DNA of 64,000 nucleotides, taken from the NCBI GenBank assembly GCA_036259355.1, contig DATABY010000046.1, forward strand, positions 1,290-65,289, read 5' to 3'. Below are positions 1 to 64,000 of this stretch, in pieces. The stretch is from Nocardioidaceae bacterium (GTDB lineage: Bacteria > Actinomycetota > Actinomycetes > Propionibacteriales > Nocardioidaceae). The notes beneath the pieces are model-generated. The model had not been told where the DNA came from. It saw only the letters and a program-made list of their open reading frames with translations, and made no database searches. The first letter of the stretch is position 1; every line of letters begins with the position of its first letter. Position numbers and translations under genes: made by a program.

Positions 1-182
1 CCGTGGACGTCGGCGATCACCAGCAACGCCAGCGACACCCCCAGGACGCCGGTGACCACCACGAGGCTGATCGTGCGCTGCACCAACGCGCTGCGGGTGA
101 ACAGCAGCGTCAGCCCGGCAGCCAGCAGCGGCAGCACCACCGGCAATGGGCCGAGCACGCGGACGAGGTCGGCGCCGGTCAT
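1..182 (-). CDS. mrpD: Mrp/Mnh Na+/H+ antiporter subunit D, N-terminal fragment (gene runs off the window start)
   Basis: Reverse-strand ATG at 180-182 overlaps the mrpC stop (ATGA). Translation MTGADLVRVLGPLPVVLPLLAAGLTLLF... is a hydrophobic N-terminus in the canonical mrpA-C-D order. Confidence 0.65.
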   Translation of the reverse strand, partial: MTGADLVRVLGPLPVVLPLLAAGLTLLFTRSALVQRTISLVVVTGVLGVSLALLVIADVH

Positions 183-613
183 CGCCGGCCCCGCTCGGCG
201 AACTCGCTGACCGGCATCTCCTGCTCCTCGGCGCCGGTGTCCTCCTCCTGGCCGGGCACGCCCCGGGCGACCATCTGGTCGGCCACGTCGTCGGCGACCA
301 GGTCGACCCGCTGCAGCCGCCACGACCGGTAGATCATCGCCAGCACGAAGGTGGTGACTCCCAGCGTGATCACGATCGCTGTGAGGATGAGCGCCTGCGG
401 CAACGGGTCCGTGATCTCGGCCGGACGCACGCCCGGGTCGAGGATTGGCGCAGGACCGGGCTCACCGGCCATGTGCAGCAGCACGAGGTTGAGGCCGTTG
501 CCGAGCAGCAGGAAACCGAGCAGAACCCGAGTGAGGCTGCGTTCCATCAGCAGGTAGAGGCCGCAGGAGGTGAGTACCCCGATGCTCAGGAGCAGTGCCA
601 GGTTCGTGGTCAT
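179..613 (-). CDS. mrpC: Mrp/Mnh Na+/H+ antiporter subunit C (NuoK-like)
   Basis: 144-aa ORF with three TM helices (LLLSIGVLTSCGLYLLMERSLTRVLLGFLLLGNGLNL). Start overlaps the mrpA stop (TGATG). Confidence 0.85.
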   Translation of the reverse strand: MTTNLALLLSIGVLTSCGLYLLMERSLTRVLLGFLLLGNGLNLVLLHMAGEPGPAPILDPGVRPAEITDPLPQALILTAIVITLGVTTFVLAMIYRSWRLQRVDLVADDVADQMVARGVPGQEEDTGAEEQEMPVSEFAERGRR

Positions 614-3600
614 CAGCGGTACACGCCCCGCCTCGGAGAGTGGTCGTGGTCGGCCTCAGGGTCGCGGTCTCGATGCGGTTCGGACACCGTGGTGCCCTCC
701 TCTTCCGGGGTCTCGGTGCCTGCTTCACGCTCCCGGTCGACCTCGGCGCCGAGGCTGCGCAGCACGTCGAGCACCATGCCGATGACGACGAGATAGACGC
801 CCACGTCGAAGAACAGCGAGGTGACCAGCTTGACGTGGCCGAAGACCGGCATGTTCCACTCGACGATCGCCGACTCCAGCACCTGGCCGCCGAACACCAG
901 GCCGGCCACGGCGGTGCCGGCGGCGATGACCATGCCGGCACCGAGTACCACGCCGGCATCGATCGGCAGGGCCTCGCCCAGCTCGTACCGGCCGCCGGCC
1001 AGGTAGCGGGTGATCAGCGCCAGCCCGACCACGAGCCCGCCGGCGAACCCGCCGCCGGGGTTGTTGTGCCCGGAGAGGAGCAGGAACAGCGACACGACGA
1101 CGACCGCGTGGAAGATCAGCCGGACGACGACCTCGAGGATGATCGACCGGTTCTCCGGCGCTAGCGTGCGCCCGGCCAGCAGCCAGCTGCTGCTGGTGGA
1201 AGGGGGGTCGTCGTCGCTCGGGTCGCGGTCGTACGTCCGGGGGTCGGCGGCGTGCACCGAGACGCTCTCGCGCACCGGCTCGTACCGGGACTCGCCGTTC
1301 TCTCGGGACGCCAGCTCCATCCGGGGCACGCTGCTCGTGCGGTGCCGGATGAAGATCAGGCTGGCGACGCCGGTCGCGGCGACGACGAGTACTGAGATCT
1401 CGCCGAGCGTGTCCCAGGCACGGATGTCGACGAGTGCCACGTTGACAAGGTTCTTGCCGCCGCCGAAGACCTCCGCGGGGTGCGGCCACAAAGCCGACAC
1501 GGGCGCGGTCTCCCGGGCGGCGGACGCCGCCGCCGTGGCGCCCATGACGACCACGCCGACGGCCGCCGCGAGCAGCGCGCGCAGGCGGCGGTGAGACGAC
1601 CCGTGCAGGTGCCCGATGCGGATCGGCAGCCGCCGCAGCACGAGCACGAAGGCCACCAGCGTGATGGTCTCCACCAGGAACTGTGTCAAGGCAAGGTCGG
1701 GCGCGCCGTGCAGGGCGAAGACCAGGCCCACCGAGTAGCCGACGACGCCGACCACCACGACCGCGGTGAACCGCTTCTCCACCCGCGTGACGGCCACCGC
1801 GGCGAACGCGATGACGAGGGTGAGCACGCCCTGCACCGGGCTGTCCCACCAACGCCACTCCTGCATCCAGGCCTGCGTGGCCAGCAGCACGCCGCCGACG
1901 CCGGCGACGGTCACGCTCAGGGCGACGGCGAGGTAGACCGGCAGCGAGCCGACCTGGGTGTGCACGGTGACCCAGACTGCCAGCCGGTCGAGCCGGCGCA
2001 TCCCGCCTCGGTAGACGTGCTCGGCGTCCAGGAGCGCCGGCACCCGAGCCTGGGCTCGCGCGACCGGCTCGCGGGCGAGGAACAGCCCGAGTCCGCCGAG
2101 CAGGGTGACCGCGGACAGCGCCAGCGTGGGCGAAAGCCCGTGCCACAGGGCGAGGTGGTACGTCGGACCGGGGGCTGCCGGGAGTCGGTCGGCGTACGGC
2201 GCGAGCCACGCGTCCACCACGGAGGCGGCGAGCCCGCCGAGCAGGCTCAACGCCGCGAGCAGCACCGCGGGCAGCACGAACGCCACCGGCTCGCGTCGGG
2301 CCCGTGTGTCGGCGACGCCGGGCTTGCTCGCGAAGGCGCCCCACAGAAACCGCGCGGTGTAGGCCACGGTGAGCACGGTGGACCCGACGACGCCGGCGAG
2401 CAGCACGAAGTTGACCGGCGGCGGCTCGTGTTCCAGGGCGGTGAGGACGGCCTCCTTGCCGACGTACCCCAGCATCGGCGGGACGCCGGCCATCGACGCG
2501 GCTGCCAGTGCCGCGGCGACGGCGAGTACGGGCACCGACCGGCCCAACCCGCTCAGCTCGCGCAGGTCACGGGTGCCGGCGCAGTGGTCGACCACGCCGA
2601 CGGTGAGGAACAGCGCGGCCTTGAAGAACGCGTGCGCGACGAGCATGGTCAAGCCCGCCAGCGCGCCGGTGCGGCTGCCGAGGGCGAGCACGAGGACGAG
2701 GAAGCCGAGCTGGCTGACCGTGCCGTAGGCGAGCAGCAGCTTGAGGTCGTGCTGCCGCAGGGCGCGCCAGCCTCCGAGGGCCATGGTGGCCAGCCCGAGC
2801 GTCAGCAGCGCGACCCGCCAGCCGGGAACGTCGGCGAAGCCCGGGGCCAGACGCGCGACGAGGTAGACGCCGGCCTTCACCATGGCGGCGGCGTGCAGGT
2901 AGGCGCTGACCGGGGTCGGCGCGGCCATCGCCGACGGCAGCCAGAAGTGGAACGGCACCAGCGCCGACTTGGTGACCGCTCCGGCGAGCACCAGCACGAG
3001 CGCGGGGACGAGCGTCGCTCCGGTGGGCGGGTTCGCGACGACCTCGGACAGCCGGGTGGTGCCCGCGGCGGTGACCAGCATGACGAGGCCGACGAGCATG
3101 GCCAGGCCGCCGGCGGTGGTCACAACCAGCGCCTGCAGGCCCGCCCGCCGGCTGGTGCTGCGCGTGCTCGTGTGGCCGATCAGCAGATAGGAGAAGATCG
3201 TGGTGGCTTCCCAGAACACGTAGAGCAGCAGCAGGTCATCGGCCACGACCAGGCCGTGCATGGTGCCCGCAAACGCGATGAGGCAGCCGGCGAACCGGCC
3301 GAGGCCGGGCTCGTCGTCGCGGAAGTAGTGCCGGCAGTAGGAGAGGACGAGTGCGCCGATGCCGGCCACGAGCAGCGACATGACCCAGGCCAGCGTGTCG
3401 ACGCGGAACGCCAGCTCGACGTCGAGGCCGGGGATCCACGGCACGGTCTCGACGTACGGCCTGCCGGACCGGACCGAGGGCCCGAGCGTCGCGGTGGCCA
3501 CGAACGCCGCTCCCGGCACCGACGCCAGCACGACGAACGCGCGGCTGCCCCACCGGCGTACCAACCACGGGGCAAGCACCGACGCCATGCCGTAAGCGGC

Positions 3601-3615
3601 AAGCGTCAGCAGCAT
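613..3615 (-). CDS. mrpA: Mrp/Mnh Na+/H+ antiporter subunit A (fused MnhA/MnhB type)
   Basis: 1000-aa polytopic ORF. It has an NuoL/ND5-like core (FHFWLPSAMAAPTPVSAYLHAAAMVKAGVYL) plus an MnhB-like C-terminal membrane domain. Confidence 0.9.
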   Translation of the reverse strand: MLLTLAAYGMASVLAPWLVRRWGSRAFVVLASVPGAAFVATATLGPSVRSGRPYVETVPWIPGLDVELAFRVDTLAWVMSLLVAGIGALVLSYCRHYFRDDEPGLGRFAGCLIAFAGTMHGLVVADDLLLLYVFWEATTIFSYLLIGHTSTRSTSRRAGLQALVVTTAGGLAMLVGLVMLVTAAGTTRLSEVVANPPTGATLVPALVLVLAGAVTKSALVPFHFWLPSAMAAPTPVSAYLHAAAMVKAGVYLVARLAPGFADVPGWRVALLTLGLATMALGGWRALRQHDLKLLLAYGTVSQLGFLVLVLALGSRTGALAGLTMLVAHAFFKAALFLTVGVVDHCAGTRDLRELSGLGRSVPVLAVAAALAAASMAGVPPMLGYVGKEAVLTALEHEPPPVNFVLLAGVVGSTVLTVAYTARFLWGAFASKPGVADTRARREPVAFVLPAVLLAALSLLGGLAASVVDAWLAPYADRLPAAPGPTYHLALWHGLSPTLALSAVTLLGGLGLFLAREPVARAQARVPALLDAEHVYRGGMRRLDRLAVWVTVHTQVGSLPVYLAVALSVTVAGVGGVLLATQAWMQEWRWWDSPVQGVLTLVIAFAAVAVTRVEKRFTAVVVVGVVGYSVGLVFALHGAPDLALTQFLVETITLVAFVLVLRRLPIRIGHLHGSSHRRLRALLAAAVGVVVMGATAAASAARETAPVSALWPHPAEVFGGGKNLVNVALVDIRAWDTLGEISVLVVAATGVASLIFIRHRTSSVPRMELASRENGESRYEPVRESVSVHAADPRTYDRDPSDDDPPSTSSSWLLAGRTLAPENRSIILEVVVRLIFHAVVVVSLFLLLSGHNNPGGGFAGGLVVGLALITRYLAGGRYELGEALPIDAGVVLGAGMVIAAGTAVAGLVFGGQVLESAIVEWNMPVFGHVKLVTSLFFDVGVYLVVIGMVLDVLRSLGAEVDREREAGTETPEEEGTTVSEPHRDRDPEADHDHSPRRGVYR

Positions 3616-3697
3616 GAGGCTCTCTCCCGTCGGAACGGGTCGAGTCTAAGGGGAGGGTCTGGACCGGTTCGGTCCCGCTCATGGCATCGTTCGGCCC

Positions 3698-4750
3698 ATG
3701 ATGCGTGCGCTCACGATCGTGCCTGGGACGTCGGGTTCGCTGTCGGTGCGGGACATGCCGGCGCCCGACCCCGCACCCGACGAGCTGCTCGTGGACGGCC
3801 TCGCGATGGGTGTCTGCGGCACCGACCGCGAGATCGCCGCGGGCGCCTACGGCGCCGCGCCTCCCGGTGACGACCGCCTCATCCTCGGGCACGAGTCCCT
3901 CGGTCGGGTGCGCTCGGCCCCGCAGGGCAGTGGTTTCGCGGCCGGCGACCTGGTCGCCGGCGTCGTACGCCGTCCCGACCCGGTCCCGTGCCCGGCCTGC
4001 GCGCACGGGGAGTTCGACATGTGCCGCAACGGCAGGTACGTCGAACGCGGGATCAAGGCTCTGCACGGCTACGGCAGCGAGCAGTGGGCGGTGCACCCCG
4101 ACTACGCGATCACGGTGGACCCGGCGCTGGGCGACCTCGGTGTACTGCTGGAACCGGCCTCGGTGGTGGCGAAGGCCTGGGAGCAGGTTGAGCGCATCGG
4201 CGCGCGCTCCTACTTCGCTCCGGAGTCCGTGCTGGTCACCGGGGCCGGCCCGATCGGGCTGCTGGCGGCGCTGCTCGGACAGCAGCGTGGGCTCGACGTA
4301 CACGTGCTGGACCGAGTTCGGGAGGGGCCCAAGCCCGAGCTGGTCCGCGACCTCGGTGGCACCTACCACCACGACCTCGACGAGGCGTTCGACAAGGTGC
4401 GGCCGGACGTCGTGATCGAGGCGACTGGCGCGGCCCCGGTCGTGCTCAAGGCCGTCAGCACCACCGACAACTACGGCATCGTCTGTCTCACCGGGGTCTC
4501 CGCGCCGTCCGGGCGCCGCATCGAGGTCGACGCCGGCGCAGTCAACCGCGACATCGTGCTGGAGAACGCCGTGGTGGTCGGCACGGTCAACGCCAACCAG
4601 CGCCACTACAGCGACGGGGCCCGCGGGTTGGCGGCCGCCGACCGGCAGTGGCTGGAGCGGCTGGTCAGCCGCCGCGTGCCGCTGGCGGAGTACGCCGAGG
4701 CGTTCGAGCTGCACGAGGACGACGTCAAGGTCGTGCTCACACTCCCGTAG
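3698..4750 (+). CDS. Zinc-dependent medium-chain dehydrogenase (glucose/threonine/alcohol dehydrogenase family)
   Basis: 350 aa. Contains GVCGTDREI and GHESLG zinc-site motifs, a CPACAHGEFDMC structural-zinc loop and a VTGAGPIGLL Rossmann motif. Confidence 0.8.
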   Translation: MMRALTIVPGTSGSLSVRDMPAPDPAPDELLVDGLAMGVCGTDREIAAGAYGAAPPGDDRLILGHESLGRVRSAPQGSGFAAGDLVAGVVRRPDPVPCPACAHGEFDMCRNGRYVERGIKALHGYGSEQWAVHPDYAITVDPALGDLGVLLEPASVVAKAWEQVERIGARSYFAPESVLVTGAGPIGLLAALLGQQRGLDVHVLDRVREGPKPELVRDLGGTYHHDLDEAFDKVRPDVVIEATGAAPVVLKAVSTTDNYGIVCLTGVSAPSGRRIEVDAGAVNRDIVLENAVVVGTVNANQRHYSDGARGLAAADRQWLERLVSRRVPLAEYAEAFELHEDDVKVVLTLP

Positions 4751-4761
4751 GGTTACCGACT

Positions 4762-5541
4762 GTGGAAATCGTGTACCCGCCGGTGATCGGCGCCGCCAGG
4801 CTCATGTTCCGGGCTCTCGACCTGCGCATCACGGTGAGGGGCGCGGAGCACGTGCCACCCACCGGCGGTGCGGTGCTGGCCAGCAACCACGTCAGCTATC
4901 TCGACTTCATCTTCTGCGGGCTCGCCGGGGTCGAGCGCAAGCGGCTCCCTCGCTTCATGGCCAAGCAGGAGGTCTTCGCCAACCCGGTCGCCGGCCCGCT
5001 CATGCGTGGCATGCACCACATCCCGGTCGACCGGTCGGCGGGGTCGGGGTCGTTCCGTGAGGCGATGAAGGCACTGAAGGCGGGCGAGGTCATCGGGGTG
5101 TTCCCGGAGGCCACGATCAGCCGCTCCTTCACGGTGAAGGAGATCAAGAGCGGCGCGGTGCGCCTGGCGATGGCGACCGGCACCCCGCTGGTGCCGGTCG
5201 CGTTGTGGGGCGGTCAGCGGATCTTGACCAAGGACCTGCCGCGCGACTTCCGCACCCGTGGCCGCGCGCTGACGATCGCGGTGGGCGAGCCGCTGCACCC
5301 CACCCGCGCGGACGACGCGGCGGCCCTCACGGACCAGCTGCGCCAACGGATGCAGGAGCTGCTCGAGCACGCGCAGAAGACCCACCCGGACCAGCCGCGG
5401 ACCGGCGAGGACGCCCCCTGGCACCCACGACACCTCGGCGGGACCGCGCCCACGCCCGAGCAGGCCGCCGAGCTCGACCGCGCCGAGATGGCAGCCCGCG
5501 CCGCCAAGCGTCGCGAGCGCGCGGCCAAGCGCCGCCGCTGA
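4762..5541 (+). CDS. 1-acyl-sn-glycerol-3-phosphate (lysophospholipid) acyltransferase family protein
   Basis: HX4D motif NHVSYLD and the FPEATIS block. GTG at 4762 chosen as start. The ORF-track start at 4648 lies inside the upstream gene. Confidence 0.8.
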   Translation: MEIVYPPVIGAARLMFRALDLRITVRGAEHVPPTGGAVLASNHVSYLDFIFCGLAGVERKRLPRFMAKQEVFANPVAGPLMRGMHHIPVDRSAGSGSFREAMKALKAGEVIGVFPEATISRSFTVKEIKSGAVRLAMATGTPLVPVALWGGQRILTKDLPRDFRTRGRALTIAVGEPLHPTRADDAAALTDQLRQRMQELLEHAQKTHPDQPRTGEDAPWHPRHLGGTAPTPEQAAELDRAEMAARAAKRRERAAKRRR

Positions 5542-5637
5542 GGGTCCCTCGACTCTTTCCGCCGAGAACGCTGAAACACCCACGGGTGCCTGTGCGGTCT
5601 CGGCGCACGGTCGGGCTGCGCGGAGCCTGAGCCTGCG

Positions 5638-6888
5638 TCAGTTTCCGGCGTTGATCATGCCCGCGCCGACGGTCACGCCGGTGGCCTCGTCGATCAGCAC
5701 GAAGGAGCCGGTACGGCGGTTCTTCTCGTACGGGTCGCACAGCAGCGGCACCGTGGTGCGCAGCTGCACGCGGGCGATCTCGTTGAGCCCGAGCTCCTCG
5801 GCGTCGAGGTCACGGTGCAGCGTGTTGACGTCGAGGCGGTACTGCAGGTTCTTGATCATCGCCCGGCCGCTGCGGGTCGTGTGCTTGATCGCCAGCTTCT
5901 GCCGGGGACGCATCGGCTCGGGCGACATCCAGCAGACCATCGCGTCGATGTCCTGGCTGGGCTTGGGGGAGTTCTGCGGGCGGCAGATCATGTCGCCGCG
6001 GGAGACGTCGAGGTCGTCCTCGAGCCGCACTGTCACCGACATCGGCGGGTAGGCCTCGGAGAGCTCCTTGTCGAACAGGTCCACGGCGGCGATCCTCGAC
6101 GTGAAGCCGCTGGGCAGCACGAGCACCTCGTCGCCCGGCTTCAGCACACCACCGGCGATCTGTCCGGCGTAACCGCGGTAGTCGTGGAACTCGTCGGACT
6201 TGGGGCGTACGACGTACTGCACCGGGAACCTGGTGTCGATCATGTCGCGGTCGGAGGCGACATGGACGTGCTCGAGGTGGTGCAGCAGCGACGTGCCTTC
6301 GTACCAGTCCATGTTCTTGGACCGGTCGACGACGTTGTCGCCCTTGAGCGCCGAGATCGGGACGATCGTCAGGTCCGGGATCTGCAGCTTGGTGGCGAAG
6401 GACTGGAACTCCGCCTGGATCTCCTCGAACCGCTCCTGCGAGTACTCGACGAGGTCCATCTTGTTGACCGCGAGCACCAGGTGCGGCACGCGCAGCAGCG
6501 ACAGGATCACCGCGTGCCGGCGCGACTGCTCGGTCAGGCCCTGCCGGGCGTCGACGAGCACCAGGCCGAGGTCGGCGGTGGACGCACCGGTGACCATGTT
6601 GCGCGTGTACTGCACGTGCCCCGGCGTGTCGGCGATGATGAACTTGCGCCGCGGGGTGGCGAAGTAGCGGTAGGCGACGTCGATCGTGATGCCCTGCTCG
6701 CGCTCGGAGCGCAGGCCGTCGGTGAGCAGTGCCAGGTCGGTGTAGTCGTAGCCGCGTGACTTCGACGTCTTCTCGACCGCGGCCATCTGGTCCTCGAAGA
6801 TCGACTTGGAGTCGAGCAGCAGGCGGCCGATGAGCGTGGACTTGCCGTCGTCGACGGAGCCCGCGGTGGCGAACCGAAGCAGATCCAT
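5638..6888 (-). CDS. cysN: Sulfate adenylyltransferase subunit 1 (GTPase)
   Basis: G-motifs GSVDDGKST, DTPGH and NKMD. Start abuts the cysD stop. Confidence 0.9.
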   Translation of the reverse strand: MDLLRFATAGSVDDGKSTLIGRLLLDSKSIFEDQMAAVEKTSKSRGYDYTDLALLTDGLRSEREQGITIDVAYRYFATPRRKFIIADTPGHVQYTRNMVTGASTADLGLVLVDARQGLTEQSRRHAVILSLLRVPHLVLAVNKMDLVEYSQERFEEIQAEFQSFATKLQIPDLTIVPISALKGDNVVDRSKNMDWYEGTSLLHHLEHVHVASDRDMIDTRFPVQYVVRPKSDEFHDYRGYAGQIAGGVLKPGDEVLVLPSGFTSRIAAVDLFDKELSEAYPPMSVTVRLEDDLDVSRGDMICRPQNSPKPSQDIDAMVCWMSPEPMRPRQKLAIKHTTRSGRAMIKNLQYRLDVNTLHRDLDAEELGLNEIARVQLRTTVPLLCDPYEKNRRTGSFVLIDEATGVTVGAGMINAGN

Positions 6889-7800
6889 CTAAAAGTATCC
6901 CTCTCGCTTGCGATCCTCCATCGCGGCTTCACTGAAGCGGTCGTCGCCACGGGTGGCGCCGCGCTCGGTGACCCGCGAGGCCGCGATCTCCTCGATGATG
7001 TCGTCGATCGTGGAGGCGTTGGACTCCACGCACCCGGTGAGGGTCATGTCACCGACCGTGCGGAACCGGACGGTGCGCGTCTCCGGCTTCTCGCTGTCCT
7101 TGACGTTGATGTACTCGGAGTTGCTGAGCAGCAGGCCGTCGCGGTCGACGATCTCGCGCTCGTGCGCGAAGTAGATCGACGGGATCTCGATCTTCTCGCG
7201 GCCGATGTAGTGCCAGATGTCGAGCTCGGTCCAGTTCGACAGCGGGAAGACGCGCATGTGCTCGCCCTCGCGGATCCTGCCGTTGTACAGCGACCACAGC
7301 TCCGGGCGCTGCATCTTCGGGTCCCACTGACCGAACTCGTCGCGGTGGGAGTAGACCCGTTCCTTGGCGCGGGCCTTCTCCTCGTCACGCCGGCCACCGC
7401 CGAAGGCGGCGGTGAAGCCCTCCTCCTCGATCACGTGCAGCAGGGTGCCGATCTGCAGCCGGTTGCGGCTGGTCTTGCCGTCGTCGACCACGACACCGTC
7501 CTTGATCGCCTGCTCGACCGAGGCGACGATCAGGCGTACGCCGAGCCGGTCGACCCAGCGGTCACGCGTCTCGATCACCTCGGGGAAGTCGTAGCCCGTG
7601 TCGACCTGCAGCACCGGGAACGGGATCTTCGCGGGGTAGAACGCCTTCTCCGCCAGGCGCATCATCACGATCGAGTCCTTGCCGCCGGAGAACATCAGCA
7701 CCGGCTTCTCGAACTCCGCCGCAACCTCACGGAAGATGTGGATCGACTCCGCCTCCAGCTCGTCGAGCTGGCTCAGGCGGTAGTCCGCATGTGTGGTCAT
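6889..7800 (-). CDS. cysD: Sulfate adenylyltransferase subunit 2
   Basis: PAPS-reductase/ATP-PPase fold with an SGGKDS P-loop. N-terminus is MTTHADYRLSQLDELEAESIHIFREV. The in-frame upstream extension to 7881 was rejected because it overlaps tauE. Confidence 0.9.
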   Translation of the reverse strand: MTTHADYRLSQLDELEAESIHIFREVAAEFEKPVLMFSGGKDSIVMMRLAEKAFYPAKIPFPVLQVDTGYDFPEVIETRDRWVDRLGVRLIVASVEQAIKDGVVVDDGKTSRNRLQIGTLLHVIEEEGFTAAFGGGRRDEEKARAKERVYSHRDEFGQWDPKMQRPELWSLYNGRIREGEHMRVFPLSNWTELDIWHYIGREKIEIPSIYFAHEREIVDRDGLLLSNSEYINVKDSEKPETRTVRFRTVGDMTLTGCVESNASTIDDIIEEIAASRVTERGATRGDDRFSEAAMEDRKREGYF

Positions 7801-7849
7801 GGCAGTGTCTCCAAGGGGCTTCGTCCTCCTGTCGAAAGCAGCGGCCATC

Positions 7850-8839
7850 CTAGCGATGCTCGCTGGGCGCGGTCTCCTCACGGTCCGGTGGCGTCCGTGA
7901 CGAACCGTTTGCCCCGGGCTGCGTCGTGCCCTGCCCCATCGTCTCGAAAGGCGGCAGACCGTGCAGGCGTCGGACCCCGCCCCAGGCCAGTGGCCCCAGG
8001 ATCAGCAGCGCCGCGCCGATCAGCCCGACATACTCCGGGGGAACACCCAGCAAGGTCAAACCCGTGAGCGTGAGCACGATCACGATGCCGCGCTTGACCA
8101 CGCCCTCCGACACCCAGTGCGCCAGTCGTGACCCGAGGAACGTGCCGGGGATGCCACCGAGCACCAGCGGGATGAGCACCGTCCACTCGACCCCCGTGAC
8201 CAGGACGTGGCTGACCGCCGCCGACAGCACCAGCGGCACCGCCTGAACCAGGTCGGTGCCCACCAGCTTGACGGCCTCCAGGGCGGGGTAGAGCAGCAGC
8301 AGGCACACCATGATCAGCGAGCCCGAGCCCACCGAGGTGATGCCGACCAGCAGGCCGCCGACGGCGCCGATCGCGAGGGTCGGCACCGCCCGGACGACGA
8401 CGTCGCGCCGGCCTCTGCCGCTGCCGGACACCGTGGCACGCAGCTGGAGGTAGTTGCGCAGCGTGTACGTCGACGCGGTCAGCAGGAGCGCCGCCCCGAT
8501 CGCCAGCTTGACGAACTCCTCCGCGTCGCCTTCTCCGCCGCCCACCGCCTGAACGATGAAGGCGCCCGCGAACGCGGTCGGCACCGAGCCGAGCATCAGC
8601 CAGCCGGCCAGCTTGAGGTTCGGCGAGCCGTGCCGCCAGTGCACCCCGGCGCCGACGCTCTTGGTGACGGAGGCGGCGACCAGGTCGTTGGCCACGGCGG
8701 CGGTCGGGTTGATGCCCAGGAAGATCAGCGCGGGCGTCATCAAGGCACCGCCGCCCATGCCGGTGAGACCGACGACGATGCCGACCAGGAACGCGACGAC
8801 GAAGATCGACAGCGCTGCTTGTGTCAGGAGGGCTTCCAC
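7850..8839 (-). CDS. TauE/SafE family anion permease (candidate sulfate/sulfite transporter)
   Basis: 329-aa polytopic membrane protein with GMGGGALMTPALIF and repeated Gly-rich TM segments. It sits between cysC and cysD. Confidence 0.8.
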   Translation of the reverse strand: MEALLTQAALSIFVVAFLVGIVVGLTGMGGGALMTPALIFLGINPTAAVANDLVAASVTKSVGAGVHWRHGSPNLKLAGWLMLGSVPTAFAGAFIVQAVGGGEGDAEEFVKLAIGAALLLTASTYTLRNYLQLRATVSGSGRGRRDVVVRAVPTLAIGAVGGLLVGITSVGSGSLIMVCLLLLYPALEAVKLVGTDLVQAVPLVLSAAVSHVLVTGVEWTVLIPLVLGGIPGTFLGSRLAHWVSEGVVKRGIVIVLTLTGLTLLGVPPEYVGLIGAALLILGPLAWGGVRRLHGLPPFETMGQGTTQPGANGSSRTPPDREETAPSEHR

Positions 8840-8856
8840 CCGGTGAGTCCTCTCCG

Positions 8857-10068
8857 CTAATCAGGCGTGCCGTGGCCGGCGAGCCAGCCATCGTTGCGCA
8901 GGATGCCGAGCACGTCGTCGAGGGCATCCTCGATGCTGCGCCCGGTCGTGTCCACGGTCACCGCCGCGTCGGTCGGCACCTCGTACGGCGAGCTGATGCC
9001 GGTGAAGTCGGGGATCGCCCCCGCCCGGGCCTTGGCGTACAGCCCCTTGCGGTCGCGACGCTCGCACTCCTCGATCGGGGTGGCGACATGGACCAGCACG
9101 AACGCGCCACCGGCGGACTCGACCATGGCCCGTACCTCCCGGCGGGTCGCGTCGAACGGCGCGATCGGGGAGCAGATCGCGACCCCGCGGTGCCGGCTGA
9201 TCTCGGCGGCCACCCAGCCGATGCGGCGGATGTTGGTCTCGCGGTCCTCGCGGGAGAACCCGAGCCCCGCCGAAAGATGCCGGCGCACGACGTCTCCGTC
9301 GAGCGAGGTGACGGTGCGGTCGCCCCGCTCGAGCAGCACGTCGTGCAGCGCCCGCGCGAGCGTCGACTTTCCCGAGCCGGAGAACCCGGTGAAGAACACC
9401 ACCAACCCTCGGCGGTGCCGCGGCGGACGGTCTGCCTCGACGATGCGCCGCACCACCGCAGGCAGGGCTCCCTCGCCGGGCGGCAGATGGAGGACCTCGT
9501 CGCTGTAGGCCAGGGCGACCTCGTCGCGGAAGGTCGCGTCCTGCTGCGCGTCGTCTCGTCGCGCGGCCGCCACGGCGACCACCTCGGCGCCGTCGACCTC
9601 CGCCGCGGCGGCCAGCGTCGCGCGGACCAGGGCCGGCGCCGAGAGTCCCTCGGGGGAACCCGTTCCGACCAACGGCAGCAGCAGCGGCACCGCGCTCTCG
9701 GACCGCGCGACCGTGTCGACCGCCTCGATCGACTCGACGGTCAGCGGCCGGCTCACGGGCACGGCGAACGTCGGCGTACCGGCGTGCTTCTCGCGCACCT
9801 CCTGGGGCGACCGGTGGTAGCGCCGGAACGCGCCGAACTCCGGATGGGTGAGCGCCGCCACCGTGCCCAGGGATGTGTCGCCGTCGCGGTGCTGCACGCT
9901 GAACGTCGCCAGCGGCAGACCCTCCGGGTCGGTGAGCTCCAGGGTGTCACCGGCGGTGTCCGCGACCTCAGCCGGGAGCACCAGCGCGAGTGGCTCCTCC
10001 AGCGCGCCGATCAGGATCAGCTCGAGGTCGTCGAGCTCGCGCGGGGACGGGGTCCACTGGGTCGGCAC
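8857..10068 (-). CDS. cysC: Adenylyl-sulfate (APS) kinase with a degenerate ATP-sulfurylase-like N-terminal domain
   Basis: C-terminal half has FFTGFSGSGKSTLA (P-loop), LDGDVVR and FSREDRETNIRR. N-terminal ~215 aa resembles the Sat N-terminus (RELDDLELILIGA, LELTDPEGLPLA) but lacks the RNP/HxxH catalytic motifs. Confidence 0.85.
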   Translation of the reverse strand: MPTQWTPSPRELDDLELILIGALEEPLALVLPAEVADTAGDTLELTDPEGLPLATFSVQHRDGDTSLGTVAALTHPEFGAFRRYHRSPQEVREKHAGTPTFAVPVSRPLTVESIEAVDTVARSESAVPLLLPLVGTGSPEGLSAPALVRATLAAAAEVDGAEVVAVAAARRDDAQQDATFRDEVALAYSDEVLHLPPGEGALPAVVRRIVEADRPPRHRRGLVVFFTGFSGSGKSTLARALHDVLLERGDRTVTSLDGDVVRRHLSAGLGFSREDRETNIRRIGWVAAEISRHRGVAICSPIAPFDATRREVRAMVESAGGAFVLVHVATPIEECERRDRKGLYAKARAGAIPDFTGISSPYEVPTDAAVTVDTTGRSIEDALDDVLGILRNDGWLAGHGTPD

Positions 10069-10106
10069 CCGGCCGATTGTGCCAGCCGCCGGTAGGGTCG
10101 CCCGAC

Positions 10107-11084
10107 GTGACCGCGCCTGCGAACTCCGCCGCTGCCTCTGCCGACACCCGACCCGTGGTGGCCGAGGTCGTCCGGTCGGGGTTCGTCGAGGGCCACCATC
10201 ACGGCTCGGTGGTCGCGCTCTCCCCGGACGGCTCGGTGCGATGGTCGGTCGGGGACGTGGGCACGACCATGCTCCCGCGCTCGAGCAACAAGCCGATGCA
10301 GGCGGTCGGCATGCTGCGCTGCGGGCTCGACCTGCCCCCCGACCTGCTCGCGCTGGCGGCGGCGTCGCACTCGGGGGAGGCCTTCCACCTCGACGGAGTG
10401 CGCCGGATCCTCGCCGGTGCGGGCCTGGACGAGTCCGCGCTGCAGACGCCGTCGGACCACCCCCTCGACGAGGTCGACCGGGAGGCGGTGCTGCGCGCGG
10501 GCGGCGAGAAGTCGTCGGTCGCGATGAACTGCAGCGGCAAGCACGCCGCGATGCTGGCGACCTGTGTGCTCAACGGCTGGGACACCCGGACCTACCTCGA
10601 ACCCGGACACCCGGTGCAGACCGCCGTCCGGGCCGCGGTGGAGGACCTGACCGGCGTCGCTGTCGCGGTCACGGCCGTCGACGGCTGCGGCGCCCCGCTG
10701 CTGTCCACGTCGCTGACGGGGCTCGCGCGGGCGTTCCAGCGAATGGCGGTGGCCGCGCCCGGCACCGCGGAGCACCGGATGGCCTCGGCGTACCGCGAGC
10801 ACCCGGAGCACGCCTCGGGGACGCGACGCGACGAGGCCCGGCTGCTCCGGGCACTGCCCGGCACGATCGGCAAGGCCGGTGCCGAAGGCTGCTACGCCGT
10901 CGCGCTGCCTGATGGGCACGCGGTCGCGCTCAAGATCGACGACGGCGCGCCCCGGGCCCGACCGGTCGTGATGGCGTCCGCGCTGCGCCGCCTGGGCGTG
11001 CGGCACCCGGCCCTGGACGAGACCGGGGACCACCCCGTGTACGGCGGCGGACGCCGGGTAGGTGTCATACGCCCGGTTTGGTAG
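10107..11084 (+). CDS. Asparaginase family protein (L-asparaginase II / pfam06089-like)
   Basis: Motifs EGHHHGSVV, PRSSNKPMQA, AASHSGE and CSGKHAAMLA. GTG 10107 chosen. The ORF start at 9990 would overlap divergent cysC. Confidence 0.75.
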   Translation: MTAPANSAAASADTRPVVAEVVRSGFVEGHHHGSVVALSPDGSVRWSVGDVGTTMLPRSSNKPMQAVGMLRCGLDLPPDLLALAAASHSGEAFHLDGVRRILAGAGLDESALQTPSDHPLDEVDREAVLRAGGEKSSVAMNCSGKHAAMLATCVLNGWDTRTYLEPGHPVQTAVRAAVEDLTGVAVAVTAVDGCGAPLLSTSLTGLARAFQRMAVAAPGTAEHRMASAYREHPEHASGTRRDEARLLRALPGTIGKAGAEGCYAVALPDGHAVALKIDDGAPRARPVVMASALRRLGVRHPALDETGDHPVYGGGRRVGVIRPVW

Positions 11085-11101
11085 CCCGAACCGGGTTTGG
11101 C

Positions 11102-11150
11102 GCAGGGGTCCCCCGCAACGGACCTATCGGAGCAGGGGACCCCCGCAACG
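11102..11150 (+). repeat. Two 19-bp direct repeats 30 bp apart (GCAGGGGTCCCCCGCAACG / GCAGGGGACCCCCGCAACG)
   Basis: Read directly, 18/19 identical. The cores GGGGTCCCC and GGGGACCCC are also reverse complements of each other. Intergenic, between the asparaginase gene and the XRE regulator. Confidence 0.6.
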
Positions 11151-11191
11151 AAAGGCCCGGGCCGCGCGGTGAGCGCAGTCACATGCTCCCA

Positions 11192-11218
11192 GCTTGCATT
11201 TTGCTAACTATTGCAAGC
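11192..11218 (+). promoter_or_regulatory. AT-rich inverted repeat GCTTGCA-N13-TGCAAGC, candidate promoter/operator of the XRE regulator
   Basis: One of the few AT-rich patches (TTGCATTTTGCTAACTATTGCAAG). It lies 13 bp upstream of the XRE start and contains the TANNNT-type hexamer TAACTA. Confidence 0.45.
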
Positions 11219-11230
11219 AGACTGGGGGTC

Positions 11231-11617
11231 ATGGAGTTGAACGTCGGCAAGGCGGTCGAGGACCTCGGCGCGTACTTGCGGGAGCAGCGTCGCGAGGCGC
11301 GGCTCTCCCTGCGGCAGCTCGCCGAGCAGGCCGGCGTGTCCAACCCCTACCTCAGCCAGATCGAGCGAGGTCTTCGCCGCCCGTCGGCGGAGGTCCTCAA
11401 GGAGCTGGCCAAGGCGCTACGCATCTCGGCGGAGACGCTGTACGTGCGGGCGGGAATCCTCGACCCGCAGGAGGACGGTCAGCGGTCCGTGCACGTGTCC
11501 GTGCTGGCGGACCCCACGCTGACCGAACGGCAGAAGCAGGTGCTGCTCGACATCTACGCCTCGTTTCGCCGCGAGAACGAACAGAACGATTCAGGCCCGG
11601 TCATTTCCGACGCCTGA
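11231..11617 (+). CDS. XRE-family helix-turn-helix transcriptional regulator (Rv0474-like)
   Basis: HTH LSLRQLAEQAGVSNPYLSQIERGLRRPSAEVL. ATG 11231 preferred over the ORF start at 11078. Followed by hbhA-like and DUF2516 genes, as in mycobacteria. Confidence 0.8.
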   Translation: MELNVGKAVEDLGAYLREQRREARLSLRQLAEQAGVSNPYLSQIERGLRRPSAEVLKELAKALRISAETLYVRAGILDPQEDGQRSVHVSVLADPTLTERQKQVLLDIYASFRRENEQNDSGPVISDA

Positions 11618-11642
11618 ACCATCCATGACAGGAGGATTCACG

Positions 11643-12251
11643 ATGGCCCGGAACCAGACCCGGAACCAGAACTTCACCCCCGTCTACGCCGTGATCGGCG
11701 TCGGCGACCTGGCCGTGGAGAAGCTCCGCGACCTGAGCAGCGACGTGCAGGCGCGGTCGCAGAAGATCAGCCTCGACCCCAAGCAGCTGCAGGTCGAGCT
11801 CGAGAACGTCGCCAAGCACCGGGCCGAGGACGCGCGCGAGCGTGCCGACAAGGCGCAGCAGCGTGCGGAGGACGTCCTCAACGAGGTGGTGGCCCAGGCC
11901 ACGACCACGTACGACAGCCTCGCTGGCCGCGGCAAGAACCTGGTGCAGCGCATCCGTCGCCAGCAGTCGACGCAGGCGGCGAAGCAGTCCGCCAGCACGG
12001 CCAAGTCGCAGGCCAAGGGGGCCACGACGACCGCCAAGAAGGGCGCGTCGAGCACCTCCTCGACCGCGAAGCGCAGCGCCTCGGACACCGCGTCGACGGC
12101 CAAGCAGGGCGCGTCGAGGACCTCCTCGAGCGCCAAGAAGAACACCTCGGCCACCCAGTCCCGCGCCAAGGGTGCGAGCACGTCGGCCCGCAAGAGCGCC
12201 GAGTCGGCCGGCACCGCGACCGCGCAGGCGGCCCAGAAGGTCGGCGACTGA
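11643..12251 (+). CDS. hbhA: Heparin-binding-hemagglutinin (HbhA)-like coiled-coil protein with a Ser/Thr/Ala/Lys-rich repeat tail
   Basis: N-terminus PVYAVIGVGDLAVEKLRDL and YDSLAGRGKNLVQRIRRQ resemble HbhA. A strong SD (CAGGAGGATTCACG-ATG) supports the start at 11643. Confidence 0.7.
   Translation: MARNQTRNQNFTPVYAVIGVGDLAVEKLRDLSSDVQARSQKISLDPKQLQVELENVAKHRAEDARERADKAQQRAEDVLNEVVAQATTTYDSLAGRGKNLVQRIRRQQSTQAAKQSASTAKSQAKGATTTAKKGASSTSSTAKRSASDTASTAKQGASRTSSSAKKNTSATQSRAKGASTSARKSAESAGTATAQAAQKVGD
12033..12137 (+). repeat. 66-bp-period intragenic tandem repeat encoding 22-aa AK(K/Q)GAS..S units
   Basis: 12033-12071 and 12099-12137 are 35/39 identical (GCCAAGAAGGGCGCGTCGAGCACCTCCTCGACCGCGAAG vs GCCAAGCAGGGCGCGTCGAGGACCTCCTCGAGCGCCAAG). 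Confidence 0.7.
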
Positions 12252-12311
12252 CCGGTCGCGCTTGACGTCATCCTCCGGGTCAGCCCCGGACGTGGACGTC
12301 GATGATCCGCA

Positions 12312-12350
12312 CAGCAAGCCCCGGCTCCCCCGTGGAGCCGGGGCTTGCTG
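12312..12350 (+). terminator. Perfect 17-bp stem / 5-nt loop hairpin downstream of hbhA
   Basis: CAGCAAGCCCCGGCTCC-CCCGT-GGAGCCGGGGCTTGCTG, 60 bp after the stop. There is no U-tract, which is common in high-GC actinobacteria. Confidence 0.55.
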
Positions 12351-12417
12351 CGTCGATGGCCGGTTGTCCGCGGTCGTCGGCCGCCGCGGCAGCGGCCGGA
12401 CGGGGTAGGCTCGGCGC

Positions 12418-12708
12418 GTGGAGCTGAACCCGTTCGCTCTCCAGAGCGGCATCCTGCTGGTGATCACGCTCGCCCTGTTCGCGGCGAAGGCGTTCGCCTT
12501 CGTCGACGCGCTCGGGCGGCCCGACCAGGTGTTTCCCGCCGCGGACAAGCAGACCAAGAAGTTCTGGCTGCTGATCCTCGGCCTGTTCCTGGTCGCGCAC
12601 ATGCTGGACTGGAGCCCGGTCGGGCTGCTCAACCTCATCGGCACGATCGCGGCGCTGGTATACCTGCTCGACGTACGCCCGACCGTGCGCGCGCTGACCA
12701 GCCGCTGA
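12418..12708 (+). CDS. DUF2516 family small membrane protein (Rv0476-like)
   Basis: 96 aa with three TM segments and the motif FAFVDALGRPDQVFPAADKQTKKFW. Position after hbhA is conserved. Confidence 0.8.
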   Translation: MELNPFALQSGILLVITLALFAAKAFAFVDALGRPDQVFPAADKQTKKFWLLILGLFLVAHMLDWSPVGLLNLIGTIAALVYLLDVRPTVRALTSR

Positions 12709-12748
12709 TCGCCGCGCCGCCCCACCGGCAGTCCACTCGCTCTGTCCC

Positions 12749-13074
12749 GTGCCACTGCTGCAGACCGCGGAGACGCTCGTCGACTACCGCATCACCGGCG
12801 GAGGTGAGCCCGTCACCGTCTTCGCCCACGGGTCCTGCGGGAGCTGCCCGACCGGGCGCTGCTCGAGGACCGGTCGGCGCTCACGGGCGTGCGCGCGCCC
12901 GTGCTGGTGGTCGGCCAGCATGGCGACGACGCGCACCCGGCAGCGGTCGCCGAGAAACTGGCCGAGGTCCTGCCCTCCGCCCGGCTGGCGATGTTCGATG
13001 CGGGCGGGGTGTTGTGGTCGCATCGGCGGGAGCTGCGCGACCTGATCGCAGCGCACCTGAACGACGGAGCGTGA
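12749..13074 (+). pseudogene. Alpha/beta-hydrolase remnant with internal deletion and frameshift
   Basis: Frame 1 gives an N-terminus ending in the oxyanion HG motif (LVDYRITGGGEPVTVFAHG). From ~12830 a different frame gives a typical C-terminus (LTGVRAPVLVVGQHGDDAHPAAVAEKLAEVLPSARLAMFDAGG..W). The GxSxG nucleophile region is missing. Only ~108 codons remain. Confidence 0.55.
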
Positions 13075-13084
13075 ACGGAGAGCG

Positions 13085-13594
13085 ATGTCCATGCAGATGA
13101 CCGTGCTCGAGGCTGACATCACCACACTCCCGGTGGATGCCGTGGTCAACGCCGCCAACTCGGCGATGCGAGGCGGCGGTGGGGTCGACGGGGCGATCCA
13201 TCGGGCGGCGGGCCCGTCCCTGCTGCAGGAGTGCGTACGCCGCTTCCCCGACGGACTGCCGACCGGGTCGGCCGGGTGGACGGGCGCGGGTGCCATGCCC
13301 AGTCGCTGGGTGATCCACGTCGTGGGGCCGGACCGGCGTGCCGGGCAGACGGACCCGGAGCTGCTGGCCTCGTGCTACCGCGAGGCGCTGCGGGTCGCCG
13401 ACGAGCTCGGCGCGACTTCCGTGGCCTTCCCCATGGTGTCGGCGGGGGTGTACGGCTGGGACCCTGCACAGGCGTCGCGGGTGGCCGTCCGCGCGTTGCG
13501 CGAGACCTCCACGCACGTCGGGAAGGTCTGTTTGGTGGCCTTCGACGCCGATGCGGCCAGAACGTGGCGGGACGCGCTCGCAGGAGACGGATGA
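13085..13594 (+). CDS. Macro-domain protein (O-acetyl-ADP-ribose deacetylase / ADP-ribose-binding, YmdB-like)
   Basis: VDAVVNAANSAMRGGGGVDGAIHRAAG and VAFPMVSAGVYG motifs. 169 aa, stand-alone. Confidence 0.85.
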   Translation: MSMQMTVLEADITTLPVDAVVNAANSAMRGGGGVDGAIHRAAGPSLLQECVRRFPDGLPTGSAGWTGAGAMPSRWVIHVVGPDRRAGQTDPELLASCYREALRVADELGATSVAFPMVSAGVYGWDPAQASRVAVRALRETSTHVGKVCLVAFDADAARTWRDALAGDG

Positions 13595-13747
13595 CCGTGG
13601 TCACCGCGGGCGACTTTTGGCGCACATGGGCGCCGTCGCTTATCTTGGACTTCTGGAGTGCCCGAAGTGACACGGCACAAGTCCTGAAACCTCGCTCCTC
13701 AGCGGGCCACCTCTGTCACGGTACGGCGCTCTTCGCCGACGTGGAAG

Positions 13748-15430
13748 GTGGTTGCGATGCACCCCGTTGCCCGGTATCTGAGAACCCATACGAACCCACC
13801 GGTGTTCATCTCGGCGGCCCTGGTGGTGGTGGCCTTCGTCCTGTGGGGCGTGATCGCCCCGTCCAACGTGGGCTCGCTGGCCGGCTCGGTCAACACGTTC
13901 ATCACCACGAACTTCGGCTGGCTCTACATCTTCAGCGCGACCTTCTTCCTCATCTTCGTGGTGGTGCTGATGTTCAGCCGCTACGGCACGATCCGGCTGG
14001 GCCCGCGTGACTCCACACCCGAGTACAGCAACCTCTCGTGGTTCGCGATGCTGTTCACCGCCGGAATGGGCATCGGCCTGGTGTTCTACGCGGTCAACGA
14101 GCCCGTCACCCACTTCCTGAGCCCTCCCGTCGGCGAGGGAGGCACGCAGGCCGCCGCCCAGGAGTCGATGAACCTCACCTTCTACCACTGGGGCTTCCAC
14201 CCGTGGGCGATCTACATCGTGCTGGGTCTCTCGCTCGGATACTTCTCCTTCCGCCGTGGCCTCCCCCTGCGTCCGGCATCCGCGTTGTACCCGCTGATCG
14301 GTGAGCGCATCTACCGGTGGCCGGGCCACCTCATCGACGTGCTGGCTGTCTTCGGCACGCTGTTCGGCCTTGCCACGTCGCTGGGCATCGGAGGCCAGCA
14401 GGTCGGTGCCGGCCTGAACACCCTGTTCGGTGTCGACAACACCACGGCCCTGCAGATCTTCCTGATCCTCGCGATCACCGCGGTCGCAGTGGTCTCGGTG
14501 ATGCTCGGCATCGACAAGGGCATCCGCAACCTGTCGCTGATCAACCTGTGGCTGGCCTTCGCGCTGATGCTCTTCGTCTTCTTCTTCGGGCCGACCCGTG
14601 AGCTGGTCAACGTGCTCGCCGCGAACGTCGGTACCTACCTGCAGAACCTGCCGGCGACCAGCCTCGAGACCTTCCCCGGCAGCGCCAGCGGCCAGGAGTG
14701 GCAGGCCGCCTGGACGCTCTTCTACTGGGGATGGTGGATCTCCTGGTCGCCGTTCGTGGGTATGTTCATCGCCCGCATCTCCTACGGTCGCACCATCCGC
14801 CAGTTCATCGGCGGTGCGCTCTTCGCCCCTGTCGGTGCCTCGATGGTGTGGCTGACCATCTTCGGTGACTCCGCGCTGCAGCGGCTGCTGGCCAACCCGA
14901 ACAACCCCCTGGCAGAAGCCAGCGCCGAGAACTCGCTGTTCGTCCTGCTCGACCAGCTCCCTGTCGCCTCCATCGTGGCCACGATCGCCTCGGTGGTGGG
15001 CATCATCGTGGTGGTGCTGTTCTTCGCCACCTCGTCGGACTCCGGGTCGCTGGTCGTCGACATCCTCACCAACGGTGGCGACCCGCACCCGATCTGGCAG
15101 CAGCGGCTGTTCTGGGCCGTGCTCGAGGGTGTGGTCGCAGCCGTGCTGCTGGGTGCGGGCGCGGCCAGCGGCGCCGACGCGCTGGGCGCGTTGCAGACCG
15201 CGTCCATCGTGGCCGGGCTGCCGTTCTGCCTGGTGCTGCTGTTCATGTGCGCCGGGCTCGCGCGTGGCCTGAGCAGCGAGAAGCTCGCGGCCAACATCAC
15301 CCGCGAGCCCAGCCCGCTGCTGGACATGGCAGCACGGTCGCGGCTCGCGACGACCGACGGTCGTGGCAGCCGCTCCGACGATGAGGTCGGCGCTGAAGGG
15401 CCGGAGGGCCACGAGCCGGTCCGCACGTAG
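13748..15430 (+). CDS. BCCT family (betaine/carnitine/choline) transporter
   Basis: 560 aa, 12-TM type. Contains WFAMLFTAGMGIGLVFYAVNEP and the Trp-rich signature WTLFYWGWWISWSPFVGMFIARIS. Confidence 0.9.
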   Translation: MVAMHPVARYLRTHTNPPVFISAALVVVAFVLWGVIAPSNVGSLAGSVNTFITTNFGWLYIFSATFFLIFVVVLMFSRYGTIRLGPRDSTPEYSNLSWFAMLFTAGMGIGLVFYAVNEPVTHFLSPPVGEGGTQAAAQESMNLTFYHWGFHPWAIYIVLGLSLGYFSFRRGLPLRPASALYPLIGERIYRWPGHLIDVLAVFGTLFGLATSLGIGGQQVGAGLNTLFGVDNTTALQIFLILAITAVAVVSVMLGIDKGIRNLSLINLWLAFALMLFVFFFGPTRELVNVLAANVGTYLQNLPATSLETFPGSASGQEWQAAWTLFYWGWWISWSPFVGMFIARISYGRTIRQFIGGALFAPVGASMVWLTIFGDSALQRLLANPNNPLAEASAENSLFVLLDQLPVASIVATIASVVGIIVVVLFFATSSDSGSLVVDILTNGGDPHPIWQQRLFWAVLEGVVAAVLLGAGAASGADALGALQTASIVAGLPFCLVLLFMCAGLARGLSSEKLAANITREPSPLLDMAARSRLATTDGRGSRSDDEVGAEGPEGHEPVRT

Positions 15431-15461
15431 CCGCCGGTCCATCTGCCCGGGCGCCGGTGCG

Positions 15462-17375
<1,914 letters not shown>

Positions 17376-17380
17376 GGGCC

Positions 17381-18148
17381 TCAGTCCTGCGCAGGGGTGC
17401 GGTGGACCTGGTACTGCGAGGCCTGCGCACGGGGACGGACGACCAGCTGGTCGATGTTGACGTGGGAGGGTCGAGTGGCGACCCACCGGATGCAGTCGGC
17501 GACGTCACCGGCGCTCAGCGGGGCGTCGACACCGGCGTACACCTTCTCCGCGCGCTCACGGTCGCCACCGAACCGGGTGAGGGAGAACTCCTCCGTCTTG
17601 ACCATGCCGGGGATGATCTCGGTGACGCGGACCGGTTGGCCGAGCAGCTCCTGTCGCAGCGTCTGGGTCATCACCGCGACGCCGCTCTTGGAGACCGTGT
17701 AGCCGCCCCCCATCTCGTACGCCTCGTGGCCGGCCGTCGAGCTGACGTTGACCAGCAGCCCGTCGCCGCTCGCGACCAGTGCGGGCAGCAGCGCCTTCGT
17801 CACCTGCAGCGTGCCGAGCACGTTCAGCTCGAACATGCGCCGCCAGCTGTCGACGTCGGCCTCGGCGACGGCCTCCAGCCCGAGCGCCGCGCCGGCGTTG
17901 TTGACGAGAACGTCCAGCGGCGAGCCCACCCTGTCGACCAGGCGGGTGACGGAGTCGGGGTCGGTCACGTCACAGGCGACGGCGATCCCCTCGATCTCCG
18001 CGGCGAGCGCCTCGACGCGGTCCTTGCGCCGGGCCGCGCACACCACCTCGACACCCTCCGCCGCCAGGCCCCGCGCGGTGGCCGCGCCGATCCCGCTGCT
18101 CGCACCGGTGACCACCGCGCGACGCCGCGCTGTTCTGGGTTCTGCCAT
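17381..18148 (-). CDS. Short-chain dehydrogenase/reductase (Rv0484c-like)
   Basis: VTGASSGIG cofactor motif and a YTVSK (YxxxK) active site. Confidence 0.8.
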
Positions 18149-18243
18149 GACGTGCATCCTCCCAAACACCCCTGCGGGTTCGGGCCCCGGGGAATGGGGG
18201 AGGATCTTGGGCGGTTGAAGGCGGGAAGGAGGTGAGCGCCACG

Positions 18244-19506
18244 ATGAAGCGCGTCGCGATGCTGAGCGTGCACACGTCGCCGCTGGACCAGCCTGGGACG
18301 GGTGACGCCGGCGGCATGAACGTCTACGTCATCGAGCTGGCCAAGCGGCTCGCCGACCTCGACGTCGCTGTCGAGGTGTTCACCCGCGCCACGTCCAGCG
18401 ACGTCCCCGACGTCGTCGATGTCGTTCCCGGCGTCTCCGTACGCCACGTCGCCGCCGGTCCGTACGAGGGCCTGTCCAAGGAGGACCTGCCCGGCCAGCT
18501 GTGCACGTTCGCGCGCGACCTGCTGCGCGTGGAGGCACAGCACGACCTCGGGTGGTACGACGTCATCCACTCGCACTACTGGCTGTCCGGTCAGGTTGGC
18601 GCGCTGGCGGCCGACCGGTGGGGCGTGCCGCTGGTGCACTCCATGCACACGATGGCCAAGGTCAAGAACACCGCGCTCGCGTCCGGCGACAAGCCCGAGC
18701 CGTGGGGTCGCGTGGTCGGGGAGCAGCAGGTGGTGGAGTCGGCGGACCACCTGATCGCCAACACCGACGACGAGGCCGCCCAGCTCGCCCGGTTCTACGA
18801 CGCCGACGCTGCACGCGTCAGCGTGGTGCACCCGGGCGTGGACCTCTCCGTGTTCCGGCCTCGCGACCCCGGGCAGGCGCGCCGGCAGCTGGGTGTGCGC
18901 GCTGATGCGACCGTGCTGCTGTTCGCCGGCCGGATCCAGCCGCTGAAGGCTCCCGACGTGCTGCTGCGCGCCGTCGCCGTGCTGTTGGCACGCGACCCGG
19001 CGCTGCGCGAGCACCTTGTCGTGCCCGTCGTCGGCGGACCCTCCGGCAGCGGGCTGGAGGAGCCGACCTCGCTGGTGGACCTCGCGCGCGACCTGGGTGT
19101 GGCCGACGTGGTCCGGTTCGTGCCGCCCGTGTCGCAGCAGGAGCTCGCACAGTGGTACGCCGCTGCGACGGTGGTGTGCGTTCCGTCGTACAACGAGTCG
19201 TTCGGGCTGGTGGCGGTGGAGGCGCAGGCGTGCGGCACACCGGTCGTCGCGGCGGCGGTGGGAGGACTCACCACGGCCGTCGACGACGGCGTGACGGGGC
19301 TGCTGGTCGCCGGCCACGCGCCGGAGGACTACGCGCACGCGATCGCGCAGATCGTCCGTGACCGCTCTCGGTGGGCACGCATGTCGGCGGCCGCGCTGCG
19401 TCACGCGCACCGGTTCGGCTGGCAGCGCACGGCGGAGGAGACGCTGCAGGTCTACGAGCAGGCGGTGCTGAGCCGGTTCGGCGCTCCGGTGGCCGTCAAT
19501 GGCTGA
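18244..19506 (+). CDS. mshA: D-inositol-3-phosphate glycosyltransferase (mycothiol biosynthesis, GT4)
   Basis: [30 protein letters not shown]-terminus and an ESFGLV(A)[15 protein letters not shown] motif. GTG 18232 is an alternative start. Confidence 0.85.
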
Positions 19507-20032
19507 GCGGGCGGAGACCGGCACGGTCCGCGACGTGGCCGCGCAGGCGGTGCGCGACGCTCTCGCGGCGACCGACCTGGAGTGGGAGGAACCGCGCGAC
19601 CGGGTGTTCCTGCTGACCCTCCCCGGCAGTCGCAAGCTGCAGACGCCGTGCCAGCTCGAGGTAGGCGAGCAGGCTCTGTCGGTGCACGCGTTCGTCGCGC
19701 GCAACCCCGACGAGAACCATCGGGCGGTCTACCGCTGGCTGCTGGAGAAGAACCTGCGCCAGTACGCCGTGGCCTTCGCGGTCGACCACAACGGCGACAT
19801 CTACCTCGACGGGCGGCTGCCCCTGCAGGCCGTCGACGGCGACGAGGTGGACCGGCTGCTGGGGTCCGTGCTCACCTATGCCGACGAGTCGTTCAACACG
19901 ATCCTCGAGCTCGGGTTCGCGTCGTCGATCCGCAAGGAGTGGGAGTGGCGCAAGGCCCGCGGCGAGCCGACCCACAACCTCGAGGCCTTCCGCGGCTGGC
20001 TCGAGCGCGACCCCGACTCGACCCCGGACTGA
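19499..20032 (+). CDS. YbjN-domain protein (Rv0487-like)
   Basis: 177 aa, overlaps the mshA stop by 8 nt. Conserved position after mshA. Family call is by similarity from memory. Confidence 0.65.
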
Positions 20033-20053
20033 CCGGCTCGGTCAGCGGGCCGG

Positions 20054-20803
<750 letters not shown>

Positions 20804-20835
20804 GCGTGGACCATACCCAGGAACCCACGAGCCGA

Positions 20836-21489
20836 TTACCCCATGTGGGCGGGGTTCTCGCCGGTCACCTGGTAGACCACGCGGCGAGCCATCGACACGG
20901 CGTGGTCGGCGATCCGTTCGTAGTAGCGGCCCAGCAGCGCGATGTCGATCGCCGGCTCGACGCCGCCCTGCCAGTCCTCGCCCAGCAGCTGGGCGAAGAT
21001 CGAGCGGCGCAGCCGGTCCATCTGCTCGTCCTTCGACTCCAGCACCCGCGCGGCGTCGACGTCGCGGTGCTCGACCACCTCGGCCGCAGCGTCGACCATG
21101 TCCTCGGCCACCGTGGCCATCTCCCGGATCGTGCCTTCGATGGCTTCCGGCACCGCCTTCTCGGGATAGCGCAGGCGGGCGATCTTCGCGACGTGCACCG
21201 CGAGATCGCCCATCCGCTCGACCTCGCCGGACATCCGCAGCGCCGCCACCAGCATCCGCAGGTCTCCGGCCACCGGTTGCTGCAGCGCGAGCAGGTCGAT
21301 GCTGCGCTCCTCGAGGTCGTCGCGGGCCTTGTCGATGGCCGTGTCGTCGGCGATGACCTGTTCGGCGGTGGCCACGTCGGCGGAGAGGAGCGCGTCGGTC
21401 GCCCGCTGGGTCGCCGTACGGACCGCGAGGGTCATCGCCGCGAGGTCGCTGATGATGGCGTCGAGTCGGTCGTGGTAGAGGTCGCGCAT
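20836..21489 (-). CDS. phoU: Phosphate signalling complex protein PhoU
   Basis: Two PhoU repeats (DxxID..., ERIADHA, ERMGDLA). ATG 21489 ([10 protein letters not shown]) preferred. Confidence 0.9.
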
Positions 21490-21528
21490 GCTCGGCAGCC
21501 TACGGGGCCGAGGTTGACGTGAGGCGAC

Positions 21529-21550
21529 CCCACGTGAACGCGAAGTGAAC
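21529..21550 (-). promoter_or_regulatory. PHO-box-like pair of 11-bp direct repeat units (GTTCACTTCGC GTTCACGTGGG on the minus strand)
   Basis: GTGAAC occurs at 21534-21539 and 21545-21550, exactly 11 bp apart, in the phoU / senX3-regX3 divergent intergenic region. It lies 40-61 bp upstream of the phoU ATG. Confidence 0.45.
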
Positions 21551-21596
21551 AACGACGAAACCGCTGGTCAGAGCGCCTCCTGCCGGCCAACAACGG

Positions 21597-22829
21597 GTGT
21601 CGGCCTGCGTACCATGGGGTTCTGTGAGCGAGTCGCTGGCGTTCGCCGTGGTCGGCATCATCGGCATCGTGCTGGGTGCCGGTGCCGTGCTGGCTTTCCG
21701 TGCCAGCGAGCACGCGCAGCAGCAGCTCCCCGAACGGCCCGAGCCGGTCGTGCCTGGGGGTGTCAGTGACGTGCTCTCGGTGCTGCGCTCGTCGGCCGTG
21801 GTCGTCGACGCCGAGGACCAGGTGCTCAAGGCCAGCGCGCCGGCGCATGCGCTCGGCCTCGTGCGTGGTGACCGGCTGGTGGTCGACGAGCTGCTCGACC
21901 TGGTGCACCAGGTACGGCGGGACGGTCAGATCCGCGAGCAGGATCTGGTCCTCGGTCGAGGACACTCCGCCAGCCACGTCGCCGCCCGCGTCGCTCCGCT
22001 GGGCAGCCGGCTGGTGCTCGCGCTCGTGGAGGACCAGACGCGCGAACGCCGTGTCGAGGCAATCCGCCGCGACTTCGTGGCCAACGTCAGCCATGAGCTC
22101 AAGACACCGATCGGTGCCCTGGTCCTGCTGTCGGAAGCGGTCGGCGAGGCGGCCGGTGACGCGGAGGCGGTGGAGCGGTTCAGCGGGCGGATGCGCACGG
22201 AGGCCGAGCGGCTCGGCCGGCTGGTGCAGCAGATCATCGAGCTGAGCCGACTGCAGGGCGGCGACCCGGCCGACGCGGCAGTGCCGGTGGACCTCGACCG
22301 CGTCGTCGACAACGCGCTCGACCGCTCGCGCGTCGACGCCGAGGACCAGAACGTCCATCTGGTGCGCAAAGGCGACCGTGGCATCTGGGTGCACGGCAAC
22401 GCCGAGCAGCTCCTTCTCGCCCTCGGCAACCTCGTGGAGAACGCCATCGCCTACAGCTCGTCCGGTACCACGGTCGTCGTCGCTGCCAGGCGTGAAGCCT
22501 CAGGCGTGCAGATCACCGTGACCGACCGGGGCATCGGTATCCCGGCCCACGAGCTCGAGCGGATCTTCGAGCGTTTCTATCGCGTCGACCCTGCCCGCGC
22601 CCGCTCCACCGGAGGCACCGGCCTCGGGCTGTCCATCGTCAAGCACGTCGCGGCCAGCCACGGCGGAGACGTGCAGGTCTGGAGCGTGCAGGGCGAGGGG
22701 TCGTCGTTCACGCTGTCGCTGCCCGGCACCGTGGAGCCCCCGGCAACGCAGCCGAAGGCACGGGACGCCCACCCGGCGAACGCATCCGGCCCCCATCCAG
22801 TGTCCCAGCCCGAGGAGGCCAGCCCGTGA
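21597..22829 (+). CDS. senX3: Sensor histidine kinase SenX3 (phosphate-responsive two-component system)
   Basis: N-terminal TM helix, H-box VSHELKTPIG, N-box LVENAIAYS and G-box GTGLGLSIVKH. GTG 21624 is a plausible alternative start. Confidence 0.85.
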   Translation: MSACVPWGSVSESLAFAVVGIIGIVLGAGAVLAFRASEHAQQQLPERPEPVVPGGVSDVLSVLRSSAVVVDAEDQVLKASAPAHALGLVRGDRLVVDELLDLVHQVRRDGQIREQDLVLGRGHSASHVAARVAPLGSRLVLALVEDQTRERRVEAIRRDFVANVSHELKTPIGALVLLSEAVGEAAGDAEAVERFSGRMRTEAERLGRLVQQIIELSRLQGGDPADAAVPVDLDRVVDNALDRSRVDAEDQNVHLVRKGDRGIWVHGNAEQLLLALGNLVENAIAYSSSGTTVVVAARREASGVQITVTDRGIGIPAHELERIFERFYRVDPARARSTGGTGLGLSIVKHVAASHGGDVQVWSVQGEGSSFTLSLPGTVEPPATQPKARDAHPANASGPHPVSQPEEASP

Positions 22830-23503
22830 CCCGAGTACTCGTCGTCGAGGACGAGGAGAGCTACAGCGACCCGCTCGCCTACATGCTTCGCAAGGAGGGC
22901 TTCGACGTCTCGGTGGCCGGGGACGGAAACACCGCGCTGGCCGAGTTCGACCGGTGGGGCGCGGACATCGTGCTGCTCGACCTGATGCTTCCCGGCATCC
23001 CCGGCACCGAGGTCTGCCGTCACCTGCGCCAGGTCTCCAACGTCCCCGTGATCATGGTCAGCGCCAAGGACGCCGAGGTCGACAAGGTGGTGGGTCTCGA
23101 GCTAGGCGCCGACGACTACATCACCAAGCCCTACTCACCGCGCGAGCTCGTCGCACGGGTGCGCGCGGTGCTGCGGCGCGGCCAGGAGCGTGATCTCGCG
23201 CCGGCCACGCTCGAGGCCGGCCGGGTCCGCATGGACGTGGACCGCCACGTCGTGACGGTGGGCGGTAGCGAGGTGCGCCTGCCGCTGAAGGAGTTCGAGC
23301 TTCTCGAGATGTTCCTGCGCAACACCGGCCGGGTGCTGACCCGCGCGCAGCTGATCGACCGTATCTGGGGAGCCGACTACGTCGGCGACACCAAGACGCT
23401 CGACGTGCACGTCAAGCGGCTGCGCGCCAAGGTCGAGCCTGACCCGGCGCACCCGCGTCACCTCGTCACCGTGCGGGGCCTGGGCTACAAGTACGAGTCC
23501 TGA
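22826..23503 (+). CDS. regX3: OmpR-family response regulator RegX3
   Basis: Receiver domain (VLVVEDE, DLMLPG, KP), winged HTH (LTRAQLIDRIWG...TLDVHVKRLRAK). 4-nt overlap with senX3. Confidence 0.9.
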   Translation: MTRVLVVEDEESYSDPLAYMLRKEGFDVSVAGDGNTALAEFDRWGADIVLLDLMLPGIPGTEVCRHLRQVSNVPVIMVSAKDAEVDKVVGLELGADDYITKPYSPRELVARVRAVLRRGQERDLAPATLEAGRVRMDVDRHVVTVGGSEVRLPLKEFELLEMFLRNTGRVLTRAQLIDRIWGADYVGDTKTLDVHVKRLRAKVEPDPAHPRHLVTVRGLGYKYES

Positions 23504-23524
23504 CCGGGCGGCAGCCCTCGCCGG

Positions 23525-24079
23525 CTACGGCAGCGGCACGTCCTCGTACGGGCCCTCCGGTGACACCACCGGCACCTGCACCTGGATCGGCTGCGAGCGC
23601 TCGAACTGCAGGGTCAGCTGTACGAAGAGGCCCTGCCGGGCCTCGCCCTGGACCTGCACAGTCGGCGGCTCGTCGAGCTGGACCAGCCGCTCGGGCGGCA
23701 GGACGACGCTCGGGCGAAGCATCGAAGACTGCAGCGGCGGCGCCCCCTGCTCGGACTCCACGGTGGCGCCCACCAGGCGGTCGGTGCGACGCGTCTTGTT
23801 CAGCAGCACACCCACGAGCGTGCCCCGGCCGGACTCCGACGCCACGACCAGCAGGTTCATGCCCCAGACACCGTCATCGCGCACGTTGACGCCGACTGCG
23901 GGGTTGTAGTCCTGCAACACCGGCGAGTCGAACCCCGACGCGCAACCGGACAGCAGCGGAAGCGCGACGGCGACAGCCGCGGCAAGAGCGCGGCGACGTC
24001 GTGAGGGGTGGCCCGTAGACGGCCGGGGTGAGGGCTGCACGTGGTGTTCCTCTCGGAGCGCTCGGGGACCTGCGCGCAT
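23525..24079 (-). CDS. Putative lipoprotein of unknown function
   Basis: Signal peptide with lipobox RRRRALAAAVAVALPLLSGC. Mature part is beta-rich with no recognisable motif. Confidence 0.6.
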   Translation of the reverse strand: MRAGPRALREEHHVQPSPRPSTGHPSRRRRALAAAVAVALPLLSGCASGFDSPVLQDYNPAVGVNVRDDGVWGMNLLVVASESGRGTLVGVLLNKTRRTDRLVGATVESEQGAPPLQSSMLRPSVVLPPERLVQLDEPPTVQVQGEARQGLFVQLTLQFERSQPIQVQVPVVSPEGPYEDVPLP

Positions 24080-24289
24080 GCTCGGCGGCGTGCGTTGGTG
24101 ACCGCGCTCAGCCTAGCCATCGGCGTCGCGGAAATGCTTGCCGGTACCTCACCCGGCGCGCACCGAAATCCCCTCAGGCATGAAGGGGTGCGGTTTGTCA
24201 ACCCCCAATCTGGGGCCTGACCAGCACAAACGCCGAGAGGAGTGGTCTTCGGCACGTGCTATTCTGGATACCTAGGAAGGGGTACTTGA

Positions 24290-24775
24290 ATGACTTTTGC
24301 AGTCGGCGAGACGGTGGTCTACCCCAATCATGGGGCCGCCGTGATCGAGGACATCGAGACCCGTCAGATCAAGGGTGAAGACAAGACCTACCTGGTTCTT
24401 CGCATCGTCGCACAGAACGACCTCGTGGTTCGGGTTCCCGCCTGCAACCTCGACCTCGTCGGTGTCCGCGACGTCGTCGACAAGGACGGGCTTGACCGCG
24501 TGTTCGGCGTACTCCGTGCGGAGCACACCGAGGAGCCCACGAACTGGTCGCGTCGGTACAAGGCCAACCTGGAGAAGCTGCACTCCGGCAACGTGCTGAA
24601 GGTGGCAGAGGTCGTGCGTGACCTCTGGCGCCGTGAGCGCGACCGCGGCCTCTCCGCCGGCGAGAAGCGCATGCTGGCCAAGGCGCGCCAGATCCTGGTG
24701 TCGGAGCTCGCGCTGTGCGAGAAGACCAACGAGGACAAGGCCGAGGCACTGCTCGACGAGGTGCTCGCCTCCTGA
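24290..24775 (+). CDS. carD: RNA-polymerase-binding transcription factor CarD
   Basis: [39 protein letters not shown] and [15 protein letters not shown]. Confidence 0.92.
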
Positions 24776-24783
24776 TCCTCCCG

Positions 24784-24810
24784 TGACCCCCGGCCTGCCG
24801 CCGGGGGTCA
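24784..24810 (+). terminator. 11-bp stem hairpin between carD and ispD (possible attenuator/terminator)
   Basis: TGACCCCCGGC-CTGCC-GCCGGGGGTCA, followed by TGTCTGTGG. Confidence 0.4.
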
Positions 24811-24837
24811 TGTCTGTGGAAGAGAAGACGTACCCCG

Positions 24838-25533
24838 TTGCCGACCGCCGCCCTCGTGCCCGCCGCCGGGCGTGGTGAGCGGCTCGGCCCCGGCGGTGAC
24901 CCCAAGGCGCTGCGCGTCGTCGCGGGCGCGCCGTTGCTCGTCCACGCCGTACGCCGCCTGTGCCGGTCCGGCGCCGTCGACCTGGTCGTGGTAGCGGCCC
25001 CTCCCGGCCGGGTGGCGCCCGTCGAGGACCTGCTGCGCGGCGCGGTCGACGGCGTGCCACTGTCGGTCGTCGCCGGCGGCGACACCCGGCAGCAGTCGGT
25101 GGCCGCCGCCCTTGCCGTTCTCGCGCCCGATGTCGACGTGGTGCTGGTGCACGACGCCGCCCGCGCCTTCGCTCCTCCCGATCTCACCCGGCGCGTGGCC
25201 CAGGCGGTACGCGCGGGCGCCGCAGCCGTCGTGCCGGTGCTGCCCGTCAACGACACGATCAAGCACGTGACCGGCGACACCGTGCGGGGCACCGTGGACC
25301 GCAGCGACCTGCGGGCGGTCCAGACACCGCAGGGCTTCCGGCGCGACGTCCTCGAACGCGCGCACGCCGCGGGTGCCGACGGTGGAACCGGGGCCACCGA
25401 CGACGCCGCGCTGGTGGAGTCGCTCGGCCTGACCGTCACCGTCGTCGACGGGTCGGAGGAGGCCTTCAAGGTGACCCGGCCGTTGGACCTGCTGGTCGCC
25501 GAGGCGCTGCTGCGCTCGCCTCAGACGGGGTAG
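24838..25533 (+). CDS. ispD: 2-C-methyl-D-erythritol 4-phosphate cytidylyltransferase
   Basis: [12 protein letters not shown] and [10 protein letters not shown] motifs. TTG start as in the ORF track. Confidence 0.9.
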
Positions 25534-26015
25534 ACCAGGGCGGTCGCGATCGCGGCGATGCCCTCTCCGCGCCCGGTCAGCCCGAGGCCGTCGGTGGTGG
25601 TGGCGCTGACCGTCACCGGGGCGTCAGCGACCTGGCTCAGCACCTGCTCGGCCTCCGCCCGGCGCGGGCCGAGCTTCGGCCGGTTCCCCACCACCTGGAT
25701 CGCGATGTTGCCGACGCGCAGCCCGCACTCGGCGACCCGGCGTACCGTCTCACCGACCAGCGCGGCTCCGCTGGCCCCTGCCCAGGCCGGCTCGGACGTG
25801 CCGAAGTTGCTGCCCAGGTCGCCGAGCCCGGCGGCCGACAGCAGCGCGTCGCAGGCGGCGTGACAGGCCACGTCGGCGTCGGAGTGCCCGGCCAGCCCCG
25901 CGGGCTCGTCGGGCCACTCCAGGCCGGCCAGCCACAGCGGCCGGCCTTCCTGGAACGGGTGCACGTCCACGCCGATACCGACCCGGGGAGCTCCGTTGTC
26001 CACGCGGTCGATCAT
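25521..26015 (-). CDS. ispF: 2-C-methyl-D-erythritol 2,4-cyclodiphosphate synthase
   Basis: [22 protein letters not shown] and [17 protein letters not shown]. It is convergent with ispD and the 3' ends overlap by 13 bp. Confidence 0.9.
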
Positions 26016-26058
26016 GCCGCAGGGGGGAGCCGGTTGTGTCGTGCGGGAGGATGGGGCC

Positions 26059-27600
26059 ATGAACGAGCCGGCCCTGCGGGGTCTCGTCGCCGGCGTGGTC
26101 AGCGTCGGAGCGGGGCTCGGCGCCGCCGAGGTGGTGACCGGCCTGCTGTCGCTGCGCAGCTCGCCGGTGCTCGCGATCGGCGAGGGGGTCATCGAGGTCA
26201 CGCCGGGCGACCTGGCCGAGGCGGCCATCGCAGCGGTGGGTCAGCTCGACAAGCCGCTGCTGGTCATCGGGACCGTCCTGGGCGCGCTGCTGCTGGGCGG
26301 GTTGGCGGGGTCGCTGGCCACGTCCCGGCGGGTGCTCGGCATGCTCGTGCTCGTCGCGATGGGCGGGCTCGGGATGGTCGCGGCCATGAGCGCGCCGGAC
26401 TCCTCGGTCGCCGACGCGCTGCCCCCGGTCGTCGCGGCGCTGGTCTCGATGGGGCTGCTGAGCTACCTGCTCGGCTGGGCGGCGCGCGGGACCGCCTCCG
26501 AGAGCGGTGCGCCGTCGGAGCCCGACGAGCGTCCCGGTGCGCTCGACCGGCGCGGGTTCCTCGCCAGGGCCGGTGTTGTGGGCCTCGGCGCTGTCGCGCT
26601 GACCGGTGTGGGACGCCTGCTGTCCGGTGGACGGCAGGCGGTCGAGGCCGCCCGGCAGGCCGTCTCCCTGCGGCTGCCGAAGCCGGTGGCCCCCCAAGGC
26701 GTCGCCGTGCCGGTGCCGGGCGTCGGTCCGTGGATCACGCCGAACGACACGTTCTACCGGATCGACACCGCACTCGCCGTTCCGCGGCTGGTCCCCGAGG
26801 ACTGGCGGCTGCGCATCCACGGCATGGTCGACCGCGAGATCGAGCTCACCTACGACGACCTGGTCGGACGCGGGCTGCGCCAGCACTGGTTCACGCTGTG
26901 CTGCGTGTCCAACGAGGTGGGCGGGTCGCTGATCGGCAACGCGCAGTGGTCCGGCGTACGTATCGCCGACCTGCTCGCCGAGGCGGGGGTGCAGCCGGGT
27001 GCCGACGCCGTCCTCTCGACGTCCGTCGACGGATGGAACTGCGGCACCCCGCTCGAGGCGCTCACCGACGACCGTGCGGCCCTGCTCGCGGTCGCGATGA
27101 ACGGTGAACCGCTGCCGATCGAGCACGGGTTCCCGGTGCGGATGGTGGTGCCGGGTCTGTACGGCTACGTGTCCGCGACCAAGTGGGTCGTCGACCTCGA
27201 GGTGTCCCGGTTCGCGGACTTCTCGGCGTACTGGACGCAGCGCGGGTGGTCACCGCGCGGCCCGGTCAAGACCCAGTCGCGCATCGACGCGCCCCGCAAC
27301 GGCGACGAGCTCCGGGCCGGCCCGGTGGCGGTCGGCGGCGTCGCCTGGGCGCAGCACACCGGCATCGAGAAGGTGGAGGTGCGCATCGACGACGGACCGT
27401 GGCAGCCGGCCCGACTGGCAGGGGTGCCCAACCTGGACACCTGGCGACAGTGGGCCTACGGGTGGGACGCCGAACCCGGGGAGCACCGCGTCGCCGTGCG
27501 GGCCACCGACATGTCGGGCTACACGCAGACGCCCGAGCGAACCGACGTGGTGCCCGACGGCGCCACCGGCTGGCACACGATCGTCGTCTCCGTGACCTGA
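26059..27600 (+). CDS. Molybdopterin-dependent oxidoreductase (sulfite-oxidase/YedY fold) with N-terminal polytopic membrane domain
   Basis: C-terminal part has [19 protein letters not shown] and [31 protein letters not shown]. The first ~160 aa form about 4 TM helices, followed by an internal RRGFLARAG twin-arginine-like motif. Confidence 0.85.
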
Positions 27601-27604
27601 GGCG

Positions 27605-28309
27605 CTAGCCGGCACGCACCCCGGACAGCAGGCGCTTGCGCTGCGCCGCCGGCAGTCGGCCCAGGAGTCCGGCGAGCTCGGCCCACAGGGCGGTACGACG
27701 ACTGGCCCAGCCGACCATGTCCTGCAGCCGCTCCTCCGGGAGCACCCGCGCCAGGCGGTCGAGTGCCGCGTCGTCGGTGACCCGCAGCGCCACCAGCACC
27801 AACGTCTCCGCGTCACCGATGGACTCCACCACCGCTACGACCTGCTCGTCGCTCAGCGCGACGACGACCTCCGCCATCGTGTCGTGGTCCTCCCGGTCGC
27901 ACAGCACGTCGGCGACCCGGTTGATCAGCTGCACCGGCAGCCGCGAGAGAACGGGCTCGGCCAGCGCGGGGGAGAGGAACGACGCGACGTCGGCGACGTA
28001 GTCCACCGACATGCGCCCGGACATGGCCGCGGCCTGGTCCGGCGGCAGGGACGCCACCACACCGGCGGACACCCGGGGCGGCAGCATGCGCTGTGCCAGG
28101 GGCGCGGTGACCTTCATCGGGAGCAGCCGGCTGGCCGAGGCGATACGGGAGTAGGTCTCCCGGTGGTCGGCGTACATCCGCTCGAAGATCGCCATCCGCA
28201 GTGCGCGGATCTCGCGCGCGGAGAACCGGCAGAGGAAGTCGATCTCGCGCGGTCTGCAGCGCAGCACCTGCGCCGTTCGCGCGATCTCGGCGGTGACGCC
28301 CGCGCTCAA
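27605..28309 (-). CDS. Hypothetical cytoplasmic alpha-helical protein (234 aa)
   Basis: Uninterrupted ORF. Start is translationally coupled (4-nt overlap) to the upstream 79-aa ORF. No motif I can assign. Confidence 0.5.
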   Translation of the reverse strand: MSAGVTAEIARTAQVLRCRPREIDFLCRFSAREIRALRMAIFERMYADHRETYSRIASASRLLPMKVTAPLAQRMLPPRVSAGVVASLPPDQAAAMSGRMSVDYVADVASFLSPALAEPVLSRLPVQLINRVADVLCDREDHDTMAEVVVALSDEQVVAVVESIGDAETLVLVALRVTDDAALDRLARVLPEERLQDMVGWASRRTALWAELAGLLGRLPAAQRKRLLSGVRAG

Positions 28310-28545
28310 CCGTGGTCCCGCTGCAGCACCCTGCGGACGCGACCGCGCAGCAGTGGGGGGATGGCCGCGACCATCGCGTCGACCGCGGAGTCGACGTCGC
28401 CGGCCTCGACCGCGCGAGCCTCCTCGAGGAGCGTGTGGAGCCGTCTGGCCTCGGCCGGACTCAGGGAGTCGACCAGCAGGGCGGCGTCGGACCGCTCAGC
28501 CTCCTGCAGCGTCAGGTCCTCGTGCAGCGCCTCGACGGCGTTCAC
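28306..28545 (-). CDS. Hypothetical small acidic protein (79 aa)
   Basis: GTG start overlaps the stop of the C39-like peptidase gene (GTGA), and its stop overlaps the next ORF start. Supported only by coupling and codon periodicity. Confidence 0.45.
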   Translation of the reverse strand: MNAVEALHEDLTLQEAERSDAALLVDSLSPAEARRLHTLLEEARAVEAGDVDSAVDAMVAAIPPLLRGRVRRVLQRDHG

Positions 28546-29855
28546 CAGTTGGCCTCCGCGCTCGGTGTCGGCAGGTCCTTGCCCCTCGGCCGGATCACGT
28601 AAACCAGGCCACCGGACCCTCCCACCCAGGCGTCGGCGAACTGGCCGCGGTCGTAGACCCTACGCACACCGCGGTTTCCCCGGGCCGCCGGGTCGTTGAC
28701 GATCACGTCCCCGCCGGCGGTGAAGCCCCGGATCACCATCAGGTGCCCGGCGGTGGAGGAGATCGGTGCGCCGTCGAGCTCGCCGGCCCCGAACTTCACC
28801 GACGCCGCGAGTGGGATGCCGGACTTGACGAACCGCTCGGCCTCGCGTAGCGAGCGCAGCCGGGTGACGAACGAGCGCATGCCGTACCGGTGTGCGTAGG
28901 CGGTGTTGAAGGCCCAGTTGCCGGCGCCGTCGTACCCGTAGTCGTAGACGAAGCGGGCCGCGTGGTCCACGTCGGCATTGCGGTGGCGGTCACCGACCCA
29001 GGAGTACTCCCGCGGTCGCGGGCCCTCGCCCCAGAAACGCAGCAGCATCGTGGTCGAGGTGGGGCTGCACCACGCCTCGCCACCGTTGCCGAACTGCGGG
29101 TAGTGGCCGCGGTGGATCATCTGTGAGCGGCGGGGCACCTGCAGGTCCCGGGCACGACGCATGGACGTGCGGGTGGTCGGTGGGTCGCCACCGGGCAGCC
29201 GCGACACCATCGCACCGACGCCATGCAGCTGCGGGGTCCTCGCGGTGCCTGCCCGCCGGAACAGCGTCACCCGCAGCTGCCAGCGCGCGAACGTGGCACG
29301 ACCGCGCGTGCGCAGCGTGTCGACGGCCACCTCGGCCACGTCGTCGGCCTGCTCGCCCAGCGTCGTCCGGTGGAAGCGGCGCTCATGCGACGCCCAGTTG
29401 CCCAGCGTGTCCCAGCTCGACCGCCTGCCCTGTGGCGTGCGGCCGCGCATCTGCACGCCGATGAACGTGCCCCGCGGCGTGGTCGCGTTCCACGAGGCGA
29501 CCGCCTCGGTGAGGCGGAAGCCGGGCCGGACCCACGGGGACGTCCACCGGGCGAGGTCGTAGGCGGTGCGGCGGCCGCTCTCGGGGTCGCGGTACGTCGT
29601 CCGTCCCACCGGGCGGCGGATTCGCACACCGGCCCGGCGCACCGCGACACCGGCCCCGTGCCCGGAGCGGAGCTGCGCCCGGGTGGCCCACTCGTCGTAG
29701 GCGATGTGGCGTGCAGGTCGAGCCGGCGCGGCGTGTGCTGCCGCGGCCTGGTCGCCCGCGGCGGTCGTACCGGTGGCCAGCAGGGATGCGGCGGTCATGG
29801 ATGCCACGAAAGTCACGATTAACGTCGGTTTGCGCACGAGACCGAACATATCCAT
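28542..29855 (-). CDS. Secreted peptidase C39-like (papain-fold) domain protein
   Basis: Signal peptide [35 protein letters not shown]-terminal domain has a Cys context [15 protein letters not shown] and a His context [11 protein letters not shown], typical of Peptidase_C39-like domains. The ORF-track extension to 30824 is antisense to cysS. Confidence 0.7.
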
Positions 29856-29921
29856 TACATACCCCTGCCGACAGGCAAATGCCCAGACCCGAGCGCGACG
29901 CGCGGTCGATACGCTGGCCCG

Positions 29922-31343
29922 GTGACACTGAGGCTCTACGACACCGCGGCCCGGCAGGTCCGTGACTTCGTGCCGCTGGACGGCGACGAGGTCGGGATCT
30001 ACGTGTGCGGGCTCACGGTCCAGTCCGAGCCACACGTGGGCCACATCCGCTCCGGTGTCTGCTTCGACGTCCTGCGCCGCTGGCTGCTGCACCGCGGCTA
30101 CGCCGTCACCTACATCCGCAACGTCACCGACATCGACGACAAGATCCTCGTCAGGTCCCAGGAGGAGTCCCGGGCCTGGTGGGCGCACGCCTACCACTTC
30201 GAACGGCAGATGACCTGGGCCTACGACGTGCTCGGGTGCCTGCCACCGACCTACGAGCCCCGGGCGACCGGGCACATCACCGAGATGGTCGAGCTGGTGG
30301 CGCGGCTCATCGAACGTGGCCACGCCTACGCCGCGACCGACGGGTCCGGTGACGTCTACTTCGACGTCCGTTCGTGGCCGTCGTACGGCGAGCTGTCCGG
30401 GCAGCGTGTCGAGGAGATGCAGGACGCCGCCGACGCCGACCCTCGCGGCAAGCGCGACCCCCGCGACTTCGCCCTGTGGAAGGGCCACAAGGCCGGTGAG
30501 CCCGACACCGCCTCCTGGCCCACGCCGTGGGGCCGTGGCCGCCCCGGTTGGCACCTGGAGTGCTCGGCGATGGCCGGGAAGTACCTCGGCGCGGAGTTCG
30601 ACATCCACGGCGGCGGGATCGACCTGCAGTTCCCCCACCACGAGAACGAGATCGCGCAGGCCCGGGCCGCCGGTCGTCCGTTCGCACACTACTGGCTGCA
30701 CAACGCGTGGATCACCACCTCCGGCGAGAAGATGAGCAAGTCGCTCGGCAACTCGCTCCTGGTGCCGGTGGTGCTGCAGCGGGTGCGGCCGATCGAGCTG
30801 CGCTACTACCTGGTCGCCACGCACTACCGCTCACACGTGGAGTTCTCGTTCGAGGCGCTCGACGAGGTGGCGGCGTCGTTCCGCCGCATCGAGGGCTACG
30901 TCGCCCGCGCCACCGAGGCCACCGGCGGCGTGGACCCCACCGACGCGCCCGGCTGCGCGGACTTCGAGGCCGCGATGGACGACGACCTGAGCACACCGGC
31001 CGCCGTCGCCGCCATCCACGACGTCGTGCACGAGGGCAACCGGCTCCTCGACGCCGGCGACTCGCCGGCACTGCGCGGGAACCTGGCCGCCGTGCGCGCG
31101 ATGCTGGGCGTGCTCGGCGTCGACCCGCTCGACAGCCGGTGGTCACGGTCGGCCGGCCAGGACGGCTCCGCGAGGCTGCACGACGCGCTCGACGTGCTGG
31201 TCAAGACGCTGCTGGAGCAGCGACAGGAGGCCCGCAAGGCGCGCGACTTCGCCACCGCCGACGCCGTCCGTGACCAGCTGCGGGCGGCCGGCATCGACGT
31301 GGAGGACACCCCGTCAGGTCCACGCTGGACCGTGGAAGGCTGA
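29922..31343 (+). CDS. cysS: Cysteine--tRNA ligase
   Basis: HIGH-type motif (PHVGHIRS), KMSKS motif, GWHLECSAM. Confidence 0.92.
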
Positions 31344-31349
31344 CGGCCG

Positions 31350-32324
31350 ATGGCGGGCAACAGCAGGCGCCGCGGCGCGACGAAGAAGACGGGCAAGGGC
31401 AACCCGACTGCGGGCTCCGGCGGCCGTCGCCGTCGCGGGCTGGAGGGCAAGGGCCCGACGCCGAAGGCTCAGGACCGGGTCGGTCACGTCGCGCACAAGC
31501 GCGCCAAGGCCGCCGAGCGGCACGCGGCCAAGAAGCGGCCCCCGCGCTCGGGCCGGTCCGGTCGCGCCGGTAGCGAGTGGGTCGTCGGCCGCCACCCGGT
31601 CGTCGAGGCGCTGCAGGCGGGCGTGCCGGTGAGCACGATGTACGTCGCCGAGGCGGCCGAGCGCGACGCGCGGCTGCGGGAGGCGTTCCGGATTGCGGCC
31701 GACCGTGGCCTGCCGATGCTGGAGGTTCCCCGTGCCGAGCTGGACCGCGTCACCGGAGGCACCGTGCACCAGGGTCTGGCGCTGCAGGTGCCGCCGTACG
31801 ACTACGCCGGTCCGGACGACCTCGTCGAGCACGCGCGCACCTCGGGGGCGGCGCCGCTGCTGGTCGCCCTCGACGGCGTCACCGACCCGCGCAACCTCGG
31901 CGCGGTCGTCCGCTCCGCCGCCGCCTTCGGCGCCCACGGCGTGGTGGTGCCCGAGCGTCGTGCGGCCGGTATGACCGCGAGCGCGTGGAAGACGTCGGCC
32001 GGCGCCGCCGCCCGCCTGCCGGTCGCCCGCGCCGTCAACCTGAGCCGGCAGCTGAAGGCGTACGCCGACGCGGGCCTGGTCATCGCCGGCCTGGCCGCCG
32101 ACGGCGACACGTCGCTCGTGCAGTTCGACCGCGCCGACGAGGGCCTGGTGCTGGTCATCGGCTCCGAGGGCAAGGGCCTCTCACGGCTGGTCCGAGAGCA
32201 CTGCGACCTGCTGGTGGGCATTCCCATGACGCACTCCTCCGAGTCGCTCAACGCCGGGGTCGCGGCCGGCGTCGCGCTGTACGAGATCGCCCGCCGCCGC
32301 GACGCCGGTGCCGACCTACGATGA
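31350..32324 (+). CDS. rlmB: 23S rRNA (guanosine-2'-O)-methyltransferase, SpoU/TrmH family (RlmB-like)
   Basis: Basic N-terminal tail, SpoU motifs [27 protein letters not shown] and [19 protein letters not shown]. Located downstream of cysS. Confidence 0.88.
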
Positions 32325-33487
32325 CAGGCATGAACGTCGAGCGACTGCTGCCCACCGAGGAGGCCGGCGACCTGTTGGCCCTGACCCGGCAGATCTGCGC
32401 CGACAAGCTCGCCCCGCGAGCCGCCGCCGACGAGGAGTCGGAGACCTTCCCGCGCGACGTGTTCCGGCTGCTCGGCGAGGCCGGCCTGCTGTCGCTGGCG
32501 TTCCCGGAGGAGTACGGCGGAGGGGCCCAGCCGTACGAGGTCTACCTGCAGGCGCTGGAGGAGGTCGCCCGGGCGTGGATGTCGGTCGGCGTGGGCGTGT
32601 CCGTGCACTCGCTTGCGTCGTCCGCCGTCCTGAACCACGGCTCGGCGGAGCAGCGCGATGCCCTGCTGCCGGACATGCTCGGCGGCGCCCAGCTCGGCGC
32701 GTACTGCCTGTCCGAGCCGCAGGCGGGCTCCGACGTCTCCGCCATCAGAACCCGCGCCGTGCGCGACGGCGACGACTACGTCGTGAACGGCGTGAAGGCC
32801 TGGATCTCACACGGCGGGCAGGCCGACTTCTACCTGCTGTTCGCGCGTACGTCGGACGACCCCCGGCGAGGGCTCTCGGCCTTCCACGTGCCGACCGGCC
32901 TGGAAGGGCTGTCGTTCGGCGTCCCGGAGAAGAAGATGGGGCTGACCGGCTCCTCGACCACCCAGGTGATCCTCGAGGACGTCCGCCTGGCGGCATCCCG
33001 GCTGGTCGGTGCGGAGGGCGACGGGATGAAGGTCGCGCTGTCCGCGCTCGACTCCGGCCGGCTCGGCATCGCCGCGTGCGCGGTCGGTCTCGGCCAGGCG
33101 GCGCTGGACGAGGCCGTGCGCTACGCGGCGCAGCGCCAGCAGTTCGGGCGCCCCATCGCCGACTTCCAGGGTGTGCAGTTCCTGCTCGCCGACATGGGGG
33201 CCGCGGTGGAGAGCGCCCGCGCGACGTATCTGCACGCGGCCCGGCTGCGTGACGCCGGACGCCGCTTCTCGCGGCAGGCGTCGGTCGCCAAGCTGGTCGC
33301 GACCGACGCGGCGATGAGGGTCACCACCGACGCGGTACAGGTGCTCGGCGGCTACGGCTACACCCGCGACTTCCCGGTGGAGCGCTACATGCGTGAGGCC
33401 AAGGTGACGCAGATCTTCGAGGGGACCAACCAGATCCAGCGGATGGTGATCGCGCGTGAGCTGCTGCGCGCGGTCACCACTCCCTAG
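32321..33487 (+). CDS. Acyl-CoA dehydrogenase
   Basis: [19 protein letters not shown] and [10 protein letters not shown] motifs. ATGA overlap with the rlmB stop. Confidence 0.88.
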
Positions 33488-33594
33488 GTCCACCGGGCAG
33501 CGCTCTGCCCCTGTGGGCAGCCGCGCTCCGCGGAACGCAGTCATCCACAGCATGGGACGGGCGCTCGTCACGCCCGATGTCCTGGCCTGGTGTC

Positions 33595-35727
33595 CTAGGC
33601 CGGCATCCCGAGCGAGCTCTTGAGGAAGTCGACCTGCAGCAGCAGGAGGTTCTCGGCGATCTCCTCCTGCGGGGTCATGTGCGTGACCCCCGACAACGGC
33701 AGCACCTGATGCGACCGCCCCGCCGCGAGCAGCGCCGCGGACAGCCGGAGGCTGTGCGCGACCACCACGTTGTCGTCGGCCAGGCCATGGATGATCAGCA
33801 TCGGCCGCACGGTGTCGGCCGCCTCCGACAGGCCGTCGTCGGTGACCAGGGAGTTGCGGGCGTAGACCTCGGGCTGCTCGGCGGGATGGTCGAGATAGCG
33901 CTCCTGGTAGTGGGTGTCGTACAGCCGCAGGTCGGACACCGGTGCTCCGGCGACCGCGGCGTGGAAGACGTCGGGCCGCCGGAGCACTGCGAGCGCGGCG
34001 AGGTAGCCGCCGAACGACCACCCGCGGACGGCGACCCGGTCGAGGTCGAGCGGATAGCGCTGCGCGAGCGCCTGCAGCGCGTCGACCTGGTCCTCGAGGG
34101 CGACACCGGCGACGTCGTTGCGCATGGCCTTCTCCCAGCCGGGGGTGCGACCCGGCGTGCCCCGGCCGTCGGCCACGACGACCGCGAAGCCGTGGTCGGC
34201 GAACCACTGCGAGGTCAGATGCGCGTTCTGTGCCTGTGTGACGCGCTGGACGTGCGGCCCGCCGTACGGGTCCATCAGCACCGGCAGCGGTCCGTCGCCG
34301 GGTGCGTGCCCCGAGGGGAGCAGCACGGCGCAGGGGATGCGACGGCTGCCCGCGAGCATCAGCTCCGGGCGGGCGGTGATGACGGGATGCTCGGCGGACG
34401 AGGCGATCTCGGCTACCCGCTCGCCGTCGCGGAACACCCGCACCCGCGTGCCGCTGTGTTCCAGCACGGCCGTGGACAGCACCGTCACGGCGCCGGACCG
34501 CACTGCGCCGTGGATGCCGGGAACGTCGGAGACGCGCTCCACTCGGTGCCCGTCGGCCCGGTAGACGTGGACCTCCCCGATCTCCGCGGACTCGGCGGCC
34601 TCGCCCGCCGAGGCACTGAACAGGACCGACCGGTCGTCCACGTCGAGCACTCCACGCACGTGCAGGGAGGGGCCGGTGAGCACACGGCCGTCCACGACCA
34701 GGACGCGCGAGTCGTCGCGGTCCTCGACGTGCACCAGCCGTCCGTCGGGTGTCAGCGCCGGGACACCGTCGAGCAGGTGCAGCCACGCGGCGTCGTGCTC
34801 CTCGCGCAACGTGCTCGTGGCGCCCGTGGCCGGGTCGACCGCCAGCACCAGTGCCGTGCGCTGGTCGCGTGCCTGGACGTGGATGACCGGGTGATGGCCT
34901 GCCGTCCAGCACACGTCGGCCAGGTACGGGTACTCGGTCCGGTCCCACGTCACGTCCACCCGCGAGCCGTCGAGACCGAGCAGGGAGAGCCCGACGTCGG
35001 CGTTGGGCGTGCCCGCGGCGGGATAGCGCACCGGTGTCGGAGCGCTTCCCGGGTTGGCCGGGTCGGCGATCCACCAGCGCTGGACCGCTGAACCGTCCAC
35101 CCGTGCGACGAGGAGGCGGTCGCCGTCCGGTGACCACCAGAACCCACGGGACCGGTCCATCTCCTCGGCGGCGACGAACTCCGCGAGTCCCCAGGTCACG
35201 TCGTCGTGCTCCGGCTCGGCCAGCACGACGTCTGCGGACCCGTCGGCGGACGCGACGCGCAGACCCCCGTGGTGGACGTAGGCCACGTGGCTACCCGACG
35301 GTGATGGACGCGGGTCGAAGACCGGCGACGCCGCACCGAGCTCGCGGGCGGACCCTCCGGCCAGGTCCACCACGAACAGACGTCCCGACAGCGCCAGCGT
35401 TGCCGTCTCCACCGCCCGGTCGGTGGCGTAGCCGACGATGCCGCCCGCGCCCTCCCGGCTGCGCTCACGCCGCGCCCGCTCCGCCGGCGACAGCTCCTCC
35501 GGGGCCCCGCCGAGCAGCGCCTCGGGATCGGCGACCACGCGTTCCCGGGGCGCGGCCGGACCGTCGAGGTCCAGCACCCAGAGCCGGTTCGCGCGGTCGG
35601 TGCCGGACCTGGACCGAAGGAAGGCGATGCGTGACCCGTCGGGCGCGACGGTGAACGAGCGCGGCGCGCCGAGCGTGAACCGCAGGGTGCGCGCGTGCTG
35701 GCGGGGGAACGACCTCTCCGCGGTCAC
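33595..35727 (-). CDS. S9 family serine peptidase (prolyl oligopeptidase / dipeptidyl aminopeptidase-like)
   Basis: N-terminal beta-propeller region (repeated DG... blades). Catalytic GWSFGGY, later HGLADDNV and GVTHM. GTG 35727 overlaps the stop of the upstream gene (GTGA). Confidence 0.85.
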   Translation of the reverse strand: MTAERSFPRQHARTLRFTLGAPRSFTVAPDGSRIAFLRSRSGTDRANRLWVLDLDGPAAPRERVVADPEALLGGAPEELSPAERARRERSREGAGGIVGYATDRAVETATLALSGRLFVVDLAGGSARELGAASPVFDPRPSPSGSHVAYVHHGGLRVASADGSADVVLAEPEHDDVTWGLAEFVAAEEMDRSRGFWWSPDGDRLLVARVDGSAVQRWWIADPANPGSAPTPVRYPAAGTPNADVGLSLLGLDGSRVDVTWDRTEYPYLADVCWTAGHHPVIHVQARDQRTALVLAVDPATGATSTLREEHDAAWLHLLDGVPALTPDGRLVHVEDRDDSRVLVVDGRVLTGPSLHVRGVLDVDDRSVLFSASAGEAAESAEIGEVHVYRADGHRVERVSDVPGIHGAVRSGAVTVLSTAVLEHSGTRVRVFRDGERVAEIASSAEHPVITARPELMLAGSRRIPCAVLLPSGHAPGDGPLPVLMDPYGGPHVQRVTQAQNAHLTSQWFADHGFAVVVADGRGTPGRTPGWEKAMRNDVAGVALEDQVDALQALAQRYPLDLDRVAVRGWSFGGYLAALAVLRRPDVFHAAVAGAPVSDLRLYDTHYQERYLDHPAEQPEVYARNSLVTDDGLSEAADTVRPMLIIHGLADDNVVVAHSLRLSAALLAAGRSHQVLPLSGVTHMTPQEEIAENLLLLQVDFLKSSLGMPA

Positions 35728-36956
35728 AGCAACAGATCCGCCTCGTCGGGCGGCGGCGGGGGCGTGACCTCGGTGTCGGGCTTCTGGGTCAGGACCTGGT
35801 CCACGTAGTCCGTGGCCGCCTCGAACAGGTCGATCTCCTCCTCGGAGTGCTCGTTGAGGTACCAGCGGTGCTCGAGGATCTCGTGGAAGACCTCGGCCGG
35901 CTCCAGCTTGCCGCGCAGCTCCGGGCGCACCAGCCGGACGATCGGCTCGAACACCGAGGTCAACCACTTGTGCGCTATCACGGTCTCGTCCTCCTGCTGC
36001 AGCCCGTGCGCGGCGGCGAAGGCGTCGAGGTCGTTGAGCAGCCGCTGAGCCTGGTTCTCCTCGACGGCCAGTCCGGTGAGCGCCTGCAGCCGCCGGGAGT
36101 GGTGGCCCGGATCGACGACCTTGGGCTGGATCCGCACGGTGGCGCCGTCCCAGTCGGTGACGATGTCGAGCTCGTCGATGTCGAAGCCCATCTGGTTCAG
36201 CCGCCGGATGCGCTGCTCGATGCGCCACATCTCCCCGGTGGTGAACTCCTCGGGCCCGGTGAGCTCCTCCCACAGCGCGTCGTACCGCGCCCGCAGCAGC
36301 TCCGCGATCTCGCCGGCGTCGACGGACTCGTCGAGGTAGCCGCCGGCCTGCAGGTCGAGGATCTCCGCGAACACGTTCGACGTGCCGATCTCCAGGTCGT
36401 GGGCGCGCTGGCCGTCCGACAGGGTCTCGTGCAGCTCCCCGGTCTCGGCGTCGACGAGGTATGCCGCGAACGCGCCGGCGCTGGGCCGGAACAACGTGTT
36501 CGACAGCGAGCAGTCCCCCCAGTAGAAGCCCGCCAGGTGCAGCCGGTTGAGCAGCACGACGAGCGCGTCGACCAGCCGCACCATCGAGGCCGTCGGCAGC
36601 TCCTGGGCGAACATCGCCCGGTAGGGCATCGAGAACGTGAGGTGCCGGGTGACCAGGGCCGGCTGGATCGGCTCGCCGTCGGTGTCGACCCGTCCGGTGA
36701 CCACACCCACCGGCTCGACTGCCGGCTCCGCCAGGCGACGCAGGTCGCGCAGGGTCCGGTACTCGCGCAGGGCGATCGGCTCCGGGGTCTCCTTGAGCGC
36801 GTACACGCTGTCCGCCAGCTGCACGAACCTCACGACGTGGCGGGAGATGCCGCGGGGCAGCGGCACCAGATGCTCGTCCCAGTCCTCGAGGCACAGGTGC
36901 CACGGCAGGGTCAGCAACGCCGGGTCGGGCCGCGTCGCGACGATCTGCAGGGCCAT
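35724..36956 (-). CDS. DUF4032-type protein with protein-kinase-like (RIO/Kdo-kinase-like) N-terminal domain
   Basis: 410 aa. Catalytic-loop-like LHLAGFYWGDCSLSNTLF and YLVDAETGE, then a long helical C-terminal domain. Family name recalled from memory. Confidence 0.7.
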   Translation of the reverse strand: MALQIVATRPDPALLTLPWHLCLEDWDEHLVPLPRGISRHVVRFVQLADSVYALKETPEPIALREYRTLRDLRRLAEPAVEPVGVVTGRVDTDGEPIQPALVTRHLTFSMPYRAMFAQELPTASMVRLVDALVVLLNRLHLAGFYWGDCSLSNTLFRPSAGAFAAYLVDAETGELHETLSDGQRAHDLEIGTSNVFAEILDLQAGGYLDESVDAGEIAELLRARYDALWEELTGPEEFTTGEMWRIEQRIRRLNQMGFDIDELDIVTDWDGATVRIQPKVVDPGHHSRRLQALTGLAVEENQAQRLLNDLDAFAAAHGLQQEDETVIAHKWLTSVFEPIVRLVRPELRGKLEPAEVFHEILEHRWYLNEHSEEEIDLFEAATDYVDQVLTQKPDTEVTPPPPPDEADLLL

Positions 36957-36966
36957 GGGCCGCAGC

Positions 36967-37449
36967 CTAGTGCGGCGGTGACTCTCCGTCGCGCAGGTAG
37001 ACGGCGCCCGGTCCGCGCGCGGCGACGACGTCGTCGGGGTTGGAGAGCGCGCAGCGGCGCAGCGACAGGCACCCGCAGCCGATGCAACCGGTCAGCTTGG
37101 TCTTCAGCCGTTCCAGCTCGCGGATCTGCGCGTCCAACCGGTCCTGCCAGTGCCGCGACAGCCGCGCCCAGTCCGCCCGCGTCGGTGTGCGGTTGTCGGG
37201 CAGGGTGCTCAACGCCTCGCGGATCTCGTCGATGCTCAGACCGACGCGCTGCGCGGCGCGGACGAACGCCACCCGACGCAGCTGGCTGCGCGCATAGCGG
37301 CGCTGGTTGCCCGTCGTACGTTCGGACCGGATGAGCCCGCGCTGCTCGTAGAAGCGCAGGGCGGAGGGGGCGACGCCGGCGCGGGCGGCCAGCTCGCCGA
37401 TCGTGAGGTGGTCGGCCAGCCTGGCCATCCGCTCACCCCCTCCGGTCAA
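36967..37449 (-). CDS. soxR: Redox-sensitive MerR-family activator SoxR
   Basis: MerR HTH (LTIGELAARAGVAPSALRFYE) and the [2Fe-2S] motif CIGCGCLSLRRCALSNP. ATG 37428 is an alternative start. Confidence 0.85.
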   Translation of the reverse strand: MTGGGERMARLADHLTIGELAARAGVAPSALRFYEQRGLIRSERTTGNQRRYARSQLRRVAFVRAAQRVGLSIDEIREALSTLPDNRTPTRADWARLSRHWQDRLDAQIRELERLKTKLTGCIGCGCLSLRRCALSNPDDVVAARGPGAVYLRDGESPPH

Positions 37450-37463
37450 CCGGCAGACATACA

Positions 37464-37503
37464 GTCAGGCGCCCGCGACACCATGATGTCGCAAGCGCCT
37501 GAC
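37464..37503 (-). terminator. Strong hairpin downstream of csbD (9 + 6 bp stems with a 2x2 internal loop)
   Basis: GTCAGGCGC-CC-GCGACA-CCATGA-TGTCGC-AA-GCGCCTGAC, located between the csbD stop and the soxR start. Confidence 0.5.
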
Positions 37504-37522
37504 CGCGGTGTGGGTGCGGGTG

Positions 37523-37696
37523 CTACTTCTTGAAGGCGTCCTTCACCTTCTCGGCGGCCTGCTTGAGGTTGGCCTTCGACTCCTCAGCGCGGCCCTCGTT
37601 GGCCACGTCCTCGTTGCCGGTGGCCTCGCCGGCCTCCCGCTTGCCCTTGGCGTAGGCCTCCTCGGCCTTGTTCTGGGTCTTGTCGTCGGTACCCAT
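37523..37696 (-). CDS. CsbD-family stress-response protein
   Basis: 57-aa MGTDDKTQNKAEEAYAKGKREAGEATGNEDVANEGRAEESKANLKQAAEKVKDAFKK. The longer ORF to 37927 was rejected. Confidence 0.8.
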   Translation of the reverse strand: MGTDDKTQNKAEEAYAKGKREAGEATGNEDVANEGRAEESKANLKQAAEKVKDAFKK

Positions 37697-37785
37697 CGGG
37701 GCGCTCACCTCGCTCGCATCGGGTGCTTCCGTACTCTCGGTACGTACCCGGGCCGTGGCCCTGGAAACGGCGACCCGCCCTGTGG

Positions 37786-37799
37786 TAGAACGTGTTCTA
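37786..37799. promoter_or_regulatory. KstR-type operator TAGAACGTGTTCTA
   Basis: Perfect TAGAAC/GTTCTA inverted repeat with a 2-nt spacer, intergenic, 16 bp upstream of ATG 37815. Matches the TnnAACnnGTTnnA KstR consensus. Confidence 0.7.
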
Positions 37800-37814
37800 G
37801 GTCTCGGAGGTGCC

Positions 37815-38348
37815 ATGGTCGACGTCCACGGTGAAGGCGCAGTGCGTCGTCGCGGCACTGCGGATCCGCGCCGAGCAAGCCGGATGAGCGAGAGCGAGGC
37901 GTGGGGGCTCGTCGCCGCGCAGCGCAAGCTTCAGGTCGCCACGGTCGGTCCCGACGGCTGGCCGCACCTGGTGACGATGTTCCACACCATCCTGGCCGGC
38001 CGCCTGGTGTTCTGGACATATGCCAGGTCCCAGAAGATTTCCAATCTCGCGCGTGACCCGCGACTGACGTGCCTCGTTGAGGCGGGTGAGGAGTACGCAG
38101 AGCTCCGTGGGGTCCAGATCGTCGGGACGGCACGGATCATGCGCGCACGCGAGGACATCGCCCCGGTCGGCCGCGCCGTCGTATGCCGCATGCTCGGGCT
38201 GGACCCGGCAGACGAGCTGGACCCCGCGATCGCCAAAGAGGTGGCCAGGCAGGCGGAGAAGCGGGTCGCCGTCGAGGTGGTGCCCCAGCGGCTGGCGAGC
38301 TGGGACCACCGCAAGCTGACCGACCGCCACAAGAGGGCGACGTCCTAG
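37815..38348 (+). CDS. Pyridoxamine-5'-phosphate-oxidase-fold (PPOX / F420- or FMN-dependent) oxidoreductase
   Basis: LQVATVGPDGWPHLVTM and ELRGVQIVGTA are typical of the split-barrel family. GGAGG lies 4 nt before ATG 37815. ATG 37884 is an alternative start. Confidence 0.72.
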   Translation: MVDVHGEGAVRRRGTADPRRASRMSESEAWGLVAAQRKLQVATVGPDGWPHLVTMFHTILAGRLVFWTYARSQKISNLARDPRLTCLVEAGEEYAELRGVQIVGTARIMRAREDIAPVGRAVVCRMLGLDPADELDPAIAKEVARQAEKRVAVEVVPQRLASWDHRKLTDRHKRATS

Positions 38349-38377
38349 CGCTCTCGCCTGAGCCATGGGAGGAACGG

Positions 38378-38566
38378 ATGGAGTTGCGAGTCGACAGGGA
38401 CCTGTGCGAGGCCAACGCGGTGTGCACCGGCATCGCGCCCGACGTCTTCGACCTCGATGACGAGGACGAACTGCAGATACTCCAGCCGCAGCCCCCGGAG
38501 GAGCTGCGCGAGCGGATCCAGCAGGCGGTGGCCGCATGCCCCAAGAACGCGTTGTCGTTGACTTGA
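38378..38566 (+). CDS. fdxD: Small [3Fe-4S]-type ferredoxin (FdxD-like, P450-partner type)
   Basis: 62 aa with VDRDLCEANAVCTGIAPDVFDLDDEDE and a distal ACPKNAL cysteine. SD GGGAGGAA upstream. Confidence 0.8.
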   Translation: MELRVDRDLCEANAVCTGIAPDVFDLDDEDELQILQPQPPEELRERIQQAVAACPKNALSLT

Positions 38567-38619
38567 GGCGTTTCGTCCCGAGCGCGCCTCGATGCGGAGA
38601 CCGGACCCTTGTCCCGAAT

Positions 38620-38633
38620 CGGAACACGTTCTA
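38620..38633. promoter_or_regulatory. KstR-type operator CGGAACACGTTCTA upstream of yrbE4A
   Basis: 13/14 match to TnnAACnnGTTnnA. It sits between a -35-like TTGTCC (38609-38614) and a -10-like TAGTCT (38632-37). Confidence 0.62.
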
Positions 38634-38712
38634 GTCTCATGCGTCGCCGTGGATCACACAGGCGAAGTTCGTCACCGGTGCAGACCGGGTAGAAGACCGA
38701 CCGCTCGAGGAG

Positions 38713-39495
38713 GTGGGTGGCGTGGCCAATGTGGCGACGAGCGCGCTGCGCTTCTCCGGAGAGTTCGCGGCGATGGCGGTCGACGTCACCAAGGCCATGC
38801 CGAGGCGGCCGTTCCAGTGGCGTGAGTGCGTGGAGCAGGCGTGGTTCATCGCCAGCGTCACGATCATGCCGACGATCCTGGTCTCGATCCCCTTCGGGGC
38901 GGTCATCTCGCTCCAGGTGGGCCAGCTCACCGGCCAGCTCGGTGCCCAGTCGTTCGCCGGGGCCTCCGCGGTGCTGGCCGTCGTACGGGAGGCGGCCCCG
39001 ATCGCGGCGGCACTGCTGATCGCCGGAGCCGCCGGATCGGCCATCTGTGCCGACCTGGGCTCGCGCACCATCCGCGAAGAGATCGCCGCGATGGAAGTGC
39101 TCGGGGTCAACCCGATCGCCAGGCTCGTGGTGCCGCGGGTGTTCGCGGCGATGTTCGTCGCCTTCTGGCTCAACGGACTGGTGATCGCGGCCGGCATCGC
39201 CGGCGGCTACTTCTTCCATGTCGTGATCCAGAACGGCTCGGCCGGCGCCTACCTGTCCTCGTTCACCGCGCTCGCCACGATGCCCGACCTGTACGTCAGC
39301 CTGATCAAGTCGGTCGTCTTCGCGTGGCTCGCCGCGATCATGGGCTCGTACAAGGGCCTGACCGCCGGCGGCGGACCCAAGGGCGTCGGGCAGGCCGTCA
39401 ACGAGTCGGTGATCGCCTCGTTCATGTTGCTGTTCATGTTCAACGCGATCGCCAGCGCCATCTACTTCCAGGTCATCCCACAGCGGGGCCTGTGA
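38713..39495 (+). CDS. yrbE4A: Mce-system permease YrbE4A (MlaE family)
   Basis: 260-aa polytopic protein with EEIAAMEVLGVNP (MlaE signature). First gene of the mce operon. Confidence 0.85.
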   Translation: MGGVANVATSALRFSGEFAAMAVDVTKAMPRRPFQWRECVEQAWFIASVTIMPTILVSIPFGAVISLQVGQLTGQLGAQSFAGASAVLAVVREAAPIAAALLIAGAAGSAICADLGSRTIREEIAAMEVLGVNPIARLVVPRVFAAMFVAFWLNGLVIAAGIAGGYFFHVVIQNGSAGAYLSSFTALATMPDLYVSLIKSVVFAWLAAIMGSYKGLTAGGGPKGVGQAVNESVIASFMLLFMFNAIASAIYFQVIPQRGL

Positions 39496-40364
39496 TGGCG
39501 TCGAGCACGACCGTGGGTGGCGCGGCGCGCAAACCGGTGGTACCGGTCCGGCGGCTGGTGGACGGCCCGCGCGGCAAGCTCGAGCAGCTCGGCGACCAGC
39601 TGGTCTTCTACGTCAAGGCGCTCGCCTGGGCGCCGTACTCCGTCAAGAACTACGGGCGCGAGATCCTGCGGCTGGTCGCCGACATCTCGTTCGGCACGGG
39701 CGGCTTGGCGATGATCGCCGGCAGCGTCGGCGTCATCGCGTTCCTCGCCTTCTTCGCCGGCACCGAGGTCGGCATCCAGGGCTACGCGTCGCTCAGCCAG
39801 ATCGGGGTCTCCAAGTTCACCGCGTTCATCTCGGCGTACTTCAACACCCGTGAGGTGGCTCCGCTGGTGTCGGCGATCGCGCTCGCGGCCACGGTCGGCG
39901 CGGGCTTCACCACGCAGCTCGGCGCGATGCGCATCAGCGAAGAGGTGGACGCGCTGGAGGTGATGGCGGTCCCGACGCTGCCCTATCTGGTGACCACGCG
40001 GATGATCGCCGGCTTCATCTCGGTGATCCCCCTCTACATCGTCGCGCTGTTCGCCTCCTACCTGGCGCCTCGGCTGATCACCACCCAGATCTACGGCCAG
40101 TCCGCCGGCACCTACGACCACTACTTCATCGAGTTCCTCCCGCCCATCGACGTGCTGTGGTCGTTCGGCAAGCTGTTCGTGCTCGCCGTCGCGATCATCC
40201 TGATCCACTGCTACCACGGCTTCACGGCCTCGGGCGGTCCCGCGGGCGTCGGTGTCGCCGTCGGCCGGGCCATCCGCACGTCCATCGTCACGGTGATCGT
40301 CGCCGACTTCTTCCTCAGCTTCGCCATCTGGGGCTCCACCACGACCGTCCGGATCACGGGCTAG
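39495..40364 (+). CDS. yrbE4B: Mce-system permease YrbE4B (MlaE family)
   Basis: EEVDALEVMAVP signature. Start overlaps the yrbE4A stop (TGATG). Confidence 0.85.
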   Translation: MASSTTVGGAARKPVVPVRRLVDGPRGKLEQLGDQLVFYVKALAWAPYSVKNYGREILRLVADISFGTGGLAMIAGSVGVIAFLAFFAGTEVGIQGYASLSQIGVSKFTAFISAYFNTREVAPLVSAIALAATVGAGFTTQLGAMRISEEVDALEVMAVPTLPYLVTTRMIAGFISVIPLYIVALFASYLAPRLITTQIYGQSAGTYDHYFIEFLPPIDVLWSFGKLFVLAVAIILIHCYHGFTASGGPAGVGVAVGRAIRTSIVTVIVADFFLSFAIWGSTTTVRITG

Positions 40365-40378
40365 GCAGTGACGAGCCG

Positions 40379-41701
40379 ATGCTGATGTCCGTGCGCCGCG
40401 ACACCGCAGGTGAGCACCTGCGACTGATGGTGTGCGGTGTCGTGCTGTTGGCCATCGTCTCCGGCTTGATCGGGCTGTCCATCGCCCGCTACCTGAAGGT
40501 CTTCGAGCCGGGCGTGATGGTGACGCTGCGGGCCGACGAGGCAGGCCTGATGCTGCCCAGGTACGGCGACGTGCGGCTGCACGGCGTGCTCGTCGGCCAG
40601 ATCCGCGAGATCAGCCATACCGGCAAGCAGGCGCTGATCGAGATCGCCATCCAGCCCGAACAGGCCGACGCGATCCCGGCCAACGTCGCGGTCGAGATCC
40701 TGCCCACCACACTGTTCGGGCAGAAGTACGTCTCGTTCGTCGATCCCCGTAACCCGTCCTCGGAGACGATCGCGGAGGGCGACGTGATCCCGCCGTCGCG
40801 GGTGCAGACGTCGACCGAGCTCAACCGCGTGCTCGCCAACCTGTTCGACCTGCTGCGCTCGGTCAAGCCGGCCGACCTGTCCTACACACTGAACGCGCTC
40901 GCCACCGCGCTCGAGGGCCGCGGCGACCAGATCGGCCGCTCGCTGGAGCAGCTGGGCAGCTACGTCACCGAGATCAACGAGCACATGCCGGCCATTCGGC
41001 GCGACATCAGGCTGTTCGCCGACGTGGCGGAGAACTACTCCGAGGTGATGCCCGACTTCATGCGGTTGCTCCGCAACGCCACCGTGACCGGGCGCACGAT
41101 CATCGACCAGCGCGGCCAGCTGAACGCGTTCTTCCGTGACGTGGCCGGGATGAGCGCGACGACCTCAGACTTCCTCAGAGCCAACGAGCACCGGCTCATC
41201 CGCCTCGGCGAGGTCGCGCGGCCCACGCTGGCACTGCTCGACACGTACTCGCCGCAGTATCCATGCCTGCTCAAGGGGATGCGCAAGTACGACAAGCTCC
41301 TGTCGGGCACCTTCTCCAACGGCCGGATCCACCAGTACTTCGAGATCGGTACCGACCAGGACCGCGGGTACGAGCCCCGGGACAAGCCGGTCTACGGGGA
41401 GACCGGTCACGGTCCCTGGTGCGCCGGCCTGCCCAACCCCGAGATCCCGGCTCCGCCGATCTCGTTCAAGGACGGCACCAACATCGACAACGAGCCCGAC
41501 AGCCGGCTGCCGGCGGACCTGCAGCCGTTCTTCGGTCCGTCCTCGTTCGACCCCACCAGCGGGTTCGCGGGCACCGAGGCCGAGCAGACCGTGGTCAACG
41601 CCCTGCTGACCGACGAGGCCGGCGTGCCGGTGGACGAGATCGGCGACGTGACCACGCTGCTCTACGGGCCGCTGGTGCGCGGGGAGGTGGTCGGCGGGTG
41701 A
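40379..41701 (+). CDS. mce4A: Mce family substrate-binding protein Mce4A
   Basis: N-terminal TM anchor, MCE/MlaD domain (VTLRADEAGLMLPRYGDVRLHGVLVGQIREI) and a long helical region. Confidence 0.8.
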   Translation: MLMSVRRDTAGEHLRLMVCGVVLLAIVSGLIGLSIARYLKVFEPGVMVTLRADEAGLMLPRYGDVRLHGVLVGQIREISHTGKQALIEIAIQPEQADAIPANVAVEILPTTLFGQKYVSFVDPRNPSSETIAEGDVIPPSRVQTSTELNRVLANLFDLLRSVKPADLSYTLNALATALEGRGDQIGRSLEQLGSYVTEINEHMPAIRRDIRLFADVAENYSEVMPDFMRLLRNATVTGRTIIDQRGQLNAFFRDVAGMSATTSDFLRANEHRLIRLGEVARPTLALLDTYSPQYPCLLKGMRKYDKLLSGTFSNGRIHQYFEIGTDQDRGYEPRDKPVYGETGHGPWCAGLPNPEIPAPPISFKDGTNIDNEPDSRLPADLQPFFGPSSFDPTSGFAGTEAEQTVVNALLTDEAGVPVDEIGDVTTLLYGPLVRGEVVGG

Positions 41702-42771
41702 ACTCGCGCAACCGCACCTTCGTCGCCGCGGCCGTGAAGGTGGCGATCTTCACGCTGACCTCCGCGGTCGTGACCACGACGCTGGTGCTGATCATGGGCA
41801 ACTTCGCGCTCGGCAGCACCCAGAGCTACAGCGCGCTGTTCGCCAACGCCAGCCAGCTGCAGGAGGGGGACGACGTCCGGGTCGCCGGTGTATCGGTGGG
41901 CCAGGTCGAGTCCGTTGACATCGAGGATCGCACCCGCGCGCGGGTGACGTTCTCGGTCGCCGACGACCTGCTCCTGACCAGCACCAGCCGTGCGGAGATC
42001 CGCTACCTCAACCTGGTCGGCAACCGCTATCTGGCGCTGACCCGGGGCAGCGGCGGCGGGACACCGCTGGAGGAGGATGCCACGATCCCGCAGGCGCGCA
42101 CCCAGCCGGCGCTCGACCTCACCGTGTTGTTCGACGGCTTCAAGCCGCTGTTCCACGCACTGGAGCCGTCACAGGTCAACCAGCTGTCGATGAACATCAT
42201 CCGCACGCTGCAGGGCGAGGGCGGCACGGTGCGCAGCCTGCTGGAGCACACCGCCTCGCTCACCAACCACATCGCCGACCGCGACGAGCTCATCGGCGAG
42301 GTCATCACCAACCTCAACGAGACCCTCGGCACCGTCACGCGGCGGCGCCGCCAGGTCGTGGAGCTGGTCGACCAGATGCAGCGCTGGGTGAGCGGACTCG
42401 CCGAGGAGCGCAGGACCATCGGCGCATCGCTGGGCAGTATCGAGTCGCTGACCACGGCCACCGCTGACCTGCTGCGCCAGGGCCGTCCGTACATCAAGAA
42501 GGACGTGGAGCACCTGCGGCGCGTGCTCGACACCCTCGCCGAACCCCAGAACCAGAAGTTCCTCGACGAGCTGCTGGACCGGCTCCCGGAGAAGCTCACC
42601 GACCAGGCGCGCACCGGCACCTACGGGTCCTGGTACCAGTACTACTTCTGCGACTTCAACGGCAGCATCATCCTGCCCGAGCTGCCGGGCGACATCGACG
42701 AGCAGTTGCAGCCACAGCTGAGGGACGTCAGCTTCTACAGCACCGCGGCGAGGTGTGACTCGGTCGAATGA
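41698..42771 (+). CDS. mce4B: Mce family protein Mce4B
   Basis: TM anchor plus MCE domain (ALFANASQLQEGDDVRVAGVSVGQVESV). GTGA coupling to mce4A. Confidence 0.8.
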   Translation: MNSRNRTFVAAAVKVAIFTLTSAVVTTTLVLIMGNFALGSTQSYSALFANASQLQEGDDVRVAGVSVGQVESVDIEDRTRARVTFSVADDLLLTSTSRAEIRYLNLVGNRYLALTRGSGGGTPLEEDATIPQARTQPALDLTVLFDGFKPLFHALEPSQVNQLSMNIIRTLQGEGGTVRSLLEHTASLTNHIADRDELIGEVITNLNETLGTVTRRRRQVVELVDQMQRWVSGLAEERRTIGASLGSIESLTTATADLLRQGRPYIKKDVEHLRRVLDTLAEPQNQKFLDELLDRLPEKLTDQARTGTYGSWYQYYFCDFNGSIILPELPGDIDEQLQPQLRDVSFYSTAARCDSVE

Positions 42772-43751
42772 GAAGCCTCACCGAACGCAACGTGATGCCC
42801 TACGGCGCCGCCGCGCTGGCGGTCCTGGTGGCGTTGCTGCTCGCGTCCTTCAACCTCAGCAAGATGCCCGGGTTCGCCGGCGACACCTACCAGGCGGCGT
42901 TCTCCGACGCCGGCGGGATCAAGCCCGGCGACGGCGTGCAGGTCGCCGGTGTCGACGTGGGACGGGTCGACGAGGTCGAGATCGACGGCGACCACGTGGT
43001 GGTGCACTTCGAGGTCACGGGGCCGGCGGAGTTCGGCCCCCGCAGTGGCGCGTCGGTCGAGGTGCTGAACCTGCTGGGCGAGAAGTACCTCGAGCTGCAC
43101 CCCGCCGGCGGCGGCCAGATGGAGGAGGACGCCACGATCCCGATGTCGCGGACGGAGTCGGCGTACGACATCGTGCACACCCTCGGCGACCTGACCTCAC
43201 GCACACAGCAGATCGACACCGACCAGCTGGCCGGCGCGCTGGACACGCTCAGCGACACCTTCCGCGGGTCGACCGACGAGGTCCGCGGGAGCCTGCAGGG
43301 CCTGTCCCGGCTGTCGCGCACGATCGCCGGCCGCGACGCCGAGCTGCAGACCCTGCTGGACCGTGCCCACGAGACCGCGCAGATCCTCGACTCGCGCAAG
43401 GGCCAGCTGACCACGCTGATGCGGGACGGCGAGATGCTGCTGGCCGAGCTGCGAGCGCGGCGGGAGGTCATCCACGGGCTGCTGGTCGGTGCCGACGAGC
43501 TGTCGCGCCAGCTGACCGGGCTGGTGCGGGAGAACGAGGACGAGCTGGAGCCGGCGCTGCGCCAGATCGAGACCGTGACGCAGCTGCTGCAGGACAACCG
43601 CCGGCAGATCGACGCGACCATCCGCGCGCTCGAGCCCTACGCGCTGATCCTCATGGACATCGTCGGTAGCGGCCCGTGGTTCGACGCCTGGCTCTACAAC
43701 GTGGGCGGCCCGGACTTCCAGCCGGGCCGGCCGCCCGAGGGCGAGCGGTGA
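42768..43751 (+). CDS. mce4C: Mce family protein Mce4C
   Basis: TM anchor plus MCE domain (AAFSDAGGIKPGDGVQVAGVDVGRVDEV). ATGA coupling. Confidence 0.8.
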   Translation: MRSLTERNVMPYGAAALAVLVALLLASFNLSKMPGFAGDTYQAAFSDAGGIKPGDGVQVAGVDVGRVDEVEIDGDHVVVHFEVTGPAEFGPRSGASVEVLNLLGEKYLELHPAGGGQMEEDATIPMSRTESAYDIVHTLGDLTSRTQQIDTDQLAGALDTLSDTFRGSTDEVRGSLQGLSRLSRTIAGRDAELQTLLDRAHETAQILDSRKGQLTTLMRDGEMLLAELRARREVIHGLLVGADELSRQLTGLVRENEDELEPALRQIETVTQLLQDNRRQIDATIRALEPYALILMDIVGSGPWFDAWLYNVGGPDFQPGRPPEGER

Positions 43752-44932
43752 GCGCGATGAACCCATCCGTGCAGCTGTGGACCAAGGTCATGGCCGTCCT
43801 GGCCGTGGTCGCGCTCGCCGTGGCGGGGTTCGTGGTGCTGCGCCCGGCCGCGGACATGAAGACGGTGACCGCACACTTCCCGCGCACGGTCAGCCTCTTC
43901 GAGGGCAACGAGGTGCGCATCCTCGGCGTGCCCGTCGGCACGGTCACCGCGATCGTGCCCGAGGGCAACTCCGTCCGTGTCGACATGGAGTACGACGCGG
44001 AGTACGACCTGCCCGCCGACGCCAAGGCGGTCATCGTCACCCCGACCCTGGTGGCCGACCGGTTCGTGCAGCTCACGCCCCCCTACTCGGGCGGTCCCGC
44101 GCTGGAGGACGGCGAGGACATCGGGCTGCGCGACACCGCCGTACCCGTCGAGCTCGACCAGGTCTACGAGGGACTGGACTCGCTGTCGGTCGCGCTCGGG
44201 CCCAACGGCGTCAACAGCGACGGCTCGCTGGCGGAGCTGCTGTCGGTCGGTGCCGACACGCTGGACGGGCAGGGTGCCGACGTCAACCGGATGATCGGCG
44301 ACCTGGCGCGGACCGTGGACACATTCAACCGCGGCAAGGGCGATCTGTTCGGGACCGTGCGGTCGCTGCAGCGGTTCACCACGCACCTGGCGGCGAACGA
44401 CAACCAGGTGCGCGACTTCATCGCGCTGATGGCCGACGTGTCCATCCAGCTGGAGGGCGAGCGCGAGGAGATCCGCCGGGCGTTGGCGAGCCTCGCCGTC
44501 GCGCTCGGCACGGTCGAGCGCTTCGTGCGCGAGAACAAGGGCATCATCGAGCGTGACGTCGCCAAGCTCGCCGACGTCAGCGGCATGCTGGCCCGGCACC
44601 ACGAGCTGCTCGGGACCCTGCTGGAGAAGGGTCCGCTCGGCCTCAACAACCTGATCCTGGCGTTCGACTCCTCCACCGGGTCCATCGGCTCCCGCCTGCA
44701 CATGGGTCCGACGGTGGACAACTTCCGCGGTCTGCTGTGCACCTGGATCTACGCCGCCGAGCTGCCTGACGCCAAGACCTCGTGCAACCTGGTCAAGCGC
44801 CTGCTCGCGCCGCTGGACCCCGTGTTCGACGGCGTCGCCGACGGGATCGAGGGCCGTAACAGCCCGATTCCGCTGCAGGGACGGCCCGGCAGCGGTCGCG
44901 GGCTGCGCGACCTGCTGGAGGGGCTGCGATGA
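43748..44932 (+). CDS. mce4D: Mce family protein Mce4D
   Basis: TM anchor plus MCE domain (AHFPRTVSLFEGNEVRILGVPVGTVTAI). GTGA coupling. ATG 43757 is an alternative start. Confidence 0.8.
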   Translation: MSAMNPSVQLWTKVMAVLAVVALAVAGFVVLRPAADMKTVTAHFPRTVSLFEGNEVRILGVPVGTVTAIVPEGNSVRVDMEYDAEYDLPADAKAVIVTPTLVADRFVQLTPPYSGGPALEDGEDIGLRDTAVPVELDQVYEGLDSLSVALGPNGVNSDGSLAELLSVGADTLDGQGADVNRMIGDLARTVDTFNRGKGDLFGTVRSLQRFTTHLAANDNQVRDFIALMADVSIQLEGEREEIRRALASLAVALGTVERFVRENKGIIERDVAKLADVSGMLARHHELLGTLLEKGPLGLNNLILAFDSSTGSIGSRLHMGPTVDNFRGLLCTWIYAAELPDAKTSCNLVKRLLAPLDPVFDGVADGIEGRNSPIPLQGRPGSGRGLRDLLEGLR

Positions 44933-46383
44933 GCGGGTGCAGGGGACGGCGGACGGCCCGCTGGCGGCGGGCCGCGGTGGCCGGGGTCCTCGCGTCGCTG
45001 CTGAGCAGCGTGACGGCCTGTGACTTCGACGGTGCCTACGACCTGCCGCTGCCGTCCGGCGTCGAGCTCGGCGAGCAGCCGTTCGAGGTGACCGCGGAGT
45101 TCCGCGACGTCATCAGCCTCGTGCCCAAGTCGGAGGTGCGGGTCGACGACGTCGCCGTCGGCCAGGTCAGCGACGTGACGCGCGACGGTTGGCACGCCGA
45201 GGTGACTCTGCTGCTGCAGAAGGACGTGCGGCTGCCCGACAACGCGATCGCCGAGATCCGCCAGACCAGCCTGCTCGGGGAGAAGTACGTCGCACTCCAG
45301 CGCGGGCCGACCGCCCCGCAGGGACGCCTGTCCGACGGCGACCACATCACCCTGGCGAGCACTGGCCGCAACCCGGAGGTCGAGGAGGTCCTCGGCGCCC
45401 TCTCGCTGCTGCTGCACGGCGGAGGCATCGCCCAGCTCCAGACCATCTCCCGGGAGCTCAACGCGGTGATGAACGGCCGGCAGGACCGCATCGGAGTGGT
45501 GTTCCGCGAGCTCGACACGCTCGTCAGCAACCTCGATGACCAGCGCGAGCAGATCTTCCGCGCGATGGAGGGGCTGAACCGACTGTCCCGGACGCTGAAC
45601 GCCGAGAAGCGCACGTTCACGCGGGCGCTCGACACGATGGGGCCGGCACTGCGCATTCTCGCCGACCAGCGCGACCAGCTCGTGCGGATGCTCGAGGGCA
45701 TGTCCGAGCTCGGCCGGGTCGGCACCCGGGTCATCAACCGCACGAGCGACAACACCCTGGCCGCGCTGCGCCACCTGCAGCCGATCCTGAACGGGCTGGC
45801 GAAGGCCGGCGACGCGTTGCCGCTCTCGACCGAGCTGCTCATCAGCTTTCCGTTCCCCGACGAGGCGCTCGAGGTCATCCACGGCGACTTCGCCAACGCG
45901 TCCGGCCGGTTCAACCTCGACATCGAGGAGCTGTACTACAACTTCACCGGCGGCGACCGGCTGCCGCGGCTGCCCGACGTCAAGCTGCCCGACCTGCCGC
46001 TTCCGGGGCCGAACGGTCCGAAGCTGCCGAGCCGGCCTGACCGCCCGCGGCTCCCGGCACCCGACCTGCCCACACCCGACCTGCCGACGCCGACGGTGCC
46101 GGGTGCGCGCGAGCTCCGCCGCCTGTGCGAGCAGGTCACCGGGCCACTGCGTGCCCTGCCACGCGCGCTGCGCGGGCCGTGCTCCTCGCCGCAGGACCTC
46201 GACCGCCGGCAGGTGCGCCGGTCGCTGCGGCTGGTGTGCGCGCTGCCGACGCTGCCGAGCTCGCCGCTGGCGATCAGGGTGTGTGGCCGGCAGCGGTCCG
46301 GCGACGGTGGCGGCCTGCTCGACGGGCTTCCCGGCGGTGCGGTGGGCGACCAGGGCGGGCTGCTCTCGGGAGGGCTCGGATGA
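44929..46383 (+). CDS. mce4E: Mce family lipoprotein Mce4E (LprN-like) with Pro-rich and Cys-containing C-terminal tail
   Basis: Lipobox LLSSVTAC, MCE domain (AEFRDVISLVPKSEVRVDDVAVGQVSDV). ATGA coupling. Confidence 0.8.
   Translation: MSGCRGRRTARWRRAAVAGVLASLLSSVTACDFDGAYDLPLPSGVELGEQPFEVTAEFRDVISLVPKSEVRVDDVAVGQVSDVTRDGWHAEVTLLLQKDVRLPDNAIAEIRQTSLLGEKYVALQRGPTAPQGRLSDGDHITLASTGRNPEVEEVLGALSLLLHGGGIAQLQTISRELNAVMNGRQDRIGVVFRELDTLVSNLDDQREQIFRAMEGLNRLSRTLNAEKRTFTRALDTMGPALRILADQRDQLVRMLEGMSELGRVGTRVINRTSDNTLAALRHLQPILNGLAKAGDALPLSTELLISFPFPDEALEVIHGDFANASGRFNLDIEELYYNFTGGDRLPRLPDVKLPDLPLPGPNGPKLPSRPDRPRLPAPDLPTPDLPTPTVPGARELRRLCEQVTGPLRALPRALRGPCSSPQDLDRRQVRRSLRLVCALPTLPSSPLAIRVCGRQRSGDGGGLLDGLPGGAVGDQGGLLSGGLG
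46058..46087 (+). repeat. Tandem 15-bp repeat (CACCCGACCTGCCCA / CACCCGACCTGCCGA) encoding PDLPT-PDLPT in the mce4E tail
   Basis: Read directly. A third CCCGACCTGCC copy lies at ~45988. It is part of a Pro-rich segment spanning 45961-46100. Confidence 0.7.
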
Positions 46384-47651
46384 CACGCGCGGTCAAGATC
46401 CGGCTGATCGCCTTCGGCCTCCTGAGCGCCTTCGGCATCTTCTACGCCAGCGCCAACTACCTCGGCCTGGTCGACACGCTGCTCGACCGCGGCTACACGG
46501 TGGTCGCCGAGCTCGGCGACTCCGGCGGGCTGTACGTGGGCTCGGAGGTCACCTACCGCGGCGTGCCGATCGGCAACGTCGGCGAGATGGAGGTCACCCC
46601 CGACGGCGTCCGGGCCGACCTCGAGATCGAGGAGGGCTGGCAGGTCCCGGCGGGTACGCGCGCGGAGGTGCACAACGAGTCGGCGGTCGGGGAGCAGTAC
46701 ATCGACCTGCTTCCGGAGACAGCCAGCGCGCCGTACCTCGAGGACGGGAGCGTGATCCGGCAGGCGCAGACGGACACACCGCTGCCGGAGGAGAAGCTGC
46801 TCCTGCACGTCAACGACCTGCTCACGTCGGTGCCGCGCGACGACCTGCGCACGGTGGTCGACGAGCTCGGCAACGCGTTCGAGGGCACCGCACCGGAGCT
46901 GCAGCGGCTGATCGACGGCGGCACGTCGCTGATCGACACCGCCCACCGCAACCTGCCGCAGACTACCCGGCTGATCCTCGACGCCCAACGCGTGCTGGCC
47001 ACGCAGGACCAGCAGGCCGGCAACATCGCCACGCTCGCCGACAACCTCGCCGACCTCACGCAGACGCTGCGCAGCAGCGACGGGGACCTGCGCCGGGTCC
47101 TCCGGAACGGGGCCTCGGGGTCGCGCCAGATCCAGGACCTCGTCCGGCGGATCGGGCCCACCATGCCGGTGCTGCTGGAGAACTTCACCACGCTCGGCCA
47201 GGTCACGACGGTGCGGCTCCCCGCCGTGGAGCAGCTGCTCGTCGCGTTCCCGCGGGTGATCTCGAGCGGTTTCACCGGAACCACCCCGGACGGGTACGGT
47301 CACGTCAACCTGCAGTTCGCGCAGGACCCGCCGGTGTGTCGGGAGGGTTACCTGCCCGAACACATGTGGCGGAGCCCGATGGAGACCACCGACGGCGTGC
47401 TGCACGACGAGGTGCGCTGCGAGGAGCCACTGCCGACAACCCCGCGCGGCGCCAAGCACGCACCGAAGTTCGGGTCGCCTGACCCGGGCAGCACCAGCGC
47501 GAACCGCACGGCACCCTTCGCCGCCACCACCGGCGACGTGGTGACGCCGGATGGGCGACGGTTCACCGTTCGCGCCAACGGAGGGCAGCAGGAACTGTTC
47601 GGAGAGGACTCATGGCGATGGATGCTGATCGGCCCGCTGACGCGGAGGTGA
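46380..47651 (+). CDS. mce4F: Mce family protein Mce4F
   Basis: TM anchor plus MCE domain (AELGDSGGLYVGSEVTYRGVPIGNVGEM). ATGA coupling. Confidence 0.8.
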   Translation: MTRAVKIRLIAFGLLSAFGIFYASANYLGLVDTLLDRGYTVVAELGDSGGLYVGSEVTYRGVPIGNVGEMEVTPDGVRADLEIEEGWQVPAGTRAEVHNESAVGEQYIDLLPETASAPYLEDGSVIRQAQTDTPLPEEKLLLHVNDLLTSVPRDDLRTVVDELGNAFEGTAPELQRLIDGGTSLIDTAHRNLPQTTRLILDAQRVLATQDQQAGNIATLADNLADLTQTLRSSDGDLRRVLRNGASGSRQIQDLVRRIGPTMPVLLENFTTLGQVTTVRLPAVEQLLVAFPRVISSGFTGTTPDGYGHVNLQFAQDPPVCREGYLPEHMWRSPMETTDGVLHDEVRCEEPLPTTPRGAKHAPKFGSPDPGSTSANRTAPFAATTGDVVTPDGRRFTVRANGGQQELFGEDSWRWMLIGPLTRR

Positions 47652-48160
47652 GCGCGGCAAGGTGGTCCCGCTTCCGTGCGGCGCCGCCGCGCTGGCTGAC
47701 CGTGCTGCTGGCGGCGGTGCTGGCTGGACTGCTGGCGACAGGCGGCGTGCTCGGCTGGCAGCTGCGTGAGGCGCAGGCGCAGCAGGACCGGCATACCGCC
47801 ATCCTGCAGGCGGCGGCCGAGCACACCGGCAACTTCTTGACGATGGACTACCGGCAGGCGAGACGCGACACCGCGAAGGTGATCGCCGGGGCGACCGGAG
47901 AGTTCCGGAAGCAGTACTCGGGCAGCCGGAGCCGGCTGCACAAGCTGGTGGAGCAGAACAAGTCGGTGTCGACCGGCAAGGTGCTGGCGACCGGTGTCGT
48001 GTCCGCCGACGCCGACTCCGCGCGGGTGATCGTCGTCGCCGACAGCGACGTCACGAACATCTCGACGAAGGAGCCGCAGCCACGGCACTACCGGCTGCAG
48101 CTCGACCTCGCCAAACAGGGCGGACGCTGGCTCCTGGCCAGCCTGCAGTTCGTGGGATAG
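47648..48160 (+). CDS. Mce-associated membrane protein (Mas/Mam 4A-like)
   Basis: Single TM (WLTVLLAAVLAGLLATGGVLGW) plus an SnoaL/NTF2-like ectodomain, as in Rv3493c-type proteins. GTG 47648 gives GTGA coupling. ATG 47612 is an alternative start. Confidence 0.72.
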   Translation: MSAARWSRFRAAPPRWLTVLLAAVLAGLLATGGVLGWQLREAQAQQDRHTAILQAAAEHTGNFLTMDYRQARRDTAKVIAGATGEFRKQYSGSRSRLHKLVEQNKSVSTGKVLATGVVSADADSARVIVVADSDVTNISTKEPQPRHYRLQLDLAKQGGRWLLASLQFVG

Positions 48161-48172
48161 GCGGGTTCGCGG

Positions 48173-48985
48173 ATGCAGTCCGACACGGGAATGGACATCG
48201 AGCGGGACACTGGAGTGACGACGAGGCGTGGGAGAACGATGACGGCCGATGCCCGGCGCAGCCGCGGCCAGGCGAGACGCGGTAGCCAGGGTGCGCAGGG
48301 CCGCGCCGAGGTGCGTCGCGGTCGACCGCGGGTGGCCGGCCAGCGCGCAGCCGAGCGACGGCGCGAGGACCCTCCCCCCAAGGCGGCCAAGCGCGGCCTC
48401 GCCCTGCCGAGCCTGCCGGCACCGCGGTTGCCGCGGTTGCGCCGCGGACCGAAGGCGCCGCAGCAGGACAAGCCACTGCGTTCGTCGACCCGGGACGTCC
48501 CGCGTTCCTCCGCGCCTCGGGTGACCGCGCTGCTCGCCGTACTCGCGCTGCTTGCGGCGGTGTTGGTCGGCTACCTCGCGGTGCAGCTACGGGAGGCGCG
48601 GGCGAGCGAGTCCGCGGCGTCCAACGGCCAGGTGACCGCGGCGCGGTACGCCGAGCAGCTGCTGTCCTACAACCACGCCCGGCTCGACCGCGACTTCACC
48701 GAGGCGCAGAAGCTCGTGACCGAGGGCTTCCGCAAGCAGTACACCAGGGCCACCGACGTCGTCCGCGAGAAGGCCGTCACCGAGAGGGCCGTCATCAAGG
48801 CCGAGGTCGTGGCGGCGTCCGTCGTGAACGCGGAGCCGCACGAGGTGAGGACCCTGCTGTTCGTCAACCAGACCACCACCACGAAGGGCCAGGACAGCGC
48901 TCCCGCCATCGACCTGAACCGCGTGATGCTCACGCTGGTCGAGGAGGACGGACGCTGGCTCGTCAGCGACCTCGACGCGCTCTGA
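48173..48985 (+). CDS. Mce-associated membrane protein (Mas/Mam 4B-like) with an Arg-rich N-terminal extension
   Basis: TM (VTALLAVLALLAAVLVGYLAV) plus an ectodomain paralogous to the previous gene (RWLVSDLDAL vs RWLLASLQFV). Start uncertain (48173, 48191 or 48239). Confidence 0.7.
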   Translation: MQSDTGMDIERDTGVTTRRGRTMTADARRSRGQARRGSQGAQGRAEVRRGRPRVAGQRAAERRREDPPPKAAKRGLALPSLPAPRLPRLRRGPKAPQQDKPLRSSTRDVPRSSAPRVTALLAVLALLAAVLVGYLAVQLREARASESAASNGQVTAARYAEQLLSYNHARLDRDFTEAQKLVTEGFRKQYTRATDVVREKAVTERAVIKAEVVAASVVNAEPHEVRTLLFVNQTTTTKGQDSAPAIDLNRVMLTLVEEDGRWLVSDLDAL

Positions 48986-49022
48986 CGAGCGCTCGCGTCC
49001 CGGCCTGTTCTTGCGTCCAAAC

Positions 49023-49036
49023 GAGAACACGTTCTA
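49023..49036. promoter_or_regulatory. KstR-type operator GAGAACACGTTCTA upstream of hsd4A
   Basis: 13/14 match to the consensus. It sits between a -35-like TTGCGT (49011-16) and a -10-like TAGTGT (49035-40). Confidence 0.65.
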
Positions 49037-49094
49037 GTGTGTCTGGCGTGGCGGCCATGCCGCCCTGCCCCTGCTGCCTGCCGAGGAGAAGACC

Positions 49095-50000
49095 ATGGCT
49101 CCTGCCCCCGCCGGCACCGACCTGGAGGGTCGGGTCGCGATCGTCACCGGGGCCGGTGCCGGGCTGGGTCGGTCCGAGGCGCTGGCGCTGGCCCGCTCGG
49201 GCGCGAGGCTGGTCCTCAACGACCTCCCCGGTGCCGCCGACGCGGTGGCGGACGAGGTCGGCCAGGTCGGCTCCGAGGCGCTCGTGGTCGCCGGGGACGT
49301 GTCGGAGCGCAGCACGGCGGACGAGCTGCTGCGTGTGGCGGTCGACCGGTTCGGCGCGCTGGACATCATGGTCAACAACGCGGGCGTGCTGCGAGACCGG
49401 ATGCTGTTCAACATGTCCGACGATGAGTGGGACCTCGTGCTCAAGGTCCATCTGCGTGGGCACTTCCTCACCTCCCGCAACGCGGCGGCGTACTGGCGGG
49501 AACGCTCGAAGGCGGCCGGCGGGCCGGTCTACGGCCGTGTGGTCAACACCGCTTCGGAGGCGTTCCTGGTCGGGTCCGAGGGGCAGCCCAACTACGCCTC
49601 CGCCAAGGCCGGTATCGCGGCACTCACGGTGTCGACCGCACGGGCCCTGCACCGCTACGGCGTGCGGGCCAACGCGATCTGCCCGCGGGCGAGAACGGCG
49701 ATGACCTCGGCCGTCTTCGGCGACGCCCCGGCGGACGGCATCGACCCGCTCTCGCCCGAGCATGTGGCGCCGCTGGTCGCCTACCTCGCCTCGCCGGCCG
49801 CGGAGGACGTCACCGGCCAGGTGTTCGTGGTGTACGGCGGCATGGTGGCGCTGATGGCCCCGCCGAGCGTGGAGAAGCGGTTCGACGCCAGCGCGCCGAC
49901 CTGGACGCAGGACGACCTCGCCCAGACGCTCGGCAGCTACTTCGAGTCGCGCGACCCGGAAGAGAACTTCTCCTGCCGTGAGGTCATGGAGCTCAGCTGA
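49095..50000 (+). CDS. hsd4A: SDR-family 3-hydroxyacyl-CoA / 17-beta-hydroxysteroid dehydrogenase (Hsd4A-like)
   Basis: VTGAGAGLGR, NNAG and YASAKAG (YxxxK). SD GAGGAGAAG. Adjacent to mce4, as Rv3502c is in M. tuberculosis. Confidence 0.72.
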   Translation: MAPAPAGTDLEGRVAIVTGAGAGLGRSEALALARSGARLVLNDLPGAADAVADEVGQVGSEALVVAGDVSERSTADELLRVAVDRFGALDIMVNNAGVLRDRMLFNMSDDEWDLVLKVHLRGHFLTSRNAAAYWRERSKAAGGPVYGRVVNTASEAFLVGSEGQPNYASAKAGIAALTVSTARALHRYGVRANAICPRARTAMTSAVFGDAPADGIDPLSPEHVAPLVAYLASPAAEDVTGQVFVVYGGMVALMAPPSVEKRFDASAPTWTQDDLAQTLGSYFESRDPEENFSCREVMELS

Positions 50001-50017
50001 AGAGAGGCTCGTCAGCC

Positions 50018-50779
50018 ATGGGAAGACTGGACGGCAAGGTCGCGCTGGTCACGGGATCGGCGCGGGGGCAGGGTGCGGCCGTGGCCCAGCGGTTCGTCGA
50101 CGAGGGCGCGCGGGTCGTGGTGGCCGACGTGCTCGACGACGTGGGCAAGGAGACCGCGAGCGCCCTCGGTGACTCGGCGTACTTCCGGCACCTCGACGTC
50201 AGCGACGAGCACGAGTGGGCGAGTGCCGTGGAGGAGGCCGCCGCGACGTTCGGCCGCCTCGACGTGCTCGTCAACAACGCCGGCGTGCTGCACTTCGCGG
50301 CGATCGCGGACCAGACGGTGGAGGACTTCTGGCGGGTGGTGTCGGTCAACCAGCTCGGCTGCTTCCTCGGCATGCGCACGGTCGCATCGGTGATGACCGC
50401 GCAGGGCGGCGGCTCCATCGTCAACGTCTCCTCGATCGAGGGGCTGGCGGGCGCACCGTTCCTCATCGCCTACAACTCGACCAAGTTCGCCATCCGGGGA
50501 ATGACCAAGACCGCGGCGCTCGAGCTCGGCGCGTCGGGTATCCGGGTGAACTCCGTGCATCCGGGTCTCATCGACACCGGCATGACGCGCGCGGCCGCGG
50601 GCGGCGACGGTGCCGACCTCGACCGGGCGTGCCGGCGGCTGCCGACCAAGCGCGCGGGCCGACCCGACGACGTCACCGGCATCATGACGTTCCTCGCCAG
50701 CGACGAGAGTGTCTACTGCACCGGCTCGGAGTTCGTCGTCGACGGCGGCGCCACCGCAGGCCACGCCTTCACCCACTGA
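50018..50779 (+). CDS. SDR-family 3-alpha(or 20-beta)-hydroxysteroid dehydrogenase-like oxidoreductase (FabG3-like)
   Basis: VTGSARGQG, NNAG, YNSTKFA (YxxxK) and VNSVHPG. Confidence 0.75.
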   Translation: MGRLDGKVALVTGSARGQGAAVAQRFVDEGARVVVADVLDDVGKETASALGDSAYFRHLDVSDEHEWASAVEEAAATFGRLDVLVNNAGVLHFAAIADQTVEDFWRVVSVNQLGCFLGMRTVASVMTAQGGGSIVNVSSIEGLAGAPFLIAYNSTKFAIRGMTKTAALELGASGIRVNSVHPGLIDTGMTRAAAGGDGADLDRACRRLPTKRAGRPDDVTGIMTFLASDESVYCTGSEFVVDGGATAGHAFTH

Positions 50780-50824
50780 CCGCCGGGAGCACTTCTGCGA
50801 TCTCGGCGTGAGGGTCCGCAGTGC

Positions 50825-51451
50825 TCAGCGCAGGAGCAGGCGTACGGCGATCTCCATCTCGCGGGCGACGTCGCTGGCCGACGCCCGGCCGGTGACCCAG
50901 GCGACGAGGCTGGCCAGCCACACGTCGCCGATGACCTTCGCGATCGCCTTGTCCTCGTCGTTGGCCTCGTGGTCGGGGCCGTGCATGGCACGCACGAACA
51001 TGTACTCCATACGCATGCCCACCGCATGCACCTCCACCGCGGCCGAGGCGTCGGCGAACATGAAGGCACGGGTCACCGCCTCGGTGAGGTTGGGGTCGCG
51101 CTGCATCGCGCGGGTCGTCCGGCCCAGCACGAACAGCACCCGGTCGTACGGCGTGTCACCGGGGATCGTGGTGCGGTCGAGCTTGGCCTGTGCGCGCTCG
51201 AACTCCTGCGCCAGCGCCGAGACCAGCAGGTGGATCTTCGACGGGAAGTAGCGGTACAGCGTGCCCAGGGCCACGTCGGCGCGCTCGGCCACCGCCCGCA
51301 TCTGCACGGCGTCGAAGCCGCCCTTGGACGCCAGCGCAAGCGTGGCGTCGAGGATGCGCTGCCGCCGGTCACGCTGCGCGGCGGAGCCGAGATTGTCATC
51401 GGTCAGGGCGCTCATGGGATCCCCCTTACCCGATGTCCGCATCTGCGTCAT
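50825..51451 (-). CDS. kstR: TetR-family steroid-catabolism repressor KstR
   Basis: SAAQRDRRQRILDATLALASKGGFDAVQMRAVAERADVALGTLYRYFPSKIHLLVSAL and VWLASLVAWVTGRASASDV closely match my recollection of Rv3574. Start may be the internal ATG (MSALTDD). Confidence 0.85.
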   Translation of the reverse strand: MTQMRTSGKGDPMSALTDDNLGSAAQRDRRQRILDATLALASKGGFDAVQMRAVAERADVALGTLYRYFPSKIHLLVSALAQEFERAQAKLDRTTIPGDTPYDRVLFVLGRTTRAMQRDPNLTEAVTRAFMFADASAAVEVHAVGMRMEYMFVRAMHGPDHEANDEDKAIAKVIGDVWLASLVAWVTGRASASDVAREMEIAVRLLLR

Positions 51452-51546
51452 GCATCCTCCACGCCCCTATGACCGGGCCTTTAGTGACCGGGGCCACGGC
51501 GTAAAGCCGTGGCATTCTCTACGCTAACATTCCCCAACACATAAAT

Positions 51547-51560
51547 CAGAACACGTTTCA
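51547..51560. promoter_or_regulatory. KstR-type operator CAGAACACGTTTCA in the intergenic region between kstR and the divergent glycosyltransferase gene
   Basis: 13/14 match to TnnAACnnGTTnnA. It lies 96 bp upstream of the kstR ORF start and 20 bp upstream of the GTG of the divergent gene, inside an AT-rich patch (CTAACATTCCCCAACACATAAATCAGAACACGTTTCAG). Confidence 0.62.
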
Positions 51561-51579
51561 GTGGAGCGGAGGTTGGCTC

Positions 51580-52824
51580 GTGCGCGTCGCTCTGCTGTCG
51601 TACCGCAGCAAGCCGCACTGCGGTGGACAGGGCGTCTACGTCCGCTATCTCAGCCGAGAGCTCGTCGCCCAGGGCCACACCGTGGAGGTGTTCTCCGGGC
51701 AGCCCTACCCCGAGCTCGACGCCGGCGTCACGCTGACGAAAGTTCCGAGTCTCGACCTGTACCGCGAGCCCGACCCGTTCCGGACCCCCCACCCGCGGGA
51801 GTTCCGCGACGCCATCGACCTGCTCGAGGTCGGCATCATGTACACCGCCGGGTTCCCCGAGCCGCTGACGTTCAGCCTCCGGGTCGCGCGGATGCTGCGC
51901 GACCGGGTCGACGACTTCGACATCGTGCACGACAACCAGTCGCTGGGCCTCGGCCTGCTCGGTCTGCCGGCGTCGGGCCTGCCCGTGGTGGCCACCGTGC
52001 ACCACCCGATCACGTTCGACCGTCGCGTCGACCTGGCCGCCGCGCGCAACCCGTGGCGCAAGCTGCTCACGCGACGCTGGTACGGCTTCCTGCGCATGCA
52101 GGGCCGCGTCGCCCGCAGGCTGCCGCAGCTCATCACGGTCTCCCGCTCCTCGGCCACCGACATCGCCGCCGACTTCGGCGTCGACCCCGGCCGGCTCCGC
52201 ACCATCCCGCTCGGCGTGGACGCGCAGACCTTCGCCCCGCCCACCGCGCCACGGGTGCCGGGCCGCATCGTCGCGATGGCCAGCGCCGACACCCCGATGA
52301 AGGGCGTGCACACGCTGCTGGAGGCGGTGGCCAAGCTGCGCACCGACCGTGAGGTGGAGCTGGTGCTGGTCAGCAGGCCGGTCCCGGGCGGACCGACCGA
52401 GCGGCTGGTCGAGGAACTCGCGATCGGCGACGTCGTCCGGTTCGCCAGCGGGCTGTCCGACGATGCCCTGGCCGACCTGATGGGGTCCGCCGAGGTCATG
52501 TGCGTGCCGTCCCTGTACGAGGGCTTCTCGCTGCCCACCGTGGAGGCGATGGCGTGCGGCACCCCACTGGTGGTCAGCCGCGCCGGCGCGATCCCCGAGG
52601 TGGTGGGGTCCGACGGACTCTGCGCCGACCAGGTGACGCCGGGCGACACCGAGGAGCTCGCCGCCGCCCTCGCTACGCTGCTCGCTGCGCCGGAGCGCCG
52701 GACGGCGATGGGGGAGGCCGGACGGGCCCGGGTGCTGGAGCGGTTCAGCTGGTCGTCGGTGGCCCGCTCGACCGCCGACTGCTACGCCGACGCGGTCGCC
52801 GAGTGGAGGAGGTCGACATGCTGA
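51580..52824 (+). CDS. GT4-family (GT-B fold) glycosyltransferase
   Basis: MRVALLSYRSKPHCGGQGVYVRYLSRELVAQGH N-terminus and the EGFSLPTVEAMACGTPLV E(x7)E-type motif. SD GGAGCGGAGG. Confidence 0.8.
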   Translation: MRVALLSYRSKPHCGGQGVYVRYLSRELVAQGHTVEVFSGQPYPELDAGVTLTKVPSLDLYREPDPFRTPHPREFRDAIDLLEVGIMYTAGFPEPLTFSLRVARMLRDRVDDFDIVHDNQSLGLGLLGLPASGLPVVATVHHPITFDRRVDLAAARNPWRKLLTRRWYGFLRMQGRVARRLPQLITVSRSSATDIAADFGVDPGRLRTIPLGVDAQTFAPPTAPRVPGRIVAMASADTPMKGVHTLLEAVAKLRTDREVELVLVSRPVPGGPTERLVEELAIGDVVRFASGLSDDALADLMGSAEVMCVPSLYEGFSLPTVEAMACGTPLVVSRAGAIPEVVGSDGLCADQVTPGDTEELAAALATLLAAPERRTAMGEAGRARVLERFSWSSVARSTADCYADAVAEWRRSTC

Positions 52825-53555
52825 CGGTGGACTTCGACCGGCTGGGCGTGCGTCCCGGCGACCGGGTGATCGACGTCGGCTGCGGGGCCGGACGGCACGC
52901 GTTCGAGCTGTACCGACGCGGCACCGACGTGGTCGCGTTCGACCAGGACGAGCCCGAGCTGCGTGCGGTCGCCGAGATGTTCGCCGCGATGAGGGCGCAG
53001 GGGCAGGTGCCCGAGAGCGGCAGCGCGCGCACGGTGCACGGCGACGCACTGGCACTCCCGTTCCCCGACGGCCACTTCGACCGTGTGGTGGCCTCCGAGA
53101 TCCTCGAGCACGTCCCGCAGGACGAGCGCGCGATCAGCGAGCTCGTCCGCGTCCTCCGACCGGGCGGGAGCGCCGCGGTCACCGTGCCGCGGTGGTGGCC
53201 GGAGAAGGTGTGCTGGGCGCTGTCGGACGCCTACCACCAGGTCGAGGGCGGCCACGTGCGCATCTACACCGGCCGAGAGCTGGCCACCAAGCTGAGCGGC
53301 GCCGGCCTGCAGGCGGTGGGGCGACAGCACGCCCACGGCCTGCATGCGCCCTACTGGTGGCTCAAGTGCGCGGTGGGGGTCGACCGCGACGATCATCCGC
53401 TGCCCCGGCTCTACCACCGGCTGCTGGTGTGGGACATGATGCGGCGCCCTTGGCTGACGCGGATCGCCGAGCGGGTGCTGAACCCGGTGCTCGGCAAGAG
53501 CCTGGTGCTGTACCTCCGCAAGCCGGCCACGGAGTCAGGTCGTGCCGCGGCCTGA
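52818..53555 (+). CDS. Class I SAM-dependent methyltransferase
   Basis: Motif I VIDVGCGAGRH, then LPFPDGHFDRVVASEILEHV and LRPGG. 7-nt overlap with the upstream gene. Confidence 0.82.
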   Translation: MLTVDFDRLGVRPGDRVIDVGCGAGRHAFELYRRGTDVVAFDQDEPELRAVAEMFAAMRAQGQVPESGSARTVHGDALALPFPDGHFDRVVASEILEHVPQDERAISELVRVLRPGGSAAVTVPRWWPEKVCWALSDAYHQVEGGHVRIYTGRELATKLSGAGLQAVGRQHAHGLHAPYWWLKCAVGVDRDDHPLPRLYHRLLVWDMMRRPWLTRIAERVLNPVLGKSLVLYLRKPATESGRAAA

Positions 53556-54654
53556 GCTGCCGGAGGTCCCAGGCGTCATCGCCGCCGACGCGATCGCCGC
53601 CACCGCGGACTCGGTGGCGGCGGTGCAGGAGCGCAGCGGCGCGATCCCCTGGTTCGCCGGCGGTCATGTCGACCCGTGGGACCACGTGGAGTGCGCGATG
53701 GCGCTGTCGGTCGCGGGCCGCTACGCCGAGGCGGAGCGGGCCTACCGGTGGCTGTTCGACACGCAGCGCGCCGACGGCTCCTGGCCGATCAAGGTCCGCG
53801 GCGGCCGGGTGGAGGACGCCGGGGCCGACACCAACTTCACCGCCTATCCCGCCGTCGGCGCCTGGCACCACTGGCTGCTGACGCGCTCGGAGCGGTTCGT
53901 CCGTGCGGCGTGGCCGGCGGTGCGACGCTCGCTCGACTTCGTCGTCTCGCTCCAGGCCGCACGTGGGGAGATCTTCTGGGCCCAAGGCCAGGCGAAGCAG
54001 GGCGTACGCGGCGTTGTGGACGAGACCGCGCTGCTCGCCGGCTGCGCCAGCATCCACCAGAGCCTGCGCTGCGGCCTCGCGCTCGCCGACCTGGTCGGCG
54101 AACCGCAACCGGAGTGGGAGATCGCACTGGGCCGGCTCCGCCACGTCCTGCGCCGCCATCCCGAGGCGTTCGCCGACCACAGCCGCTACTCGATGGACTG
54201 GTACTACCCGGTGCTCGGAGGCGCTGTGCGCGGACACCGCGGTCGCGAACGCGTCAAGGAACGCTGGCAAAGCTTCGTGGTGCCCGGCTGGGGCGCTCGA
54301 TGCGTCTCCGACCGTCCGTGGGTGACCGGTGCCGAGACCTGCGAGCTCGTGCTTTCGTTGCACGCCCTCGACGAGTACGACGCCGCCCTCGAGCTGTTCG
54401 AGTCCATGCAGCATCTGCGCGATCCCGACGGCTCGTACTGGACCGGCCACGTCGTCGACGCCGGTGTGCGCTGGCCGCAGGAGCGCAGCACGTGGACGGC
54501 CGCCGCGGTCATCCTCGCGGCCGACGCCCTGGCGGGGGCCACCCCGGCGAGCACGGTCTTCCGCGCCGACGACCTCCCCGCCGGGCTCGATGTGGAGGCC
54601 TGCGAATGTTGGGAGGAGACCGCGTCCGCCGGGCCGCATCTGGCCCGAGAATAG
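53542..54654 (+). CDS. Prenyltransferase / squalene-cyclase-repeat (alpha-alpha toroid) protein of unknown function
   Basis: Two QW-like repeats (QRADGSWPIK, RDPDGSYWTGH) and helical-hairpin periodicity. 14-nt overlap with the methyltransferase gene. Confidence 0.6.
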   Translation: MPRPELPEVPGVIAADAIAATADSVAAVQERSGAIPWFAGGHVDPWDHVECAMALSVAGRYAEAERAYRWLFDTQRADGSWPIKVRGGRVEDAGADTNFTAYPAVGAWHHWLLTRSERFVRAAWPAVRRSLDFVVSLQAARGEIFWAQGQAKQGVRGVVDETALLAGCASIHQSLRCGLALADLVGEPQPEWEIALGRLRHVLRRHPEAFADHSRYSMDWYYPVLGGAVRGHRGRERVKERWQSFVVPGWGARCVSDRPWVTGAETCELVLSLHALDEYDAALELFESMQHLRDPDGSYWTGHVVDAGVRWPQERSTWTAAAVILAADALAGATPASTVFRADDLPAGLDVEACECWEETASAGPHLARE

Positions 54655-54665
54655 AACACGTTCTA
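54652..54665. promoter_or_regulatory. KstR-type operator TAGAACACGTTCTA upstream of fadE34
   Basis: Perfect consensus, extendable to ATAGAAC-AC-GTTCTAT. It overlaps the TAG stop of the preceding gene and a -10-like TATAGT (54664-69). It lies 40 bp before the fadE34 ATG. Confidence 0.7.
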
Positions 54666-54704
54666 TAGTGGGGAGCCCGATCCCCCAGCCGCAGAGCGAG
54701 GCGA

Positions 54705-56927
54705 ATGCCGCCGATGTCCATCGCGATCACCCCCGAGCAGCGCGCGCTGCAGGAGAGCATCCGCTCCTGGGCGCAGCGCTCCGAGCCGATCGCATGGCTG
54801 CGCACGCGGGCCGACGCGGAGCAGGACGCGGTGCTTGCCGGTCCAGCACTGCCGGACTCCTGGAGGACGCTCGCGGGGCTCGGGCTGCTGGCGGTCCACC
54901 TCGGCGAGGACGTCGGCGGCTCCGGCGGCACGGTCACCGATCTCGCGGCCGGCCTCGAGGAAGCCGCCCGGGTGCAGGCTCCCGGCGCGGTGCTGACCAC
55001 GGCGCTCGCCGGCCTGCTGCTGGGCCGCTGCGACGGGACCGCTGCCAAGGAGCTGCTGCCGGCACTGGCCGAGGGCACCGCCGTCGCCGGCGTCGCGCTT
55101 TCTGCGCACGGCCTGCGGGCCCACCCCGACGGCGACGGAGTGCGCGTGCAGGGCGACACCGACTCCGTGCTCGACGCCGGGGTCGCCGACGTGCTGCTCC
55201 TGGGCGCAGGGTCGGCGGGCGGCGCCGAAACGTGGTGCGTGGTCGATGTTCGCGCCCCCGGGGTCACCGTGGAGCACCAGCGGCCCCTCGACCCGAGCCG
55301 TGCGCCGGCGAAGGTGCGCCTCGACCTCGTCGTACCCGCTGACCGGCTGCTGGGCGAGCTCGACGCGGCCACGGCTCAGGAGGCGGCCGCGGTGCTCGCC
55401 GCGGCGGAGGCTGCCGGGCTGGCCGCATGGGCCCTGTCCAGCGCGGTCGAGCACGCCCGCACCCGCGAGCAGTTCGGGCGACCGGTCGGCTCGTTCCAGG
55501 CGGTCAAGCACCTGTGCACGCAGATGCTGTGCCGTGCCGAGCTCGTCGCTGCCGCGGCATGGGATGCGGCCAGGGCGTACGACGACGGCTCCGCCGGTCG
55601 CGGCCTCGCCGCCGCGAGTGCGGCCGCCGTCGCCGTCGACGGTGCGGTCGACAACGCCAAGGACTGCATCCAGGTGCTCGGCGGCATCGGCTACACCTGG
55701 GAGCACGACGCGCACCTGTACCTCCGCCGCGCGCTCGCCCTGCGCGCCCTGCTCGGCGGGAGCGCCCGCTGGCGCACGCGCACCGCCGACCTGGCGCTGG
55801 CCGGCCGCCGACGGCACGCCCGCGTCTCGCTCGAGGGGCAGGCGGAGCAGACCCGCGACGACGTGCGTCGCGTCGCCGACTCCTGTCGGCACCTGGAGCC
55901 CGCGGAGCAGCGCCGGGTGCTCGCGGACAACGGCCTGCTCGCGCCGCACTGGCCGGAGCCGTACGGCCGGGACGCCGGACCGGCCGAGCAGCTGGTGATC
56001 GACGACGAGCTGGACCGGCAGGGCATCACGCGCCCCGGCCTGCTCATCGCCGGCTGGGCGCTGCCGACGATCATCGAGCACGGCAGCGACGAGCAGCGCG
56101 AGCGGTTCGTGCCGGACTCGCTGCGCGGGGCGATCACCTGGTGCCAGCTCTTCAGCGAACCCGGCGCCGGATCCGACCTCGCCTCCTTGCGCACGCGCGC
56201 CGAGCGCGTCGACGGCGGCTGGCGCCTCACCGGGCAGAAGGTGTGGACGTCGCTGGCGCACGAGGCGGACTGGGCGATCTGCCTGGCCCGCACCAACCCC
56301 GATGCGCCCAAGCACAAGGGCATCACGTACTTCCTCGTCGACATGCGCTCCGACGGCGTCGAGGTGCGTCCGCTACGGGAGATGACCGGCGACGCGCTGT
56401 TCAACGAGGTGTTCCTCGACGGCGTGATCGTGCCCGACGACTGCGTGGTGGGTGAGGTCGACGGCGGCTGGCGGCTGGCTCGCGCGACGCTGGCCAACGA
56501 GCGGGTCGCGATGTCGGGCGGCTCCTCCCTCGGCTCGGCAGTGGAGCATCTGCTCACGCTGGCCACCGAGAGCGGTGCCGCCGACGACCCGGTCACCCGG
56601 CACCGCCTCGGCGCGCTGGTCGCGCAGGGCCATGCCGTCTCCATGCTCGGACTGCGCAGCACCATGCGCAGCCTTCGCGGCGACGGCCCCGGAGCGGAGT
56701 CGAGCGTGCAGAAGCTGGTCGGGGTGGAGCACCGGCAGGCGGTGGGCGAGGCCGCGCTGGAGCTGCTGGGCCCGGGTGCCGCGGTGGTCGACGACCGCTC
56801 GTCGCCGGTGGTGCACGAGATGCTGCTCAGCCGGTGCCTGAGCATCGCCGGCGGCACCACCCAGGTGCTCCGGTCGCTGGTCGGCGAGCGCGTGCTCGGC
56901 CTGCCCCGCGAACCCGCCGGCACCTGA
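54705..56927 (+). CDS. fadE34: Two-domain (tandem ACAD) acyl-CoA dehydrogenase, FadE34/ChsE3-like
   Basis: 740 aa with two ACAD-like halves. The C-terminal half has WCQLFSEPGAGSD and GQKVWTSLA. The KstR operator upstream mirrors the Rv3573c/Rv3574 arrangement. Confidence 0.75.
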   Translation: MPPMSIAITPEQRALQESIRSWAQRSEPIAWLRTRADAEQDAVLAGPALPDSWRTLAGLGLLAVHLGEDVGGSGGTVTDLAAGLEEAARVQAPGAVLTTALAGLLLGRCDGTAAKELLPALAEGTAVAGVALSAHGLRAHPDGDGVRVQGDTDSVLDAGVADVLLLGAGSAGGAETWCVVDVRAPGVTVEHQRPLDPSRAPAKVRLDLVVPADRLLGELDAATAQEAAAVLAAAEAAGLAAWALSSAVEHARTREQFGRPVGSFQAVKHLCTQMLCRAELVAAAAWDAARAYDDGSAGRGLAAASAAAVAVDGAVDNAKDCIQVLGGIGYTWEHDAHLYLRRALALRALLGGSARWRTRTADLALAGRRRHARVSLEGQAEQTRDDVRRVADSCRHLEPAEQRRVLADNGLLAPHWPEPYGRDAGPAEQLVIDDELDRQGITRPGLLIAGWALPTIIEHGSDEQRERFVPDSLRGAITWCQLFSEPGAGSDLASLRTRAERVDGGWRLTGQKVWTSLAHEADWAICLARTNPDAPKHKGITYFLVDMRSDGVEVRPLREMTGDALFNEVFLDGVIVPDDCVVGEVDGGWRLARATLANERVAMSGGSSLGSAVEHLLTLATESGAADDPVTRHRLGALVAQGHAVSMLGLRSTMRSLRGDGPGAESSVQKLVGVEHRQAVGEAALELLGPGAAVVDDRSSPVVHEMLLSRCLSIAGGTTQVLRSLVGERVLGLPREPAGT

Positions 56928-56949
56928 CAGGCAACGACAAGGACCCCGC

Positions 56950-59271
56950 GTGGACTTCTCCCTGGACGAGACGCAGCAGGCCGTGCAGCAGGTCGCGGCG
57001 GCGGTGCTGCGCCGCGAGCGCGAGCGGCTTGCCGCGCATGGCCACGACGACACGCTGGTTCCGCAGGCCGGTCCCGCCGTGGCCGACGCACCGGCGTACG
57101 ACGAGACCACCTGGAAGTCACTGGCTCAGGCGGGGATGCTGACGCTGACGGCGCCGCAACGGCTCGGTGGCGAGGGTCTCGGACTCCTCGAGGCCGCACT
57201 GGTGCTGCGGGAGATCGGCCGTCAGGTGATGCCGGTGCCCGCGGCCGCGACGTTCGCAGCGATGCTGTTCGTCGCCCGCAACGCCGCCGACGGTCAGCAG
57301 GACCGGTGGCTGGAGGGCACCGGTGCCGGTGACGCGCTGCTCACCTGTGCGCCCCCCGGTGCCGGCAGCGATGTCCGCGCCGAGCCCACCGAGGACGGCT
57401 GGCTGCTACGCGGGCGCGCCGCCGGCGTCGCGTACGCCCAGGCCGCCGGTTACGTGCTGCTCTCCGCCGTGGGGACGGGCGGACCGGTCGTCGTCGCGGT
57501 GGCACCCGCCGCGCGCGGAGTCACGGTGCGACCCGGGCACAGCTCCGCGCGGCGACCGGAGGCGACGGTCGTGCTCGACGGCGCCGTCGTGCCCGCCCGC
57601 GACGCCGTGGCCGGGGCCGACGCCGCCGGCGACCTCGAGCGGCTGTTCCTGGCCACCTCGTGCGCTGTCGCCGACGGTGTGCTGGCCGGCGCGCTGGAGC
57701 TCACCACCGAGCACGTCCGCACGCGCGAGCAGTTCGGCCGCCCACTGGCGTCGTTCCAGGGTGTCGCGGCGCAGGCCGCCGACGTCTACGTCGCCGTACG
57801 CACGACGCACCTGGCCACGCAGCGCGCCTGCTGGCGTCTGCACCATGGACTGGACGCCGACGAGGAGCTCGCGGTGGCGGCGTACTGGGCGGGCACGCAG
57901 GCTCCCGCCGCGATGCAGACGTGTCACCATCTGCACGGCGGCACCGGCGTCGACGCGACGTACCCGCTGCACCTGCACTACGGCTGGGTCAAGGACATCA
58001 CCCGCGTCCTCGGGGGCTCGGCCGGGACTCTGGACCGGCTCGGCGCCCGGCTGCGGCTCGACGACCGGGGTCACGAGGCGCCGCCCGAGGCGACCGGGAT
58101 GTTCATCGAGCTGACCGACCAGCAACGGGTGCTGCGGGACCGGCTGCGCACGTACTTCTCCGACCTGCTCTCCGCCGACGAGCGCCACACCATGCTGACC
58201 GAACGACACGGCCGCACCTACCGCGACGTGGTGCTGCGCATGGGCCGTGACGGCTGGCTCGGTGTCGGCTGGCCGCGGGAGTACGGCGGGCACGGCTTCG
58301 GTGAGGTGGAGCAGCAGATCTTCGTCAACGAGGCCGCGCGCGCCGACGTGCCGCTGCCGTACGTGACCCTGCAGACGGTCGGCCCGACCCTGCAAACGCA
58401 CGGAACCCCTGCGCAGCGGGAGATGTTCCTGCCGCGCATCCTCTCCGGCGACGTGCACTTCGCCATCGGCTACACCGAGCCCGACGCCGGCACCGACCTC
58501 GCCGCACTGCGCACCACCGCCGTGCGGGACGGCGACGAGTACGTCGTCAACGGCCAGAAGACGTTCACCACCGGCGCACACGACGCCGACTACATCTGGC
58601 TGGCGGTGCGCACCGACCCGGACGCGCCGCGGCACCAGGGGATCTCGATCCTGATCGTCGACACCAGGTCCGACGGCTACAGCTGGAGTCCGATCATCAC
58701 CTGCGACGGCGCGCACCACGTCAACGCGACCTACTTCGACAACGTACGGGTGCCGGCGTCCATGCTGGTCGGCGAGGAGAACAAGGGCTGGAGGCTGATC
58801 ACCACCCAGCTCAACCACGAGCGCGTGATGCTCGGCCCGGCGGGCCGTCTCGCCGGGCTGCTGCAGCGGGTCGTGGGCTGGGCGTCGGACCGGCAGGCGC
58901 CCGACGGCCGTCCGCTGCTGGAGACGCCCGCCGTACGCCGGGCCCTGGCGGAGGCGCAGGCCCGCCTCACGGTCAACGAGACACTCAACTGGCAGGTGGC
59001 CGTATCGGCAGCGGCCGGGCGGGTCCTGGTGGCCGACGCGTCGGCCACCAAGGTCTTCGCCTCCGAGCACGTCCAGCACATCGGGCGGCTGCTGGAGGAG
59101 GTCGTCGGCTCTTACGGCGACCCCGGCGAGCCCGCCACCGCGCAGCTGCTGAGCTGGCTCGACGTGCAGACCCGCCGCAACCTGGTGCTGACCTTCGGCG
59201 GCGGCGTGAACGAGATCCAGCGCGAGCTGATCGCCCAGATGGGTCTTGGTCTCCCGCGGGTGCCCCGGTGA
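56950..59271 (+). CDS. Single-polypeptide fusion of FadE28 (ChsE1)-like and FadE29 (ChsE2)-like acyl-CoA dehydrogenase subunits
   Basis: Continuous 773-aa ORF. aa 1-383 are FadE28-like (QAPAAMQTCHHLHGGTGVD). aa 384-773 start MFIELTDQQRVL and are FadE29-like (GYTEPDAGTDL, VNGQKTFTTGAHDADY, GGGVNEIQRELIA). Followed by chsH2-chsH1-ltp2. Confidence 0.8.
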   Translation: MDFSLDETQQAVQQVAAAVLRRERERLAAHGHDDTLVPQAGPAVADAPAYDETTWKSLAQAGMLTLTAPQRLGGEGLGLLEAALVLREIGRQVMPVPAAATFAAMLFVARNAADGQQDRWLEGTGAGDALLTCAPPGAGSDVRAEPTEDGWLLRGRAAGVAYAQAAGYVLLSAVGTGGPVVVAVAPAARGVTVRPGHSSARRPEATVVLDGAVVPARDAVAGADAAGDLERLFLATSCAVADGVLAGALELTTEHVRTREQFGRPLASFQGVAAQAADVYVAVRTTHLATQRACWRLHHGLDADEELAVAAYWAGTQAPAAMQTCHHLHGGTGVDATYPLHLHYGWVKDITRVLGGSAGTLDRLGARLRLDDRGHEAPPEATGMFIELTDQQRVLRDRLRTYFSDLLSADERHTMLTERHGRTYRDVVLRMGRDGWLGVGWPREYGGHGFGEVEQQIFVNEAARADVPLPYVTLQTVGPTLQTHGTPAQREMFLPRILSGDVHFAIGYTEPDAGTDLAALRTTAVRDGDEYVVNGQKTFTTGAHDADYIWLAVRTDPDAPRHQGISILIVDTRSDGYSWSPIITCDGAHHVNATYFDNVRVPASMLVGEENKGWRLITTQLNHERVMLGPAGRLAGLLQRVVGWASDRQAPDGRPLLETPAVRRALAEAQARLTVNETLNWQVAVSAAAGRVLVADASATKVFASEHVQHIGRLLEEVVGSYGDPGEPATAQLLSWLDVQTRRNLVLTFGGGVNEIQRELIAQMGLGLPRVPR

Positions 59272-60254
59272 GCGACGCTGCGAGCGCGGGGGAGCGGATC
59301 CAGGGCAGGGCCGCGCAGATCATCGCGGCCGGCGACAGTGCCCGGCGCATGGCACGCGACCCGGTCAACGAGGCGATGGTGCACAACTGGGTCGAGGCGC
59401 TCGACGACCGCAACCCCGTGTACGTCGACCGCTTGGCCGCGGAGGCGTCGGTGCACCAGGAGGTCGTCGCACCACCGGCGATGATCCAGGTGTGGACCAT
59501 GCCCGGGCTGCGGCCCGACCCCACCGTGCAGGACGGCGACCCCTTGCGACAGATGATGGGGGTGCTCGACCGGGAGGGGTTCACCTCCGTGGTCGCCACC
59601 GACTCCGAGCAGACCTACCACCGCTACCTGCGCATGGGCGAGCACCTCGAGGTGTCCACCCGGCTCGAGGAGGTGGTCGGCCCCAAGCGGACCGGTCTGG
59701 GCGAGGGCTGGTTCGTGACCACGGTGTCGACGTGGTGGGTCGGTGACGAGGCCGTCGGCCGGATGCGGTTCAAGGTGCTGAAGTTCCGCCCCAAGCAAGC
59801 GGAGAGGTCGGGCCGGTCGGAGCACCCGGAGGCGGTCGCGCCGGGCTCCGTGCTGCGGCCGGCGGTCAACCGCGACACCGCGTTCTTCTGGGAGGGCGCC
59901 CGAGCAGGCGAGCTGCGCATCCAGCGGTGCGAGGACTGCGGGGCCCTGCGGCACCCGCCGGGGCCCCTGTGCATCTCGTGCGGATCGACCCGGCGGGGCC
60001 ACACCGTGGCGAGCGGCCGGGGCGCCATCTTCAGCTACGTCGTGCACCACCACCCGCCGGTACCCGGCAAGGAGCTCCCCCTGGTGATCGTGCTGGTCGA
60101 GCTGAAGGAGGGTGTCCGCATGCTCGGCGAGCTGCACGACGCCGAACCGGAGACCGTCGCGATCGGGCAGCCGGTGCGGTCCCGGATGCACCGGGTCGAC
60201 GACGACCTGACCCTGCCGGCCTGGGTGCCGGCCGCATCGGAGGCAGACGCATGA
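59268..60254 (+). CDS. chsH2: MaoC-like enoyl-CoA hydratase subunit with C-terminal DUF35 OB-fold/zinc-ribbon domain (ChsH2-like)
   Basis: N-terminal hot-dog region plus a C-terminal CEDCGALRHPPGPLCISCGS zinc ribbon. GTGA coupling to the ACAD fusion. Confidence 0.78.
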   Translation: MSDAASAGERIQGRAAQIIAAGDSARRMARDPVNEAMVHNWVEALDDRNPVYVDRLAAEASVHQEVVAPPAMIQVWTMPGLRPDPTVQDGDPLRQMMGVLDREGFTSVVATDSEQTYHRYLRMGEHLEVSTRLEEVVGPKRTGLGEGWFVTTVSTWWVGDEAVGRMRFKVLKFRPKQAERSGRSEHPEAVAPGSVLRPAVNRDTAFFWEGARAGELRIQRCEDCGALRHPPGPLCISCGSTRRGHTVASGRGAIFSYVVHHHPPVPGKELPLVIVLVELKEGVRMLGELHDAEPETVAIGQPVRSRMHRVDDDLTLPAWVPAASEADA

Positions 60255-60709
60255 GCGCTGACTTGCTCGCACCCACGAAGACCGCGGCCGACGTGTCTGT
60301 GGGAGACCGGCTGGAAGCCGTGTCGGTCCCGATCACGCCGACGTTGGTCGTGAGCACGGCGCTGGCTACGCGCGACTTCCAGGACGTCCACCACGACCGT
60401 GACCTCGCGCAGAGCCGCGGGTCCAAGGACATCTTCCTCAACATCCTGACGAGCACCGGCCTGGTGCAGCGGTTCGTCACCGACTGGGCGGGACCGGAAG
60501 CCCTGGTGCGCGGGGTGTCGGTGCGGCTCGGAGCCCCGTGCTATCCCTACGACACGCTCCGCTTCGTCGGGGAGGTGACCGACCTGGTCACCGAGACGGC
60601 CGGTGCCATGGGGCCAGTCCTCCATATCGTCAAAGTGACTGGAAAGACCGAACTCGGTGACCATGTGGTCGCCACGGTGCGGCTGCAGCTGCCGGTCCGG
60701 GAGGCGTGA
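60251..60709 (+). CDS. chsH1: MaoC-like enoyl-CoA hydratase subunit (ChsH1-like)
   Basis: 152 aa with the hydratase motif RDFQDVHHDRDLA. ATGA coupling. Confidence 0.78.
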   Translation: MSADLLAPTKTAADVSVGDRLEAVSVPITPTLVVSTALATRDFQDVHHDRDLAQSRGSKDIFLNILTSTGLVQRFVTDWAGPEALVRGVSVRLGAPCYPYDTLRFVGEVTDLVTETAGAMGPVLHIVKVTGKTELGDHVVATVRLQLPVREA

Positions 60710-61914
60710 TGGCCGCGGGACCGCGTGCCACCGCCACGCCAAGGCACCTCTCGGGCCGCTGCGCGATCGCGGGCATCGGCGCGACCGACTTCTCCAAGGA
60801 CTCCGGCCGCAGTGAGCTGCGGCTCGCCGTGGAGTGCGTGCGCGCGGCGCTCGACGACGCCGGTCTGGCATCGGCCGACGTGGACGGCATGGTCACGTTC
60901 ACGATGGACGCCAACGCCGAGGTCGCGGTGGCGCGTGAGCTCGGTGTACCGGAGCTGCGGTTCTTCAGCCGCGTCCCGTACGGCGGTGGTGCCGCGTGTG
61001 CGACCGTGCAGCAGGCCGCGATGGCGGTCGCCACCGGAGTCGCCGACGTCGTGGTCTGCTACCGGGCGTTCAACGAGCGGTCCGGACAGCGCTTCGGGCA
61101 GGTGTCCCAGGCCGCGCTGACGCAGCCGACGTCGTCCGGGGTGGACAACAGCTGGTCCTACCCGTTCGGGCTCGGTACACCTGCCGCCAGCGTCGCGATG
61201 TTCGCGCAGCGGTACATGCACCGGACGGGCGCCACCAGCGCCGACTTCGGCCGGGTCGCGGTCGCCGACCGCAGGCACGCCGCGACCAACCCCAACGCGT
61301 GGTTCTACGAGCGGCCGATCACCTTGGCGGACCACCAGGCCTCCCGATGGATGACCGAGCCGCTGCACCTGCTCGACTGCTGCCAGGAGACCGACGGCGG
61401 CGTGGCGCTGGTGGTGACCAGCACGGAGCGAGCGCGCGACCTGCCGAACCCGCCGGCCGTGGTGGTCGCCGCGGCGCAGGGCAGCGGGCGCGACCAGTTC
61501 ACGATGACCAGCTACTACCGCGACGACCTGACCGGGCTGCCCGAGATGGGTCTCGTCGGCAGCCAGCTCTGGTCGCAGTCGGGGCTGCGCCCCGACGACG
61601 TGCAGACCGCGGTGCTCTACGACCACTTCACGCCGTTCGTGCTGGTGCAGCTCGAGGAGCTCGGCTTCTGCGCGTTCGGCGAGGCCAGGGACTTCATCGC
61701 CGACGGCGCGATCGAGGTGGGTGGCCGGCTGCCGCTGAACACGCACGGCGGTCAGCTGGGGGAGGCCTACATCCACGGCATGAACGGCATCGCCGAGGGC
61801 GTACGCCAGGTCCGCGGGTCGGCGGTGAACCAGGTCGACGACGTGGCGCACGTGCTGGTGACCGCGGGCACCGGCGTGCCCACCAGCGGCCTGGTGCTCT
61901 CCGCTTCGGTGTGA
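60706..61914 (+). CDS. ltp2: Thiolase-fold steroid side-chain retro-aldolase (Ltp2-like, nonspecific lipid-transfer protein family)
   Basis: CAIAGIGATDFSKDSGRSE and NTHGGQLGEAYIHGMNG (SCP-x-type thiolase fold). Last gene of the igr-like operon. Confidence 0.78.
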   Translation: MMAAGPRATATPRHLSGRCAIAGIGATDFSKDSGRSELRLAVECVRAALDDAGLASADVDGMVTFTMDANAEVAVARELGVPELRFFSRVPYGGGAACATVQQAAMAVATGVADVVVCYRAFNERSGQRFGQVSQAALTQPTSSGVDNSWSYPFGLGTPAASVAMFAQRYMHRTGATSADFGRVAVADRRHAATNPNAWFYERPITLADHQASRWMTEPLHLLDCCQETDGGVALVVTSTERARDLPNPPAVVVAAAQGSGRDQFTMTSYYRDDLTGLPEMGLVGSQLWSQSGLRPDDVQTAVLYDHFTPFVLVQLEELGFCAFGEARDFIADGAIEVGGRLPLNTHGGQLGEAYIHGMNGIAEGVRQVRGSAVNQVDDVAHVLVTAGTGVPTSGLVLSASV

Positions 61915-61922
61915 GGGCCCGG

Positions 61923-64000
61923 TCAGGCCGCGGTGACGCGCGGCGCGGTGGCCAGCCGGTGGCCCAGGTCGGCGCCGGACTCCGGCCGGGCGAAGTGGTA
62001 ACCCTGCCCGAGGCGGCAGCCGAGCCGGTCCAGTGCGGCGAGCTGGTCGGCGTCCTCGATGCCCTCCGCGATCGGCTCCAGCGTCAGCGCCCGGGCCATG
62101 TTGATGATGCCTTCGGCCAGCGCCTGTCCCTCCGGGCTGCTGATCCGGTCCACGAACGTCTTGTCGATCTTGATCTGGTCGATCGGGAACTGCTGCAGGT
62201 ACGCCAGCGACGAGTACCCGGTGCCGAAGTCGTCGATCGCGAGGTGCACGCCGATCTTCTTCAGCTCCTCGAGCCGGCCGATGGTCGCCGCCACGTCGGA
62301 GACCATCGTGCTCTCGGTGATCTCGAGCATCAGGCGGTGCGGCTCGATGCCGTGCCTCTTCAGCGCCTCCGCCACCACGGTGGGCAGCGCGGAGTCGGTG
62401 AGCTGCCGCGCCGACAGGTTGACGCTGAGCTTGAGCTCGGTGGCGACCGCGCCGGCGACGGTGTCCTGCCAGTGCCGCAGCTGCCGGCAGCCCTCGTCGA
62501 GGGCCCAGGCGCCCAGGGCGCCGATCAGGCCGCTCTGCTCGGCCACCGGGATGAACTCCATCGGCGGGATCATCCCCCGCTCGGGGTGGTTCCAGCGCAT
62601 CAGGGCCTCGACGCCCACCAGGGACGTGCCGTCCAGGCTGTACACCGGTTGGTAGTGCAGGCTCAGCTCGCCGCGCTGCAGGGCCCCGCGCAGGTCGCTC
62701 TCGAGGCGGAGCCGGTCGTCGGCTGCGCCGTGCATGCTCGGGTCGTAGACGCAGACGCGGTCCTTGCCGCCGTGCTTGGCGCGGTACATCGCCAGGTCGG
62801 CGCTGCGCAGCAGCTCGGGCCCGTTGGCGCGCCCGTCGGCGAAGGCGACGCCGACACTGGCGGTGAGGAACAGGTCGAGGCCGTCATGCGTGAACGCCGG
62901 GCGCATGGAGCATAGGATCCGCTCGGCGACACCAAGCGCCTGCCCGGGGCTGTCGGCGTCGACCAGGATCGCGAACTCGTCGCCGCCCAGACGCGCGGCG
63001 GTGTCGCCCCGGCGCAGACAGAGCCGAAGCCGCTCGGCGGCCGAACGCAGGACCTCGTCGCCGACCTCGTGACCGAGAGTGTCGTTGACGCCCTTGAACC
63101 CGTCGAGGTCGATCAGCACCAGCGCCAGCTGCATGCCCTTGCGCCGGCCGCGCACCAGGGCCTGCTCCAGGCGGTCGCCGAGCAGCACGCGGTTGGGCAG
63201 GCCGGTGAGCGCGTCGTGCAGGGCCTGGTGAGCCAGGTCGCCCTGGCTGCGTTCGAGGTCGGCGGCCATCTCGTTGAGGGCGTCGCCGAACTCCGCGAAC
63301 TCGTCGCGTCGGTCCAGCTCGACGCGGTGTGACAGCGCCCCGTCGCTCAGGACGCCCACCGCCTCCCGCAGCCGGTGCAGCGGGCGTACGACCGACCGGA
63401 CCAGCACGAAGCCGCCGGCGACAGCGATGAGGAGACCCAACAGCGCGATCGCGATCACGGCGGTACGAGTGCGATCCTCCAGGGCCTTGGCGGCCGCGTA
63501 CTCGGACAGCATGTCGGCGCGGGAGATGCGCTCCGCCCGTTCGAGCGCCTCCACGGCGGCGTCGGTGTTCTGCTGGATGACCTGTGACTGCTGGGTGGTC
63601 TGTGCCGAGGGGTCGAGCTCGAGGTTCTCGGGCCGGGTGGCGAGGAAGACGTCGAAGGCGAGCACGGTGCGCTGGGCGCTGCCGCTGGCACTGGCGACGA
63701 GCCCACGCTCCTCGTTCAGTGCTTCCTTCTGCAGGGAGTCGAAGGCAGCGACCATCTCGGCCTTCGCGCGCTCGTACCGGGCGAGCGCCTCCTCCTCCGG
63801 GTTCCAGACGGCGTACAGGCCGTTGCGCTCCACCCGAAGCACGAGGCCCTGCAGCCGCACCAGCGGGATCGTGTCGTACAGCGCCTCGTCGGCGGTGCCG
63901 GTGAACCGATCGAGGGTGCCCTCCATCGCCAGCGTCGAGATGCCGGCCAGTGCCAGCATCGGCAGCAGCATCGCCGCGACGCTGAGCACCACCCGTGCAC
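61923..64000 (-). CDS. Membrane sensor with HAMP-GGDEF-EAL domains (diguanylate cyclase/phosphodiesterase); N-terminus at or beyond the window end
   Basis: TM, helical sensor, TM and HAMP. RRGD I-site 5 aa before GGDEF. EAL motifs (VEALMRW, DDFGTGYSSL). The reading frame is still open at 64000. Confidence 0.85.
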   Translation of the reverse strand, partial: ARVVLSVAAMLLPMLALAGISTLAMEGTLDRFTGTADEALYDTIPLVRLQGLVLRVERNGLYAVWNPEEEALARYERAKAEMVAAFDSLQKEALNEERGLVASASGSAQRTVLAFDVFLATRPENLELDPSAQTTQQSQVIQQNTDAAVEALERAERISRADMLSEYAAAKALEDRTRTAVIAIALLGLLIAVAGGFVLVRSVVRPLHRLREAVGVLSDGALSHRVELDRRDEFAEFGDALNEMAADLERSQGDLAHQALHDALTGLPNRVLLGDRLEQALVRGRRKGMQLALVLIDLDGFKGVNDTLGHEVGDEVLRSAAERLRLCLRRGDTAARLGGDEFAILVDADSPGQALGVAERILCSMRPAFTHDGLDLFLTASVGVAFADGRANGPELLRSADLAMYRAKHGGKDRVCVYDPSMHGAADDRLRLESDLRGALQRGELSLHYQPVYSLDGTSLVGVEALMRWNHPERGMIPPMEFIPVAEQSGLIGALGAWALDEGCRQLRHWQDTVAGAVATELKLSVNLSARQLTDSALPTVVAEALKRHGIEPHRLMLEITESTMVSDVAATIGRLEELKKIGVHLAIDDFGTGYSSLAYLQQFPIDQIKIDKTFVDRISSPEGQALAEGIINMARALTLEPIAEGIEDADQLAALDRLGCRLGQGYHFARPESGADLGHRLATAPRVTAA

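Follow-up and report, generated by a model that had tools for sequence, protein, structure and literature searches.

A predicted methylmannose polysaccharide operon divergent from kstR in a Nocardioidaceae bacterium and its likely control by KstR

What are three overlapping genes doing between kstR and fadE34, and does KstR control them? In the window (the whole 64,000-nucleotide stretch of Nocardioidaceae DNA analysed here), the open reading frames agree with the layout described in a first-pass annotation made from the sequence: three plus-strand genes, at 51580-52824, 52818-53555 and 53542-54654, with overlaps of 7 nt (first and second) and 14 nt (second and third), separate kstR (50825-51451, minus strand) from fadE34 (54705-56927, plus strand). 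The identity given there to the TetR-family cholesterol-catabolism repressor KstR is sound: the protein scores 309.5 bits against the NCBIfam KstR equivalog NF033703, whose cutoff is 280 bits, and contains Pfam TetR_N and TetR_C_20. The same is true of the fadE34 (chsE3)-type gene, which encodes a 740-aa fused double acyl-CoA dehydrogenase with two acyl-CoA dehydrogenase domain sets. Downstream of it come another fused dehydrogenase (56950-59271), a chsH-like gene (59268-60254) and a thiolase (60706-61914).

The GT4 and class I SAM-methyltransferase domains expected of the first two cassette products were both found. The first gene, manT (51580-52824, plus strand), matches the alpha-(1->4)-mannosyltransferase (GT4, GT-B fold) of methylmannose polysaccharide (MMP) synthesis (7QSG, E 1.1e-161, 63% identity), and the signature residues His142, Lys240, Glu313 and Glu321 are all aligned and identical. 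The second, meT3 (52818-53555, plus strand; Pfam Methyltransf_11/25), encodes a putative class I SAM-dependent MMP 3-O-methyltransferase that is 59-65% identical to the product of the same-position gene of mycobacterial MMP clusters and begins with the N-terminus MLTVDFDRLG common to its homologues; the 3-O-methyltransferase activity of pMeT3 is putative in the literature too.

It is at the third gene, mmpH (53542-54654, plus strand), that we part from the first-pass annotation, which had taken the product for a prenyltransferase/squalene-cyclase-repeat protein and had proposed HMM searches and a look for DxDD or other Asp-rich motifs as a check. No Pfam family, including the prenyltransferase and SQHop_cyclase repeats, was matched at E<=1e-3, a motif scan of the protein found no DxDD, DDxxD or QxxxW (QW) motifs, and the only family matches were weak, sub-threshold ones to glucoamylase-type hydrolases. 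Instead, the protein is 57.5% identical (7QSJ, E 1.9e-134) to MmpH, the MMP endo-alpha-(1->4)-mannosidase, whose solved fold is an (alpha/alpha)6 barrel (PMC9883506). Asp47, Asp50, Glu262, Glu265, Asn101 and Trp315 of the published MmpH correspond to D44, D47, E265, E268, N98 and W318 here, and all six are invariant in alignment A1 (the catalytic D44, D47 and E265 across 11 homologues). As far as homology can tell, the third gene belongs to a glycoside hydrolase family, and a prenyltransferase or terpene cyclase is ruled out by the 7QSJ homology with the catalytic Asp/Asp/Glu kept. The closest MmpH match, at 96% identity, is a relative on a JGI metagenome contig, and the closest genome is a Nocardioidaceae MAG, so the source is an uncultured actinomycete; the exact window protein is absent from the records. 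The name "prenyltransferase" on MmpH homologues is an error stemming from automated NCBI annotation, and it misled the earlier reading. Some homologues have already been named "MMP endo-(1,4)-3-O-methyl-alpha-D-mannosidase" by JGI.

Because the GT4 enzyme matches ManT, the third gene matches MmpH and the methyltransferase is in the putative 3-O-methyltransferase position, these homologies identify the cassette almost certainly as manT-meT3-mmpH, which comprises three of the four genes known for the fatty-acid-binding MMP, the fourth being meT1. The four-gene set would provide for synthesis and recycling of a cytoplasmic 3-O-methylmannose polysaccharide: ManT would extend oligomannoside primers with alpha-(1->4)-mannose taken from GDP-mannose, MeT3 would presumably 3-O-methylate the mannose units that ManT adds, and MmpH would cleave mature MMP to primers. 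The cassette is widespread (more than 7,600 homologues), and of 80 genome loci centred on MmpH, 76 have the order manT-meT3-mmpH, the other four lacking only a recovered ManT, mostly at cut contig ends.

The synteny search that had been suggested for linkage to kstR found a divergent KstR or KstR-like gene beside manT in 20 of these 80 genome loci (12 at 59-85% identity, 8 at 44-47%); three of the five neighbour regulators tested passed the KstR equivalog cutoff. Among 80 KstR-centred metagenome loci, the divergent neighbour was manT in 15 and a fused acyl-CoA dehydrogenase in 42. ManT-paired KstRs group together, with nearest-neighbour label agreement for 37 of 38 ManT-paired and all 41 FadE-paired proteins, and at locus L058 the kstR-trio unit is retained while both flanks are different. 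The manT operon and kstR are divergent partners, an arrangement typical of a large KstR clade that includes Nocardioidaceae-like lineages, with Streptomyces KstR-like regulators basal, and the KstR link to the cassette is real and predates this window. The first-pass annotation had allowed that a widespread housekeeping cassette might merely have landed here. Widespread it is, and in 52 of the 80 genome loci, including all mycobacterial ones, a kstR-like neighbour and a convincing box are both absent, so MMP synthesis can do without KstR; but since the kstR-manT pairing defines a KstR clade, it is no chance landing, and a recent insertion of the trio is unlikely because the arrangement recurs in Nocardioides, in Saccharopolyspora and in relatives whose MmpH is as little as 74% identical. 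Literature searches returned no publication joining kstR with methylmannose, only incidental co-mentions of polymethylated polysaccharides and cholesterol, and nothing relevant on MSMEG_6481-6484 in KstR or cholesterol studies; the gene cluster is known, and we did not find its KstR wiring described.

The intergenic region between kstR and manT holds KstR operator 1, CAGAACACGTTTCA (51547-51560), 19 nt ahead of the start codon of manT and about 96 nt ahead of that of kstR. The box that had been called here is present with one mismatch to TnnAACnnGTTnnA, at the outer T, yet its minus-strand reading, TGAAACGTGTTCTG, is identical at 13 of 14 positions to the Rv3545c/46 site of M. tuberculosis, for which binding has been shown experimentally, and its core GAACAyGTT is invariant among relatives (alignment A2). 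All 39 kstR-manT pairs examined have a box in the shared intergenic region, and box density is 1.25/kb upstream of manT as against 0.137/kb elsewhere in the same loci. Boxes also precede manT without a nearby kstR in Dietzia (directly after an apparent rpoC), Rhodococcus indonesiensis and five Streptosporangiaceae loci (in the gmd-manT intergenic region), and these box-only cases represent some three independent lineages, as against about three chance matches expected at one mismatch. Within the window, exact matches to TnnAACnnGTTnnA number 2 (0.05 expected) and those with at most one mismatch number 12 (2.0 expected), a count reached by none of 100 shuffles.

Between operator 1 and kstR, the block TACGCTAACAT (51520-51530) is identical in all four aligned relatives and contains a -10-like hexamer for each gene on opposite strands, TAACAT (manT) and TAGCGT (kstR), which makes it a candidate promoter. 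Scans of both intergenic regions for sigma-70 consensus promoters and for terminators found nothing, so the promoter geometry rests on the conservation of box 1 and the -10-like block as footprints in the alignment of relatives. The kstR leader in this shared region also includes an inverted repeat, GCCACGG-N7-CCGTGGC (51493-51513; alignment A2), with a stem that is largely conserved, with some substitutions, and a loop that is variable in the window, L003, L004 and L058; an Rfam scan of the whole window gave no match, so the hairpin is not a known RNA family. Operator 1 would have the conserved -10-like element on one side and the ribosome-binding site of manT on the other, and KstR bound to it should repress the operon, and probably kstR also, until a steroid-CoA effector releases the repressor. 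We lean towards KstR control of the manT-meT3-mmpH operon, probably of modest strength because operator 1 is a conserved, slightly degenerate variant. Operator 1 lies in the region shared with the kstR promoter and could serve kstR autoregulation alone.

At the other end of the cassette, the perfect second operator claimed at 54652 was confirmed as TAGAACACGTTCTA (54652-54665). The stop codon of mmpH supplies its first three bases, and a -10-like TATAGT (54664-54669) overlaps its end. To judge from the sequence, this is the operator of the fadE34 promoter; in the Nocardioides and Saccharopolyspora loci, the same box is found between the divergent meT1 and fadE34. Elsewhere in the window, KstR boxes stand ahead of the first mce4-type permease gene (yrbE/MlaE, 38713; box CGGAACACGTTCTA at 38620-38633) and of an hsd4A-like SDR gene at 49095, which has SDR domains (box GAGAACACGTTCTA at 49023-49036, a further mark of the regulon context).

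Expression data are available for relatives. Tables for Nocardioides simplex VKM Ac-2033D list kstR, a glycosyl transferase, a methyltransferase, a prenyltransferase, a minus-strand gene and fadE34, with KstR sites predicted at both cassette ends (PMC7593942, PMC7807495); position and annotation suggest that these are orthologues of our cassette genes. By RNA-seq, the glycosyl transferase in the manT position was 4.6-fold up on cholesterol and 4.9-fold on lithocholate (q 0.01-0.03), core steroid genes were induced 30-226-fold, the methyltransferase and "prenyltransferase" rows are blank, and no cassette gene is listed as phytosterol-induced (PMC7593942, PMC7807495). The Saccharopolyspora hirsuta transcriptome paper is silent on the cassette genes; at 24 h in that study, neither kstR nor mce4 was induced. 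The earlier suggestion of KstR- and steroid-dependent regulation is therefore upheld in part: the boxes in all 39 pairs, the boxes before manT without kstR and the response of the N. simplex gene establish a conserved link, whereas control of the operon itself is only likely, as a prediction.

Taken as a whole, an MMP operon divergent from kstR and under KstR control is the explanation that we consider probable. A simpler account, to which we give a low yet appreciable probability, is that this is a housekeeping, steroid-independent MMP operon, with box 1 serving kstR autoregulation, box 2 serving fadE34, and an adjacency that is historical. It fits most MMP clusters, every mycobacterial locus included, which have no kstR or box, as well as the marginal change of a single N. 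simplex cassette gene and of none on phytosterol, and mycobacterial kstR is indeed autoregulated through a box in its own promoter (PMC1995591). However, box 1 is so close to the manT start and downstream of the -10-like block that a manT transcript starting there must cross it; boxes ahead of manT in lineages without a nearby kstR, the retention of the kstR-manT unit in L058 while its flanks change, and a pairing that follows a KstR clade also tell against mere adjacency.

The first-pass annotation had favoured a steroid- or terpenoid-modifying or sensing module, in which a sterol or polyprenyl acceptor, bound by the terpene-cyclase-fold protein, would receive a sugar and a methyl group. Its setting inside a KstR-controlled steroid locus and the database name of the third protein's homologues invite such a reading, but the three proteins are close homologues of MMP enzymes: the third resembles a solved endomannosidase, acid and base residues included, and has none of the cyclase signatures, and the relative of ManT accepts only oligomannosides of more than three units. 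The same trio is also found at non-steroid loci in many organisms among the 80 genome loci, and we regard the module as largely refuted and highly improbable. A separate question is whether the product is canonical MMP. By tblastn with a query for the 1-O-methyltransferase MeT1, verified against PDB 6G7D, meT1 lies near mmpH in 76 of the 80 genome loci, and nothing significant was found in the 64-kb window or in its closest relatives, L001-L004 and L058. In relatives, operator 2 lies between divergent meT1 and fadE34; here it abuts the mmpH stop codon, probably because the window lineage has lost meT1. The published model has MeT1 cap the free reducing end of what MmpH releases, and the absence of meT1 raises the alternative that this lineage makes a related polymer, for example one without the 1-O-methyl cap or with other decoration (compare the acetylated MMP of Streptomyces griseus). 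We think this unlikely: ManT, MeT3 and MmpH are otherwise ordinary family members, and meT1 may lie elsewhere in the genome, beyond the visible 64 kb, as it lies several kb away in some Streptomyces loci.

MMP wraps long acyl chains. The function of polymethylated polysaccharides has been a question for decades, the best data being a mild growth defect in the cold and effects on fatty-acid synthase in vitro; the sole known MMP mutant phenotype comes from M. smegmatis, in which growth at 15 C is slowed. Made alongside lipid and steroid uptake and beta-oxidation, MMP would buffer amphipathic acyl- or steroyl-CoA thioesters. A role for the cassette in steroid or lipid catabolism is a tentative suggestion, and more speculative still is the broader proposal that KstR-family repressors control MMP synthesis across a large part of Actinomycetota, that the pairing may match or predate that of kstR with fadE34, and that MMP carries or buffers long-chain acyl-CoA and steroid-CoA thioesters inside the cell. 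If true, MMP would take an active part in lipid and steroid catabolism, beyond modulation of fatty-acid synthesis or cold adaptation, and the manT-paired Streptomyces KstR-like regulators would be MMP regulators answering a lipid-CoA signal. The conserved head-to-head pairing with kstR outside mycobacteria supplies a concrete hypothesis for MMP function, with culturable models such as Nocardioides and Saccharopolyspora.

Among known systems, the mycobacterial MMP cluster manT-pmeT3-mmpH-meT1 (M. hassiacum MHAS_04402-04405, M. smegmatis MSMEG_6481-6484; Ripoll-Rozada 2019; Maranha 2023, PMC9883506) has the same three enzymes in the same order, and the window's ManT and MmpH are 63% and 57.5% identical to the solved proteins, with catalytic residues conserved. 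The window cassette differs in lacking meT1 and in lying between kstR and fadE34 with KstR boxes, whereas the mycobacterial ones have no kstR or box nearby; the MMP paper makes no mention of kstR or cholesterol (PMC9883506). The published MmpH structure resembles both GH15 and GH125 (clan GH-L) (alpha/alpha)6-barrel hydrolases, and the window MmpH has weak, sub-threshold glucoamylase-type matches, but the sequences share very little identity, and MmpH acts specifically on methylated alpha-(1->4)-mannan. Steroid cluster B of N. simplex (KR76_12270-12295; Shtratnikova 2020/2021, PMC7593942, PMC7807495) has, by annotation, the same gene order and strands, with KstR sites predicted at both ends, but places a minus-strand "putative secreted protein" gene at the meT1 position, before fadE34; its cassette genes appear in supplementary tables only and were not recognised as MMP genes. 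With the mycobacterial kstR-fadE34 pair (Kendall 2007, PMC1995591), our locus shares a true KstR, the same palindromic motif and a fadE34 behind a perfect box overlapping a -10-like hexamer. It differs in that the divergent partner of kstR is manT rather than fadE34, which was reported to take this place "in all cases" among mycobacteria and Nocardia farcinica (Kendall 2007, PMC1995591), and in that the kstR-manT box is a conserved variant minus one outer T/A. The rule that kstR is always divergent from fadE34 holds in mycobacteria and Nocardia, but fails for a sizeable KstR clade.

For the trio of genes between kstR and fadE34, structure matches point to a known polysaccharide pathway. The product of the third gene (mmpH, 53542-54654, + strand) matches PDB entry 7QSJ, "methylmannose polysaccharide hydrolase (MmpH)", over its full length (E 1.9e-134, 57.5% identity), and that of the first, a GT4 glycosyltransferase (manT, 51580-52824, +), matches 7QSG (E 1.1e-161, 63% identity), which is ManT, solved in the same work as MmpH (PMC9883506); the PDB deposition of 7QSG is titled "D-inositol 3-phosphate glycosyltransferase". 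The middle gene (meT3, 52818-53555, +), which overlaps manT by 7 nt and mmpH by 14 nt, is assigned from its class I SAM-methyltransferase domains and its position in the cluster. The MmpH residues Asp47, Asp50, Glu262, Glu265, Asn101 and Trp315 correspond to D44, D47, E265, E268, N98 and W318 of the window protein and are invariant in an alignment of eleven homologues, and ManT His142, Lys240, Glu313 and Glu321 are likewise identical; the importance of these residues was shown by mutagenesis (PMC9883506). In Mycolicibacterium (M. hassiacum), the four-gene cluster ManT-pMeT3-MmpH-MeT1 builds and recycles 3-O-methylmannose polysaccharide (MMP): MmpH converts mature chains to primers, ManT extends these with alpha-(1->4)-mannose, pMeT3 presumably methylates position 3, and MeT1 caps the reducing end (PMC9883506). 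Given the residue conservation and the PDB matches, we assign the cassette as manT-meT3-mmpH, predicted by homology to these characterised enzymes to make and recycle a methylated alpha-(1->4)-mannan.

The first-pass annotation had placed these ORFs, kstR and fadE34 correctly and had labelled the first two products as GT4 and SAM-methyltransferase, as we also find, but it called the third a prenyltransferase/squalene-cyclase-repeat protein and read the cassette as a possible sterol- or terpenoid-modifying module. The label does not hold and the reading lacks support: the mmpH product has no Pfam match, a motif scan found no DxDD, DDxxD or QW motif in it, its similarity to glucoamylase-type hydrolases is weak and sub-threshold, and the trio encodes homologues of MMP enzymes. 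The label likely stems from the NCBI pipeline, which names MmpH homologues "prenyltransferase" or [quoted passage not shown]; the right enzyme name appears in part of the JGI records. The MmpH family is very large (over 7,600 matches at E<=1e-10), and the misannotation corrected here is widespread.

The window is predicted to be a genuine KstR-controlled steroid locus. Its kstR (50825-51451, -) scores 309.5 bits against the NCBI KstR equivalog model (cutoff 280), confirming the earlier identification, and the KstR motif, allowing up to one mismatch, occurs 12 times where chance would give 2.0; other good sites lie before an mce4-type permease gene (38620) and an hsd4A-like gene (49023). Box 1, CAGAACACGTTTCA (51547-51560), ends 19 nt before the manT start codon and lacks the outer T of TnnAACnnGTTnnA; on the opposite strand it is identical at 13 of 14 positions to the M. 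tuberculosis Rv3545c/46 site, which is bound according to Kendall et al. (PMC1995591). Box 2 (54652-54665) is, as previously noted, the perfect palindrome TAGAACACGTTCTA, and its first three bases are the mmpH stop codon; fadE34, encoding a fused double acyl-CoA dehydrogenase of 740 aa, starts at 54705. Another perfect box, TAGAACGTGTTCTA (37786-37799), is found some 900 bp ahead of the mce4-type operon, in addition to that operon's own box at 38620, and is flanked by a MerR-family regulator gene (36967-37449, -) and a doubtful ORF (37668-38348, +); one-mismatch sites at 36367 and 36490, inside a DUF4032/kinase-like gene, may be chance matches. A second fused double acyl-CoA dehydrogenase gene (56950-59271) follows fadE34.

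The pairing of kstR with manT recurs well beyond this window. Among 80 genome loci sampled across Actinomycetota from the MmpH side, the order manT-meT3-mmpH is kept in 76 (ManT alone went unrecovered in the remaining four). In 20 of the 80, manT faces a divergently transcribed TetR gene resembling kstR, every time with a KstR box 28-148 bp from manT. Twelve of these regulators are 59-85% identical to the window KstR (Nocardioides, other Propionibacteriales, several MAGs and Saccharopolyspora dendranthemae) and eight are 44-47% identical (Streptomyces, Embleya and Nocardioides solisilvae). Three of five tested passed the equivalog cutoff (Saccharopolyspora, a Nocardioidaceae MAG and N. taihuensis); an Actinomycetota MAG protein (L064, 250 bits) and a Streptomyces protein (201 bits) fell below it. 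Within the same 80 loci, neither a kstR-like neighbour nor a box was found in any mycobacterial locus or in most Rhodococcus and Nocardia loci. Sampling from the KstR side (80 metagenome loci with relatives at 63-76% identity), the gene divergent from kstR encoded a fused acyl-CoA dehydrogenase in 42 loci and ManT in 15, and was other or undetermined in 12, with 11 not judged as their upstream sequence was too short. In many of these loci, including L108, L110 and L112, the divergent gene better matches the second dehydrogenase type than the fadE34 type.

In a neighbour-joining tree of regulators from both samples, the manT-paired proteins form one block that includes the window and has the Streptomyces proteins at its base, and the dehydrogenase-paired proteins form another, with Saccharopolyspora dendranthemae as the single exception; nearest neighbours share the same label for 37 of 38 manT-paired and 41 of 41 dehydrogenase-paired regulators. 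L058, a Nocardioidaceae MAG and the closest genome, keeps the kstR-trio unit intact between flanks that both differ from those of the window. The clade-wise blocks, the recurrence and this intact unit together argue that the pairing is old and characteristic of a lineage rather than a recent landing. Kendall et al. (PMC1995591), who examined mycobacteria and Nocardia farcinica, described kstR as divergent from fadE34 "in all cases"; the rule is true for those organisms, but not generally. The one candidate Streptomyces KstR orthologue that they named is SCO2319 (32% identity, no synteny). In seven Embleya/Streptomyces loci (L040, L042, L072, L073, L076, L077 and L079) the regulator divergent from manT is 44-45% identical to KstR (201 bits, under the cutoff of 280), and an exact-pattern box, TGAAACTTGTTCTA, TGAAACCTGTTCTA or TGTAACTTGTTCTA, lies about 130 bp before manT.

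The wider comparison also suggests what box 2 does. Using as query the MeT1 gene adjoining mmpH in Mycobacterium parascrofulaceum (confirmed against PDB 6G7D, E 6e-110), we found meT1 within the fetched flanks of 76 of the 80 genome loci, usually convergent and directly 3' of mmpH, but not in the 64-kb window, its closest metagenome relatives (L001-L004) or L058. The kstR-bearing Nocardioides and Saccharopolyspora loci read kstR, box, manT-meT3-mmpH, opposite-strand meT1, perfect box (TGGAACACGTTCTA or TAGAACATGTTCTA) and fadE34. Since the second box lies there between meT1 and fadE34, box 2 would be the operator of a meT1/fadE34 divergent promoter; it would control fadE34 and not the trio, and meT1 appears to have been lost from the window's lineage, leaving box 2 abutting the mmpH stop codon. 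A -10-like TATAGT (54664-54669) overlaps the end of box 2, and no terminator was detected by scanning between mmpH and fadE34. The lineage's chains may be uncapped, or meT1 may lie elsewhere in the genome. MSMEG_6482, listed as a MeT1 orthologue (PMC9883506), also appears in a 2026 paper as "MepM", a host methyltransferase needed for phage tail-protein methylation, with no mention of methylmannose (PMC13445384).

Around box 1, the conserved elements follow one order when the window is aligned with relatives as distant as 75% MmpH identity. A hairpin-like inverted repeat (51493-51513) comes first, followed by the block TACGCTAACAT (51520-51530) and the box core GAACAyGTT; next come a ribosome-binding site of GGAG type and the manT start codon. 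The block carries TAnnnT hexamers on both strands; if both are -10 elements, box 1 would span about +11 to +29 of the manT transcript and cover the kstR -35 region, and a single KstR dimer could then repress manT and kstR together. This geometry is our inference, and a consensus scan of the region found no promoter. The inverted repeat has the form GCCACGG-N7-CCGTGGC and belongs to the kstR leader within the shared intergenic region; its stem is largely conserved and its loop variable among the window, L003, L004 and L058, it has no Rfam match, and it may act as a second site for protein binding or fold as an RNA hairpin in the kstR 5' UTR. The JGI ManT call in L001 (7943-9283, 446 aa) starts 32 codons earlier, which would make box 1 part of the coding sequence; when aligned with relatives and with the PDB protein, ManT fits the 414-aa start at 51580 better.

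Whether KstR controls the trio can be weighed from several sides. Boxes are nine times as dense in the 360 bp preceding manT (1.25/kb) as in the rest of the same loci (0.137/kb), and good boxes also precede manT where kstR is not nearby: in two Dietzia genomes, Rhodococcus indonesiensis and five Streptosporangiaceae genomes. The Dietzia boxes, GCGAACGTGTTCTA and GAGAACGTGTTCTA, lie about 90 bp before manT (L036 7785, L037 7783); the gene directly before them (1,319-1,325 aa, rpoC-like at its N-terminus) is on the same strand, so manT would be their only plausible target. In the Streptosporangiaceae (L054, L057, L070, L074 and L081), where no kstR was found next to manT (in L081 the only TetR gene, 39% identical, is some 2.4 kb upstream on the same strand), an exact-pattern box lies about 170-245 bp upstream of manT, between it and a divergent GDP-mannose 4,6-dehydratase gene (Pfam GDP_Man_Dehyd, 419 bits); it is the perfect TAGAACACGTTCTA in L057 and L074 and a one- or two-base variant in the others. 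These box-only cases represent about three independent lineages, against about three chance hits expected at one mismatch, and the support they lend appears real but not overwhelming. Boxes between kstR and manT are consistently a variant without one outer T/A (AGGAACACGTTCCA or AGAAACACGTTTCA); those between kstR and dehydrogenase genes are canonical.

Supplementary transcriptome tables for Nocardioides simplex VKM Ac-2033D (PMC7593942, PMC7807495) list KR76_12270 (kstR, -), 12275 ("putative glycosyl transferase"), 12280 ("putative methyltransferase"), 12285 ("prenyltransferase"), 12290 ("putative secreted protein", -) and 12295 (fadE34), with predicted KstR sites at both cluster ends, the kstR-side site scoring worse. 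We equate KR76_12275-12290, which the main text of both papers leaves unmentioned, with manT, meT3, mmpH and meT1 solely from gene order, strand and annotation. For KR76_12275 the tables give a rise of 4.6-fold with cholesterol (q 0.03) and of 4.9-fold with lithocholate (q 0.012); no values are entered for the rest of the cassette, none of its genes is listed as induced on phytosterol, and core steroid genes in the same tables rose 30- to 226-fold. The earlier proposal of KstR regulation thus stands in part, favoured by the conserved box 1, the box-only lineages and this induction, and tempered by the rise being small and listed for a single gene. On balance we lean towards KstR control of the operon, likely modest in amplitude.

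If so, KstR would damp transcription of the cassette, which would rise when a steroid-CoA effector accumulates, alongside the mce4-type uptake and side-chain beta-oxidation genes of the window. MMP has been described as binding long acyl chains and acyl-CoA and modulating fatty-acid metabolism, and its co-expression with lipid and steroid catabolism could, speculatively, buffer acyl- or steroyl-CoA thioesters, which are detergent-like. Slower growth of M. smegmatis at 15 C is the one mutant phenotype known. The locus is of value chiefly for giving a testable lead on the physiology of polymethylated polysaccharides, along with the corrected annotation. A literature search combining KstR or sterols with MMP found no publication linking them, and the MMP paper (PMC9883506) never mentions kstR or cholesterol. 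The window trio comprises the same kind of genes as the MMP cluster described in 2019 and 2023. Unlike that cluster, it is a three-gene form without meT1, it lies between kstR and fadE34 as the divergent partner of kstR, and conserved KstR-type boxes accompany trios of its type across a clade.
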